A stretch of 63,724 nt of DNA, the filler included, from Jimgerdemannia flammicorona (Eukaryota), in NCBI GenBank assembly GCA_003990765.1. It is 3 parts of 3 records of this genome, joined end to end, with 100 filler letters (N's around TTAATTAATTAA, not from the genome) between each part and the next. Parts side by side here need not be neighbours in the genome. Positions count along the whole stretch, not along the records: positions 42,559 to 63,724 come from RBNJ01001511.1; 2 more parts are not named here. One strand, 5' to 3'. Positions within the stretch are counted from its first letter, which is position 1. Each line of letters opens with the position of its first letter. Of the stretch, positions 1-63,724 are shown one piece after another. Both the position numbers and the translations under genes were made by a program. The notes beneath the pieces are model-generated. The model saw only the letters and a program-made list of their open reading frames with translations, did no database searches and was not told the DNA's origin.

Positions 1-132
1 TTCGAATCCGATTCGAATCCGATTCGAATCCATCCGGATGGGATTCGAATCCCATCCGAGTTGATCCGGATGGGATTCAATCCGAATCAATCCGAATCCA
101 ATCCGGATTAAATTGACTCGTTAGGAGCACTA
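1..132. mobile_element. Right terminus of a hAT-like DNA transposon (TIR plus subterminal ATCCGGAT/TTCGAATC repeats)
   Basis: The reverse complement of the end reads TAGTGCTCCTAACGA, 14/15 identical to TAGTGCTCCAAACGA at 8801. It fits the hAT YARNG terminus, and the flanking 8-mer GTAGAGAC fits the hAT nTnnnnAn target pattern. Dense short palindromic subterminal repeats are present. Confidence 0.6.
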
Positions 133-957
133 GTAGAGACTTATATTTGACTGCTTTTTTTTGAAAGAGACTAGACTTGTAGAGGTCTCAGGATCTTTAT
201 CATAAAGTAGCTAAAAGAGAGAAAGACCAGTAGATAATTAGACAGTATTATTATATATAAATTCTATATAAGTCAAGTAATGGCTCCAATCTTCTTACTT
301 ATAAGAAATATAGTTTCTGAGCATTTATTTTAGAGTTCTATTCATGCATTTGGTTTATCTATTAGTTTGTAGATAGAAGTGACCAATTGGATTCTCAGAG
401 TTTTGAAGAGAGTTTACCAGAAGTAACTGGTGAACTTGGGATCATAGTTACTGACAATTACTCATAGTAAGTTATAGTGATAAAAGATAGACTTAGAGAA
501 GATTCTTGTAATCTCAAGTATAGTAGTATTGATAGTGATGGATTCAGTAACTATAGTCTTGATCAGATAGTCAATGAATATGATGATAGCATTAGTATCA
601 GATTGAGTTCATGGTAGTTGAGTTATAAAGTCCATTATAACTTATTCAAATTTCTTAGTTGGAATTGACTGTAAGCACACAACCTTCAAGCCACTGAAAT
701 CACATGTCACCCTCTGAACAAGCCACTAAAATCATGCATGACAGTTGAACAAATCTAGAAATCACCTGCTCAATCATGAAGCTGAGTCAAATCAAAGTCA
801 CAGTGCACAAAGCTGAGTCAATATAAAGTCACAGAACATAAGATTTATATAAACAGAATCTTACCAATCAGGACCAAATGCATATACCAAGCACTAAGAT
901 GTATTGAAACAGAGAACTAAAACAAACAACAACCACAACTTTTGAACATATATAAAC

Positions 958-2055
958 ATGACCACTGAGATCTACAACCACATCTGTGCTAACATTTGGA
1001 ATGCTATTGTCAACTGAGTCACACCCCCTTTGTCCCTCATGAATATCCATAGCTTAGCACTCCTCTACTTTGTAGAAGTCCAATAAAATGCTCTGAACAT
1101 GCTTAGTGAAACCCACTGAATCAGACAAATCTCAAGCTACTACCAGATCAGCTATCTCTTAGAAGATATGGTCAAACACCATCATGATACAGATATTATC
1201 CAGATATCTCAACACCAGAAACTCATTGCTCATAAACATCAAGAACTCTTCTATGAATACAGTACCTTTATTCTCTACCTCCAAGTTACTACTGCCAAAA
1301 TGATTACTACTCTATCCTATGGCCAGATAGATGACATAATATAAGAACTCAACCATAAGTATCTCAAGTACATTCAGACTACAGACAGAACCTTCCCATA
1401 CCCTAATGACTATATTCTGCAAATGCCCCAAGTTGGATACACTATAAAAGACATCTACAATATAATCTGATTCAATGAGAACAAAGCAGAAGACAATGAT
1501 CCCTCTGATGCCAACATGACCTCAAGCTAAGGATCTCTACCAACTCTGATCACTCTGCCAACCTTGCCAATAAACTTGCAATAGTTCATAACCACCTATG
1601 AAACTTATTAGAACAATGACCACTGGTATAAGTACCAACTCACATTCACTTCTGATTACTTCAACTATAATAAAGAGACTGGAGAACACAATCTGTACCT
1701 CCAGACAACTCTCAAGATTGAACCAACCACTCCACTACCCAAGTACAAGCAATATGAACCACAGCTGCCAGCTTACTACAACCCTATGACTCATAGTGCT
1801 GTAACCTATAGAAGATATGCAGACAGTGAATTCGATGAAAGCAAAGATGATGCACCACTCCTTTGCCTATCAACTTCATACTCAGCATATGAGACAGATG
1901 ATACTATTCTGTAGAATAGTGATAAAGTCTCAATATATTACTACCTTAGCAAATAAAGAGAATTAATTTACAAATAACTTTTTCTAAATGATTACTTTAT
2001 TAGAGATGATATTATTGATAGTAATATCATTGAAGACTATCCAGACAATGTCTAA
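958..2055 (+). pseudogene. LTR(U3)-encoded ORF, decayed copy (1098 nt)
   Basis: Starts MTTEIYNHI and ends ...IEDYPDNV*. Same length as the copies at 13081-14178 and 54379-55476. Stops are explained by C>T/G>A changes. Confidence 0.8.
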
Positions 2056-2244
2056 ATCTATAAATAGCTTAGTAGTCATAGTATAGTTAGATTAGCCTTA
2101 TATGACATAACTGTGAACTGACTCAGCAATCAGACAATCTCTTGATATGTCAGATTACATTTATACTATGTGGCTGTATTTCAACTCAGCAAAGCATTAA
2201 GTGTTATACCCATATTCAGCATAGCCCAGATAGCCCCTCACTAG

Positions 2245-2381
2245 TATAAATACCCCCTCCTTCAGACCTCAGAATCTTAGACTTGAAGACTCAAATACAC
2301 AAGAACATTCTTGAACACTTCTCTATAATATCCCTTTATACAACTACTCCTAGTATAGTAATATCATGAATAGTGAATAAA
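2245..2381 (+). promoter_or_regulatory. LTR TATA box (TATAAA 2245-2250) and polyadenylation signal (AATAAA 2376-2381)
   Basis: The CTAGTATAAATACC context is conserved in type A and type B LTR copies. AATAAA lies ~130 nt downstream, the typical U3/R arrangement. Confidence 0.65.
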
Positions 2382-2996
2382 CCTATTTAATAATCTACAA
2401 ACTACTTTTAAGTAAATCTACTCTCTGTTAGGTCCCACTTCTAACCTTATTATGAAATTTCCTAATTAAGTATTGTCTACAGTAATATGCCAATTCAACT
2501 AAGCTGACTTTAGTTTCTTGAACTTCCTGAAATATGGAAAATCCTGAATATCTAGAACTAGTCTGAAAAAGGACTTTGGTTGAGACATCAATTTAATCTT
2601 GAAATTAATAAGTGTAGAGAATATACTCCATATGAAATTGATCTTGACCATAAGAAAACAGTCTTCCAGAATATCCAGAACTTCCTGAAAACTCTTTCAG
2701 AACTATGTAATGGTTACCTTAATAAGTAACCCTCTTACATTGACAGTAATTATAGCAAACTAACTAGTACTTGGTTGGTAAATTTGTTATACTAACAGAG
2801 GTCATAGCTAGTAATATAGTTTTTGATTTTCTTATCCATACTTGGCCAATAGTAGTGATGCTGGATATTCTTGATAGTTTTCTTAATTCCAAGATAACTA
2901 ATAAGTAGAGAGTTATAGTATTCTTACAGTATCTTATAGTATAGATTTATATTATCAGATAGGTGGACTTTGTCTTAATAGTAGATCAAATTATCC

Positions 2997-5900
2997 TTTT
3001 TTTTTTTTTTTTTTTTTTTTTATAGTCACTTGGACTCTGTCTTTATTACCAATCTATGAATAAGTATACAATATCACCACCCACTATCCAATCCCCATAG
3101 AGGGGCCCCTCCCCACCTCTTCACATATAAAGACCACTCTCTCACCAATGACTCCAACTCTCTCACCACTCTGACCACAGATTTTCTCCACCAAGTGGTA
3201 TCTCCAACCCCCCAGCAGCCCCCAACCAAGCCACCAGCCTGTCAAGGTGTCCTCCATAAGGCACTGCCACCATGATAACTGGCTCCCTAAACTCTGTTAC
3301 CTCTTCTCCTCAAATACAAATAGCCAGTGACTGGCCAGCCCAACCCAAATAGCCAACATCTAGCCTAAGGTAATCTACTCCACCCCTATCCCTCCTACCA
3401 ATCAATCCCTCAGATCCTCTCACCTCCCCCATATATCATCTCCTCTATGCCTCACCCCTAAGCAGTCCTCAATAGCTTACCAAAAGTCTCCCAATACCTC
3501 ACACTCTCCTAGCCAATGTTCTGGCATCTGTACAAATCCCCCTTCCTGCCCTACATTATGGCACTTCTCGCAGTCAAAGCAGCCCCCTATGACAAGGTGT
3601 CCTGAGCGGAAGTTAAGCATCATATTCCTCCTCAGCATATACCACCAGACCACCCAGTACTTCGGCAGCATCCAATTTTTCACTGCGGTGCTCCAGGTCC
3701 AAACCCCATGCCAGTCCCACTCCTCTCCAATACCAACTCCTTGCCAACCACTAGGCCACAGATCCTGGCCCAGTCCCCTTTGGCATTCTACTCTATCACC
3801 AATGTCGAACTCAGGTAAAGGTATGCTGCCCAGTAGAATGCCATCTCATCTCCACATCACCAGGTCCCAAGCCCTCTCCCCCTCATTCCCTTGTCAGCAA
3901 ATACCAATGCAGTGTACCCCCTCTGCTATCCCCTACCAGAAGCCTTTATATTACAATTGTGCAATATTCTGAAGTCCAACTAATGAAAGAAGATCACCAG
4001 TCAAGCCTCTTGGTAATGACCACCTCTCCCAGACCTTCTGCAGTAGGGGGACCCAACCCCCTCTATGTAACTCCATCACCCTCTTAAGCCACTATGCCCT
4101 CAAGCAGTGTAGTCATTTAGGGAAGTCCACCAACCCAAGACCACCTCTCACCACCAGTAGGGACAAGGTCTCCCAACCAATCTGACTCCATCTGCCAGCC
4201 CAAATCCATCCCTTGGCCACCTTTACCAATCTCTTCACCACTCAGGCTGGGAAGTCCAGATGATAAGCCAAATACCACAGCTTCAGCAGCCAGTATATAT
4301 TCAGAATCGAGATCCTTCCTGCCAGAGAGAAGTATCTTCCCCCCCAACCCTGCAGGTCCTCCTCCCAAATTCCAACCCTCTGCTCCCACCACAGCCTGGG
4401 CAGAACAGATTCATAGACTGACAAATAGATGCCCAAGTACCGCACTGCCTCTCTTGCAGGGACAATTGTTCCAATAACCTCTCCTCTCACCAGGCCATTG
4501 CCTAGTATCATTGTTTCACACTTGTACCAATTCAGCTTCACCCCAGAGTTCTCCTTATACCACTCTACTATCTTCTTGAGCTCCTCAATATCAGCAATCA
4601 CTCTCAAACCAACCACCATGTCATCTGCAAAGGCTCCAACTTTCCAGCCAACTTTATAGATAGAGAGCCCCACTATCCTCTGCTGAATTTGGTCCATTAG
4701 GGGTTCCAAGGAAAGAGCATACAAAATGGGGGACAGTGGGTCCCCCTGGGGCACCCCTCTATCCAGAGGGAATGCTACCCCTTGATGCCCATTACACATG
4801 AGCACAGCCCTACTCCCTTCCAGTAGACTGACTATTGCTGACTGAAATGGGACTGGAACCCCAATTCTATCTAGTACTTTCACCAGCCAGACTTGCTGCA
4901 CCTGGTCATAAGCCTTCTCCTGGTCCAAGAAGACAAGATGCCCATCCAGTCCACAGGCTCTAGTACCTTCAATAACTCCATATACCCAGGCTGTACTATC
5001 TCTAATAAGCTGACCCCCTATGAAGCCCCTCTGCTCAACACCTACAATTTGCTAGACTACCTTCTGTAGCCTTATAACCACCACCTTAGTCACTAACTTT
5101 CTATCCATATCTAGCAATATTATCGGCTGCCAGTTCTTCCAATCCTCTTGCCTTCCTTTGTTCTTATAAAGCAGCATCACCAGCCCAAGATCCTGCTCTC
5201 TCACCCATCTCCCTGACTGCAATATAAAGTCACACAGTGCCATCAACTCCCCCAACATGCCCAGGACTCCAACCATTTGCTTCCAGAAGTCCCAGGGGAG
5301 GTCATCCTCCCCAGGTGCTGTACCTGAGGCTGTTATGGCAAGAATCTGGCAGATCTCATCCTCCTTTACAGACATCATCAGGTCATCTAGTCTCTCAGCT
5401 TGTAGTGGGTACCAATCCTCTAATGTTCAGTCAATGGCTATAGCATCTGCCCCACCCTCCTCCTCACTCCACAGTCTACTCCATTGCTTCTTCAGCATTC
5501 TAAGGATATTCTGTACACCATGCACTAGTACACCATCCAAGTCAAGTACCCCTTCCCACCGCTGCTATACCCTTCTCACTTGAATTGTCCTCATGAGAAA
5601 CTTGGAAGGCCTCTCCCCTTCCTCCAGCCCCTGCCAATGTGCTGCCAGGCCTTGTATCCTTGACTCTTCCTCTTCTCGCAGCACCTGTTGTAGTTCCCCA
5701 ACCTCCATCTTCACCCTCATTATTCTTCAATCCTCTTCTCTCTCCACTATTGCCAATCTCGCCCACTCCTCCAGGAGCCTAGCCAATCTAGTAGAAGCCC
5801 AATGCACTCTTCGCCTTTGCTGCTTCCCTGTCTCTCTGCCAATCTCGCTCCAGTACATCCTGGCCATCTCTTTCAACCTTACCCACCAAACCCCAATTGA

Positions 5901-7860
5901 GGTCCCTTCCTGCTGCCAGTTCTCCACCTTCAGCTGAATGTCATTTGCCCACTTCTCCCACCAGGACTCATCATCCAGCAAGGAGGAATTTAGGCACCAA
6001 TGTCCAGGCCCATCACCACTTCTCCCAAAACACCCCTGTCCCAAAAGGCCCCAGTGATCTGACCACAGACACCATTCCACCACTAGCACCTTCCAAACAT
6101 TGCAGCCCCAATAGTTGGCCATCAGAATCCAATCAATTCTTATCCCCAGGCCTCCAGCCCAATGCATATATATCCTCCCATCCCCCCAGTACTCCTTACT
6201 AGTATCAACTAGCACTCCTAGTCTTTTGACTTCCTCCCACATCGCCAGCCCCCCACTCCTGCTCTCAGCACCCCATCCTCCATCAGTTCTATCCAACCAC
6301 ATATCCCGAACCATATTGAAATCTCCTCCAAGTATATCCACCCCCACCTCAGCAAGGATCTCACTCTCCTGGAGCCCTTTCACCCAATCCACATACTCCC
6401 CCTGCATGGCAGGGCAGTAACAGGAGCCAACTGTGACTGGCTTCCAATCTGCATGAATCTACTCACCCCAGACCAGTCTCTCCCCCCAGCTCCTCACATC
6501 CCTTATCTCCCCTCTGCCTTTCCGAACCAGAATCCCAACCTTGTTGTTCCAAATTGCCATACTACCCCATTTCTTTGTCTATTCCATCCTATCAGATTCA
6601 TCCTCACACCTGACATCCTGCAAGAGGAAGAGATCGGCCTCCAATTCCTTCAGCCAAATAAAAATGTTCCTACATCTAACTGTATCTCTTAGCCCATTTA
6701 CATTCAAAGAAAAAATGTTGGTTATACTATTTATAATGAAATACAGTTTGTTCTCAGTCAATCTCTACTGCTCCATGCTCATCTCCTCCTGTGCTATGTT
6801 CAGATTATGTTCTGCCATCACCTCCTCCTCTTCAGCCCTCTGAGCCTCCAATCCAGCCAACAGCTCATTTATCTCCTCATTGGCCTTCTCCTCAAACTCC
6901 TCCCTATACTCAATGTAAGCCTCCTGCCAAAGCTGCAGCTTATGATACTTGTTCTAACAGTACTCAGCCCTCTCTCCAGCAATAACTACCATCTCTGCCT
7001 CCCACTCCTTGTCCACCTCATACCCTTCCTCTTCCAGATACACTGTGAGAATTTCCGCCTTCAGTGCCATCACCACTCCTTCCCTCTGCAAAATTCTTGC
7101 CTAGTACTTGTCACCCATCACATGCAAGTCCACCTTCCCCAACTCTTCTGCCGCCAGATTATTTATCATCCAGCACATCCAAAGTAGGTTCCCCACCTCC
7201 TTCCCACCAGGGGTCACCGGCCTCTCTCTGTCCAGCATCGTGGTATCAGCTCCGGCACTTGCATCCTCATCCCACACCTCCAGGACATCCACCAGTTCCT
7301 CCTCTCCAGCTGCCACTACTTGATCCCCATCCATTACCTCCAGAATGCTGAATTTCACCTGCTGGGTCCCCAGCATCATCATGTCCTCCCCAGTCTTATT
7401 TCTGGAAGCCGGGCCATACCTGATAAGAGGGGAAGGAGTGGGGGAGTTCTCCCAGACCTCATTCCAAACCTCCAAGGTGCCATTTGCATATAGGTCACTA
7501 ATCTTCACCTCTTTTGCCTTCCCTGTCTCCATCCCATCATTCCCACTCCTCTCGCCAGCCCAGATACTCACTTCGGCCCCTTCTGCACTTGTCTTCTTGC
7601 TCGCATCCTTCTGTGGTCCTCCCCCCAGTTTAGCCAGCAGGTCCTTCTATCTCTTTCGCCCCTGAGCCCTTTCCCACTACACCTTGTCCACTCGAATTCT
7701 CTTTTCATCCACCACCTCCAGGTGCATCAACTCCTTGAAAGTCTTCCATGCCTTTGCTTGCCACTCCACAGCCCCATCCAGTTTTTTCAGCACTTCCAAT
7801 AAATCTTCTTCCTCTTCTTCACTTCCTTTCACCCTCATCACCTTGCACAAGATCGCTCTC
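2997..7860 (-). mobile_element. L1/Tx1-like LINE, 5'-truncated or interrupted (ORF1 C-terminal half, APE endonuclease, RT, C-terminal Cys/His motif, poly(A))
   Basis: Poly(T) at 2997-3021. APE motifs SLNVNGL, GGDFN, RID and SDH. RT motifs DQEKAYD, GVPQGDPLSP, FADD and YLG. C-terminal CxxC...H-x4-C at 3477-3683. Confidence 0.93.
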
Positions 7861-7919
7861 CAATGGCTCCTTTCTCTGCTACCTTACTGGTCACAAGGTT
7901 TGGTAGACAACCTTCCAAG

Positions 7920-8620
7920 TTCCCTTTCCCCTAATATTACCCCCTCTACCTCGGGTTGGTTTGCTGTGCCTGTAGGGGCATAGTGGGAGGAGGGCAATGG
8001 TAATGAGTTGCCCCTTTATCAGTGTCAGATTGGTGCTTCCTCCACTTTTTTGCGGATTCTGGTGCCTTCAGCTGTATCTGGGGTATACCTGTTTTAGTGC
8101 AGCACCTTCTTCCTTTTGCCATCACCAACAAGGAGTTGTCTTGGTGTGTCTCGGGCTATGTAGGGAGTTGGCTGACCTTGGGCATCAAGTGTTCAGTATA
8201 AGTTACCTGCAGGTCCTCGGTGTCTGTGGTGGAGCCCTCTGGCTTTGGTGAGCTTCCCGGTGAGCATAGTTCTGACATAGGTGACTGTTTTTTGGGTGAT
8301 ATCAGGATGGGAGGGGAGATGGTCATCACAGATAGGAGGAAGGGTGATTATGGTGAACCAGTAGGGTACCAGGCTGGGGGCAGTCGTCAGGGCTGGGGCA
8401 GGTGCTGCTTCGGTGGGACTTTTTGATTGGTACAGTATGGTTAGGTGGTAGGTATCACTCTCGGCTTCTTTTGGTGATTTGTGGGGTTGGGCCCCGGTCA
8501 TCAGGGGGGGTCGGGGGGCCCAAGGCTACCCATTTTAGGTGTCTTGGCTGCACTCAACTGGAACTAGGAGCTGACACAGCAATGTGATCGAGGCCCACAG
8601 GCTTGAGTAGTAGGGTATTG
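7920..8620 (-). other. Unclassified decayed coding fragment, possibly the 5' end/ORF1 of another retroelement
   Basis: Pro/Thr-rich broken minus-strand frames (8193-8501 and neighbours), CpG-depleted like the repeats. No recognisable motif. Confidence 0.3.
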
Positions 8621-8800
8621 GGGGTCTCCTCCCGCCTCACATGTAAGTCCTCTACTCACCTCAACTGGGAGATCCAGGCCCTACCCACCATACTATACTT
8701 TGATAAGGGGTTTTTCTTTATCTGTCATTCTCTTTGGAGTGGCAGGGGCTATTCTATTCAGCTCAGGTGTGGCCTTATACATACATTGGGTTCTCAGGCA

Positions 8801-8980
8801 TAGTGCTCCAAACGAATGGAGTTGATCCAGATGAGATTCGATTCAGATTCATCATGTGATAGATTCGAATCAACTTGGATTAGTCTTGTGATCTGATCTG
8901 GATTGATCCATCTGGATGATCCATCCAGATGATCCATCTGGATTGACCCATCTGGATTGATCCATTTGGATTGAAATCTT
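8801..8980 (+). mobile_element. Left terminus of a hAT-like DNA transposon
   Basis: TAGTGCTCCAAACGA TIR matches the terminus at 118-132. It is followed by CpG-decayed versions of the same subterminal repeats (GATCCATCTGGATT tandem units). Confidence 0.6.
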
Positions 8981-9159
8981 TGGTGACGTCACCCTTTCTT
9001 TTGTTTATTTCGCTCTTGTTTTTTTTTTCTGCCACACTTTGGTAACATCACCCTTTCCTTTGTTCCCTCTCTTTTCTTTGTTCTTTTTCTTTGTTCTTTT
9101 CTGCCACATCACAAGCAAACAAAACAGCAGCCCTTAATTCATACGTTGGTCCAGTCTAC

Positions 9160-11277
9160 TTATTTTTCACCCTGCAATAATCATCAAAAGAGGGAGTATT
9201 TGAGGTAGAAACACACTCTCTGCTGACAATGTTAGATTCTTTCTCATATGGATAGCACACAAGCTGCTCATCGAGAGCCAAAGGGGTGACGGTGGTGGCG
9301 GTGGCGATTGTGATGGTGGGGATGAGGGAGAATTCCGGCAATAACTCACGGTGGCCCTTCAGACCTTGGAATTCACAGACCTCACAGCTATGTATGCAGT
9401 AGCCTTTTTGGAACAGCTGATAGTAGATGTAGATTGCTTACTCAGCTGCCACTTGTTTACTTGTGTTTATTTATTTAAACTTCCCCAGCATGACCCAATT
9501 CACCTTGTACTTTTCTTAGAGTCCATAGCTCTATGGTGAGATCTGCCAACTTTATTCGCAATATCTGGTCAAGATGAAGAAAGGCTGGCAGACATTGTGG
9601 GGCATGCCTTTGGTAGCTGAGCTGTTGAGTCAATGCACCATATGGTGGAGGTCTCAAAAGGAACAGAAGCAAGCCTTCGTGAGCAATTCTTGTGCAACTT
9701 GTACAACTCATTGGTGTGCAACTCGTCGGCATGCAACTCGTTGGCATGCAGCTCACTCACTCACACTCTTTTTCTGAAATACCCATCTCTATGTTTTATT
9801 TAATTTCATTTTTACATGGTCTCCCCCTAAAAAACACCCCCACCCACACACAACCCGCATACAACCCGTCTGCATGCAATCCGCCCACCCGCACGCAACC
9901 TGCCTGCACGCAACCCACCTGCAACCTGCCCACATGCAACCCACCTGCATGCAATCCGCCTGCAACCCGCCTATACACAACCCGCCTGCACGCAACCCAT
10001 CCGCAACCCGTCCACATACTTATCTCGGTCCCTCAGATCAGGGCTTAGTTCCATTGGAAAGGAGAGTTCAAAGTTACTCGAGTTCAACCACATCCGGCAT
10101 CTGATCAAATAGAGAAATTTGAGGGCAAGATGTTCAGCATGAGCAGTACCAGCATCGTCATCAAGGCTTGGGGGTCTATATTCAAATCAGAGCCAATCGT
10201 ACTTGACCAAGGGGTCTATTGGCCAGCAGGAGTAACCAATGACGAAGAGAACCATATCTTTATTAATGAACGTGGAGAGGTGGTTGCAATGGTGGTAAGA
10301 AACCTCTACGGTGACAAGCTTCGCCACCACATCAACGAGATTTGTGAGGATTGTGTCAAATACCAGGTGGCAGGGAAGAGGGGGTGAAAAAAGCAAGGAG
10401 GGGGGGTTTGGATGGAAATTAGGTATACTGCAACACTGGCGAAGGGTGGGTTCTGAAATCCCCTGCACTTGTCTCCCTTTTTTTTTAACCCCTCCCCAGA
10501 TAAATCACACTCTTCGCCGACATACTCTTTTTGATACAATTCCAGGGATACACAAGATTCTGTACCCCTACTGGAACTTTAGAAGTGCCGTTGAAGAGCA
10601 AACTGCACGCGAGCATGACATGGCCTGTATGGTGATAGCAGCTATGATCTGGGGTTCTTTGAGCAGATTGGTAGAGCATACGGCAGACCAGCTTGGTGGT
10701 GATCTCGGTGCAGCTGTATGTACATTCTTAGTGCAATTTAGCGTGCCATATGAGGTGAGGAGCTCCGCTTTTTTGGGGTGCTACAGCCTGGGGGGTTTCT
10801 GCAGCCCAGGGGGTTTCTACCCCCCAAACGCAAAAAGGACTGACCGGTTGCCATCCGTTTTGGCAGGTTTCCAAGCCAGGGCTCCTGGGGCTGGACCAAG
10901 GGCAGACATCCACCAGCACAGCCTGGCAGTATGAGGTCCTGGGCCAAGAGTTCACCCAACCATATGCTCGCGTCATATCAGGATATGTCAGGTGCAACCT
11001 TTCTCTGCCCATACACACAGACAACAATGTCACCCCGGTAATGTTTTACATCCCGAAAAGGAAGGGCCCAACCTGGGAGGATAGTGGTGGAGTCTGGTAT
11101 GACCTCACCTATGGTTTCGGGGTCCCGTTTGTGGCCAATACAGCTGTCCTATTCTAACCACACAACCACTATGGCACCGTCACCTTTGAGGAGAGCTTGG
11201 ACACAATAGTCATCATACTCACAACGGATGACAGGCTCATCAAGGCCTAGGACCAGTGGGTGGAGCAGTTTTTGTGA
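9160..11277 (+). pseudogene. Multi-exon pseudogene with C-terminal TET/JBP-like 2OG-Fe(II) dioxygenase domain
   Basis: Frame-preserving GT-AG introns at 9714-10036, 10446-10499 and 10755-10866 (CTGAC branch point). The last exon reads ...NLSLPIHTDNN...SGGVWYDLTYGFGVPFVANTAVLF*PHNHYGT...TIVIILT, i.e. HxD, the GG strand and a distal H-(x)-GT of a double-stranded beta-helix. Most stops are consistent with C>T or G>A changes; one frameshift lies in the G-run near 10381. The 5' boundary is approximate. Confidence 0.55.
9845..10015 (+). repeat. Degenerate minisatellite (GCAACCCGCCTGCAC-like units) inside a predicted intron
   Basis: More than 10 imperfect CAACCC(G/A)C units. It explains the spurious Cys/Pro-rich ORFs in the track. 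Confidence 0.8.
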
Positions 11278-11584
11278 GAGTTAGGTAATCTTTCATGAGG
11301 GTTAGGCAGCCATTTTGTGTGGGTTGGGCAGTCTTATGTGGGGGGGTTGGGCCAGGCACCTCTTATGTAGCACTAGCTTAGCCGTTATGCAGGGCCCTAC
11401 CAGCCCCTTGGCCCTGCTCTGTAGTGCTGCCGGTGCGGTGCTGCGGCACAGGGCTGGGGTGCCCATGGGACCCGAACCGGTGACTTCGACCACCAGAAAC
11501 ACCCTCTGACTGCCAGAAGCACCCTTCAACCACCAGAAGCACTCTCTGCCCCAGACTCCTTGGTGGCTTGGGGCTGCCCCTACA

Positions 11585-12408
11585 GGTGATAAGTCAAATA
11601 CTACATCTTCAGTAGCCAGTAGATGTTCAAAATCGAAACATACCCCACCAGAGACAAGTAGTATCCTCTCCAACTCCACAGGACCTCTCTCTAGATCACA
11701 ACCCTCTGCTCCCACTAATGTCTCAGTAGGACTGACCCATATATCGAGAGATAAATATCTAAGTACTGTACCATCTCTCCTATAGGGACAATTGTTCCAA
11801 TAATATCCCCTCCCACTAGGTCATTACCTAACAATATTGTTTCACACTTATACCAATTAAGTTTAGCCTCAGAGTGTACCTCATACCACTCCACTGTCTC
11901 TCTGAGCTCCTTGACATCAGTAATTGATCTCAGACCAACTACTATGTCATCCACAAAGGTTCTAACTTTCTACCCAATTCCATAAACTGAGAGCCTGACT
12001 ATCCTCTTCCTAATCTTATCCATCAAAGGCTCTAGGGAAAGAGCATATAGAATAGGAGACAGTGAATCCCCCTAGAGTACACCCCTATCTAGGGGAAATA
12101 CCACCTCTCTATATCTATTATATATGAGTTCAGTCCTACTCCTTTTCAGTAGGCTGACAATTACTGATCAGAACTGGTGAGATACACCAATTCTATCTAA
12201 TATCTTCACCAACGAGACTTATCAAACCCAGTCATATGTCTTCTTCTGATTTAGGAAGACCAGCCACCCATCTAGTCCACAGGCTTGTGCCCCTTTAATA
12301 ACTCCATGTACTCAAGCTATATCATCCCTAATGAGTCTGTCTCCTACAAAGCCCTGCTGCTTTACACCCAAGACTTGCTGGGCCACCTTCTGCAGCCTTA
12401 TAACTACT
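11585..12408 (-). mobile_element. LINE RT fragment, interrupted by the chromovirus insertion at 12409
   Basis: Homologous to 4260-5075 (DDIVVGLRS...KLNWYKCETI). Confidence 0.85.
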
Positions 12409-13080
12409 TGTAAAAGGGTTACTTTTTAGGGTAACCGTTACGTAGTTCTGAAAAGGTTTTCTGGATATTCTGGATGTTCTAGAAGACCGTTTTCTTATAG
12501 TCAAGATCAATATCATATGGAGTATGTCCTCTACGCTTATTGATTATTAGGTTGATATCTCAACCAAAGTTCTTTTCTGGACTAGTTCTGGATGTTCAGG
12601 ATTTTCTGTATTTCAGGAAGTTCAAGAAACTAAGACCAGCTTAGTTGAATCGGCATATTGCTGCAGACAATACCCAATTAGGAAATTTCGTGATAGGGTT
12701 AGGAGTGGGACCTAACAGAGAGTGGATTTACTTAAGAGTGGTTTGTGAGTTATTTGAATAGGTTTATTTGCTATTCATGATATTGCTATACTAGAAGTAG
12801 TTGTGTAAAGGAATATTGTAGGGAAGTATTCAGGAATGTTCTTGTGTATTTGAGTCTGAGATTCTGAGATCTGGGGGAGGGGGTATTTATACTAGTGAGG
12901 GGCTATCTGGACTATGCTAGATATGGATGTAGCACTAAGTGCTTTGCTGAGTCAGAATGCAGTCATATAGTACAAGTATGATCTGACATATCAAGAGATC
13001 GTCTGACTACTGAGTCAGTTCACAGTCATGTCATATAAGGCTAATCTAACTATACTATGACTGCTAGGCTATTTATGGGT

Positions 13081-14178
13081 TTAGGCGCTGTCTGGGTAGT
13101 CTTTGATGACATCACCATCGATTGCATCATCTCTGATGAAGTAGTCATCTAGGAATAATGGTTCACGGATTACTTCTCCTTGTTCACTGAGGTAATAGTA
13201 TATTGGAACTTCATCTCCATCCTACAGGATAGCATCGTCTGTCTCATATGCTGGATAAGGTGTTGGTGGGCGAAGGAGAAATGTATTGTCTTCACTTTTA
13301 TTGGATTCGCTATCTGCATACCTTCTATAGGTTACAGCACTATGAGTTGCGGGGTTATAGTATGCTGGCAGCTGTGGTTCATGTTGCTCATACTCGGGTG
13401 GTGGGGTGGTTGGTTCGATCTCGAGGATTGTCTGAAGGTACAGGTTGTGTTCTCTGGTCTCTTCATTGTAGTTAAAGTAATCGGAGGTGAATGCGGGTTG
13501 GTATTCATGCCAGTGGTCATTGTCCCAATAAGTCTCGTATGCTGTTATGAACTGTTGTAAGTTCATTGGCAGGGTTGGCGGAGTGATCAGGGTTGGCAGA
13601 GATTCTTGACTAGAGGTCATGTCAGCATCAGAGGGATCATTGTCTTCTGCTTCATCTTCATCGAAGTGGATTATATTGTAGATGTCCTTTATGGCGTATC
13701 CAACTTGGGGCATTTGCAGAATGTAATCATTGGGGTGGGGGAAGGTTCGGTCTGTGGTTTTGACGTACTCGAGGTACTTCTGGTTGAGTTCTTGTATCAT
13801 ATCGTTGATTTGGCCATAGGACAGAGTTGCAACCATTTTGCTAGTAGTAACTTGGAGGTGGAGAATAATGGTGCTGTACTCGTAGAAGAGTTCTTGATGT
13901 TTGTGGGTGATGAGCTTCTGGTGTTGAGACATCTAGGTAATGTCTGTATCATGGTAGTGTTCAACCATGTCTTCTAGGAGGCAGCTGATCTGATAGAAGC
14001 TTGAGATTTGTCTGATTTGGTGGGCCTTGCTAAGTATGTTCAGAGCATTTCATCGGGCTTCTACAAAGTAGAGGGATGCTAGGCTATAGATATTCATGAG
14101 GGGCAGAGGGGGTGTGGCTCGGTTGACAATGGCATTCCAAATGTCAGCGCAGATATGGTTGTAGATCTCAGTGGTCAT
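13081..14178 (-). pseudogene. LTR(U3)-encoded ORF, copy in the 3' LTR of chromovirus copy 1
   Basis: 1098 nt in frame. Track ORFs 14050-14313 and 13222-13932 are parts of it; stops arise from transitions. Confidence 0.85.
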
Positions 14179-14645
14179 GTTTGTGTATTTGGAAGTTGTG
14201 GTTGTTGTTTGTTTTGGTTCTCCGATTTGATGCATCTCGGTGCTCGGTATATATACATTTAGTCCTGATTGGTAAGATTCCATTTGTGTAAATCTTGTGT
14301 TCTGTGACTTCATATTGACTCAGCTTTGTATACTGTGACTTCGGTTTGACTCAGCTTCATGATCAAGCAGGTGATTTCCAGATTTGTTCAGAGGTCACAT
14401 GTGATTTCGGTGACTTGGAGGTTGTGCGCTTACAACTCTCCCCTTCTTAGCTTTCAATGTTCTCATCAGGGTCTTCTAATTTTTTCAGTAATATAGAGAG
14501 AATAGACTTGCTTTCAGTTTCACCCTTTTTCCAGAGGGTCAGTATTCTTGTCTTGTTTTGCTGAGTTCTTGGTTTGGTTTGCAATGATTATAATGTTCAG
14601 AAGGATAATATATAGTATATATGGATAGATGTGGAGTATTTGGTT

Positions 14646-17600
14646 CTAGTTGTTCAAGGAATTATATTCCTGAACTAGGTCAGTAGCATTCTGGAGGTTG
14701 GTCTTGGGTTCCCAGGTTGTATTGTGGATCAGGTAACCTTTCCATTTGACAAGATACTCAGGGTGGCTCTTGTTGCCATTTTTGTTGAGGATTTGTTCAA
14801 CTTCGTACTCTTCTTGGTCATTAATAATGACAGGTGCAAGTGGTTTGGTGGTCTGGTTTGGAAATAGCTCATCATCATTCTCATTGTATCGCTTGAGACG
14901 TTGAACATTAAAGACTGGGTGAATCTTAATGGTGTCTGGTAGCACCAGTTTGTAGGAGATTGGAGAGATTTGTACGATGACTTCAAATGGTCTAATGAAC
15001 TTACTGTTCAGCTTTGTAGACAGTTTGTGCTTGAGGTTGTCAACTCAGTATCCTCTGATGTCTAGTAGGACTTTTTCTCCAATATCAAAAGTTTCTTCTC
15101 AGCAGTGTTGGTTAACATACTGTGATTGTTGTTCTTGAGCTCGCAATAAATTCTCGATGGCAATCTGGCTTAAATTGTGCATTTGGAGTAAGAATTCTTC
15201 AACAGCTTTAACTGTAGAGGGTTCTTCATTGGTTCAGATAAGTGTCAAAGGGATGTTTGGATTTTGTCCAGTATTGGCGAAGAATGGAGTCATTCCAAGA
15301 GAGGCTTGCTTGCTATTGTTGTAGGCAAACTCAACTGCGGTGAGGTTTTCATGCCAATCATCTTGTCTATAGGAAACATAGTTCCTTAGCATTTGTTCCA
15401 GAGTTTGGTTCATTCTTTCAGTTTGGCCATCAGTTTTTGGGTGAAAGGCTGTGGATAGTGCAAGTTTTGTTCCAAGGTGTGCATGGTGGGCTTTCCAAAA
15501 GTGGCTAGTAAATTTTGGATCTTGGTCACTAACAATGATCTTAGGAAGACCATGATAGCAGAAGATGTTGTCAAACAAGAGTGTAGCTATGTCTAGTGCT
15601 GTTGCAGTAGTGGTAGTAGACACAAAGTGGGCTTGTTTGCTGAGATAGTCCACAAAGACAACAATTGCATCTTTCCCATTCTTGGTTCAGAGTAGTTGTA
15701 CAATGAAGTCCATAGAGATTTGTTCCCAATTTACGGATGGTACTGGGATAGGGTGGAGTAAGCCAGGTTTTGCTAGTATTGAGGACTTGTTTCATTGGCA
15801 GACATCACAGAAAGTGATGTAGGTTTTGAGCTGATCTGCCATATGGGGCCAATAGAAGTTCTGGGAGATAACTTCATAGCATTTGTCAAATCCTAGATAT
15901 CCAGCTATAGGGGTATCATAACATTCGAATAGGATAGTCCTTCGGAGGTCTCGGTTGTTTGGAACATACAGTCTGTCCTTGTAGTAGATAGCATTGTTCT
16001 TGAGTTGGTATTGATTGTACCAGGTATGCTTGTCAGCATCATCATTGTTCAGAATTTCTCGGAGTGCTTGAGCTTCTTTATCATCAACACATGCTGCGAT
16101 GATTTGTTCCATGATAGTATTGGTAACCAAGGTCAGAGTTTGGATAACCTCTTCGATTGGTAGTCTGGAGATTATATTGGCAATAATATTTTCCTTGCCA
16201 GGGCAGTACTGGATTTCATAGTCAAAGTTGGTGAGGACTTTCATCCATCTGGCTTGCTTTCGGGAAAGGGTAGCCTGTGTCTTGATGTTGACTAATGACT
16301 TGTGGTCAGTCAATACAGTGAAGTATGCTCCTTCTAGATATGGTTGCCATTTGATCAGAGTGTCTATGATGGCTAGCATTTCCTTCTCGTGAGTTGCGTA
16401 GTTGATTTCGGCATCATTGAACTTGCGGGAGTGATAGGCCACAGGGTATCCTTCTTGCATGAGCACTGCTCCAAGAGCTAGGTCAGAGGCATTAGTAGTG
16501 ACTTTATATGGTAGGGCAGGGTTTGCCGCTTGAAGTACTGGTGTGGTTATCAGGACATCTTTTAGTGCTTGAAAGGCGGTATCTTGCTCGTGTCCCCAAT
16601 TTATAAGATTGTTGAAGTCTTTCTCTTATTTCATGGTCCAGGGTTGTTTTTGTTTCTTGCTATGCTTGGTCATTTGAGTGAGGGCAGTAGCAATTTTAGC
16701 AAAGTTGGCAACAAATCGCCTGTAATAGTTTACTAATCCCAGGAATGACTGGAGGTCTTTTAGCTTATTAGGTCTGGACCAATTCTTGATTGCAGAGATT
16801 TTGCTGGGATCTACTTTGATTCTATTTAGAGTGACAATGTGTCCAAGAAATTGAATTTCTTTCAGAAGAAATTCACACTTACTGAGTTTTGTAAAGAGTT
16901 AGTTTTCTCAGAGTTTCAGTAGTACTAGTTCAAGGTGTTCAAGATGTTCCTCCAGGGTTTTGCTGAAGACTAGGATGTCATCAATATAGACAACAACGAA
17001 TTTGTCCAGGTATAGATGCAGAATGGTATTCATCAGTGTCTGGAAGGTTGCTGGAGCATTAGTTAGGCCAAAGGGCATAACCAGGAACTCGAAGTGTCTA
17101 TAGTGAGTTCGGAAAGCTGTCTTGTAGATGTCTTCTTCATTCATGGCAATTTGCCAGTAACCATTTCACAGGTCAAAAGAGCTCATGAATTGTGGGTTGG
17201 TGAGCCTATTGAATATTCCATCAATCCTTGGTAGTGGGCAACAGTTTTTGATGGTCTGTTCATTGAGATCACAGTAGTCAATACACATTCGCAGATCTCC
17301 TCCTTTTTTGACAACAAAGAGGACTGGTGCACTATAGGGTGATATGCTGGGTCTGATGAATCCTTATTCTAGGAGTTCATCAATTTCTTTCTTGAGTGCA
17401 TCGATTTCTCTCGGAGACATGTGGTAGATTGACTTGAAGGCTGGTTTGGCATCTGGGATAGTCTTGATTGCATGGTCTACTACTCGTTTGGGAGGTAGGC
17501 CTTTCGGGAGCTTCTTTGGGAATATGTCTCAGAATTTCTGGAGTAGTGGTCTGACATAGCTATCAACTTTGGAAAATCTTCTTCAGAGTTCTCGGGTTCT

Positions 17601-19680
17601 CCTTTGAATGGTTGGATAGAGATGGCGAAGAGAGGGCATTTCTTGACCAATTTCTTGAGTTATAGCTTGTTGATGTGGGTGATCTGTGGTCCAGGGTCAC
17701 TAGAGTTGAGTGAGTCCTTTTCACCTTGTAGTTTGAAGTTGTGGCATCCTTTCTTGATAGTCAGAGAATGGTTTACCCAATCAATCATAGGGTTTTCTTG
17801 TTTTAACCATGGAGTTCCAAGGATGATTTCATTGTCAGGGAGTGGTATGATCTGGAGGATAACATATACTCGGTAGTCGCCAATTCAGAAGGGTAGATTG
17901 TAGACTTCTTTGCTAATAACATGTGAGGTTCCATCAGCTGTAGAAACTGCTTGAGTTTGCTGTACTGGAGAGGTGAAGACCTTGAGTCTGTTGGCTGTCT
18001 CTTCATTGATGAAGTTGCCTGAGGCACCACTGTCTATCATAATCTTGACAGGTGCTCCATTGACAAAAGCCTTAAAGGTGAGCAGTTTGTCTGATCCAAT
18101 TGTAGTGATTTCAGTTATAGGAGCCTTTCTTCTATTGGTTCTTCTTTGAGCCAGTTCGTTGACACAAGAGAAGCAATCATCAATCATTCGAGAAGAGTAC
18201 ATTCCAATACCATGAGGGCATCAGCCACTTGGTACATATCCATCTTCTATCTTCTTGTAGAATTGTTCTTCTTTGCTCATGGTAGGTTGGGCTGGGGCCT
18301 TGTTTGATGAGCCAAATCCTTTGGATCCTCAGATAGTGGGTAGTAGTTCAGGGACTTCTTTGACTGTCAGGGTTGACTTGATTTTTTTGAATAGGATCTG
18401 GGTGATGCAGAAGCCAGTAGAGATCTTGAAGGGTGTCCAACTGTGGTTTCAGATGAGGACAATAATTTTGCCTGTGTAATCCTCATCAATGACTCCTCCT
18501 TCTACTGAGAGTCCTTTCAATGCTAGGCTACTGTGGCAGCATATTCTTCCAACATGTCCTTCAGGGATTTGGATACTGATTCCTATATAGACTTGTTTGA
18601 CTTCTCGGTTGGAAACTGTAGCTTCTTCAGCTGCATACAGGTCATATCCGGCTGCTTTTTGACTTCCTTTGGTTGGGGCCTTAGCAGTTTGTCTTAACTT
18701 GACGAAGTCTAGTGTTCTGGTGGTCAGGTTGTTGAGGTGGTGAAGAGTGGTAATAGTTGCTTGTGTTGCTGTTTGGGGTTTTCGGTTGGGGCAGGCACTG
18801 GCTATGTATCCTGTCTTTCGGCAATAGAAGCATGCTCCACTTCTTCAAAGTTCATTTCTTTCACCTTCAGTAAGTTTCTTAAAGGTACTGGGCTGGGTGG
18901 GTTCAGGATTTCTGGGTGTCCAAGAGGTGGAGGTGGAGGGAGCTCGGGATGCTTCATGCTTGGGTTCTTCTTTCTTAGTCCAAGTCCTTTCCTTGTTGTT
19001 AAATTGTCTTTGAGGCAGAATTGGTCCAGCTGTTAGGATTCGCTTGACCATGGTCTTGATTCTTGCCAGGCACCATTGTTGGTGATCACAACCAACTGGG
19101 CAGCCTTGCTCTTGGATTTTTCTAGTAAGCCATTCAGGCAGGGCATCAAATAAATGGTCTGCTCTTGTACCATTTCGTGCTTCATCGTTGGCAATATATC
19201 CTAGGCCAATAGTGTTCAGGAGTGACTCAAGTTTTGTACAGAAGGTTTCAAATTCTTCTTTGCCATGACATCAAATTTGAGGTTGTAGAGTTTTACTCGA
19301 GATTCAGTAATCATGGTTTCGCTGTGGTATTGAGCAATCATGAGTTGTTTGAGTCCAGGGGCTGCAGGATGGGCTCCATATCCTGGGGCATTGTTTGCTG
19401 CATTCTGGGCAACTACTGCAGATCGGGTATCCCATGTGAGGGGTTTTTCAGGAAGGGTTCACCACCATTCTTCGGCAGGTCCTCGGAAGAATGTAACAAC
19501 TTGGCGGACATAGGCTGTAGTGGTAGCAAAGAGTTGTTCCAGGGTGTGGTCTTGATTGTTTGTCAGAACGCGGTCAGCAACTCGCTCATTAGTCTATTGA
19601 TTGGCTTTGAAGTTAGTGTCAACTACACTAATGAAGCTTTAGACTTCTTGTGCAGTACCATTGAAGGTAGGTAGGCTCAG
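14646..19680 (-). pseudogene. gag-pol: gag-dUTPase-PR-RT-RH-IN-chromodomain polyprotein, decayed
   Basis: Ordered domain motifs in track ORFs 14646-14945, 15234-15653, 15792-16466, 16908-17144 and 17885-18202. dUTPase at ~18303-18715 (AGYDL, GVIDEDYTG, GSKGFGSS). Confidence 0.92.
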
Positions 19681-21185
19681 CGACCTTTCACCGGTAACAT
19701 TCAGGTGACACAAGAATTGGACAACACTTTCTGCGAAGTTTTTGGTGAAAAGCTACTATCAACATGGCGAGCAATGAGCAAACTGGTGGGCAGGTCGGCC
19801 AGGGGGGCAGCCGTGCCTTCGACTGGCAGCAGGTTGGGAGGAAACGAGGAGATGGTTTGGAGATGCCAGGGCCATCTGTGGTGAGCGGTGGCACTGGAGG
19901 CGGAGGGAGAGGTGGACTGAGGCAGAGAGGTGGGGGGAGGGCGACCTTTGCTGACAGGGTCAGGATGGGGAAGATGGCCACAGGACTGGATGGTTGGTTG
20001 GGACTGGAGAAGGCGATGCCGAGTTCAGGAGGAGGGTAGGGAGGACCCACCATGGGAGCCTCAGTCGGTATGGGGGGAGGGGGAGTAGGGGTTGGAGATG
20101 TGACTGCTGATGGAGCTGTGACGGGAAATCTGGAAAAAAATCCAGATGTGACGGTGGTTGGCGGATCTGGACAGAAGGAGGGCACGAGGCCCGGGAACCT
20201 GGCCGATGGAGTGACAGGCATGGTGTCAGCTCCGTTACTCAAAAAGTCGAGGTCTGAATTCGCAGTCACTTTGTGTTTCCGAGGCTTGGCGGTGACTGCG
20301 AGGATGATTCTGGGGCTGGTGGCGCAGGAGGTGAAGGGGGCGGCTACGATCAAGTTCATGAAGGGGAAGGAAGGGATCGAGGTTGGGTTTGAGGAAGAGG
20401 TGTCGATGCTGGAGGCTATGGAGAAAGGGGTAGTGGTGGGTGGAGTGGTAGTTCCTATGGCGAGGTGCATGCGCTGGGATCCGAGAGTGGTGCAGTTGAC
20501 GGTGCTGGATCTTCCTACAGTGTCGCGGGAGAAGGCTAGGGAGTTGATTGTGAAGGTGGTCAAGGAGTATGGGGATGTCATCGATATCGGGTTCAAAGTC
20601 TGGGAGGGTACGGAACTTAGAACTGGAGACGTTGATGTAAGAGTACGCTTGTTTGGTCGGGAGAACACGGGGAAGGCGAGGGACTGGCCGGCGATGCTGA
20701 AGTGGGGTCCAGTTGAGTGCAGGGTCTCTCGGGTGAAAGGGACGCTGGAGGAAGAGGAGAATTTGCTGGAGGCTCTTGAGGATCTGACAGGAGCTGTCGA
20801 GAGGAGACGATTGGCCTGGAAGGAGTATGAGGCCAAGACGGTGGTGGAAATTGTAGACGGGAAGAAGATCAGGATGGATCGAGGAACTTGGGAGAAGATG
20901 CAGGGGAGGCGTATTCAGAAGGAGCTGCTGGAGAAATTGGGAGGAGGTGCAGTGGAAGGTGGAAAGGGAGGAAGTGGAGTAGGATCGAGGGAAAGTGACT
21001 GGGCTGGTGAGCCCAGAGTGGATCAAAGGGTGGCCCAAGAGGTCCGTGGGGAAGGAGGGCAGGGCGGCGTGGCGGAGGACGCTGAGATGAGCGTAGAAGT
21101 ACAGCCACAGTATGGAGTCCCGGGAGGAGTCGGAGGTGAGGAGGAGCTTCTTGATGTCCTGGAGGAGGAATGGGATGAGTCGGGA
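19681..21185 (+). mobile_element. LINE with intact 5' end (5' UTR plus ORF1 from 19764, one in-frame stop at 20037-20039), cut by the contig end
   Basis: ORF1 is homologous to 61549-63393 (RC.RWD.R, WEGT.LR.G, RDWP). The 5' end GACCTTTC...CATTCA matches the decayed copy ending at ~34519. Confidence 0.88.
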
Positions 21186-21285
21186 NNNNNNNNNNNNNNN
21201 NNNNNNNNNNNNNNNNNNNNNNNNNNNNNTTAATTAATTAANNNNNNNNNNNNNNNNNNNNNNNNNNNNNNNNNNNNNNNNNNNN
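21186..21285. other. Artificial contig linker (N44-TTAATTAATTAA-N44)
   Basis: Exactly 100 nt with an all-frame stop 12-mer; identical structure at 42459-42558. Confidence 0.97.
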
Positions 21286-21610
21286 GTGGGGAAGGAGTGG
21301 CGGATGGTGAGGCGATTACGGGGGTTGCGGATGGGAAGGGGGTTGCGGGTGGAAAGGGGGTTACGGGTTGGGAGGGAGTTGCGGATGGGGAGGGGTTACA
21401 GGTGGGTGAGAATGGGAGGGGTTACGGGTGGGGTTACGGGTGGGGTTCGGGTGGGGAGGGGGTTTGGGTAGAGGGCTTGGATGGTGTTCGTTTGAAGGGT
21501 TCGGGTGGAGGGCATGGGGAAGGTGGTTCGGGTGGGGGCAACTAAGTTTGGGTGGGCGGCGTGGTTCGGGTGGGGACGGCGTGGTTCGGGTGGAGGTGTG
21601 GGCGTGGAGG
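21286..21610 (+). repeat. G-rich degenerate tandem repeat (GGGGTT(A/G)CGGGTGGGGA-like)
   Basis: Repeated G-tracts at the contig start. Confidence 0.7.
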
Positions 21611-21698
21611 TTACCAGGGACGAAAAGCGCCGCGGTGGGATTGGGTGGCGGCCGCTCTACAAATATATCTGGATTCACTTTATTTCTCTTTTATAGTT

Positions 21699-21699
<1 letters not shown>

Positions 21700-21746
<47 letters not shown>
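21700..21746 (+). repeat. (TAA)n microsatellite
   Basis: About 15-16 perfect units. Confidence 0.97.
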
Positions 21747-21749
<3 letters not shown>

Positions 21750-23152
21750 GATAATAACAAGTAAAATTTTTAATGTGCGTCTAAATGTCATGGGCAACTG
21801 TCGAAAAATGGCTGGATGAAGCATTTCACAATGTGAGCAAAATGTCGCGAATGTCATCGCACGATCATGGCTTTCTTGCAATCAGACAAAGTCGGTCGCC
21901 CCACAAATTAAACTGATAATGCCCTTGTGCATCCGACTTGGAAGGAATTTTTTTAATACAGAAATTAGGAGTGTAAATCAACAATACCCGAATGATGATT
22001 AACAATGCTGCAATAAATTTATATAATAAGTGGGATGTGAATATGTTTTTCAAATAATTTTATGAGGCCAGAAACGGGTTCAGTGGATCTGCCTCCGATT
22101 CCACGTGGTTGCCACGCGTTGACCGAGGAACTTTGATAGACCGATGGTGAGGTTCCAGAGAAGCAAGTGAGAAATTTCTAGAGCGCGAAGCATATTGTAG
22201 CGCAAAATGAAATTTATTTTTATCCGCATATAAATTTCATCGACCATTATCATAATACAAGAGTTGAGCATTCCTTTCCAAAAGGAATGCATGTAATAAT
22301 CCCTGATATTAATGCACAAACTTTCAGGAATACCATTGAACTTATATATTATATCTGGAAACCGGTGGTTTGAGAAGGATCCTTGCCAGACTCGTCGTCA
22401 GCCACCCCTGACCCATGATACGTCCGTCAGTCCCCACTCCGGAATATTACCCTTCCTGGACCACACGCCTCGTCTATTCTCTCGCCAATTACATTCGGCG
22501 AACTCCCACTCACCAAACATAAGGCCGTCGGGAATACAATTGGAATAAACTTGTTCAGCCATGATGCCATGGTCGCAGGGTCGCTCGTATCCATTCTATT
22601 TTGTGGGAGTCAAATAAAATAATAAAACTTGGATTAGTAAGCTTGAGTGAAAAACGAGTCGCATAATCGCCCCTATATGCCCATCCGAATGTGAACCCTT
22701 ATATTAAAACTTATCAGGAGAGCCAGACAATTATACTTATCTCTTCTCTCAAATATCATCTATTATCAGTCCTTTTAGTTTTTCAGACACCTCAGCAATA
22801 TTCTTCTCTAAGATCAGTTCAAAACTACTAATCAGTAGGATCAGATTCAAATAGTAAAGATAAAGTATAAATAAGTTATCTTAAGAAGTTTAGTAGAGTT
22901 AATAATGAGAATATCAAAATATAGTAAATTTAGATATATTTATAATTCTATAGTATATTCTGAAAAATAATGTAATTTATTAGAAAATCACTATTCTAAC
23001 TCTAGTACTGACTTAAGTCTATATTTATGACTTTAATTTATAGTTCTGACCTTTAGTCTATAGCTTTAAAACTAAAGACCATATTTCTAAAATATGTAGT
23101 TCTAGAATAGTTCTAATATATTATTCTAAAATATTTAACTTTTAGAGTATAT

Positions 23153-24795
23153 TATAGTATGATGAGCAAACATTATAGTATAGTCAGATGATATACAAAA
23201 TATCCAGCATAGTTATCTCTATAGTTACCTTTATGAGCTACTTATTATATAAATTATCTGATATACTAAATTAGGACAAATTCTGTACTACCAAGATACA
23301 CCTATACTGTGAGAGTATATCTATGCCCAGAAGAAACACTTGTTTTCTGAGGAAATATCTTTCTAAATTAGTCTTACTGTATATTTTACAATTAGTTATA
23401 TGTATATATAGTAACCAGCTAGTAACTATACTTGTATAAAATATCTCAGTAATAAGAGTGAATAAATCTCAGTCTGAAAAGTTCAAAAAGCAAAAGTCAA
23501 TTGTCTGATATACTTAAGATAAGAATACCTACCAATGAGTTACTGCCAAGAAGTTGTGAGTTTTCTTTTCACTCTGGTCCACTTTCTAATATTAAGAAGT
23601 CTGTTAATTTTTAATATACTTATCAGACTAAGTTTGAAGAACTTGAGAAATCTACTATATTTTCAGTCTACTTGTTAGATTAAATATGAAGAGAAGTTTT
23701 TCAGAAAGAGAAGTCTACTATACTTTGACTAAAGCTAGTTAGCTAGATATATCTTTGCAGTAAACTTTTTCATATAAATAAAGTAGTTGACTAATATAAC
23801 TTTATTTATCAAAGAAGTTTACTAACTTCAAAATCTGCTACATTTTAGTCAGCTCTCCAGATGAAGTCTGAGAGATTGCTATTATCTACCAATCTATTAT
23901 ATTATACAGAATCTATATTATTTAAGAAATCTATCAAATTTGCCTTATTATACAAAACTGCACCTAATTAGAAAACTACTGAAATCATCTATACTATAGA
24001 AATAAGAAATTATAACTTAAGCCAATCTACATAGCTACTCAATCTTGTAATTTGCCTCTATTGAATTGGTATGTTATATCTGAGAGCTCAACTGAGAAGA
24101 TTTTCAAATCTATATAACTTTTTAGCTTACAAGAACCCAATAGCCAAACTGAATATATTTGATATAATACCAATCTCAGTAATTATAGAAGAATAAATCA
24201 TCAGCAGTATTTAGACAAAAAGAGAAGTAATCATCTTAAGACGTATCAACTACCTAGTATTAGAAGGATTCCAATCAGAGACCAGTACTATATAAAACCC
24301 TCTTAACTATCAACTCAGTCACTAAGACTATAACTTTTAAATACTCTAGAAGTATCAGTAGACTTACTACTAAGAGATCTGATTCAGCCAAATCAATCAG
24401 ATAATATAAAAAACTATGCTCAAAATTTTGAGAAACTTGTATAAGAACTTGAAGATTATATTATCTAATTTTAATTTTCTTTGGAAGCTCTATCTATCTC
24501 ACTCTTATCTAAACCAGCAGATCCTTCAAGCCTAGTACTCTAAAGAGTAAGTATATATCTATCAACTCTCAGTAGCTCAACTAGACTTAGTATATCTACA
24601 ATAAGTGAAACAGATTTAGAAACTAAAGAAGAATCAGAGAACAGTAATGATGAAATAACAGTACCACTATCTATATTTATAGAATATTTAGAAGAAGACT
24701 CAAGAGAATTCCTAGATACTCTCAAAGGAATTATAGCCCTAAAGGATCTTATCTCTAAAAAATAAATTGTAGTTTTTAAGATATAACTGAGAGAA
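23153..24795 (+). mobile_element. Heavily decayed LTR of a second family (~23153-24078) followed by PBS and 5' internal region
   Basis: The 3' end CTTGTAATTTGCCTCTATTGA...GTTATA matches the end of the solo LTR at 30447. It is followed by TGAGAGCTCAACTGAGA, a transition-decayed tRNA-Pro-like PBS (TGGGGGCTC..CCGGGA). The left boundary is approximate. Confidence 0.55.
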
Positions 24796-24963
24796 TATAA
24801 GCACACAATCTCTAAGCCACTGAAATCATGCATCACTCTCAGAACAAATCCAGAAATCATATGTAAGATCATGAAGCTAAGTCAAACTGAAGTTACAGAT
24901 TATAAAGCTGAGTCAACTCAAAGTTTAGAATATAAGATATATGAAAATGAAACCTTATCAATT
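24796..24963 (+). mobile_element. 5' fragment of a type A LTR, interrupted by a LINE
   Basis: TATAAGCACACAATC...AAGCTGAGTCA matches 670-870. Confidence 0.85.
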
Positions 24964-24965
24964 AA

Positions 24966-27900
24966 TTTTTTTTTTTTTTATAGTCTCTTAGACTCCTTTC
25001 TTTATTAATACATCTATCTATCCAATATATAATATACTGAGTCTACTCCTATCTGATCTCCCTAGGGGCCCCTTCTCTCTCCACACTCTCTTTATTAAAG
25101 ATCACTAGATCATTAATTACCTTTACCTACTCACTACTCTGTTTACAAATTTCTTCTACCAGATGGCAGCAATGCCTACCCTAGAGACTCTATCCAACCC
25201 ACCACTCTGTCAGCAAATCTCTCATCAACCCTCCTCATCTCAATAATCTCTCCTGTAAACTCAGCTATCATCTCTCCTCAAAAACAAAGAGCTAATATCT
25301 AGCCAGCCCTATATATAGCTAAAACTCACTCTACAGTGAGCCATTCATTGTCTACCCCTCTTACCTAGTTCTCAAATCCTCCCAGTGACCTCTCTCTCTA
25401 TCTGACCTCCTCCTCACACCCAGCTGGTCCCCTATTACTATCCAAAAGTCCCCCAGAATCTCGCACTCTCTCAGCTAATGTTCTGGAGTCTGTACAAATC
25501 CCCCAACTTGTTCTATATTGTAGCACTCCTCACATTCCAGTAGTCCACCATCTACTAGATGTCTAGCATAGAAATTCAACATAATATTTTTCTGTAGTAT
25601 TTACCATCATACTACCCAGAACTTAGAAGGAAGCTACCTTCACACTTCAGTACTCTATGTCCAGACTTCTGCCCAATCCCACTCCTTACCAACCTCACTA
25701 CTTACCAACTTCTAGGCCAAAGATTCTGACCAAGTCCCTACTGATACTCCACTCCATCCTCAATATCAAACTCAATAAGTAGAGTATCCCCCAAAAACAG
25801 TCTATCCTATCTCTACATAGCTGGTCTCCATAACATCTCCCCTTCATTACTATACTAGTATAAGTCTATGCAATATGCTCCATCTGCTACCCCCCACCAG
25901 AAGTCTTTATACCTTAGCTAATGGCTTCTACCCAGATCCACCAGAGATAGCAAATCTCCCAAGGACTCTCTTGGAGAGAATCTCATCTCTCATACCTTCT
26001 GCATTAGTAGTACCCCTCAGTTCTATAATCTGCTTCAATCACCAAGCTCTCAGACAGTACAATCTCTTAGAAAAATCCACCAGTCCTAGCCCCCCTTGAA
26101 CTACTGGCATTGAAAGGATATTCCAACTGATCTGAAACTACCTCTCAGCCCAAATCCAATCTCTAGCCAGTTTCATCAGTCTCTTTACCACCCAAGTAGG
26201 AAAGTCTAAATGATAGGCTATATACCATAGCTTAGGGAATCAGTAGATATTCAGAATTGATACCCAGCCTATCAGAGAGATGTGGTGACCTCCCCAGCCT
26301 CTAAGAGCCTCCCCCCAGATGGCCACTCTTCTCTCCCACCACACTTATAGCAAGACATATCTATATACTGAAAGGAAGATGCTCAGATATCTCACTACCT
26401 CTCTTGTAGGGACAATTGTTTCAATGACATTCCCTCTCACTAACCCATTTCTCAACACTATTATCTCACACTTATGCCAGTTGAGTTTTGCTCCAGAGTA
26501 TGTCTCATACCATTCTACCATCTTCTTAAGAGTCTCAACATCTGTCACTGATCTAAGTCCAACTATCATATTATCTACAAAGGCCCCCACCTTCTACACC
26601 ATACTATAAATAGAGAGCCCTGCTACCTTCTGCCAAATCCTATCCATCAAAGATTCTAGTAAAAGAGTATATAGAATAAAAGACAGTAGATCTCCCTGAG
26701 AAACTTCTCTCTCCAGGGAAATGCCAGACCCTGGTGACTATTATATATCAGTACTGCCCTACTGCTCTTCAACAGATTTAATATAGAAGCTCAAAATAGC
26801 AGGGGAACTCCTATTCTGTCCAGCACCTTGCCCAACCACACTCACCAGACATGGTCATAGGGTCTAAAAAGACCAGTCTCCCATTCAATCTACTAGTCCA
26901 TACCCCTTCAATGATACCATGAACCCAGGCCATCTCATCTCTGATAAGTCTATCTTCAACAAAACTCTGCTACTTCTTACCCAATACCTGTTGGGCAATA
27001 TTCTGTAATCTTGCTATAATCACCTTAGTAACCATCTTTCTGTCTATATCCAGAAGTATGATTGGTCTCTAGTTCTTCCAATCCTCCCTCCTTCCTTTAT
27101 TCTTATACAACAGGGCCACCAGCCCTAGGTCCTGCCCTTTCATCTACTGGTCATTCAGAAGAATAATGTTACAGAGGGCTGCCATCTCTCCTAATACTCT
27201 CAGAACTCTTACCATCTTCTTCCAAAAGTCCCAAGATAGTCCATTCTCTCCTGGTGCCATTCTAAGTTTAGTTGCTGCAAGGACTCTCTGGATCTTCTCC
27301 TCTTAGACTAGTAGGATCAAATCCCCCAAGCCCTCTACTTACAGTAGCTCCCAATTCTCCAGAGTGTCTCCAATTGCCTCTGCATTGGCACCCCCTTCCT
27401 CTTTACTCTATAGACCTCTCTACCACTCCTTTAGCAACCCCAAGATCTATTGTATACTATGAACCATTTTCCCCTCTATATTAAGAACTCCATCCCATTG
27501 ATGTTGTACCCTTCTAGCCTAAAGGAGTCTTGATAAATACCTAGTGGGCCTCTCTCTCTTCTCAAGCCCCTGCCACCTCAGCCTAGCTGCCATTCTTTTT
27601 ATCTATATCTCCTCCCCCTCTCTTAACACCTGTTGTAACTCCACCACTTCTAGTTTAGCCTGCACTAACCTCTAATCATCTACCTCTCCAGAATTTATCA
27701 AATCAGCCTATTCTATCTGCAATCTAACCAACTTATTGGAAGCATACCTCACTCTCTTTCTTCTCTACCTCCCAGCATCCCTACCAGCTCCTTCTCAGTA
27801 AACCCTCACATCCTTTTTCAACTTCATCCACTGGACATCCACTGGCAAACCCTCATGTATCCAACTAGTGATCTTCCCCTAAATGTCTTCTGCCTAAGAG

Positions 27901-30900
27901 TCTCACAACATATTCTCAGCTAGCAGAGAGAAGTTAAGGCACCAATGTTCAGGTCTATCTCCACTCTCTCCAAACTGCCCCTGCTCTAACAATCCCCAGT
28001 GATCTGACCATGGGCACCACTCTATCTCCAGAGTCCTCCAAACATCTATACCCCAGCATTCAGCTATCAGTATCCAGTTAATTCTTGTATCTAATCCATT
28101 TACCTAGTATATATAAATCCTCTTTTCTCCTTACTGTATTCTGCCCATATCATCTAAGGAGCTAAGGTTCTCCACCTCCTTCCATACACCTAGGCCACCA
28201 CTCCTTCTATCAGTACTTCTTCTTCCATCAGTTCTATCTAACTGAAGATCCCACACCATATTGAAGTCACTCCCCAGAATATCTACTCTATCCTCCAAGA
28301 ATGTGCCCTCCTCTAAGAGACCCTTAATCCATGTAATCTGCTCACCCCTAGCTGTAGGGCAGTAGTAAGAGCTAACTCTCACTAGCTCTCACTCTGGTTG
28401 ATGCCATTTCCCCCATACCAAACAGTCTCCCCAGCTCCTGATTTTACTCAAATCCCCTTTACCACTCTGTACCAAAACTGCCACTTTGTCTATCCAAGCT
28501 ACAGCTTCTCTCCATTCTCTAGTCTACTCTACTTGATCTATATCATTCTTGCAATACACATCCTGTAGCAGAAAGATATCAGCCTCCAATCTCTTAAGCT
28601 AAGTAAAAATGTTCTTATGCTACCTAGAGCTCTATAACCCATTTATATTCAGAGAAAAAATATTAGTTATACTGTTTATTAGGAATAATGTTTAGAAGTA
28701 CTACTCATCCTCTACAAATCCACATTCATCTCCTCCCTTTCCATATCCAAGTTATATTTAGCAATCACTTCTTCTTCTACAGCCATCTTTGCCTCTAATC
28801 TAATCAGAAGTTCAGCCATCTCCCCATCTTCCTTCTCCTCAAACTCCTTCTGATACTTCAGGCAGACCTTCTGTCAGAGCTGTAATCTATAATGCTCTGC
28901 CCAACAGTATACAGTCCACTTACCAGCAACAATCACCAGCTTGACCTCTCTCTCCTTATTAATCTTATACCCTTCCTTCTCTAGGAAAATTACAAGTATC
29001 TCTGCCTTCAGTACCTCCACCACCCTATTACTATTATAACAGACCAAAACGTACCACCCGAATTATAACTTAGCCAGATGACGTGAACAATTAGCATACT
29101 TACTCAGCATGATGTGACTTCCAGTGTATCATAGTTACTCATATCCACTACATTTATAATTAGCCAAGACACCAGATCAGGATTATTTACCTGTATCCTG
29201 AGGACACACTTATGTTCTGTGGATACACTCATATTCTGCAGACACACTCATGTCCTGTGGACACACCTGTACCCAGAGGATACACCCAAACATTACTGGA
29301 GATAGTAAATCTATAGTTAGCCACATAGTAACCAGATAGCAACCAACTTATATAAATTACCCCAGAGATGAGAGTGAATAAACCTCAGTCTGAATTGAAG
29401 TACAAACCAAAGAAGCCTCTAAAGATTGAGCAATTGGTCCCCTTATTCCCACTTCAGTCCACTTTCTGATACAAAGATTGATTGGTTTGCTTGCCAGATA
29501 AGCCTGAAGATTTGCTGCCTAAGTTCAAGAAGAACTTTGCCACCTTTTGAGTAACCTGCCACTTAAGGAATAAGCCACCATTTCCAAGTTATTCTCCACC
29601 TTTCCAAGAAAACTGCCTTGCTCAAGCCAGTTTCTGATACAACTTCACAGTGATTCATCGTGCAAATGAAGCCAGTCTTTGATGTAACTTTGCCAAAAGA
29701 CCCTTTCTCAAAGAATGCTGCCAGTTGTTCATATTCTCAATTGAAGCTGCCGATTTATAAGAATCTATACCATCCGAGTTAATTTCCAGTTAAAACTACC
29801 ATTTTCAAGAAGTCCACCAATTCAGGAAGAATCTGCATCATCTGCCACCTTTTGAGTTATCTGCCATATTCCCAGTTGAAGCCACTGATTCAGAAAGAAT
29901 CCATGCCAATGTATTCCCAAAAGAGCCCGATTCATGCTATCTGAGTTATCCATTATTCCCAGTGAGCCTGTTACAGAAGAATCTATACCATATATTCCCA
30001 GTGAGCCAAATTGAGCTATCTGCCAGAAATCGCATACTTTTGGAACCATCGTGCTACACAGAGATCATTATGCAGAAATTGCATAAGGAGAACTACTAAA
30101 TTGCCAGACCATCATGCACAAGGAGATCGTCATATTACATAAAGATCATCACACCAAAACCGTTACTCAGAAATCACATACTTTTGGAAATTACCTTACT
30201 ATACAAAATTGTACCATTCCCAGTTGACCCAAGAAGGAGAGATACAAGTCACTACTATACCCAGAGAACAGTCCCAATAAGAAAACCACTCACAGATATC
30301 CAGCTTTGACTATTATACTGCTAAACACCAAGGACCTCAGGAATCTTAGAACATTTTGTTGCTTTTTAACAAAGTAACTAGGAACTCAAGCCAAACTATG
30401 TCAATCTCCAACCTTGTAATTTGCCTCTATTGAGCTGGCATATTACACTATATAGAATCTGTGCCCAATGCTCCTCACTTATTACCCTCAGGTCTACTTC
30501 TCCCAACTTTTCAGCTGCAAAGTTATTCATCATCTGGCTTATCTATAGTAGATTTCTTACCTTTTTCCCTCCTGGAGATACTGGCCTTCCTGTACTCAGC
30601 ATTGTGGTATCTGCTCTTATACTTATAGTCTTATCCCACTCCTCCTCCATTATATCCACCAGCTCATCCTCACCAACTGCCACCACCTGACTCCCTTTTA
30701 TCACATCTGGAACTCCAAAATATACTTGCTGGATACTATGCATTAGTACATCCTCTACCACCCAGCTCTTTACAGTAGGACCTCATCTGACAAAAGAGAG
30801 AGTGCCATCCAAGTCCTGTTCCCAGACTTTGAATATATCATCTGCATATGAGTCATTGTGCAGTAACTTCATGACTCCATCCTGACCCTCCTTGACATCT

Positions 30901-32205
30901 CCTCCTCTCTTACTGACTCAGACACTTGCTTCAGTACTCTCAGACTCCTCAATACTACCTGCATTCTTCTTTACCCTTTCTTCTAGACTCACCAACAACT
31001 CTCTCTACCTCTTGTACCCCTGAGCTCTCTCTTACTGCCTCTTATTAGTGTGGAGATATTTCTAATCTACAATTTCCAAATATATTGACTCTATATACAT
31101 CTTCCAGACCTTCACTTTCTGCTCAACTACTCTACTCATCTCTTCTAGAGCCTCTAACAGATCCTCCTTCTCCTCTTCACTTCTCTTTACCCTTGATACC
31201 TTATATATGAAAACCCCTTACATCAGTATCAAAGGCCAGTCACTTGTCTTTCCAGTGGCCTCTCTTCCAGCCAGTCTAATTCTGACATCAATATTCTCTA
31301 TCCTGAAGATAGTCCCCTCCTATATCTGGAATCTGATATCAACTATATCACTATACTCTACCATCACCTTCTCAACCTTCTTCTTAGTCTCAGTCTTTAT
31401 CACAATAGGTACCCCCTTTACTAGTAGCTGAATCACTCTGGGGTCCCACCTCAGATAGTACACTATAGGGACCACTATATCTCCTATAGTCACTCCTATC
31501 TTCAATACTTCTTCCAGTAGATCTGCCTCCTCAAAGCCCATCTCAACCCTCTCCAGATCCTTCAGAAACTTCACCAAGGCAGCTCTAGCCACCTACTTAG
31601 AGATAAGCCCCAGAACCATCCTCATCATTACTGCCAAGCTTCAGAAGTATAAGGTTATAGCAAACTCTGAGATTGACTTTTTGAGTAATGGTGCTACTGT
31701 TAGCCCCATCATACCATCAGCCAGATCCTCCTTCCTCTTTGGTCTCAATAGTCTAGCTCTACCATCAGCAGTCACATCTGGATTTTTTTCTAGATTCTCA
31801 GTCATGTTACTATCAGTAGTCCTCCCTCTACTTCCAGTATCTACTCCACCAGCCTTTTCCTCCACTGACTGAGAAGCTATACCTACTACTTCCCCTTCCC
31901 TCTGCTTTCCCTTCCCCTCTGCCTGCCCACCATAAGCTCTAATAGGCCATTCTCTAGTCTTTAGTATATCAGCAAAGCTCCTCCCTTTCTGCTCTCCCAC
32001 CTCTCCTCTAGTGCCACTACTACTGCCTGAACTGTCCTACCCACTTGGATCACTGAAAGACCTTATCTCTAGTCTATACTTTTGTCTGATATATTACCAG
32101 TTGAAGGCTCCAGATCTCCCTAACCTAGTACACATGTTGGCTTACTTATTAGTTACTATGATCTTAGTATCTTTCTCTAATAAATGGTTCAAAAGTGTGT
32201 TTTGA
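24966..32205 (-). mobile_element. Near full-length decayed L1/Tx1-like LINE (ORF1, APE, RT, poly(A)) carrying a solo LTR in ORF1
   Basis: Poly(T) at 24966-24979 with the same 3' end as 3022-3040. RT at 26345-26590, APE at 28131-28382 (GSDFN), ORF1 pieces at 30543-32000. Confidence 0.9.
29035..30447 (+). mobile_element. Solo LTR of the second LTR family (1413 bp)
   Basis: TATAAC...ATTACA (decayed TGTAAC...GTTACA) with 4-bp TSD CTAT (29031-29034 and 30448-30451). TATAAA at ~29351 and AATAAA at ~29377. It interrupts LINE ORF1. Confidence 0.8.
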
Positions 32206-32289
32206 AGTTTGGTTTATATGAATAGTAGTAGAGAAAGATACTCATGGCTATTTAATTTCTCTCTACAGTATATATTCTATAATAGAAAA

Positions 32290-34519
32290 AGATTTACTTC
32301 CAAACCTCTCAGCCAAGTAAAAATATTTCTACATCTTATAGAGTCTCTCAGACTATTTATATTTAGTGAGAAAATATTAGTTATACTGTTCATAAAAAGG
32401 TAAAGTTTTATAGTAGCCCTACTCTCTTTGTAGTTTCACACTTATCTCCTCTCTAGCCATGTTCAGATCATACTCTACAATTGCTTTCTCTTTTTCAATC
32501 TTCTTAGCATCTAATCTAGTCAGAATCTCAGCAATCTTCTCATTATCCTTAGTTTTTATCTCCTCCTCATACTTCTTATATACTACCTACCAAAGTTGTA
32601 ATCTATGCTATTACTTTTATCAGAAAGCAGTATACTCTTCAGCAACTATCACTAAGTTAGCCTCTCTTATTATATCTATCTCATAACTTTTCTCTTTTAA
32701 TAATATAGCCAAACTTCAGTCTTTAACTTTTCTATCACTCTATTACTTCTTAATATTCTCACTCAGAGCTTCTTACTGACTATATATAAGTCTATCTCTT
32801 CTAACTCCTCTATAGTCTATTTGTTTATCATTATACTTATCTAGTATATATTACTAATAAGTTTCTCATCTAAAGTTACAGACCTCTCCTCTGTTAGTAA
32901 TATAGTATCAGTACTAGTACTAGTGAACTTATTCTACTCTTTTTCTAGAATATCATATAGCTCATCTTTCTCTACTCTGATCACCTACTCTTTTTTTACT
33001 ATATCTGATACCTTAAACTAAACTCTATGTATGCTTCTTATCTCTATATTCTCTATTATTCTCTTTTTCTGAATATCAGTCTATACTGTATAATCTTTCT
33101 TTTCCTCTTAGATCTCAAGTATATCATTATCATAGAGCTGCTGACTCCTCATCTTTTTGCTTAATGTTATTTTCTTTTTCTTCTTCTCTACTCTATCTCT
33201 AGCCCAATTACTCATCTTTACTCCTTCTGAACTCTCTTTAGCCTTAGTTATTATTTTCTTCTTCAGACCAGTCAGCAGATCTCTCTATCTCTTTCTCTTC
33301 TAAGCCTTCTCTCACATCATCTTGTCTATATATATCTACTTACTATTTACTACCTCTAAATATATCAATGCTATATAAATCTATCACACTACTATATAAT
33401 ACTCTATTATCTCACTGAATTTCTCCAAAGTCTCCAGCAAATCCTCTTTCTCTTTCTCACACTCTTTTATTCTCATAATCTTATAAATAAAGATATTCTA
33501 CTTAGAACTGAAGGCCAGTTTCTAGCCTTTTCAATAGTCTCTCTTTCTGCAAACTAGAACTATATATTTATATTTTCTATTCTAAATAAGATCTCCTCTC
33601 ATACCTGAAATCCAATATCTACTATCTCTCTATATTTCTTTATAATTTCCTCAACTCTCTTCTTTATTTTGATAGTTATTACTATAGATATCTCTTTTAT
33701 CAAGAACTATATAACTCTTGACTCTTATCTCAGATACTAAGCTATTAGTACTATTACTTTACTAACTGATAACTCAGTTCTTATAGCTCCTACCAATAGT
33801 TTCTTCTTTTTAAACTCTATCTTAATCTCCTCTAGCTTATATAGAAACTTTACTGAGATAGCTTCAGTTAGCTAGTTTATAATCAAATCTAAGACTATCT
33901 TAACTATTACTATTAGTTTTCAGAAATACAATATAATAGTAAATTCTGAGATCAATTTTTTGAGTAATAGGACTACTATTAGATCTATTATATTATCTGC
34001 CAGATTCTTCTTCCTTATATACTTTATCTGCTCAGTCTTACTATCAATAGTCATATCTGAATTTTTTTCAGATCTACTATTACTTTTCTATTAGTAATTA
34101 TACTCTGACTACTTATCCTAGATCCTTCAATCTCTATACTAACTCTACTAAGCAAAATCTCTCTAGTCTTCTCTATTCTTAACTTTCTCTTCTCTTCTTA
34201 TTATCTATCTTTAGTATCTCCAGACCAATCTCCTACCTTTATCTTATCAGTAAAACTCAACTATTCTAATCTCTTACTATCTAAGCTAGGCTACAGTCTC
34301 TCTTTAGTATTCCTCTGCCCATCAGTATTACTGAAAAGTCCATTTTCATATTATATCTCCTTCTGATATACTACTAGCTAAATACTCCAGATCTATTTAA
34401 CCTAGTATACCTATCAGAACTCTTAGTTATCATTATATTATTAATATCTTTTCTCTAAAAACTGCATAAAAAATATTGCATATTGTCTATATAATATGAA
34501 TTATATTAGAGAAAGATTA
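32290..34519 (-). mobile_element. Extremely C>T/G>A-decayed LINE (5' UTR, ORF1, start of ORF2)
   Basis: Residual homology to 6650-7850 and to the reverse complement of 19681-21000 (e.g. TCATATCTGAATTTTTTTCAGAT vs TCACATCTGGATTTTTTTCCAGAT). Confidence 0.8.
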
Positions 34520-34539
34520 AGTAGAGCTATTTAGTACTC

Positions 34540-35060
34540 TATTTCTATTACTTAAATATTATAATTTATAAATTTAATATTTACTAATTATAGTTTCTTC
34601 AATATTGATCTGAGAGTCTTTATTTTAAAAAGATATTGGCAAAGTTTAAACTAAATTATTATTATTATTATTATTATTATAAATACTGAAGAAAATTAAA
34701 AATATATTATATAAAATATATCTTATACATATTATATCTTATATATTAAATATATTATTACTATATGTATATTATAAATTGAATATTCTTAATAAATATT
34801 CTTAATAATACTTCAAAATATTAACTAAACTATATTTGATATTTTCTCTATATACAATATATAAATCTGATAATATAAATATAATATTAGAGTTTTCTTA
34901 TTATAAGATTTTATTTTTAATTTAATAATTTAATAATTAATAAATTAAATCTAATTATAATAATATTTATCTAATTTAATAAAAGGTTCAGATTTAGATT
35001 ATTAAGCTTTAGCCTTAGTATTAGATTTCATTATGATAATTGTATAATTAATTGAATTAA
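34540..35060. other. Very AT-rich low-complexity tract at the repeat/gene-island border
   Basis: Almost only A/T, consistent with an end-stage mutated repeat. Confidence 0.7.
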
Positions 35061-35205
35061 TGATGCAGGGGAAGGTCAGCAACCCCCTTCTTTTAACCTT
35101 ATTAGGATAACCTGTGATGTAGTTGTGTTGATCCGCAGTAAATGTGGATCTCCAGTAAATGATGTTGGTCTCCCCAACTACACACATCACCCGTCCAAAT
35201 CCATC

Positions 35206-36290
35206 ATGGTTCCAAGAGCTCCCTCTTTCCTCCATCCCTTCAACGATGACTATCTCCCCTCCGAAATCATTGCCCAAATTGTCGAATGCCTCCCCGGTCA
35301 CCTACTCTTCGAGCTCAAAGACACCTGTGTGGCCCTCTCTGAACCCTGTCGAAACCGCCTCTTCAAGCACGCCTACAAACTCGGCTTCGCACCCTCATGC
35401 ACCCCAAAGTATTTCTTCCTCAGAGAATTTGACAACGACCCGCTGGGATGGCGTCGTGACGACCCATGGGGCAGGCATAGCTACTCGGGCCTTGACGCAT
35501 GCAAGCACAGGGGCAAAGACGTGTACCAGCACATGGGGCTCAACGTCCAGGATTTGTTCCATATTGCGGGATCCAGGGGTGACGAGCGGGAGGTGAGCGC
35601 GATGTGGGACGTGATTAGCGTGCTGCATTTGGACAAGGAGGCGTTGTTCAGCCAGGTCGTGAAAGATTTCCACGACGTGCTTGATGTCGGTGATGGTCCC
35701 AGCCAGATTGCTATGTTGAACGCGTACTCGGAATCAGAGTGTTATGACTGTAACGTGAGGTAGGTTTTGATCTTCGTCAAGAATCTCCAGCCCTCCTTAT
35801 TTTATACATGCTGCACGACGCACTCATCAACACATGAACATACTGTCTGCTTCCAAGAATGCAAATGAACAGAGATTTTCAGACCTATGTTAACTGCCTC
35901 TACAATCGATATCAAGTCGGCGACAGGCCACAACTCAACGAAAGAGTCGAAGCCTGTCTGATCGGCGATGACGCCATCTTCCGTGGCATTGCCCGGTATC
36001 GTGCCATGCTGGCCAAATTCTGGACGCTCAAGCATCAGTTGTTTCCGTTCAACGACGACGAAAATCGCGCATGGCTCGACAGGCGGAGGGACATGGTGGA
36101 GGATCTGAAGAAGCACGAGGCTATGAGTGTGAAACCGTTTGTAAACGAACACCAGAGGCGGATGTGGTGTGCCAATTGGAAGGCGGAGAGAGATAGATTG
36201 GATAACCCGGTGAAGGCGAAAAGTTGGGCGGAGTGGAAGGAGGAACGGAAACGGGAAAAGCGGAAGGTGGAAAATGTTGAGCAGTTCTAA
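35206..36290 (+). CDS. F-box-like protein, possibly pseudogenised or spliced
   Basis: N-terminal LPSEIIAQIVECL..LL.L..TC F-box-like motif in GC/CpG-rich coding-like sequence. Two frames (35125-35763 and 35859-36290) can be joined by a frameshift near 35755 plus a TGA at 35835, or by an intron. Confidence 0.5.
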
Positions 36291-38035
36291 ATCGAATCGA
36301 ACAGGAGAGAGAGGAGGATCGGAGGAAAAAGGAAAACGACCGAGCAGAAGAAAAAAAAAAAAAATCTACAAGTGTGGGGGAAATTTCGAAGCACAAGGGC
36401 GAGAAAACAAAATAGTTGACGAAGTTGGGGACTTCGAAGATAGAGTTCAAATTAAATTCGCAAAACCAAAATCAATTAAATTATATACAAATAAACCCAT
36501 ATAATATATATAACGGACTTTTCAGAACAATATTTCATATTCACAGATACAATGCATGGTTCATACAACTGCCCGAGCGTGTCAAATAAGTGCACCATAC
36601 TATTGATCTGCTCTTGTGATTCCATCGATTCCGTTCAGCTTGATGGCCAGACTCTTCACGGACGACCCACTCGTCCCGTCACTAAAACGCCCTCCGAAAA
36701 ACCCAACCCGTCGACTAGACATACGACGCACTTTCGAACCCTCACCCTCTGGCTCCTCGCGCTCGTTGTGGGTTTTTATGCCCGTCCAATGGGCAGAGAA
36801 TTGGCAACCAACCCGCGTAGCTAGTGAACATGAATGCACCTTGTCCGCGTCGAGCGCTAGCACCACCATCAACGTGGCGTTATTCCGGACGGTCGTCTCT
36901 GCGGATGAAACTAGTTTTCGTCATGCTCGAAGAGTCAGAGCCTCGGTCGAGCTTTCCGTCGTTTTAGGAAATTTTTAATCGGAGGTTGCCCCGTGTCATC
37001 CATGAAAAATGAATTGTTGGATTGCGAAGCCCCTTGTCCCACAAGCTCAGACTGAAATCGGCTGGGTTCAAACTACTCAAGGTACACCATAAAACCACTA
37101 TATGGCATACTTGTGTACAAATGTACTTAAACGTATGGTGCAGGTACTCAACGTGCGGTACCAGGATTTTGTGATGACTCCGCCAGCTGCGACGCCCCAA
37201 AACTTTTGGATGTGAGATGGAAAGGAGCGAAACTGCGCCGGCTTGTCCTTGCGACCAATATACCTTGGCTTGTTGCAACCCGAGCCCACTTTTGAATACG
37301 TTCTACGTCTGGCCGTTGGCCGTGCAAAATGTGGTGCTCATCAACTAAGTGGGACTGGTTGATATTGTAAAACATTCCGTCCGGATTTCAAGTAGTGGTT
37401 TGCGCCGCAAAAACCCATTATCCTTTTTTTGCAAGCTAAATTCCTACCAATCTTATAGTCTGAAATCGCGAAATCGGGAAAGTCAATTGGAATCAGCTTT
37501 AATCATAATGACAATGGGCCAAACGTGTAAGGATCCAGTAATTTATTGCTTACAACGATATACATTAATCATTGGTAGCCACAGTTGCTTGTGGTAATAT
37601 ACGGAATTCGGAACAGGGACGGAAAATGAACGTGGGCAAGGGTATATACTTAAAGTCACGATGGCGCAGAGAGGCAAGTCGAAAGAGGTTGGTCGAAACT
37701 CCCAAGATTTGCAACCCGGCCAACCCGGCCAATGGATCCAATTATCATAACATTTATTACACATCGACGAACCCCAACAGTAGAAAAAAAAGACTATTAC
37801 ACACACATCCAGCTAACGGGCAATAATAATAAATCGACGATAAAAAAAAAAAATCCGGGATAAAGAAGAGGGTAAGCGTCTCCAAATGGAGATGGAAATA
37901 AGGTCAGGATATATATATAAGCCCTTCTTTTTATGTCCCTCTCACTACGCCCACCCAAAAGTTCCCTCTCCACTTCAACCTTGCTCCCCACCTTTTCCCC
38001 CACTCTTCCCCCGTTTCCCCCCCTAATCACGTCCT

Positions 38036-39222
38036 CTAATACGCCGTAACGGGCATCCCGCCCACGCCGGCCATACGATCGATCCACCTATCAATCCTCT
38101 CGCTCCTGAACCTCTCAGGCATGCGGGAAATGACACGGCGGGCAGTGGCGTCGACGAGTTTCTTGCGTGGGCTCTCGTCGGGCGAGAGTAACGGGGCCAG
38201 CGCCGAGCGGCTCCAGCTGCGTTGGTGCAGGTCCGCAGCCGTGTAAGCGGTCGGCGAGGTCGGTGTGGTCGGGAACTCCGCGTCCGTCGGGGAGAGTGGA
38301 AGCGTCGGGGGTGTTATGAGGAGGGGAGGGGAGAGGCGACGGTGAGCGAGACGGCGTTGTTGTTTGACGAAGCCTGGGATGAGTTAGGAAGATGCGATAG
38401 AGAGGAGGGTAAATAGGTTGATGGGAATTGTGAGTAGGTGGTGCCCATTAGGCATATTACGGGTATCGATGTGATCCGATCCCTGTTAACAATGAAGAAG
38501 CCCGCAAACGCAGGACTGAAGAGTCACACGAAGAGATACATACCATAGAACCAATAAACATGCATGGGGTAGAACATGCCAAGCACGTACACGGAAGCCG
38601 GATTTGAGTGGTAGTTGTAAAGGATGTAGAGCATGAATCCGTGGAATACGAGCCTGGTGGGTACGTATAGCGCCGCAAACACCATGTCCTTCCTCCACTT
38701 CGCGTTGATAGAGCCCAGCGCGAGAGCGAAGGTGGGGGCTTCGAGCAGGCACATGAGAATGAACAGTTGCGACATGCGCTGTGAGATGACCCACCAGAGG
38801 GTGAAGAAATAGATGATATGGTGGGTCCAGCCGCTGAGCGGATCGATGCGTTTCCGGTAGTAGACCCATCCGATGGCAAGATCAAGCACGAGGAAGGTCT
38901 GGAAGAAGGCGGTGAGACCGAGCCAGAGCGGGCCCTCATCGGTCCAGGCGGAAATCTCCCAGCCGGCATACCAGAATTTGTAAAGGACGCAAAGGCCCCC
39001 CAGAGACATGAAGAAAGAGGTGAAGAGAGTGAGGAGCCAAGAACGCTGCTTGTCGGTCTGGATAATAGGGTGGCGGATGGCGAGGAAGAAGTAGGTGATG
39101 AGCACAATGGTGGAGCAGGTAATGGTCAGGGGGTAGAGTGGCTGGGTGATAGCGGTGAGGTAGGTGAGGGGGACATCCTTGGGTGCGAGGAGGGAGGTGA
39201 AGGCGGTATCCACGGAATCCAT
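38036..39222 (-). CDS. TLC (TRAM/LAG1/CLN8)-domain multi-pass membrane protein, two exons (39222-38544 and 38373-38036)
   Basis: Multiple hydrophobic helices with W.HH, LE.PT and TR motifs. The intron at 38374-38543 has a GTATGT donor, CTAAC branch point and CAG acceptor, and joins HVYWFYG|FVKQQRRL in frame to a TAG at 38036-38038. Confidence 0.88.
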
Positions 39223-39233
39223 GGCGTCCGTTT

Positions 39234-39320
39234 GGAGAAGGGGAGAGAGAGAGAGGCTTGGAAGTAAAGGTGACGGAGAAGGGGAGAGAGAGAGGCTTGG
39301 AAGTAAAGGTGACGGAGAAG
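39234..39320. repeat. Tandem duplication (~40 bp x2) upstream of the TLC gene ATG
   Basis: GGAGAAGGGGAGAGAGAGAGGCTTGGAAGTAAAGGTGAC repeated directly. Confidence 0.9.
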
Positions 39321-40167
39321 GGTCACTTGCGGATGTGGTGTTTCGACCAACAAGGACTCGTTTGAGTGGCTTCCCGAATTTCTCCACGTTTTAACCTTCT
39401 CCCAAAACAGGACGCCTCAATCCCAGGCCTCGCAACAGCACAAAGGGGATCGCCCAATCACCGCTTACCGCCCTGACACTCACGCGACACACAACAATCA
39501 ATTTCAGATGCCTTGCCCTGAGACCTTGGAAATCTCAGGCCTGAATCAAACCGGACGACACCCCCACAACATCGTTTATGTGTTTCCTCAAACCACGAGG
39601 AACCAGCAAAACCATTTCATACCTATCTAATAATCTTGGAGACTACTTTGCCACCGCTCTTACGTTCCCGCACCATGCTTGTCAACACGTGCCCCGAAAA
39701 AGGACAGCCATAAATGGACCAGTCCGTGGGATGTCATCCTTTTCATGCATACTATATACACTAGTTACTCGTGAAAAAGGGAGCAAAGTTGGCCCACGAC
39801 GAAAACCAGCTCGAGCTGCGTTCCGGGTTAACCCAGTCTACATTGGTCCAGTTTCGGGTACTTCAAAAGCACGTCATACCGATTCTTTTTTTGCCACGGG
39901 AACAAACCTGACGGAAAAGAAAACATCCGGTCACCAGATCACCAGGTCGCAAACGCGTGACCCAATCGCAGGGAAAGCGAGGTCAACGTTATGACAGCTT
40001 TGGCTCAAAATCGGTAGAGGACGAGAAGATGGATCGTGGAAACTGTTGAGATTTCACAAACATTTCATGCCGAAAAAGGCAAAAAGCATATGAAATATGC
40101 TACGCGGATCAGCAAAACCTTCTCTTGTCGTGCGTAGCACACTGCACACTCACCGATATGCTGTATA

Positions 40168-41008
40168 GCCGCCCGAGGTTTCCCAAGCGGAAGAATATTT
40201 CGAAACTGAAGCTCACATTGCCCGGCAAACTTTGTATATACGAGAGCGGAATATGGGACCACTGGGCTGGCGCGGTGGTCATAAATCCAGATGATGAATT
40301 TCGGGGAACGAGAATGAAGTCCCCTGGAACGAAATTCGAGGCGTGCCATCGCGTATATACACACAAACCCGTTTTCCTGGGAAAGGTTTGGACGCGAGTT
40401 TTATCATCACCCCAACAAGAATAGTGCATATCGACACTGTCACAATTGATTATCTCGATTGTCAATGTTTGGCCAGCCATTACGAAGATCTGTTCGTTCG
40501 GTTGGAATCTGGCATTGACCTGTGTGTCCGCTTTGTCAGAGTTGTGGCCACAACCGATCACTGATTCGCTCCTTTCCGGACTCAGAGACCCTCCCCTCTT
40601 GACTCTGTTAAGAGTTTTACTCTATCGTAACATGGGCCAAAGCACATCGGATATATATACATCCCGCGGGAGAGTCGGAGCAGTCCCACCGTCCAGCGCA
40701 TCGACCTTGTCCGTCACATACTCAACTTTTTTTCGGTGATAACAATCTCGTTGAGCGATGCTCCAACTCCAACCACGACAGTGATCAACCTTCCGATTAT
40801 ACTGTCTAATGCGGCAGCTAAACGTCAGTATCGTGCTACCAACCCCGTCTCTCTTCATGCAGAGCAATACCGAAATACACGCCCCATCGGCGGTGGCATC
40901 GTAGGTCGCTATGGACCTGGCGTTGTACATGAATCTCACCCCTTAACATCATCCCCTATTGACAAGACACAGGCTGATTCGGTCAAACGTGAGATGTGTC
41001 TGAATTAG
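40168..41008 (+). CDS. Possible hypothetical multi-exon gene
   Basis: CpG-intact sequence with overlapping plus-strand frames and plausible splice sites. No recognisable domain, and the structure is not resolved. Confidence 0.25.
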
Positions 41009-41284
41009 CATTTTGGTGGAGCGAACATCCGATAATACGAATTCTAATGTCCAATAGGTTATGCGTACTCCGTGTCGGCGTTCTTATCGGCAGCCATGAC
41101 AGGGAAACTCGACATTCCTCAATGCTCTTTTGTTTCATGTAAGGGTTCAATTCTGGTCCGATTTGACGATCGTTATCTAATCTGCTGTGAAATCGTTGCC
41201 CAATTCAGCCAGCAAGCAATTGAGTAACAAATCCCAATATCCAACATTCTCTTGGAGATCCACTGGCGTAAAATCCCGTGAGTG

Positions 41285-41320
<36 letters not shown>

Positions 41321-42458
41321 GGTGCAAACGTGGCTTTGTTAGAATCACAGTTGATTTTCAAGAAACGACGACTAATTATCTTAGGAAATAGTGCTTCACA
41401 ACGTGAGTTATTTATCATACCTTGTTCCAATGAGTAAATGGATTACTGATTGCAACCCCCTATCTGTTGACAAAGGTTATGTTATCTAAACTTGACCAAT
41501 CGCAAACTATAGATTATACGGGCGGCCCGATTCTTTGATATACCATCAAGCACAAAATATTTATTGTTCCTTGGATTTACTGTTATTAATCGGATTTTCG
41601 TATTGTATATACACTTGCATTTTATGCTTTCGAAGCTTATTCTTGTATTTGTGTCCTTGTAGAAATAAATCAAGCGAATACCCTAGAAAAAAAGAAAAAA
41701 AAAAAGAAGAAAAAGCGATCTGCAATATACAGCATGAAAGAATCAACTTTTACTGGGGGGGGGAGTTTTTTTGCTTGATTTTTACGTACTAGTACTAGAT
41801 ACTCAATCACAATGAACGACAAAATGGTCTTCGTGATTTGAGCAAAAGGCCTTTCGACGCGAACACGGGGGGTTGACACTGTACGTTTTGGTAGCATAAA
41901 ATTATGTAGGCGAAACAACCTATGATGGGCTTTCATAATCCAAACATATTGTCGCCGTGCTTCCATGGTGGGACCAGACTCTTGACATGCCTAACCGGCA
42001 TCTCCACCACCCACAGACTCCAAAGGATCGCACCAATCTTCTTCCCTACCAGTCGATGGTTCTGTGTACGTTCATCCGTTCCCAAATCCACTTCACTTTA
42101 TCACAGTTGTGAATCTGCCTCTTGCAAGCCTCGGCGTTATCAGTATCTTAATCATCTGTGCGTTTGGAGCTCATCATAATGCCGGTTATCGGAAGATCGC
42201 TGTCGTCAGAGCTTCAAGACAAATTCCTGAGAAAAGAGGCGTGGCATTTAGCACGGAATCGCGCACTCACGATGATTGACTCCACATAGCCCCTGAGGAC
42301 TTTTTGTAGTACGTAGATAATGGATTGAGGAAAGAATAGACAACGAACAAAAGGAACAGCTATGTACATATGAAACAATATATATACTAATAATTGGAGA
42401 AGAGGGTAAAAGCTAGTAAATAATTTATATAATAGGGGGGGGGGGGGTTTAATATTAA

Positions 42459-42558
42459 NNNNNNNNNNNNNNNNNNNNNNNNNNNNNNNNNNNNNNNNNN
42501 NNTTAATTAATTAANNNNNNNNNNNNNNNNNNNNNNNNNNNNNNNNNNNNNNNNNNNN
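42459..42558. other. Artificial contig linker (N44-TTAATTAATTAA-N44)
   Basis: Identical to 21186-21285. Confidence 0.97.
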
Positions 42559-42581
42559 AAAAAAAAAAAAAAAAAAAAAAA

Positions 42582-44237
42582 GGGATATTGTGGGGAAGTG
42601 TTCAGGAATGTTCTTGTGTGTTTGAGTCTGAAATTCTGAGGTCTGGGGGAGGGGGTATTTATACTAGTGAGGGGCTATGTGGACTATGCTAGATATGGAT
42701 GTAGCACTAAGTGCCTTGCTGAGTCGGAATGCAGTTACATAGTACAAGTGTGATCTGACATGTTAAGAGATCTTCTGACTGCTGAGTCAGTTCACAGTCA
42801 CATCGTACAAGGCTAATCTAACTATACTATGACTGCTAGGCTATTTATGAGTTTAGGCACTGTCTGGGTAGTCCTCGATGACATCCCCATCGATTGCATC
42901 ATCTCTGATAAAGTAGTCGTCTAGGAAGAGTTGTTTGCGGATTACTTCCCCTTGTTTGCTGAGGTAGTAATACATTGGGACTTTGTCCCTATCCCACAGG
43001 ATAGCATCATCTGTCTCGTAGGCTAGATAAGGTGTTGGTGGACAAAGGATGGGTGTGTTGTCTTCACTTTCATTGGATTCGCTGTCTGCATACCTTCTAT
43101 AGGTTACAGCACTATGAGTTGCAGGATTATAGTAAGCTGGTGGCTGTGGTTCATGGTGCTCGTACTCAGGTGGTGGAGTGGTTGGTTTGATCTCGAGGGT
43201 TGTCTGGAGGTACAGGTTGTGTTCTCCGGTCTCTTCATTGTAGTTGAAGTAATCAGGGGTAAATGCGGGTAGGTATTCGTGCCAGTGGTCATTGTCCCAA
43301 TAAGTCTCATATGCTGTTATGAATTGTTGTAAGTTCATCGGCAAGGTTGGCAGTGTGATCAGGGTTGGCAGAGATCCTTGGCTAGAGGTCATGTCAGCAT
43401 CAGAGGGATCATTGTCTTCTGCTTCATCTTCATCGAAGTAGATTATATCGTAGATGTCTTTCATGGCGTATCCAACTTAGGGCATTTGCAGGATGTGATC
43501 ATTGGGGTGCGGGAAGGTTCTGTCTGTGGTTTCGACATATTTGATGTACTTCTGATTGAGTTCTTGTATCATATCATCGATTTGGCCATAGGACAGGGTA
43601 GCAACCATTTCACTGGTAGTAACTCGGAGGTGGAAAATAATGGTACTGTACTCGTAGAAGAGTTCTCGATGTTGTGGGTGATGAGCTTCTGGTGTTGAGA
43701 CATCTGGGTAATGTCTGTATCATGGTGGTGTTCGACCATGTCTTCCAGGAGGTGGCCGATCTGGTAGTAGCTTGAGATTTGTCCGATTCGGTGGGCCTTG
43801 CTAAGCATGTTCAGAGCATTCCATCGGGCTTCCACAAAGTAGAGGGGTGCTAGGCTATGGATATTCATGAGGGGCAGAGGGGGTGTAGCTCGGTTGACAA
43901 TGGCATTCCAAATGTCAGCATGGATATGGTTGTAGATCTCAGTGGTCATGTTTGTGTGTTTGGAAGATGTGGTTGTTGTTTGTTTTGGTTCTCTGATTCG
44001 ATGCATCTCAGTGCTCAGTATATATGCATTTAGTCCTGATTGGTAAGATTCCGTTTGTGTAAATCTTGTGTTCTGTGACTTCGTATTGACTCAGCTTTGT
44101 GCACTGTGACTTCAGTTTGACTCAGCTTCATGATCAAGCAGGTGATTTCCAGATTTGTTCAGAGTGGCGTGTGATTTCAGTGGCTTATTCAGAGGGTGAC
44201 ATATAATTTCAGTGGCTTTGGGGGTTGTGCGCTTACA
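42582..44237 (-). mobile_element. Type A LTR (5' or solo), truncated at left by a poly(A) tail, nested in an older LTR
   Basis: Ends GCGCTTACA at 44237 with no adjacent PPT. Contains the U3 ORF at 42853-43949 (1097 nt, one frameshift). Preceded by an A-run at 42559-42581. Confidence 0.9.
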
Positions 44238-47200
44238 GTTATACTGGATATAGGAAGAGTCTATCTATAGTTTGGATATATATAGTTGAGTTCTTACACT
44301 ATATTGTCAATTTGGCTATAAGTCAGAGTGATAACTATTTCAGCAATAGTAACTTGAAGGCAGAAGATAAAGGAGCTATACTTATAGTAGAGTTATTAGT
44401 ATTTATAAGTATTAAGTTCTGGTGTTGAGATATTTCAGTAATATCTATATCATAATAGTGGTTAACTATATCTTTCAGGAGACAGTCAATCTAGTAGTGG
44501 CTTGAGATTTATCTAATTTGGTAGGTCTCACTAAGTATATTTAAGATAATCCAATAAACTTCTATAAAATATAGAGATACCAGATTATAGATATTTATGA
44601 GATACAGAGGAGCTATAGCTCAATTGCCAATAGTATTCCAAATATCAGCACAGATATAACTGTAAACATTGGTTATCATATCTAGGTATGTATTTGAGAA
44701 TTGTGGTTGTGGTTTTAGTTTATTGTGATTCTTTATTTTGATATACTACATATTTAGTATATATACTTTCAGTCTTATTTGATAAGGTTCTATTTTCATA
44801 TATTTGTATTTCATGACTTTAAGTTGACTCAGCTTTATGATCTGTGACTTTGGTTTGACTCAGCTTTATGATCTGTAACTTTGATTTGACTCAGCTTCAT
44901 GATCTATAACTTTGGTTTAACTCAGCTTTATAATCTTGTATATAATTTCCAGATTTGTTCTAAGAGTAATATGTAATTTCAATGGCTTAAAGATTATATG
45001 CTTACAATTCTCCCCTTTTTAGTATTCAATATCCCTATTAAGGTCTTCAAATTTAGCTAATATTGTTGTACCATTTGGATGATCAAAAGTTCAGTAATAT
45101 TCTTTTTTCTCAGAAAGTAATATGCTTATAATACAGCTGTCTAATACATTGAATTTATATATTAAAGATTCATACATTTAATACTGTATATCAGAAGTAA
45201 TTTTAATATCATTCACTGCTGGAGAATTTCCTCTAAGAAATCTTTTTAAATATCTTCACCTTGTTCTCACCAGTGATAAGGGAAGAATCAACTGCTTTCA
45301 GTTTTACTATTTTTCTAAAAGATCAATATTTCTTTTTAACTTAATTTGTAGAGATGTGGCTGAGGTTTCTATTTTGTTTATGATAATTATAAGAATACTT
45401 TTAACAGTATTCAGAAGGGGTAAAATATAGTATAGAAATAATAGGTATTAGAGTATTTAGACTAGTTATTCAAAAAATCATATTCTTGAACTAAGTTGGC
45501 AATATTCTGAAGATTTATTCCGGATTTCCATAGAGTATCATGGATTGGGTAATTCTTCCATTTGATAAGATATTCTAAGTAGCTCTTATGGCCATATTTG
45601 TTGAGAATTTGTTTGGCTTTATATTCTTCTTAGTTATTAATAATAACTAGTATTAGTGGTTCTATAGTTTGATTTCAGAATAGTTTATCATCATTTTAAT
45701 TATATTACTTGAGATATTGAACATTGAAGACTGGATAAATCTTGATGATATCTGGTAGTACTAATTTATAGAATTTTAGGGAAATTTGTATGATAACTTT
45801 GAATAGCCTAATGAACTTACTCTTGAGCTTTATAGAGAGTCTATGCTTAAGATGTTAACTCAGTATTCTCAGATATCTAGTAGAACTTTTTCTCTGATAT
45901 CAAAAGTTTCCTCTTAGTAGTACTGGTTGACATACTGAGATTGTTGCTTTTGGACTCAAGATAAATTCTCAATTGCAATCTGGCTTAAGTTGCACATTTA
46001 GAGTAAAAATTCTTCAATAGCTTCAAAAGTGGAGAGTTCATCAGTAGTTCTGATAAGGGTCAGAGAGGTGTTAAGATTTTTGTCCTGTATTGGCAAAGAA
46101 TAGAGTCATTCCAAGAGAAGCTTGTTTGCTATTGTTGTAAGTAAACTCAACTGTAGTAAGATATTTATACTAATTATCTTATATATAGGAAATATAGTTC
46201 TTAGCATTTGCTTCAAAGTTTGGTTTATTCTTTTAGTTTGTCTATCAGTTTCAGAGTGAAAGACTGTGGATAGTGCTAGTTTCATTCCAAGGTATAAGTA
46301 TAGTGCTTTCTAAAAATGGCTAGTGAATTTTGAGTCTAGATTACTAATAATAAACTTAGGAAGATCATGATAGTAAAAGATATTATCAAATAAGAGTATA
46401 GTAATTTTAGATACTATTGCAGCTATAGTAGTAGATACAAAGTGAGCTTGTTTGCTAAGATAATCTATGAAGAAAATAATTATATCTTTTCCATTCTTAG
46501 TTTTGAGTAGTTGTACAATAAAGTCTATAGATATTGATTTTCAAAGTAGATAGTACTGGTATAAGATAGAGTAGTTCAGGTTTTGATAGAGTTAAGAACT
46601 TATTATATTGGTAGTTATTATAAGAAGTAATGAAGGTTTTTAACTAATCTCCCATATAGGGCCAATAGAAGTTTTGTTAAATAACTTTATAACATTTATC
46701 ATATTTTAGATATTCAACTGTAGGGGTATTAACAGAATAGTCCTTCAAAGGTCTCAATTGTTAGAAATATACAATTTATCCTTATAATAGATAGTATTGT
46801 CTTTTAATTAGTATTAATGATACTGGGAGTACTTGTTAATATCAACACTGCTCAGGAATTCTCAGAGTACTTGAGCTTCATTATCATCAGTATATACTCT
46901 AATAATTTATTTTATAATAGAGTTAGTAACCAAGGTGAGAGTTTGTATAACTTCTTCAATTGGTGGTCTAGAGATTGCATTGATGACAATATTTTCCTTA
47001 TCAAGTAGTATTGGATTTTATAGTGAAAATTGGTAAGGACTTTTATCCATCTAGCTTGCTTTTAGAAAAGAGTAGCCTGGGTCTTAATATTGATTAATGA
47101 TTTATAGTCTGTTAATATAGTGAAGTGTACTTCTTTAAAGTATATGTACCATTTGATCAGAGTATCCACAATGGCTAATATTTCCTTCTCATTAGTGATA

Positions 47201-47819
47201 TAGTTAATTTTAGCGAGGTTTGGTGAAATGGGTATAGTTAATTTTAGTATCATTAAACTTACACAACAGTATGTCCCTTTTGCATAAGTACTGCTCTAAG
47301 AGCTAGGTCAGATATATCAGTAGTTACTTCATATAGTAGGGCAGAATTTACTACTTGAAGTGCTAGAGTAGTTATCAGAGTATTTTTCAAGACTTCAAAG
47401 GCTACATCTTGTTTAGATCTCTATTTAACAAGATTGTTGAAGTCTTTTTCTTGTTTTGTAGTCTAAGGTTGTCCTTTCTTTTTACTATACTTAGTCAGTT
47501 GAGTAAGAGCAGTAGCAATCTTGATAAGGTTTTCAATAAATTATCTATTAATAGTTTGCTAGTCCTAGGAATGACTAAAGGTCATTTAGCTTCTTAAGTC
47601 CAGGCTATTTCTTGATTGTGGAGATTTTTCTGGAGTCTATTTTGATTCTATTGGAAGTAACAATATATCTAAGGAATTGAATTTTCTTTAGAAAGAATTC
47701 ACATTTACTAGGTTTCACGAAAAGTCAGTTTTCTTCAAGCTTCAATAATACTAGTTAAAGATGTTAAAGATATTCCTCTAGGGTTTTGCTGAAGATCAGA
47801 ATGTTATCAATATAGACAA
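44238..47819 (-). mobile_element. Older, heavily decayed chromovirus copy (partial 3' LTR to 45006, PPT, chromodomain-IN-RH-partial RT)
   Basis: CTTACA at 45001-45006 followed by the PPT; colinear with 55735-58510. Confidence 0.88.
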
Positions 47820-50800
47820 TATAAGTGCATAACCTTCAAGCCACCAAAATCATGTCATCCTCAGAACCAATTTGGAAACCACATGTGAGACTACAAAACA
47901 AGTTACTGAAGAGATCATCTGGTTACACAAAATATACCAGCAAGCATGAGAACCTACTGCTAAGACATAAGAATATCAGAAGAAGTACTACAACCAAAAG
48001 ACTGACTCTAAACCTCTATAACTAGTTTGATATACTGTACTATTACAAAAGGAAACTGAAAGTACCAAACTCAAACCGAGACAAGAAAAATCCTATCTCA
48101 TCCATCAAAGGTTCATGAACTACACTTATCAACTCAAGACTAAGATATACTGCAACTATACAAAGACCTCATTACTTAGCAGAAGCAAAATTTATTTGAA
48201 TAACCCCATTTGCTCTATCTGTATCACCTCCATTGGAGAATGACAGACACTTTATCTGAACTCAAGAAAGCCAACATTGTCAAAACCAATCTCAAGCCCA
48301 TCCATGTGAAAGATATTACTACTAGAAATTGCCTCAGATTATAGAAAATATTATTTCTGAGAGGTTCGAACCCCCAGCCACAACATTGAGAGCCCTTGCC
48401 CTAGACAAGAATGGCCAGTTCTCACAAATGTATCAGTAGCTCAAAAAAAAAGAGAACCAAGACCTATTATTCTTGTACAACCACTACTACTGAGAATAGC
48501 CATAATTTTGCAAGGGACAGAGGTAATGACATCATTGAAACTGATGACATCAGAAGTCAGAAAACTGCTCAGACTTTACCAGAGATGATGTCATCAATAG
48601 TGATATCATCAAAGACTTACCAGATAGCATCTAAATCTATAAATAGCTTAGCAGTTATAGTATAGTTAGATTAGCCTTATATAATGTAACTGTGAACTAA
48701 CTCAGCAGTCAGACAATCCCTTGACATATTAGATCACACTTATACTACATGACTGTATTCCGACTCAGTAAGATACTAAGTGCTATATCCATATCTAGTA
48801 TAGTCTAGATAGCCCCTCACTAGTATAAATACCTCCTCCCCCAGACCTCTGAATCTCAGACTTGAACAATCCAAACACAACTCCTGAGCACTTCCCCACA
48901 ATATCCCTTGATACAAATACTCCTAGTATAGTAATAACATGAATAGTGAATAAACCTATTTAATAATCTATAAACCACTCTAAAGTAAATCCACTCCCCA
49001 TTAGGTCCCACTTCTAACTCCATCACGAAATTTCCTAATTGGGTATTGTCTGCAGTGATATGCCAGTTTAACTAAGCTGGCCTTAGTTTTTTGAACATCC
49101 TGAAATATGGAAAATCCTGAACATCCAGAACTAGTCCAAAAAGAGACGTTGGTTGAGATGTCAACCCAATTTTGAAATCAATAAGTGTAGAGGACATACT
49201 CTATACAAAATTGATCTTGACTATAAGTAAACAGTCTTCTAGAATATCCAGAACTTCCAGAAAACCCTTCCAGAACTACATAATGGTTACTCTAACAAGT
49301 AACCCTCTTGCAACTTGATAGCAGTGGTTTACAATCCAATTCTGCTTCAAGGTGCTTCCTCACCCCACTACAAACCCTTCTGAGAATTCCTACAAGTTGG
49401 TATAAAGTCCAATCTCTGAACTGGAATTTATCCTGAACTATCTGATAATCTGGAGAGAATTGAACCTGACATATAAGAACAATTTAACCTCCACACCTAT
49501 AACAAGTGGGATAAACTCATTTGAAAAAAGAAGTACTCTAGTTAAATCAGCAGATAGGCAAAACCCTATATACTGAACTCCTTGTACTACACCCAGTAAG
49601 TCAAGATAAAGAAGGTCTTATCAGAGTCTTCTTTACTCTCCTCAATAAGAGTGTTGTCAGCTCCACAAATCTAAGCAACATAGGATAACTATCAGCAGTC
49701 TTTCTAGCCTTAGTTCCTCATGAAGCCCAAGTCTCTATAGCCAAGTGGCTCAACTCTACCAATTTTCACCATACCAGGACCAAAACTGTATTATACTACT
49801 GATTCCAGAACTGCAAGGTCTGCCATATTCTTAAGGAAGAAGCAAGGGAAACTCTCTGCCAACAACCTGACTCCAAACCAGAAGCAGGCACAGCTATAGC
49901 CCTACCTGAACCCAAAACCAATACTGAACCAGAACTTGACTTTGAATTAAGTCCATCTGAAATCAGATATATAACTGATTCTGTCTACTTTGACGCTGAG
50001 CAAACCCAATTATATGGGGACCAACCCGAAGAGGAGGAGGAGTATCTCAGTGAATTTGATCCCAGATATACTATCAAAGGAGATGCACCTCCATCAGGAC
50101 AGAATATACACATACAGCAACAGATAGCTATCTATTGAGCCCTCACTCCAGACCCACAACTACTACTCCAGCAACTTACACAGACTCAAAGAACTCCATC
50201 ACACTCTGCACCAGTACCTCAAGTAGTACCAGTAACACCACTATCATTAGTCCAACTGCCTCTAGTAAACAACATAGCAAACCAACAGATTCTAGACCTT
50301 ACAGCCCAGATAGCCATAATGGCAGCAACCATTACTGCCTTAGCTAAACAGACCTGACCAACCAAAAATCTGAGCCTATCTACCTTCAATAGTACTGCAC
50401 AAGAAGTCCAAAGCTTCATTAGTATAGTTGACACTCACCAACTTCGACTATAAAATCCAGTATCAGTCTGGCAAGGAAAATATCATTGCCAATATAATCT
50501 CCAGACCACTAATCAAAGAAGTTATCCAAACTCTCACCTTGGTTACAAACTCTATCATAGAACAAATTATCACAGCATGTACTGATGATAAGTAAGCTCA
50601 AGCACTCTGAGAAATCCTGAACAGTGACGATGCTGACAAGCATACTCAGTACCATCAATACCAACTGAAGGACAGTACTATCTACTACAAGGACAGATTG
50701 TATGTTCCAAATAACTGTGACTTCTGAAGGACTATCCTATTTGAATATCATGATGCCCCTATAGCTTGACATTTAGGATTTGACAAATGTTATAATGTTA

Positions 50801-53754
50801 TCTCCTGAAACTTCTATTGGTCCCACATGGCAGATTAGCTAAAGACCTACATTACTTCATGTGATGCCTGTCAATGGAACAAGTCCTCAACACTAGCAAA
50901 ACCTGGTCTACTCTACTCTATCTCAGTACCATCTACTAATTGGGAACAAATCTCTATGAACTTTATTGTATAACTACCTCAGACCAAGAATAAAAAAGAT
51001 ATAATTATTGTCTTCATGAACTATCTCAGCAAGCAAGCCCACTTTGTACTAACTACTACTACCACAACAGCACCAGACATAGCTATGCTCTTGTTTGACA
51101 ATATCTTCTACTATCATGGCCTTCCTAAGATCATTATTAGTGATTGAGATCCGAAATTCACCAGCCATTTTTGGAAAGCCCTCCATATATACCTTGGAAC
51201 AAAACTTATACTATCCACAGCCTTTTACCTGGAAACTACTGTACTCTAGAATAAATACTAAGGAACTATGTTTCCTATAGATAAGATGATCGGTATGAAC
51301 ACCTCACTGCAGTCGAGTTTGCCTACAACCATAGCAAGCAAGCCTCTCTTGGAATGACCCCATTCTTCACCAACACTGGACAAAATCCAAACATCCCTCT
51401 GATACTTATCCAAACTACTGATAAACCCTCCACAGTTGAAGCTGTTGAAGAATTCCTGCTCCAAATGTGCAATCTAAGCCAGATTGCAATCAAGAATTTA
51501 TTATGAGCTCAAGAACAACAGTTACAGTATATTAACCAGCACTGCCAAGAAGAAACTTTTGATATTGGAGAAAAAGTTCTACTAGACATCTGAGGATACC
51601 AAGTTGATAACCTCAAGCACAGACCATCTACAAAACTGAATAACAAGTTTATTGGACCATTTAAAGTCATTACATAAGTCCTTCCTACTTCCTACAAATT
51701 GGCACTACCAGACACCATTAGGATTTACCCAGTCTTCAATGTCCAATGTCTCAAGCGATATAATGAAAATGATGACAAGCTATTCCCAAACTGAACCACA
51801 GAACCACTTGCACCTATCATTATTAATGACCAAGAAGAATACAAAGTTGAACAAATCCTCAACAAATGTAGCCATAAGAACTACCCTGAGTACCTTGTCA
51901 AATGAAAAGATTATCCAATCCATGATGTAACATGGGAACCCAAGACCAATCTCCAGAATGCTACTGACTTAGTTCAGGAGTATGATTCCTCAAACAACTA
52001 AAAACAAAAACCCTGCACATAGCAGTATATAATATATATTACTCTCTCAAACATTATAATTATTATGAATAAAACAAGTACTCAGCAAGATAAGACAAAG
52101 AATACCAACTCTGTAGAAAAATAGCAAAACTGAAAGCAAGTCTATTCTCTCTATACCACTGGTGAGAAACGAGGCATAGACATTTAAGAAGATTCCTTAG
52201 AGGAATTTCTCCAGCAGTGAATGACATCAGAATTACTTCTGGAATATGGCATTAAACATATGACCCTTTAACATATGAATCTAATGTATTAGGCAACTAT
52301 ACTATGAGCATGCCACTTTCTGAGAAAAATAGACTTTATTGGACTTTTGACCTCCCAAATGGTGTAACAACACTAGGACAAAATTAGAAGACCCTGACAA
52401 GGATGTTAAAAGCTAAGAAGGGGAGAGTTGTAAGCATATAACCTCCAAGCCACTAAAATTGCATGTCATCCTCAGAACTAATTTGGAAACTACATGCAAG
52501 ACTACAAAACAAGTTACTGAAGAGATCATCTGGTTATACAAAATATACCAGCAAGCTCAAGAACCTACTGCCAAGACACAAGAATATCAGAAGAAGTACT
52601 ACAACCATAAGACTGACTCTGAACCTCCATAACTAGTTTGGTATACTATACTATTACAAAAGGAAACCAAAAGTACCAAACTCAAACCAATATAAGAAAA
52701 ACCCTATCTCATCCATCAAAGGTTCATGAATTATACTTATCAACTTAAGACTAAGATACATCATAACTATACAAAGACCTCATTACTTAGCAGAAGCAAA
52801 ATACATTTGAATAATCCTATTTGCTCTATCTGTGTCACCTCTGTCAGAGAATGACAGATGCTTCATCTGAACTTAAGAAAGCTGACATTGTCAAAACCAA
52901 TCTCAAGCCCATCCACATGACAGATATTACTACTAAAAATTGCCTTGGATTACAGAAAATATCATTTCTGAGAGTTTTGAACCCCCAGCTGCGACATTGT
53001 ATGCCCTTGCCCTAGACAAGGATGGCCAGTCCTTGCAAATGTACCAGCAGCTCAAAAAATAAGAGAACTAAGATCTGTTATTCTTGTACAACCACTGCCA
53101 CCAAGGATAGCCATAATTTTGCAAGAGACAAAGGTGATGACATCTTTGAAACTGATAATATCAGAAGTCAGAAAACTGCTCAGACTTTGCCAGAAGTGAT
53201 GTCATCAATAGTGATGTCATCAAAGACTAACCAGACAGCATCTAAATCTATAAATAGCTTAGCAGTCATAGTATAGTTAGATTAGCCTTGTATGACTTGA
53301 CTGTGAACTGACTCAGCAGTCAGATGATCCCTTGATATGGCAGATCATACTTGTACTATATGACTGTATTCTGACTCAGCAAGGTACTAAGTACTATATC
53401 TATATCTAGTATAGTCTAGATAGCCCCTCACTAGTATAAATACCCCCTCCCCCAGACCTCAGAATCTCAGACTTGAACAATCTGAACACAACTCCTGAGC
53501 GATTCCCCACAATATTCCTTCATACAAATACTCCTAGTATAGTAATAACATGAATAGTGAATAAACTTATTTAATAACCCACAAATCACTCTTAAGTAAA
53601 TCTGCTCCCCATTAGATCCCACTCCTAACCTCATCACGAAATTTCCTAATTGGGTATTGTCTGCAGCAATATACTGATTTAATTAAGCTAGCCTTAGTTT
53701 CTTAAACTTTCTGAAATATAGAAAATTCTGAACATCCAGAACTAGTCCAAAAAG
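47820..53754 (+). mobile_element. Internally deleted chromovirus derivative with type B LTRs (5' LTR 47820-49312; 3' LTR 52429-53754, truncated)
   Basis: Two homologous LTRs, a PBS-like TGATAGCAGTGG at 49316 and a PPT at 52415-52428. The gag 5' part is fused at ~50435 to the end of RNase H, then IN-chromodomain to ~52000. Confidence 0.9.
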
Positions 53755-54378
53755 TGTAAGAGGGTTGATCTTTAGGGCAACCGTTACATAGTTCTGGAAG
53801 GGTTTTCTGGAAGTTCTGGATATTCTGGAAGACCGTTTTCTTATGGTCAAGATCAATTTCGTATAGAGTACGTCCTCTACACTTATTGATTTCAAGATTG
53901 GGTTGATGTCTCAACCAAAGTCCTTTTTCGGACTAGTTCTGGATGTTCAGGATTTTCCGTATTTCAGGAAGTTCAAGAAACTAAGACCAGCTTAGTTGAA
54001 TTGGCATATTGCTGCAGACAATACCCAATTAGGAAATTTCGTAATGGGGTTTAGGAGTGGGACCTAACGGAGAGCGGATTTACTTAAGAGTGGTTTGTGG
54101 GTTATTAAATAGGTTTATTTGCTATTCATGATATTGCTATACTAGGAGTAGTTGTGTAAAGGGATATTGTGGGGAAGTATTCAGGAATGTTCTTGTGTGT
54201 TCGAGTCTGAGATTCTGTGGTCTGGGGGAGGGGGTATTTATACTAGTGAGGGGCTATCTGGACTATGCTAGATATGGATGTAGCACTAAGTGCCTTTGCT
54301 GAGTCGGAATACAGTCATGTAGTACAAGTGTGATCTGACATGTCAAGAGGTCATCTGACTGCTAGGCTATTTATAGAT

Positions 54379-55476
54379 TTAGGTGCTGTCTGGGTAGTCT
54401 TTGATGACATCACCATCGATTGCATCATCTCTGATGAAGTAGTCATCTAGGAATAATGGTTCGCAGATTACTTCTCCTTGATCGCTGAGGTAAAAATACA
54501 TTGGAACTTCATCTCCGTCCCACAAGATGGCATCATCAGTCTCATATGCTGGATGAGGTGTTGGTGGGTGAAGGAGGGGTGCATCATTTTCACTTTCATC
54601 AGATTCACTGTCTGCATACCTTCTGTAGGTTACAGCACTATGAGTCGCAGGGTTATAGTAAGCTGGTGGCTGTGGTTCATGTCGCTCATACTCAGGTGGT
54701 GGAGTGGTTGGTTCAATCTCGAGGGTTGTCTGGAGATACAGGTTGTGTTCTCCAGTCTCTTCATTGTAGTTGAAGTAATCGGGGGTGAATGCAGGTTAGT
54801 ATTCATGCCAGTGGTCATTATCCCAATAGGTCTCGTAGGTAGTTATGAACTGTTGTAAGTTCATCAGCAAGGTTGGCGGTGTGATCAGGGTTGGCAGGGA
54901 TCCTTGGCTGGAGGTCATGTTGGCATCGGAGGGATCGTTGTCTTCTGCTTCATCTTCATCGAAGTGGATTATATCGTAGACATCCTTCATGGCATATCCA
55001 ACTTGGGGCATTTGCAGGATGTGATCGTCAAGGTGCAGAAAGGTTCTGTCTGTGGTTTCAACGTACACAAGGTACTTGTGGTTGAGTTCTTGTATCATGT
55101 CGTTGATTTGGCCATAGGACAGGATAGCAACCATTTCACTGGTAGTAACTCGGAGGCGGGAAATAATGGTACTGTACTCGTAGAAGAGTTCTCGATGTTT
55201 GCAAGCGATGAGCTTCTGATGTTGAGACATCTGGGTAATGTCTGAGTCATGGTGGTGTTCAACCATGTCTTCCAAGAGGCGGCCGATCTGGTAGTAGCTT
55301 GAGATTTGGCCAATTCGGTGGGCCTTATTAAGCATGTTCAGGGCATTCCATCGGGCTTCCATGAAGTAGAGGGGTGCTAGGCTATGGATATTCATAAGAG
55401 GCAGAGGGGGTGTGGCTCGGTTGACAATGGCATTCCAAATGTCAGCACGGATGCAGTTGTAGATCTCGGTGGTCAT
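54379..55476 (-). CDS. LTR(U3)-encoded 365-aa ORF, best copy (single in-frame TAA at 54796-54798)
   Basis: MTTEIYNCIRADIWNAIVNRATPP...DDYFIRDDAIDGDVIKDYPDST*, translated by hand through the stop. The copy at 13081-14178 has CAA at this codon. Confidence 0.85.
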
Positions 55477-56161
55477 GTTTGTGTGTTTGGAAGTTTGTAG
55501 TTGTTGTTTGTTTTGGTTCTCTGTTTCGACGTGTCTCGGTGCTCGGTATATATACATTTGATCCTGATTGGTAAGATTCTGTTTGTATAAATCTTATGTT
55601 CCGTGACTTCGTATTGACTCAGCTTTGTGCACTGTGACTTCAGTTTGACTCAGCTTCGTGATCAGGCAGGTAATTTCCAGATTTGTTCAGAAGGTGACAT
55701 GTGATTTCAGTGGCTTGGAGGTTGTGCGCTTACAACTCTCCCCTTCTTAGCTTTTGACGTCCTCATCAGGCCTTCTAATTTTGTTCTAGTGTTGTTACAC
55801 CATTTGAGAGGTCAAAAGTCCAGTGAAGTCCATATTTCTCAGAAAGTGGCATGCTTGTAGAACAGTTGCCTAATGCATTGGATTCACATGTTAAAGGGTC
55901 ATGTATTCAATGCCGTGCGCCAGAAGTGATTCTGATGTCATTCACTGCTGGAGAATTTCCTCTGAGGAATCTTCTTAAATGTCTATGCCTCGTTTCCCAC
56001 CAGTGGTATGGGGAGAATAGGCTTGCTTTCAGTTTTGCTATTTTTTGCAGAGGGTCGGTATTCTTGTCTTGTTTTGCTGAGTTCTTGATTTGGTTCGTGA
56101 TAATTATAATGTTCAGGAGGTAATATATAGTGTGTACTGATAGGTATCAGAGTATTCGGTT

Positions 56162-59100
56162 CTAGTTGTTCAAGGAATCATATTCCTGAACTAGGTCAGT
56201 AGCATTCTGGAGATTGATCTTGGGTTCCCATGTTGCATCATGGATCGGATATCCTTTCCATTTGACAAGGTACTCGGGGTGGTTCTTGTTGCCACGTTTG
56301 TTGAGGATCTGTTCAACTTCGTACTCTTCTTGATCATTAATGATGACAGGTGCAGGTGGTTTGGTAGTTCGGTTTGGAAATAGTTCATCATCAGTGTCAT
56401 TGTATCGCTTGAGACATTGAACACTAAAGACTGGGTGAATCTTAATGGTGTCCAGTAGCGCCAGTTTGTAGGAGGTTGGAGAGATTTGTGCAATGACTTC
56501 AAATGGTCTGATGAACTTGCTGTTCAGCTTTGTAGATGGTCTGTATTTGAGGTTGTCAACTCAGTATCCTTGGATGTCTAGTAGAAATTTTTCTCCAATA
56601 TCAAAGGTTTCCTCTCGGCGGTATTGGTTAACATACTGTGACTGTTGTTCTTAAGCTCGCAATAAATTCTCAATTGCGATCTGGCTCAGGTTATGCATTC
56701 GGAGCAGGAATTCTTCAACAGCTTTGACTGTGGAGGGTTCTTCGGTAGTTCAGATGAGTGTCAAAGGGGTGTTTGGATTTTGTCCAGTGTTGGCAAAGAA
56801 TGGAGTCATTCCAAGAGAGGCTTGCTTGCTGTTGTTGTAGGCAAACTTGACTGCAGTGAGGTGTTCATGCCAATCATCTTGTTTATAGGAAACTTAGTTC
56901 CTTAGCATTTGTTCCAGAGTTCGGTTCATTCTTTCGGTTTGGCCGTCAGTTTCAGGGTGAAAGGCTATAGATAGTGCAAGTTTCATTCTAAGGTGTACAT
57001 GGAGGGCTTTCCAAAAATGGCTGGTAAATTTTGGGTCTTGGTCACTAACAATGATTTTAGGAAGGCCATGATAGCGGAAGATGTTGTCAAACAAGAGTGT
57101 GGCTATGTCTGGTACTGCTGCAGTAGTGGTAGTAGGCACAAAGTGGGCTTGTTTGCTGAGATAGTCCACAAAGACAACAATTGCATCTTTCCCATTCTTG
57201 GTTTGGGGTAGTTGTACAATGAAGTCCATAGAAATTTGTTCCCAATTTGCAGATGGTACTGGGATAGGGTGGAGTAGGCCAGGTTTTGCTAGTGTTGAGG
57301 ACTTGTTTCATTGGCAGGCATCACAGGAAGTGATGTAGGTCTTGAGCTGATCTGCCATGTGGGGCCAATAGAAGTTTTGGGAAATAACTTCATAGCATTT
57401 GTCAAATCCTAAATGTCCAGCTATAGGGGCATTATGACATTCGAATAATATAGTCCTTCGGAGGTCTCGGTTGTTTAGAACATACAGTCTGTCCTTGTAG
57501 TAGATAGCATTGTCCTTGAGCTGGTATTGATTGCACCGGGTATGCTTGTCAGCATCATCATTGTTCAGGATTTCTTGGAGTGCTTGAGCTTCTTTATCAT
57601 CAGTGCATGCTGCGATGATTTGTTCCATGATAGAGTTTGTGACCAAGGTGAGAGTTTGGATGACTTCTTCAATGGGTGGTCTGGAGATTGCATCAGCAAC
57701 AATGTTTTCCTTGCCGGGGCGGTACTGGATTTTGTAGTCAAAGTTGATGAGGACTTTCATCCATCTGGCTTGCTTTCGAGAAAGGGTAGCCTGGGTCTTG
57801 TTGTTGACTAATGACTTGTGGTCAGTCAATATGGTGAAGTGTGCTCCTTCTAGGTATAGTCGCCATTTGATCAGAGTGTCTACGATAGCTAGCATTTCCT
57901 TCTCATGAGTTGCGTAGTTGATTTTAGCATTGTTGAACTTGTGGGAGTGATAGGCCACAGGGTGTCCTTCTTGCATGAGCACTGCTCCAAGAGCTAGGTC
58001 AGAGGCATCAGTAGTAACTTCATATGGTAGGGCAGGATTTGCCGCTTGAAGTACTGGGGTAGTTATCAGGGCGTCCTTCAGTGCTTGAAAGGCTGTATCT
58101 TGTTAGGGTCCCCAATTTACAAGATTGTTGAAGTCTTTCTCTTGTTTCATAGTCCAGGGTTGTTCTTGTTTCTTGCTGTGCTTGGTCATTTGGGTGAGGG
58201 CAGTAGCGATTTTAGCAAAGTTGGCAACAAATCGCCTGTAATAGTTTGCTAATCCCAGGAATGACTGGAGGTCTTTCAGCTTCTTGGGTCTGGGCCAGTC
58301 CTTGATTGCAGAGATTTTGCTAGGGTCCACTTTGATTTCATTTGGGGTGACAATGTGTCCAAGGAATTGAATTTCCTTTAGGAGGAATTTACACTTGCTG
58401 AGTTTTGCAAAGAGTCAGTTTTCTCGGAGTTTCAGTAGTACTAGTTCAAGGTGTTCGAGATGTTCCTCTAGGGTTTTGCTGAAGACTAGGATGTCATCAA
58501 TATAGACAACAATGAATTTGTCCAAGTATGGGTGCAAGATAGTATTCATTAGGGTCTGGAAGGTTGCAGGAGCATTAGTTAAGCCAAAGGGCATAACCAG
58601 GAACTCAAAGTGTCCATAGCAGATTCAGAAGGCTGTCTTGTAGATATCTTCTTTCATGGCAATTTGCCAGTAACTGTTTCGCAGGTCAAAAGGCATGAAT
58701 TGTGGGTTGGTGAGCCTATCGAATATTTCATCAATCCTCGGTAGTGGGCAACAGTTCTTGATGGTCTGTTCATTGAGATCACTGTAGTCAATGCACATTC
58801 GCAGGTCTCCTCCTTTTTTGACAACAAAGAGGACTGGTGCACCATAGGGTGATACACTGGGTCTGATGAATCCTTGTTCTGGGAGTTCATCAATTTCTTT
58901 CTTGAGTGCATCAATTTCTCTCGGAGACATGTGGTAGATTGATTTGAAGGCTGGTTTGGCATCTGGGATAGTCTTGATGGAATGGTCTACTGCTCGTTTA
59001 GGAGGTAGGCCTTTTGAGAGCTTCTTTGGGAATATGTCTCGGAATTTCTGGAGTAGTGGTCTGACACAGCTATCAACTTTGGAAAAGTCTTCTTCAGAGT

Positions 59101-61375
59101 TCTTGGGTTCTCCTTTGGATGGACAGATGGAGATAGTAAAGAGAGGGCATTTTTTGGCCAATTTCTTGAGTTGTAGCTTGTTGATATGAGTGATCTTTGG
59201 TCCAGGGTCACTAGAGTTGAGTGAGTCCTTTTCGCCTTGTAGTTTGAAGTTGTGGCGTCCTTTCTTGATGGTCAGAGAATGGTTTACCCAATCAATCATG
59301 GGGTTCTCTTGTTTTAACCATGGAGTCCCAAGGATGATTTCATTGTCAGGAAGTGGTACAATTTGGAGGGTAATATGTACTCGGTAGTTGCCAATTCGGA
59401 AGGGTAGATTGCAGACTTCTTTACTAATAACATGTGAGGTTCCATCAGCTGTAGCAACTGCTTGAGTTTGCTGTACTGGAGAGGTGAAAACCTTGAGTCT
59501 GTTGGCTGTTTCCTCATTGATGAAGTTGCCTGAGGCACTACTGTCTATCATAATCTTGACAGGAGCTCCATTGACAAAAGCCTTAAGGGTAAGCAGTTTG
59601 TCTGATCCAATGGTAGTGATTTCGGTTGTAGGAGCTTTCCTTCTGTTGGTTCTTCTTTGAGCCAGTTTGTTGACACAAGAGAAGCAGTCATCAATCATTC
59701 GGGAAGAGTACACTCCAATGCCATGGAGACATTGGCCACTTGGTATATATCCATCTTCGATTTTCTTATAGAATTGTTCTTCTTTGTTCATGGTAGGTTG
59801 GGCTGGGGCCTTGGTTGATGAGCCAAATCCTTTGGATCCTTGGATGGTGGGCAGTAGTTCAGGGACTTCTTTGACTGTCAGGGTTGACTCGATTTTTTCG
59901 AATAGGATCTGGGCAATGCAGAAACCGATAGAGATCTTGAAGAGTGTCCAACTGTGGTTTCGGATGAGAACAATAATTTCACCTGTGTAATCCTCATCAA
60001 TGACTCCTCCTTCTACTGAGAGTCCTTTCAATGCTAAGCTACTGCAATAGCATATTCTTCCAACATATCCTTCAGAAATTTGGATACTGATTCCTGTATA
60101 GACTTGCTTGACTTCTTGGTTTGAAACTGTAGCTTCTTCGGCTGCATACAGGTCATATCCAGCTGCTTTTTGACTTCCTTTGGTTGGAGCCTTGGCAGTT
60201 TGCCTTAACTTGACAAAGTCTAGTGTTCTGGTGGTCAGGTTATTGAGGTGGTGCAGGGTGGTAACAGTTGCTCATGTTGCTGTTCTGGGTTTTTGGTTGG
60301 GGCAGGCACTGGCCATGTGTCCTGTCTTTCGACAATAGAAGCATGCTCCACTTCTTCAAAGTTCGTTCCTTTCTCCTTCAGTTAGTTTCTTGAAGATACT
60401 CGGCTGGGTGGGTTTGTGATTTCTGGGTGTCCAAGATGTGGATGTGGAGGGAGCTCGGGATGCTTCGTGCTTGGGTTCTTCTTTCTTGGTCCAAGTCTTT
60501 TCCTTGTTGTTAAATTGTCTTCAGGGCAGAATTGGTCCAGCTGTTAGGATTCACTTGACTATGATCTTGATTCTTGTCAGGCACCATTGTTGGTGATCGC
60601 AACCAACTGGGCGGCCTTGTTCTCGGATTTTTCTAGTAAGCCATTCAGGCAGTGCATCGAATAAATGGTCTGCTCTTGTACCATTTCATGCTTCATCATT
60701 GGCAATATATCCTAGGCCAACAGTGTTCAGGAGTGACTCGAGTTTTGTACAGAAGGTTTTGAATTCTTCTTTGCCATGTATATCAAATTTGAGGTTGCAT
60801 AGTTTTACTCAAGATTCAGCAATCATGGTTTCGCTGCAGTATTGAGCAATCATAAGTTGTTTGAGTCCAGGGGCTGCAGGATGGGTTCCATATCCTGGGG
60901 CATTGTTTGCTGCATTCTGAGCAACTACTGCAGGTCGGGTGTCCCATGTGAGGGGTTTTTCAGGAAGAGTTCGCCACCATTCTTCCGCAGGTCCTCAGAA
61001 GAATGTAACAACTCAGCGGACATAGGCTGTAGTGGTAGCAAAGAGTTGTTCCAGAGTGTGGTCTTGATTGTTTGTCAGAACGCGGTCAGCAACTCGCTCA
61101 TTGGTCCATTGATTGGCTTCGAAGTTGGTGTCAACTACACTAATGAAGCTTTGGACTTCTTGTGCAGTGCCATTGAAGGTAGGTAGGCTCAGATTTTTGG
61201 TAGGTCTGGTCTGCTCGGCTAAGGCAGTAATGGTTGCTGCCATTATAGCTATCTGGGCTGTGAGGTCTAGAATCTGTTGGTTTGTCATATTGTTTACTAG
61301 AGGCGGTTGGACTACTGGTAGTGGTGTTACTGGTACTACTTGAGGTACTGGTGCAGAGTGTGAGGGTGTTCTTTG
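56162..61375 (-). pseudogene. gag-pol: gag-dUTPase-PR-RT-RH-IN-chromodomain polyprotein
   Basis: Zinc knuckle CFYCRKTGHMASAC (~60302-60343) in frame with dUTPase, protease (IDS[G]ASG), RT (YIDD at ~58493), RNase H, integrase (HHCC, MDF...ETDGQTER) and chromodomain. Confidence 0.93.
59813..60225 (-). CDS. dut: dUTPase domain within the retrotransposon polyprotein
   Basis: Trimeric dUTPase motifs I AGYDL, II GRI..(R)SSLA (decayed), III GVIDEDYTGEI, IV (R)IAQ and V (R)GSKGFGSS. Confidence 0.92.
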
Positions 61376-61548
61376 GTGGACTCCTTTTGCTCGAACCATT
61401 CAGAGCAAGCTAAGCCACACGGACATCTTTTCGCGACAAGCAACACGTTTTCAAGTATTCCCGTCGTCTATTCTGGTGTACAAGGTGCGGCAGGAGTCTA
61501 GCTACTACATTCAACAAGTCTCATCTATTTTGGTGGAGTTTTCGTTGG

Positions 61549-63393
61549 ATGGCGACCCAGGGTTTATCAAGCTCTGAGCGTTTGGAGAGGAGGAGGCCTG
61601 GTCTGGGTCTCCCCAAGAGTTTCGCAGTGACAGTTAGGGCAGGTGCAGGGGCAGGAGGAGTAGGTGGTCAGGGGAGGCAGGCTGGTGTTGAGAGTTGGCA
61701 CACAGTGATGGGGGGCAGGAGGGTGGCCACTAGGCCCATGGGGGCAGAGCAGGGGGGGCATAGTGTTGACAGGGGTAGGAGTCAGGTGACCGGCCAGGTG
61801 ACGGGTCAGGTGACAGGTCAGGTGCCTGCTCGGGGCCAGGGGTCCGGAAGTGGTGTGGCTGGGACTGGTATTCCTGGGGCTGGGCCAGTGGCTGGGGTGA
61901 CTGCTGGAGTGTCGGAGAACAAGAAGAAGGTGACGATGGCAGCTGGTTCTGGTGAACTGGTGGTGTATCCCTTCTTCCACAAGTCGGTGTCAACGTGGGC
62001 CATATCGGCGAATTTTTTGGGGCTGGGGATGTCTGCTAGGGAGGTGTTGCGGCTAGTGAGAGAGGAGATTGCAGGGGCAGAGTCGCTGAAGTTCATCCCA
62101 TCAGCTGAGGCGGTTGAGATAGGATTCGTCGAGGAGGAGGAGATGGTGAAGGCCTTGGAGAAAGGGCTGGTTGTCAAGAGCATCAAGGTCGGCATGGCGA
62201 GGTGCCTGAGGTGGGACCTGCGGGCGGTGCATCTGGTGATTGAAGGGCTGCCGACATTGGAGAGACAGGAGACCAAAGGAATGGTGGTGGAGGCACTGGG
62301 GGCATTTGGCGAGATGGTCGACTTTGGGTTTATGTTCTGGGAGGGGACCAAGTTGAGGAATGGCAACTGTGAGGTGATGGTGAGGCTGGAAGGCAAGGAG
62401 GCCACGGGGCAAGGGAGGGACTGGCCAGAAGTAGTTCGTATTGGAGGGCAGGAGTGCAAAGTGTGGAGGAGGAAGGGTTCTGAACAAGAGGAGGAGGAAT
62501 TGCTAGTCGCCCTGGAGGAGAGGGAGGCCGCAAAGGAACTGCGGAAGAGGAAATGGGAGGAGTTTGCCAAGGACTGGATCTGGATTCCGACTGATGGGAA
62601 GAGGAAGAGGTGGCGTAGGGCAAACTGGGAGCACCTGCAGACAGTCCTCCAGGGCTCAAGAAAGGAGGAGGAGGAGAAAGCAGAGATGGCCAAAAGTCAG
62701 ATGGAAGAGGTGGAGACGGCTGAGGTGTCCTTTTCGCAACTAGGAGGTGTGGAGAATTCCACTCATGCTCCAGTAACAGGGAAGTGGACTGATAAGGAGG
62801 AGGCGAACACTGGGGGCTTTGAGGAGGTGGTCGAGGTGGTACCGGAGACCCAGTTGGAGGATGTTCGCATGGTGGGAGCGGCAAATGTGCATTGGGAATA
62901 CCCAGAGGCAGGTGAATTGGTTCGGCTGGAGAAGGGCACTGAGGAGGATGATCTGGTAGATGTGGCTTCCAATGTGTCGGCAGATAGAGAGATGCTGCAG
63001 GAGCTGAGTAGGACTCCGAGACCTGCCACCCCTGGGCCCATGGTGATGACAGCAGATGACTGGTATCAGGCAGTGCTTGAGGAACTTGCGGAGGAGGATA
63101 TCAAGGAAGTAGATGTATTTAATGGATCACAGGAGGCCTGGGAAGGGTTTCTCAACGTGGCATTGCAGGGGCCAAAGTTGGTGACAGCGATGGTGGCGGC
63201 ACTTCTGGATGATGAAGGTTATGAGGTTGATGAGGACCATATGGCAGAAATCAGGAAGGTGGCGTCAGAGCGAGTGGCGGTCTTTTGCAGTGGTGTCAAT
63301 GGAGCTCGTATCTGGAGGACTATCTGCGAGGAACGGAAGGCTATTATTTGCAGTAGGGCTGAGAATGTGGCAGCGAATCCAGTAGAAATTTAA
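61549..63393 (+). CDS. LINE ORF1 protein (614 aa, uninterrupted)
   Basis: RRM-like core (HLVIEGLP...FGEMVD...LRNG) homologous to 20052-21185, directly upstream of ORF2. Confidence 0.88.
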   Translation: MATQGLSSSERLERRRPGLGLPKSFAVTVRAGAGAGGVGGQGRQAGVESWHTVMGGRRVATRPMGAEQGGHSVDRGRSQVTGQVTGQVTGQVPARGQGSGSGVAGTGIPGAGPVAGVTAGVSENKKKVTMAAGSGELVVYPFFHKSVSTWAISANFLGLGMSAREVLRLVREEIAGAESLKFIPSAEAVEIGFVEEEEMVKALEKGLVVKSIKVGMARCLRWDLRAVHLVIEGLPTLERQETKGMVVEALGAFGEMVDFGFMFWEGTKLRNGNCEVMVRLEGKEATGQGRDWPEVVRIGGQECKVWRRKGSEQEEEELLVALEEREAAKELRKRKWEEFAKDWIWIPTDGKRKRWRRANWEHLQTVLQGSRKEEEEKAEMAKSQMEEVETAEVSFSQLGGVENSTHAPVTGKWTDKEEANTGGFEEVVEVVPETQLEDVRMVGAANVHWEYPEAGELVRLEKGTEEDDLVDVASNVSADREMLQELSRTPRPATPGPMVMTADDWYQAVLEELAEEDIKEVDVFNGSQEAWEGFLNVALQGPKLVTAMVAALLDDEGYEVDEDHMAEIRKVASERVAVFCSGVNGARIWRTICEERKAIICSRAENVAANPVEI

Positions 63394-63408
63394 ACATTTA
63401 TATTCATA

Positions 63409-63724
63409 ATGATAAACAGTCTACGTATATTATCGCTAAATGTCAATGGTTTGCGTGATGGAGTGAAGTGAAGGCGGTTGTTTTGGTGGCTGAAGAACAG
63501 GAGGTATGACTTGATGTTTTTGCAGGATGTTCGGGCCTATGGGGAGCAAGATTATGAGGAGTGGAGCAAGGAATGGTATGGTAGTACAGGGTGGAACGAG
63601 CAGGTGGGCATCCTGGTTGGCTTGGGGAGAGGAGAGTTGAAGGAGGTCGAGGTGTATGGTGATCGATTGGTCTGGGGGAGACTGAAAGGAGGAGCAGGCG
63701 ATGGGCTTGTAGTTGGCTCGGTGT
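63409..63724 (+). pseudogene. LINE ORF2 N-terminus (APE endonuclease), partial, with TGA at 63458
   Basis: MINSLRILSLNVNGLRDGVK*RRLFWWLKNRRYDLMFLQDVR. Confidence 0.88.

Follow-up and report, generated by a model that had tools for sequence, protein, structure and literature searches.

Within a window of 63,724 nucleotides from the Jimgerdemannia flammicorona assembly (the whole stretch of DNA analysed, filler included), we found that the ~2-kb LTR of a chromodomain Ty3/gypsy retrotransposon holds a 365-codon sense-strand reading frame whose changes have been filtered as in coding sequence. Taken as a whole, the observations are best explained by a genuine protein-coding accessory gene that belongs to this chromovirus family and lies wholly in U3, a reading to which we give a probability of about two in three. 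The usual view holds LTRs to be control regions without coding function, and solo LTRs to be inert relics or stray promoters. We read the frame as an extra retrotransposon gene placed inside the LTR, unlike the known ones beside gag-pol, and analogous in position to sag of MMTV. A search of the open-access literature for LTR-located ORFs of retrotransposons returned only MMTV and unrelated uses of the phrase.

A reading frame inside the LTR of a chromovirus

In the copy of the element designated C, the frame occupies the minus strand, which is the sense strand of the element, and measures 1098 nt with its terminal stop. The frame, its LTR and the related structures of the window are as follows.

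54379..55476, minus strand: copy C of the 365-codon LTR frame; start codon (ATG) at 55474-55476, a single internal stop (TAA at 54796-54798, codon 227), terminal stop at 54379-54381
53755..55734, minus strand: 3' LTR of chromovirus copy C, 1980 nt; start TGTAAGC at 55734, end ...CCCTCTTACA at 53755
55735..55748, minus strand: polypurine tract AAGAAGGGGAGAGT, immediately 5' of the copy C LTR
54233..54244, minus strand: main LTR TATA box AGTATAAATACC, downstream of the frame
56165..61279, minus strand: copy C gag-pol, read as a single 1705-codon frame interrupted by 16 stops
12409..14434, minus strand: 3' LTR of chromovirus copy A, containing the frame copy 13081-14178 with 3 internal stops
42579..44237, minus strand: LTR copy A2, with the frame copy 42853-43949 inside it (1 internal stop and a frameshifting 1-nt deletion)
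670..2739, plus strand: solo LTR c1, containing the frame copy 958-2055 with 11 internal stops; TTGAC at 665-669 and 2740-2744

The LTR ends are of the TG...CA type (TGTAAGC...CTTACA in four copies). Its 5' start adjoins the polypurine tract in the copies that follow pol (at 55734 in copy C, 14434 in copy A and 52429 in the 3' LTR of a further element, D), and the 3' end ...CCCTCTTACA lies at 53755, 12409 and 2739. The domain order in copy C is CCHC knuckle, dUTPase, protease, RT, RNase H, integrase, SH3-like and chromodomain. On the read-through frame 61279-56165, Pfam placed zf-CCHC at residues 312-328, dUTPase at 362-488, protease at 559-675, RVT_1 at 821-977, RT_RNaseH at 1056-1180, Integrase_H2C2 and rve at 1270-1442 and Chromo at 1653-1701, bearing out the gag-dUTPase-PR order of the preliminary description. 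In its LTR ends, polypurine tract, PR-RT-RNase H-INT-chromodomain order and target-site duplication, the carrier fits a Ty3/gypsy chromovirus. Outside the chromovirus copies, the Pfam scan covered 62 of 90 further stop-to-stop ORFs of at least 85 aa, the other 28 being left out as overlapping or already scanned, and matched no Pfam family.

The ATG of the frame lies 258 nt after the LTR start; the pol frame, which runs in the same direction, ends 686 nt before it, at 56165. Frames of 1098 nt recur at 13081-14178 (minus strand) and 958-2055 (plus strand), and the copy at 42853-43949 (minus strand) measures 1097 nt owing to the 1-nt deletion, in agreement with the lengths first reported. The TATAAATA box follows the frame stop by about 189 nt in three copies, as the earlier figure of ~190 nt had it, and by 135 nt in copy C, which that figure does not fit and where there is a 54-nt deletion. 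The frame is thus wholly within the LTR, upstream of the main TATA box. Because this box lies downstream of the frame, we infer from position that the frame belongs to U3, and the U3/R border is likewise placed by inference; a frame in U3 would therefore be copied into both LTRs at each transposition and remain in solo LTRs. The LTR at 670-2739 qualifies as such a solo LTR, because it has no adjoining pol and carries TTGAC, a 5-bp target-site duplication, on each side. No other copy has unrelated DNA at both ends, and this one confirms the proposal that the frame, wholly in the LTR and upstream of the TATA box, is left behind in solo LTRs. LTR copy A2 is truncated at its 3' end, has no adjoining pol or polypurine tract and sits inside a B-type LTR. 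No complete element with two ORF-bearing LTRs is present in the window: copies A and C, both with pol, are cut near their 5' ends, before the 5' LTR, by LINE-like insertions or an assembly gap.

None of the four copies in the window is intact, each carrying a stop or a frameshift. Fourteen codons bear stops, 12 of them in a single copy and two (codons 43 and 319) in both c1 and A, and at all 14 a sense codon is kept in at least two copies. Stops therefore differ between copies, with none found in all, as the preliminary description had it; its claim that they revert by single transitions holds for most and fails for codons 43 (in c1), 171 and 340, which need more than one change. With no stop shared by every copy, their ancestor appears to have had an open frame. 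In copy C, the frame has suffered less than gag-pol, with a stop density of 1 in 365 codons versus 16 in 1705. Among the polarised private changes, C>T and G>A together make up 204 of 296, with CpA the commonest context (107 of 204), and every copy in the window is now dead through decay dominated by these two classes. RIP was considered as the decay process and was not called, since all four CpN contexts are hit.

The frame changed as coding sequence during family diversification

We considered whether the open frame could be a non-coding by-product, either of an A/C-rich sense strand or of constraint on the DNA or RNA of U3. A sense strand poor in T and G does lower the frequency of stops, and one antisense frame of copy C has just 6 (the antisense frames hold 6, 25 and 22, and the other two sense frames 15 and 33). 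Composition falls short of the observation, however: of 2000 dinucleotide shuffles, each scored by its best frame out of three, none came below 7 stops, and hence none reached one or zero. The distribution of changes along the frame also speaks against this account, which we hold to be very improbable. Third-position periodicity of variation is confined to this frame, and indels are depleted within it (1 event in 1098 ORF columns versus 12 in 983 columns of flanking LTR).

Selection was assessed by comparing private changes among the four copies with a context-matched expectation. Over all classes, 110 changes were synonymous and 113 non-synonymous or stop, where 71.1 and 151.8 were expected (omega 0.48, p = 5e-8); parallel hypermutation may have mislabelled some of these private changes, because their polarity rests on four copies only. 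The comparison without C>T sites that the preliminary description had proposed favours coding. With C>T and G>A removed, 47 private changes were synonymous and 24 were not, against expectations of 19.7 and 51.2 (omega 0.20, p = 2e-11), and they fell on the three codon positions as 12:11:48. This 2.4-fold synonymous excess was found in this frame only and in neither shifted frame, for which omega was 1.14 and 1.55 when every class was counted, rising to 1.99 and 1.66 once C>T and G>A were excluded. Filtering was weak when C>T and G>A changes were taken alone (omega 0.72, p = 0.03).

The filtering can be set beside that of a known gene carried by the same two elements. When copies A and C are compared, differences in the LTR frame were distributed over the codon positions as 38:22:74 (71 synonymous, 63 not), and those in the dUTPase-PR-RT part of pol as 39:21:67 (67 synonymous, 60 not). 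During the diversification of the family, changes in the frame were filtered as in coding sequence, about as strongly as in pol. Comparison of copy C with contigs of two public runs (X1 and X6) gave, among the best-supported differences in the frame, 17 changes, 11 synonymous and 6 not; of 19 indel places, the 12 that were listed all fell outside the frame. We therefore consider it quite likely that the LTR frame is a gene formerly under purifying selection.

Divergence, frame-free LTRs and the question of capture

Filtering of this kind does not make the frame the most conserved part of the LTR. Its nucleotide p-distance between copies was 0.10-0.21 versus 0.06-0.15 in the flanking LTR parts, and transversions per site were 0.013-0.020 versus 0.000-0.014; being more diverged and richer in transversions, the frame is less constrained than the cis-acting parts of the LTR. 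Two further kinds of LTR in the window bear on its history.

44276..44679, minus strand: diverged, AT-rich frame remnant in the LTR of a related family, B, detected by tblastn and interrupted by the A2 insertion
47820..49312, plus strand: 5' LTR of the internally deleted element D, without the frame except its last 18 codons
52429..53754, plus strand: 3' LTR of element D, with the same polypurine tract before it and cut at 53754, where copy C ends

The B-type remnant is a fifth copy of the frame, diverged and truncated, with 52% identity across the first 90 residues. No indel occurs across those 90 codons, though the family B pol (45410-47819) is only 75% identical to that of copy C. Other changes in this comparison were distributed as 5:4:11 by codon position, with 8 synonymous and 12 not, a weak sample (n = 20). 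Element D retains both LTRs (47820-49312 and 52429-53754), which have the first ~100 nt and the last ~740 nt in common with the frame-bearing type; the sequence directly after its 5' LTR, where a tRNA primer-binding site would lie, is ACTTGATAGCAGTGG. Since the D-type LTR pair works without the frame, the frame is dispensable for being an LTR.

This last point would suit a passenger, that is, a piece of a host gene or of another mobile element captured in U3, open at capture and useless to the element. So would the greater divergence of the frame region relative to its flanks and the fact that all copies in the window are dead; the synonymous excess would then be a pre-capture inheritance, or stem from selection that acted on a handful of master copies and had nothing to do with the protein. 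We nevertheless judge capture improbable. The excess was measured on changes that arose within the LTR after the copies had diverged, so it cannot predate capture, and pol shows an equal excess in elements A and C. Moreover, the frame persists both in a family with 25% divergence in pol and in a homologue elsewhere that is 63% identical, and a host-type homologue is absent from 1.84 billion representative proteins, in which both matches are to this frame.

The encoded protein is an orphan

These two relatives are partial copies of the same frame. P0002, of 247 aa and from another assembly, where its contig measures 998 bp, shows 63% identity and 82% similarity across 250 residues and is open, with the same C-terminal motif at its end; P0003, of 128 aa on a 1180-bp contig, is 91% identical and likewise open. 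Their openness is partly ascertained, because the gene caller behind them reports open frames only. Pfam matched no family to the 365-residue protein at E <= 0.01, the best hit of a PDB profile search (E = 0.2) was meaningless, and the ESM Atlas gave a best score of 0.77, under any useful level, for the intact N-terminal 226 residues and no usable feature match for P0002 (TM <= 0.30). Searches of metagenome contigs for a related locus yielded 79 pattern matches, none a relative, and a degenerate 47-nt pattern for a conserved 16-residue peptide matched nothing in either metagenome or viral contigs. By these sequence and profile comparisons, the LTR-frame protein is an orphan with two partial homologues, as the preliminary description had suspected.

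The protein is hydrophilic (GRAVY -0.59). Its C-terminal 219 residues have a pI of 4.05, with 48 D+E versus 6 K+R, 18 Y and 23 P, which upholds the acidic, Tyr/Pro-rich C-terminal half described earlier. The helical N-terminal half described alongside it did not fare as well, as it was seen only in very-low-confidence AlphaFold2 models (mean pLDDT 31.6 with a 6-row alignment, and 46.5 with a 5-row alignment of the first 150 residues). Two PPxY motifs (PPEY at 260 and PPAY at 270) were considered as late domains and are not a firm lead, the motifs being absent from P0002 and c1.

Possible routes of expression

Upstream and downstream of the frame, copy C carries the following motifs.

55615..55652, minus strand: two TGAGTCA motifs (55646-55652 and 55615-55621) in a ~31-nt tandem repeat, present in all four copies
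55564..55571, minus strand: CCAATCAG, CCAAT-box-like, about 90 nt before the ATG
55546..55554, minus strand: TATATATAC, candidate TATA box of a putative ORF-specific promoter, about 70-78 nt before the ATG
54112..54119, minus strand: AATAAACC, likely LTR poly(A) signal

The TGAGTCA motifs, which we take to be similar to AP-1/bZIP sites, belong to repeat units that are more numerous in the diverged B-type LTR. CCAATCAG is identical across the four A-type copies and decayed in the B-type; TATATATAC is kept in C, A and the B-type, reads CATATATAC in A2 and is shortened in c1. Such promoter motifs are short, and TATA-like strings are found easily in AT-rich decayed DNA. From this arrangement, the upstream U3 module (the two TGAGTCA motifs, CCAATCAG and TATATATAC) would start an mRNA of ~1.4-1.5 kb that carries the frame alone and ends at the LTR's own AATAAA, with the downstream TATAAATA box starting the genomic RNA. 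Each LTR, solo LTRs included, would then be a self-contained transcription unit. We put the chance that the frame has its own promoter in U3, instead of depending on a spliced or read-through message, at slightly less than even.

The frame may instead be a real gene read in the manner of retroviral accessory genes, by splicing, read-through or re-initiation on the full-length RNA, with no promoter of its own. MMTV sag, the closest analogue, is in an LTR; the frame begins within the LTR past the end of pol and in the same orientation; and the U3 of the 3' LTR forms part of every genomic RNA in the transcription scheme of LTR retroelements, all of which would suit this route. The A/C-rich stretch before the ATG, on the other hand, shows no pyrimidine tract followed by AG, and the CCAAT and TATA motifs, which all four A-type copies keep, are spaced from the ATG much as in a promoter. 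Neither point is decisive, and we allow this route a real but minor chance; were it true, solo LTRs would be silent for the frame. Contigs of two runs with another organism label (X7 and X9, whose RNA origin is only a guess) cover the last ~400 nt of the LTR and a little of its first ~250 nt, with essentially no cover across 54420-55180. The missing cover is silent on expression and may simply reflect LTR types without the frame.

Comparison with known accessory genes

In MMTV, sag lies inside the LTR and is expressed mainly from spliced messages, and dUTPase comes next before protease. The frame resembles sag as a sense ORF of a few hundred codons wholly within the LTR, upstream of the TATA box and present in both LTRs, and the carrier shares the dUTPase placed just before protease. 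In one report, the open reading frame of the 3' LTR controls expression of the MMTV superantigen (PMC2118998). There is no sequence relation between Sag and the LTR protein, which matched 0 Pfam families and had a best PDB E of 0.2. Sag is a membrane glycoprotein of a vertebrate retrovirus and acts on T cells, whereas the LTR protein is acidic and hydrophilic and comes from an env-less chromodomain Ty3/gypsy element. The MMTV-like layout of the preliminary description thus stands as an arrangement, with an LTR ORF and dUTPase before PR, and does not extend to the protein, as no Pfam family, including the MMTV superantigen, matches it. The likeness to sag is one of position by analogy, not of membership.

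A second comparison is with the additional ORFs (aORFs) of LTR retrotransposons, Ty3/gypsy elements among them, each an extra family-specific gene of obscure function beside gag-pol and often an orphan. Extra ORFs are described from plants (PMC7264820) and bdelloid rotifers (PMC5408684); their known places are either ahead of gag, after the 5' LTR, or behind pol, ahead of the 3' LTR, on either strand. The main text of PMC7264820 contains none of five phrases checked for a position in the LTR, and PMC5408684 none of six. The LTR frame belongs with this class as a sense ORF beside gag-pol, found in four copies, one remnant and two outside homologues; unlike aORFs, it is inside the LTR and not in the internal region before gag or after pol. 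HIV/SIV nef and the bel/bet genes of foamy viruses, which are likewise accessory and 3'-terminal, also reach into U3. These genes merely overlap the LTR, whereas the frame is entirely within it and bears no sequence relation to them.

Proposed role and implications

For the kind of function that such a gene might have, we took VANC of Arabidopsis VANDAL21 as a model. VANC is a transposon-encoded orphan that lifts the silencing of its own family in trans; it serves as a model of function only, as it belongs to a plant DNA transposon and has no known sequence relation to the LTR gene. The LTR protein would be soluble and trans-acting; its helical N-terminal half would bind some partner, its tail would be disordered, acidic and rich in Tyr and Pro, and the protein would help its family, most likely by raising or protecting transcription from the LTR. 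With neither fold nor family to go by and acidic composition as its basis, this function is a guess, and we regard an activator or anti-silencing role, as the preliminary description had proposed, as possible but doubtful. The fullest version, in which every LTR would be a complete gene (activating repeats, CCAAT, TATA, ORF and poly(A) signal) for a trans-acting activator or silencing shield, a counterpart of sag by position and of VANC by function, seems to us unlikely. If it were true, the genome would become strewn, by transposition and by recombination between LTRs, with many expressed copies of one orphan protein, those in solo LTRs included.

Returning to the accessory gene as such, a selected gene in the LTR would be present in two doses per element and would survive recombination that deletes gag-pol, and solo LTRs could each supply a family-specific factor. 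A sag-type arrangement would then have arisen outside retroviruses too. Similar cases may be common and unseen, because genes of this sort disappear under repeat masking and seldom feature in the output of gene callers.

As to the carrier itself, dUTPase-bearing fungal chromoviruses include PosPlaTy3 of Postia placenta, elements of Phanerochaete chrysosporium and Tmt1 of Tuber melanosporum (PMC2864245). Like the element described here, they combine a chromodomain Ty3/gypsy organisation with a dUTPase, and one of the dUTPase positions listed in that source is the amino-terminus of Pol, as here. The closest relatives of the carrier's pol in the protein collection are 37-55% identical, and the named ones, from Chara, Haematococcus, Riccia, Trifolium and Tanacetum, are 29-39% identical.

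A 365-codon frame within the LTR of a chromovirus

The preliminary description had placed a conserved frame inside an LTR in four copies, and this was confirmed. In copy C, the frame lies on the sense strand of a chromodomain Ty3/gypsy element whose gag-pol runs, in order, through a CCHC knuckle, dUTPase, protease, RT, RNase H, integrase, SH3-like domain and chromodomain. The repeat starts directly after the polypurine tract, and it recurs, ends included, at three more sites in the window (copies A, A2 and c1).

Frame, carrier element and LTRs
54379-55476, minus: frame of copy C, 1098 nt, one in-frame stop
13081-14178, minus: frame of copy A, 1098 nt, three stops
42853-43949, minus: frame of copy A2, 1097 nt, one stop and a 1-nt deletion
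958-2055, plus: frame of copy c1, 1098 nt, 11 stops
61279-56165, minus: gag-pol of copy C, single frame, 1705 codons, 16 stops
55748-55735, minus: polypurine tract AAGAAGGGGAGAGT of copy C, downstream of the pol end
55734-53755, minus: LTR of copy C, from TGTAAGC to CCCTCTTACA
12409-14434, minus: LTR of copy A, behind a second pol
42579-44237, minus: LTR of copy A2, truncated, no pol alongside
670-2739, plus: LTR of copy c1, TTGAC on either flank
47820-49312 and 52429-53754: LTRs of D, a related, internally deleted element

Copies A and C are 91% identical over 5.2 kb, and c1 is a solo LTR, given TTGAC on both flanks. The polypurine tract of copy C also stands before the second LTR of element D; with its two LTRs and this tract, D shows the two-LTR structure directly, which identifies the repeat as an LTR. 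Within this LTR, the frame starts 258 nt from the beginning and stops 624 nt short of the end. A requirement of the frame for LTR function was ruled out by the frame-less D-type LTR, which has the first ~100 and final ~740 nt in common and carries ~680 nt of other sequence where the frame would be, retaining only its last 18 codons.

The ancestral frame was open and changed as coding sequence

All copies in the window are dead. Among the 14 stop-bearing codons, 12 were private to a single copy and two were common to two copies, and at all 14 positions at least two copies had a sense codon, which bears out the earlier claim that differing stops hide an open ancestral frame. The remaining two sense frames of copy C contained 15 and 33 stops, and the best frame in 2000 dinucleotide shuffles of this copy always held at least 7. 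The ancestor of the copies evidently had an open 365-codon frame that was not a product of composition.

Copies were compared column by column, without a consensus, and private changes were scored as synonymous, non-synonymous or nonsense against an expectation in which changes of each kind were placed anywhere in the frame with their dinucleotide context preserved.

Private changes in the frame (synonymous / non-synonymous plus stop)
All: observed 110/113, expected 71.1/151.8, omega 0.48, p = 5e-8
C>T and G>A only: observed 63/89, expected 51.4/100.6, omega 0.72, p = 0.03
All other: observed 47/24, expected 19.7/51.2, omega 0.20, p = 2e-11

With C>T and G>A left out, the comparison proposed in the preliminary description favours coding (omega 0.20); these other changes fell on codon positions 12:11:48, and the same computation in two shifted frames gave omega 1.14-1.99. 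C>T and G>A, which look like post-insertion decay, accounted for 204 of 296 polarised changes, polarity being only rough with four copies. Furthermore, we counted one indel event in 1098 frame columns versus 12 in 983 flanking LTR columns, and differences between A and C were distributed over codon positions as 38:22:74 in the frame and 39:21:67 in dUTPase-PR-RT of the same elements' pol. Two public runs, one from a soil metagenome and the other from 'organism A', had contigs with many related copies, where 11 of the 17 best-supported frame differences from copy C were synonymous and no indel fell inside the frame among 12 places listed of 19. Against coding stands the nucleotide divergence of the frame, which exceeds that of the LTR flanks, while comparison with a diverged remnant from the related family B (8 synonymous versus 12 not) was too small to count. 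These sequence comparisons give good support for a coding frame.

Promoter-like motifs around the frame

55646-55652 and 55615-55621, minus: TGAGTCA, twice in a ~31-nt tandem repeat, within the 258 nt before the ATG
55564-55571, minus: CCAATCAG, between LTR start and ATG
55546-55554, minus: TATATATAC, 70-78 nt upstream of the ATG
54233-54244, minus: main TATAAATA box, downstream of the frame
54112-54119, minus: AATAAA, downstream of the frame

TGAGTCA resembles an AP-1 site, and the other upstream motifs are a candidate CCAAT box and a candidate TATA box. The upstream motifs are kept in all four copies, degraded in c1, and the TATA-like motif and repeats are present in the diverged B-type LTR too. 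One LTR may thus hold two promoters, the first serving the frame. Alternatively, the frame could be read from a spliced or read-through message of the full-length RNA, which has U3 at its 3' end.

Just past the stop codon, copy C lacks 54 nt found in the other three copies (54364-54417 equivalent); TGACTCA motifs occur in A and c1 between the frame stop and the main TATA box. Contig depth, a poor measure, was concentrated at 53850-54230 (the final ~400 nt of the LTR, past the main TATA box) in X7 and X9, two small runs under another organism label whose RNA nature is a guess; in X1 (soil metagenome), summed depth of the whole LTR was, by the same poor measure, several-fold that of adjoining pol.

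Relatives and character of the protein

The family B remnant, the fifth in the window, sits in an LTR of that family, where pol identity is only 75%; it shares 52% protein identity with the frame over the first 90 codons with no indel. When 1.84 billion representative proteins of every length were searched, two matched: P0002 (247 aa), 63% identical and 82% similar over residues 115-364, open and with the same end point, and P0003 (128 aa), 91% identical. Since both come from short contigs, neither a fused nor a longer form is known.

The protein matched no Pfam family, PDB relative or Atlas neighbour. Of the two halves described previously, the helical N-terminal one is only weakly indicated because both structure predictions failed (mean pLDDT 31.6 and 46.5), and the acidic, Tyr/Pro-rich composition of the other holds: the C-terminal 219 residues have a pI of 4.05, with 48 acidic versus 6 basic residues, 18 Tyr and 23 Pro. 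Copies C and A2 have two PPxY motifs in the acidic tail (PPEY, PPAY; residues 260-273, window ~54658-54699, minus), whereas in A, c1 and P0002 at least one of the pair is missing or reads LPxY.

Membership in the MMTV Sag family was ruled out, as no Pfam family matches the frame, and the likeness to MMTV sag is one of position only. Extra ORFs of LTR retrotransposons are well known from plants (PMC7264820) and rotifers (PMC5408684), and abstracts and term searches of these papers yielded no mention of one inside an LTR. dUTPase-bearing chromoviruses have been described from fungi (PMC2864245), where a figure legend mentions an additional ORF of unknown function. A phrase search of open-access literature for LTR-located ORFs gave, among the matches listed, only MMTV or unrelated uses of the words. 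Within this literature, the LTR-internal placing reads as a variant on these known extra ORFs.

Neighbouring elements and decay

A Pfam-less protein of up to 659 residues occurs four times, at 28-42% identity (61414-63390, plus; 20166-20903, plus; 30453-31739, minus; 6957-7847, minus). The last-named occurrence is closely followed, on its own strand, by an endonuclease (5730-6458) and a reverse transcriptase (4245-5051), so the protein probably represents the first ORF of a LINE-like family whose sense strand is rich in G. Both frame-bearing chromovirus copies are interrupted near the gag start by a LINE-like 5' end in opposite orientation; the cut points (19680/19681 and 61375/61376) lie 183 nt apart in element coordinates, through either coincidence or target preference.

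Element D (47820-53754), with both LTRs of the frame-less type, has a junction near 50372-50434 between the gag start and the final ~2 kb of pol. Family B pol (45410-47819) encloses D, whose 3' LTR breaks off at 53754, precisely at the end of copy C; the result is a three-level nest. Between the 5' LTR of D and the stretch matching the gag leader of copy C lie ~870 nt (49313-50186) that match nothing else in the window and represent either a leader of unusual length or a further insertion.

Two N runs around TTAATTAATTAA (21236-21285; filler between joined records) adjoin ~350 nt of degenerate C-rich short repeats (21286-21650; CCCACCCGAACC / CCCGTAACCCC on the minus strand), followed by an (ATT)n run at ~21700-21760.

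Decay differs greatly among copies (958-2055 and 44276-44997). C>T and G>A make up 130 of 159 private changes in the solo LTR c1, the B-type LTR region 44276-44997 has ~30% G+C, and such changes are few in A2 and C. Each of the four CpN contexts is affected, CpA most often.
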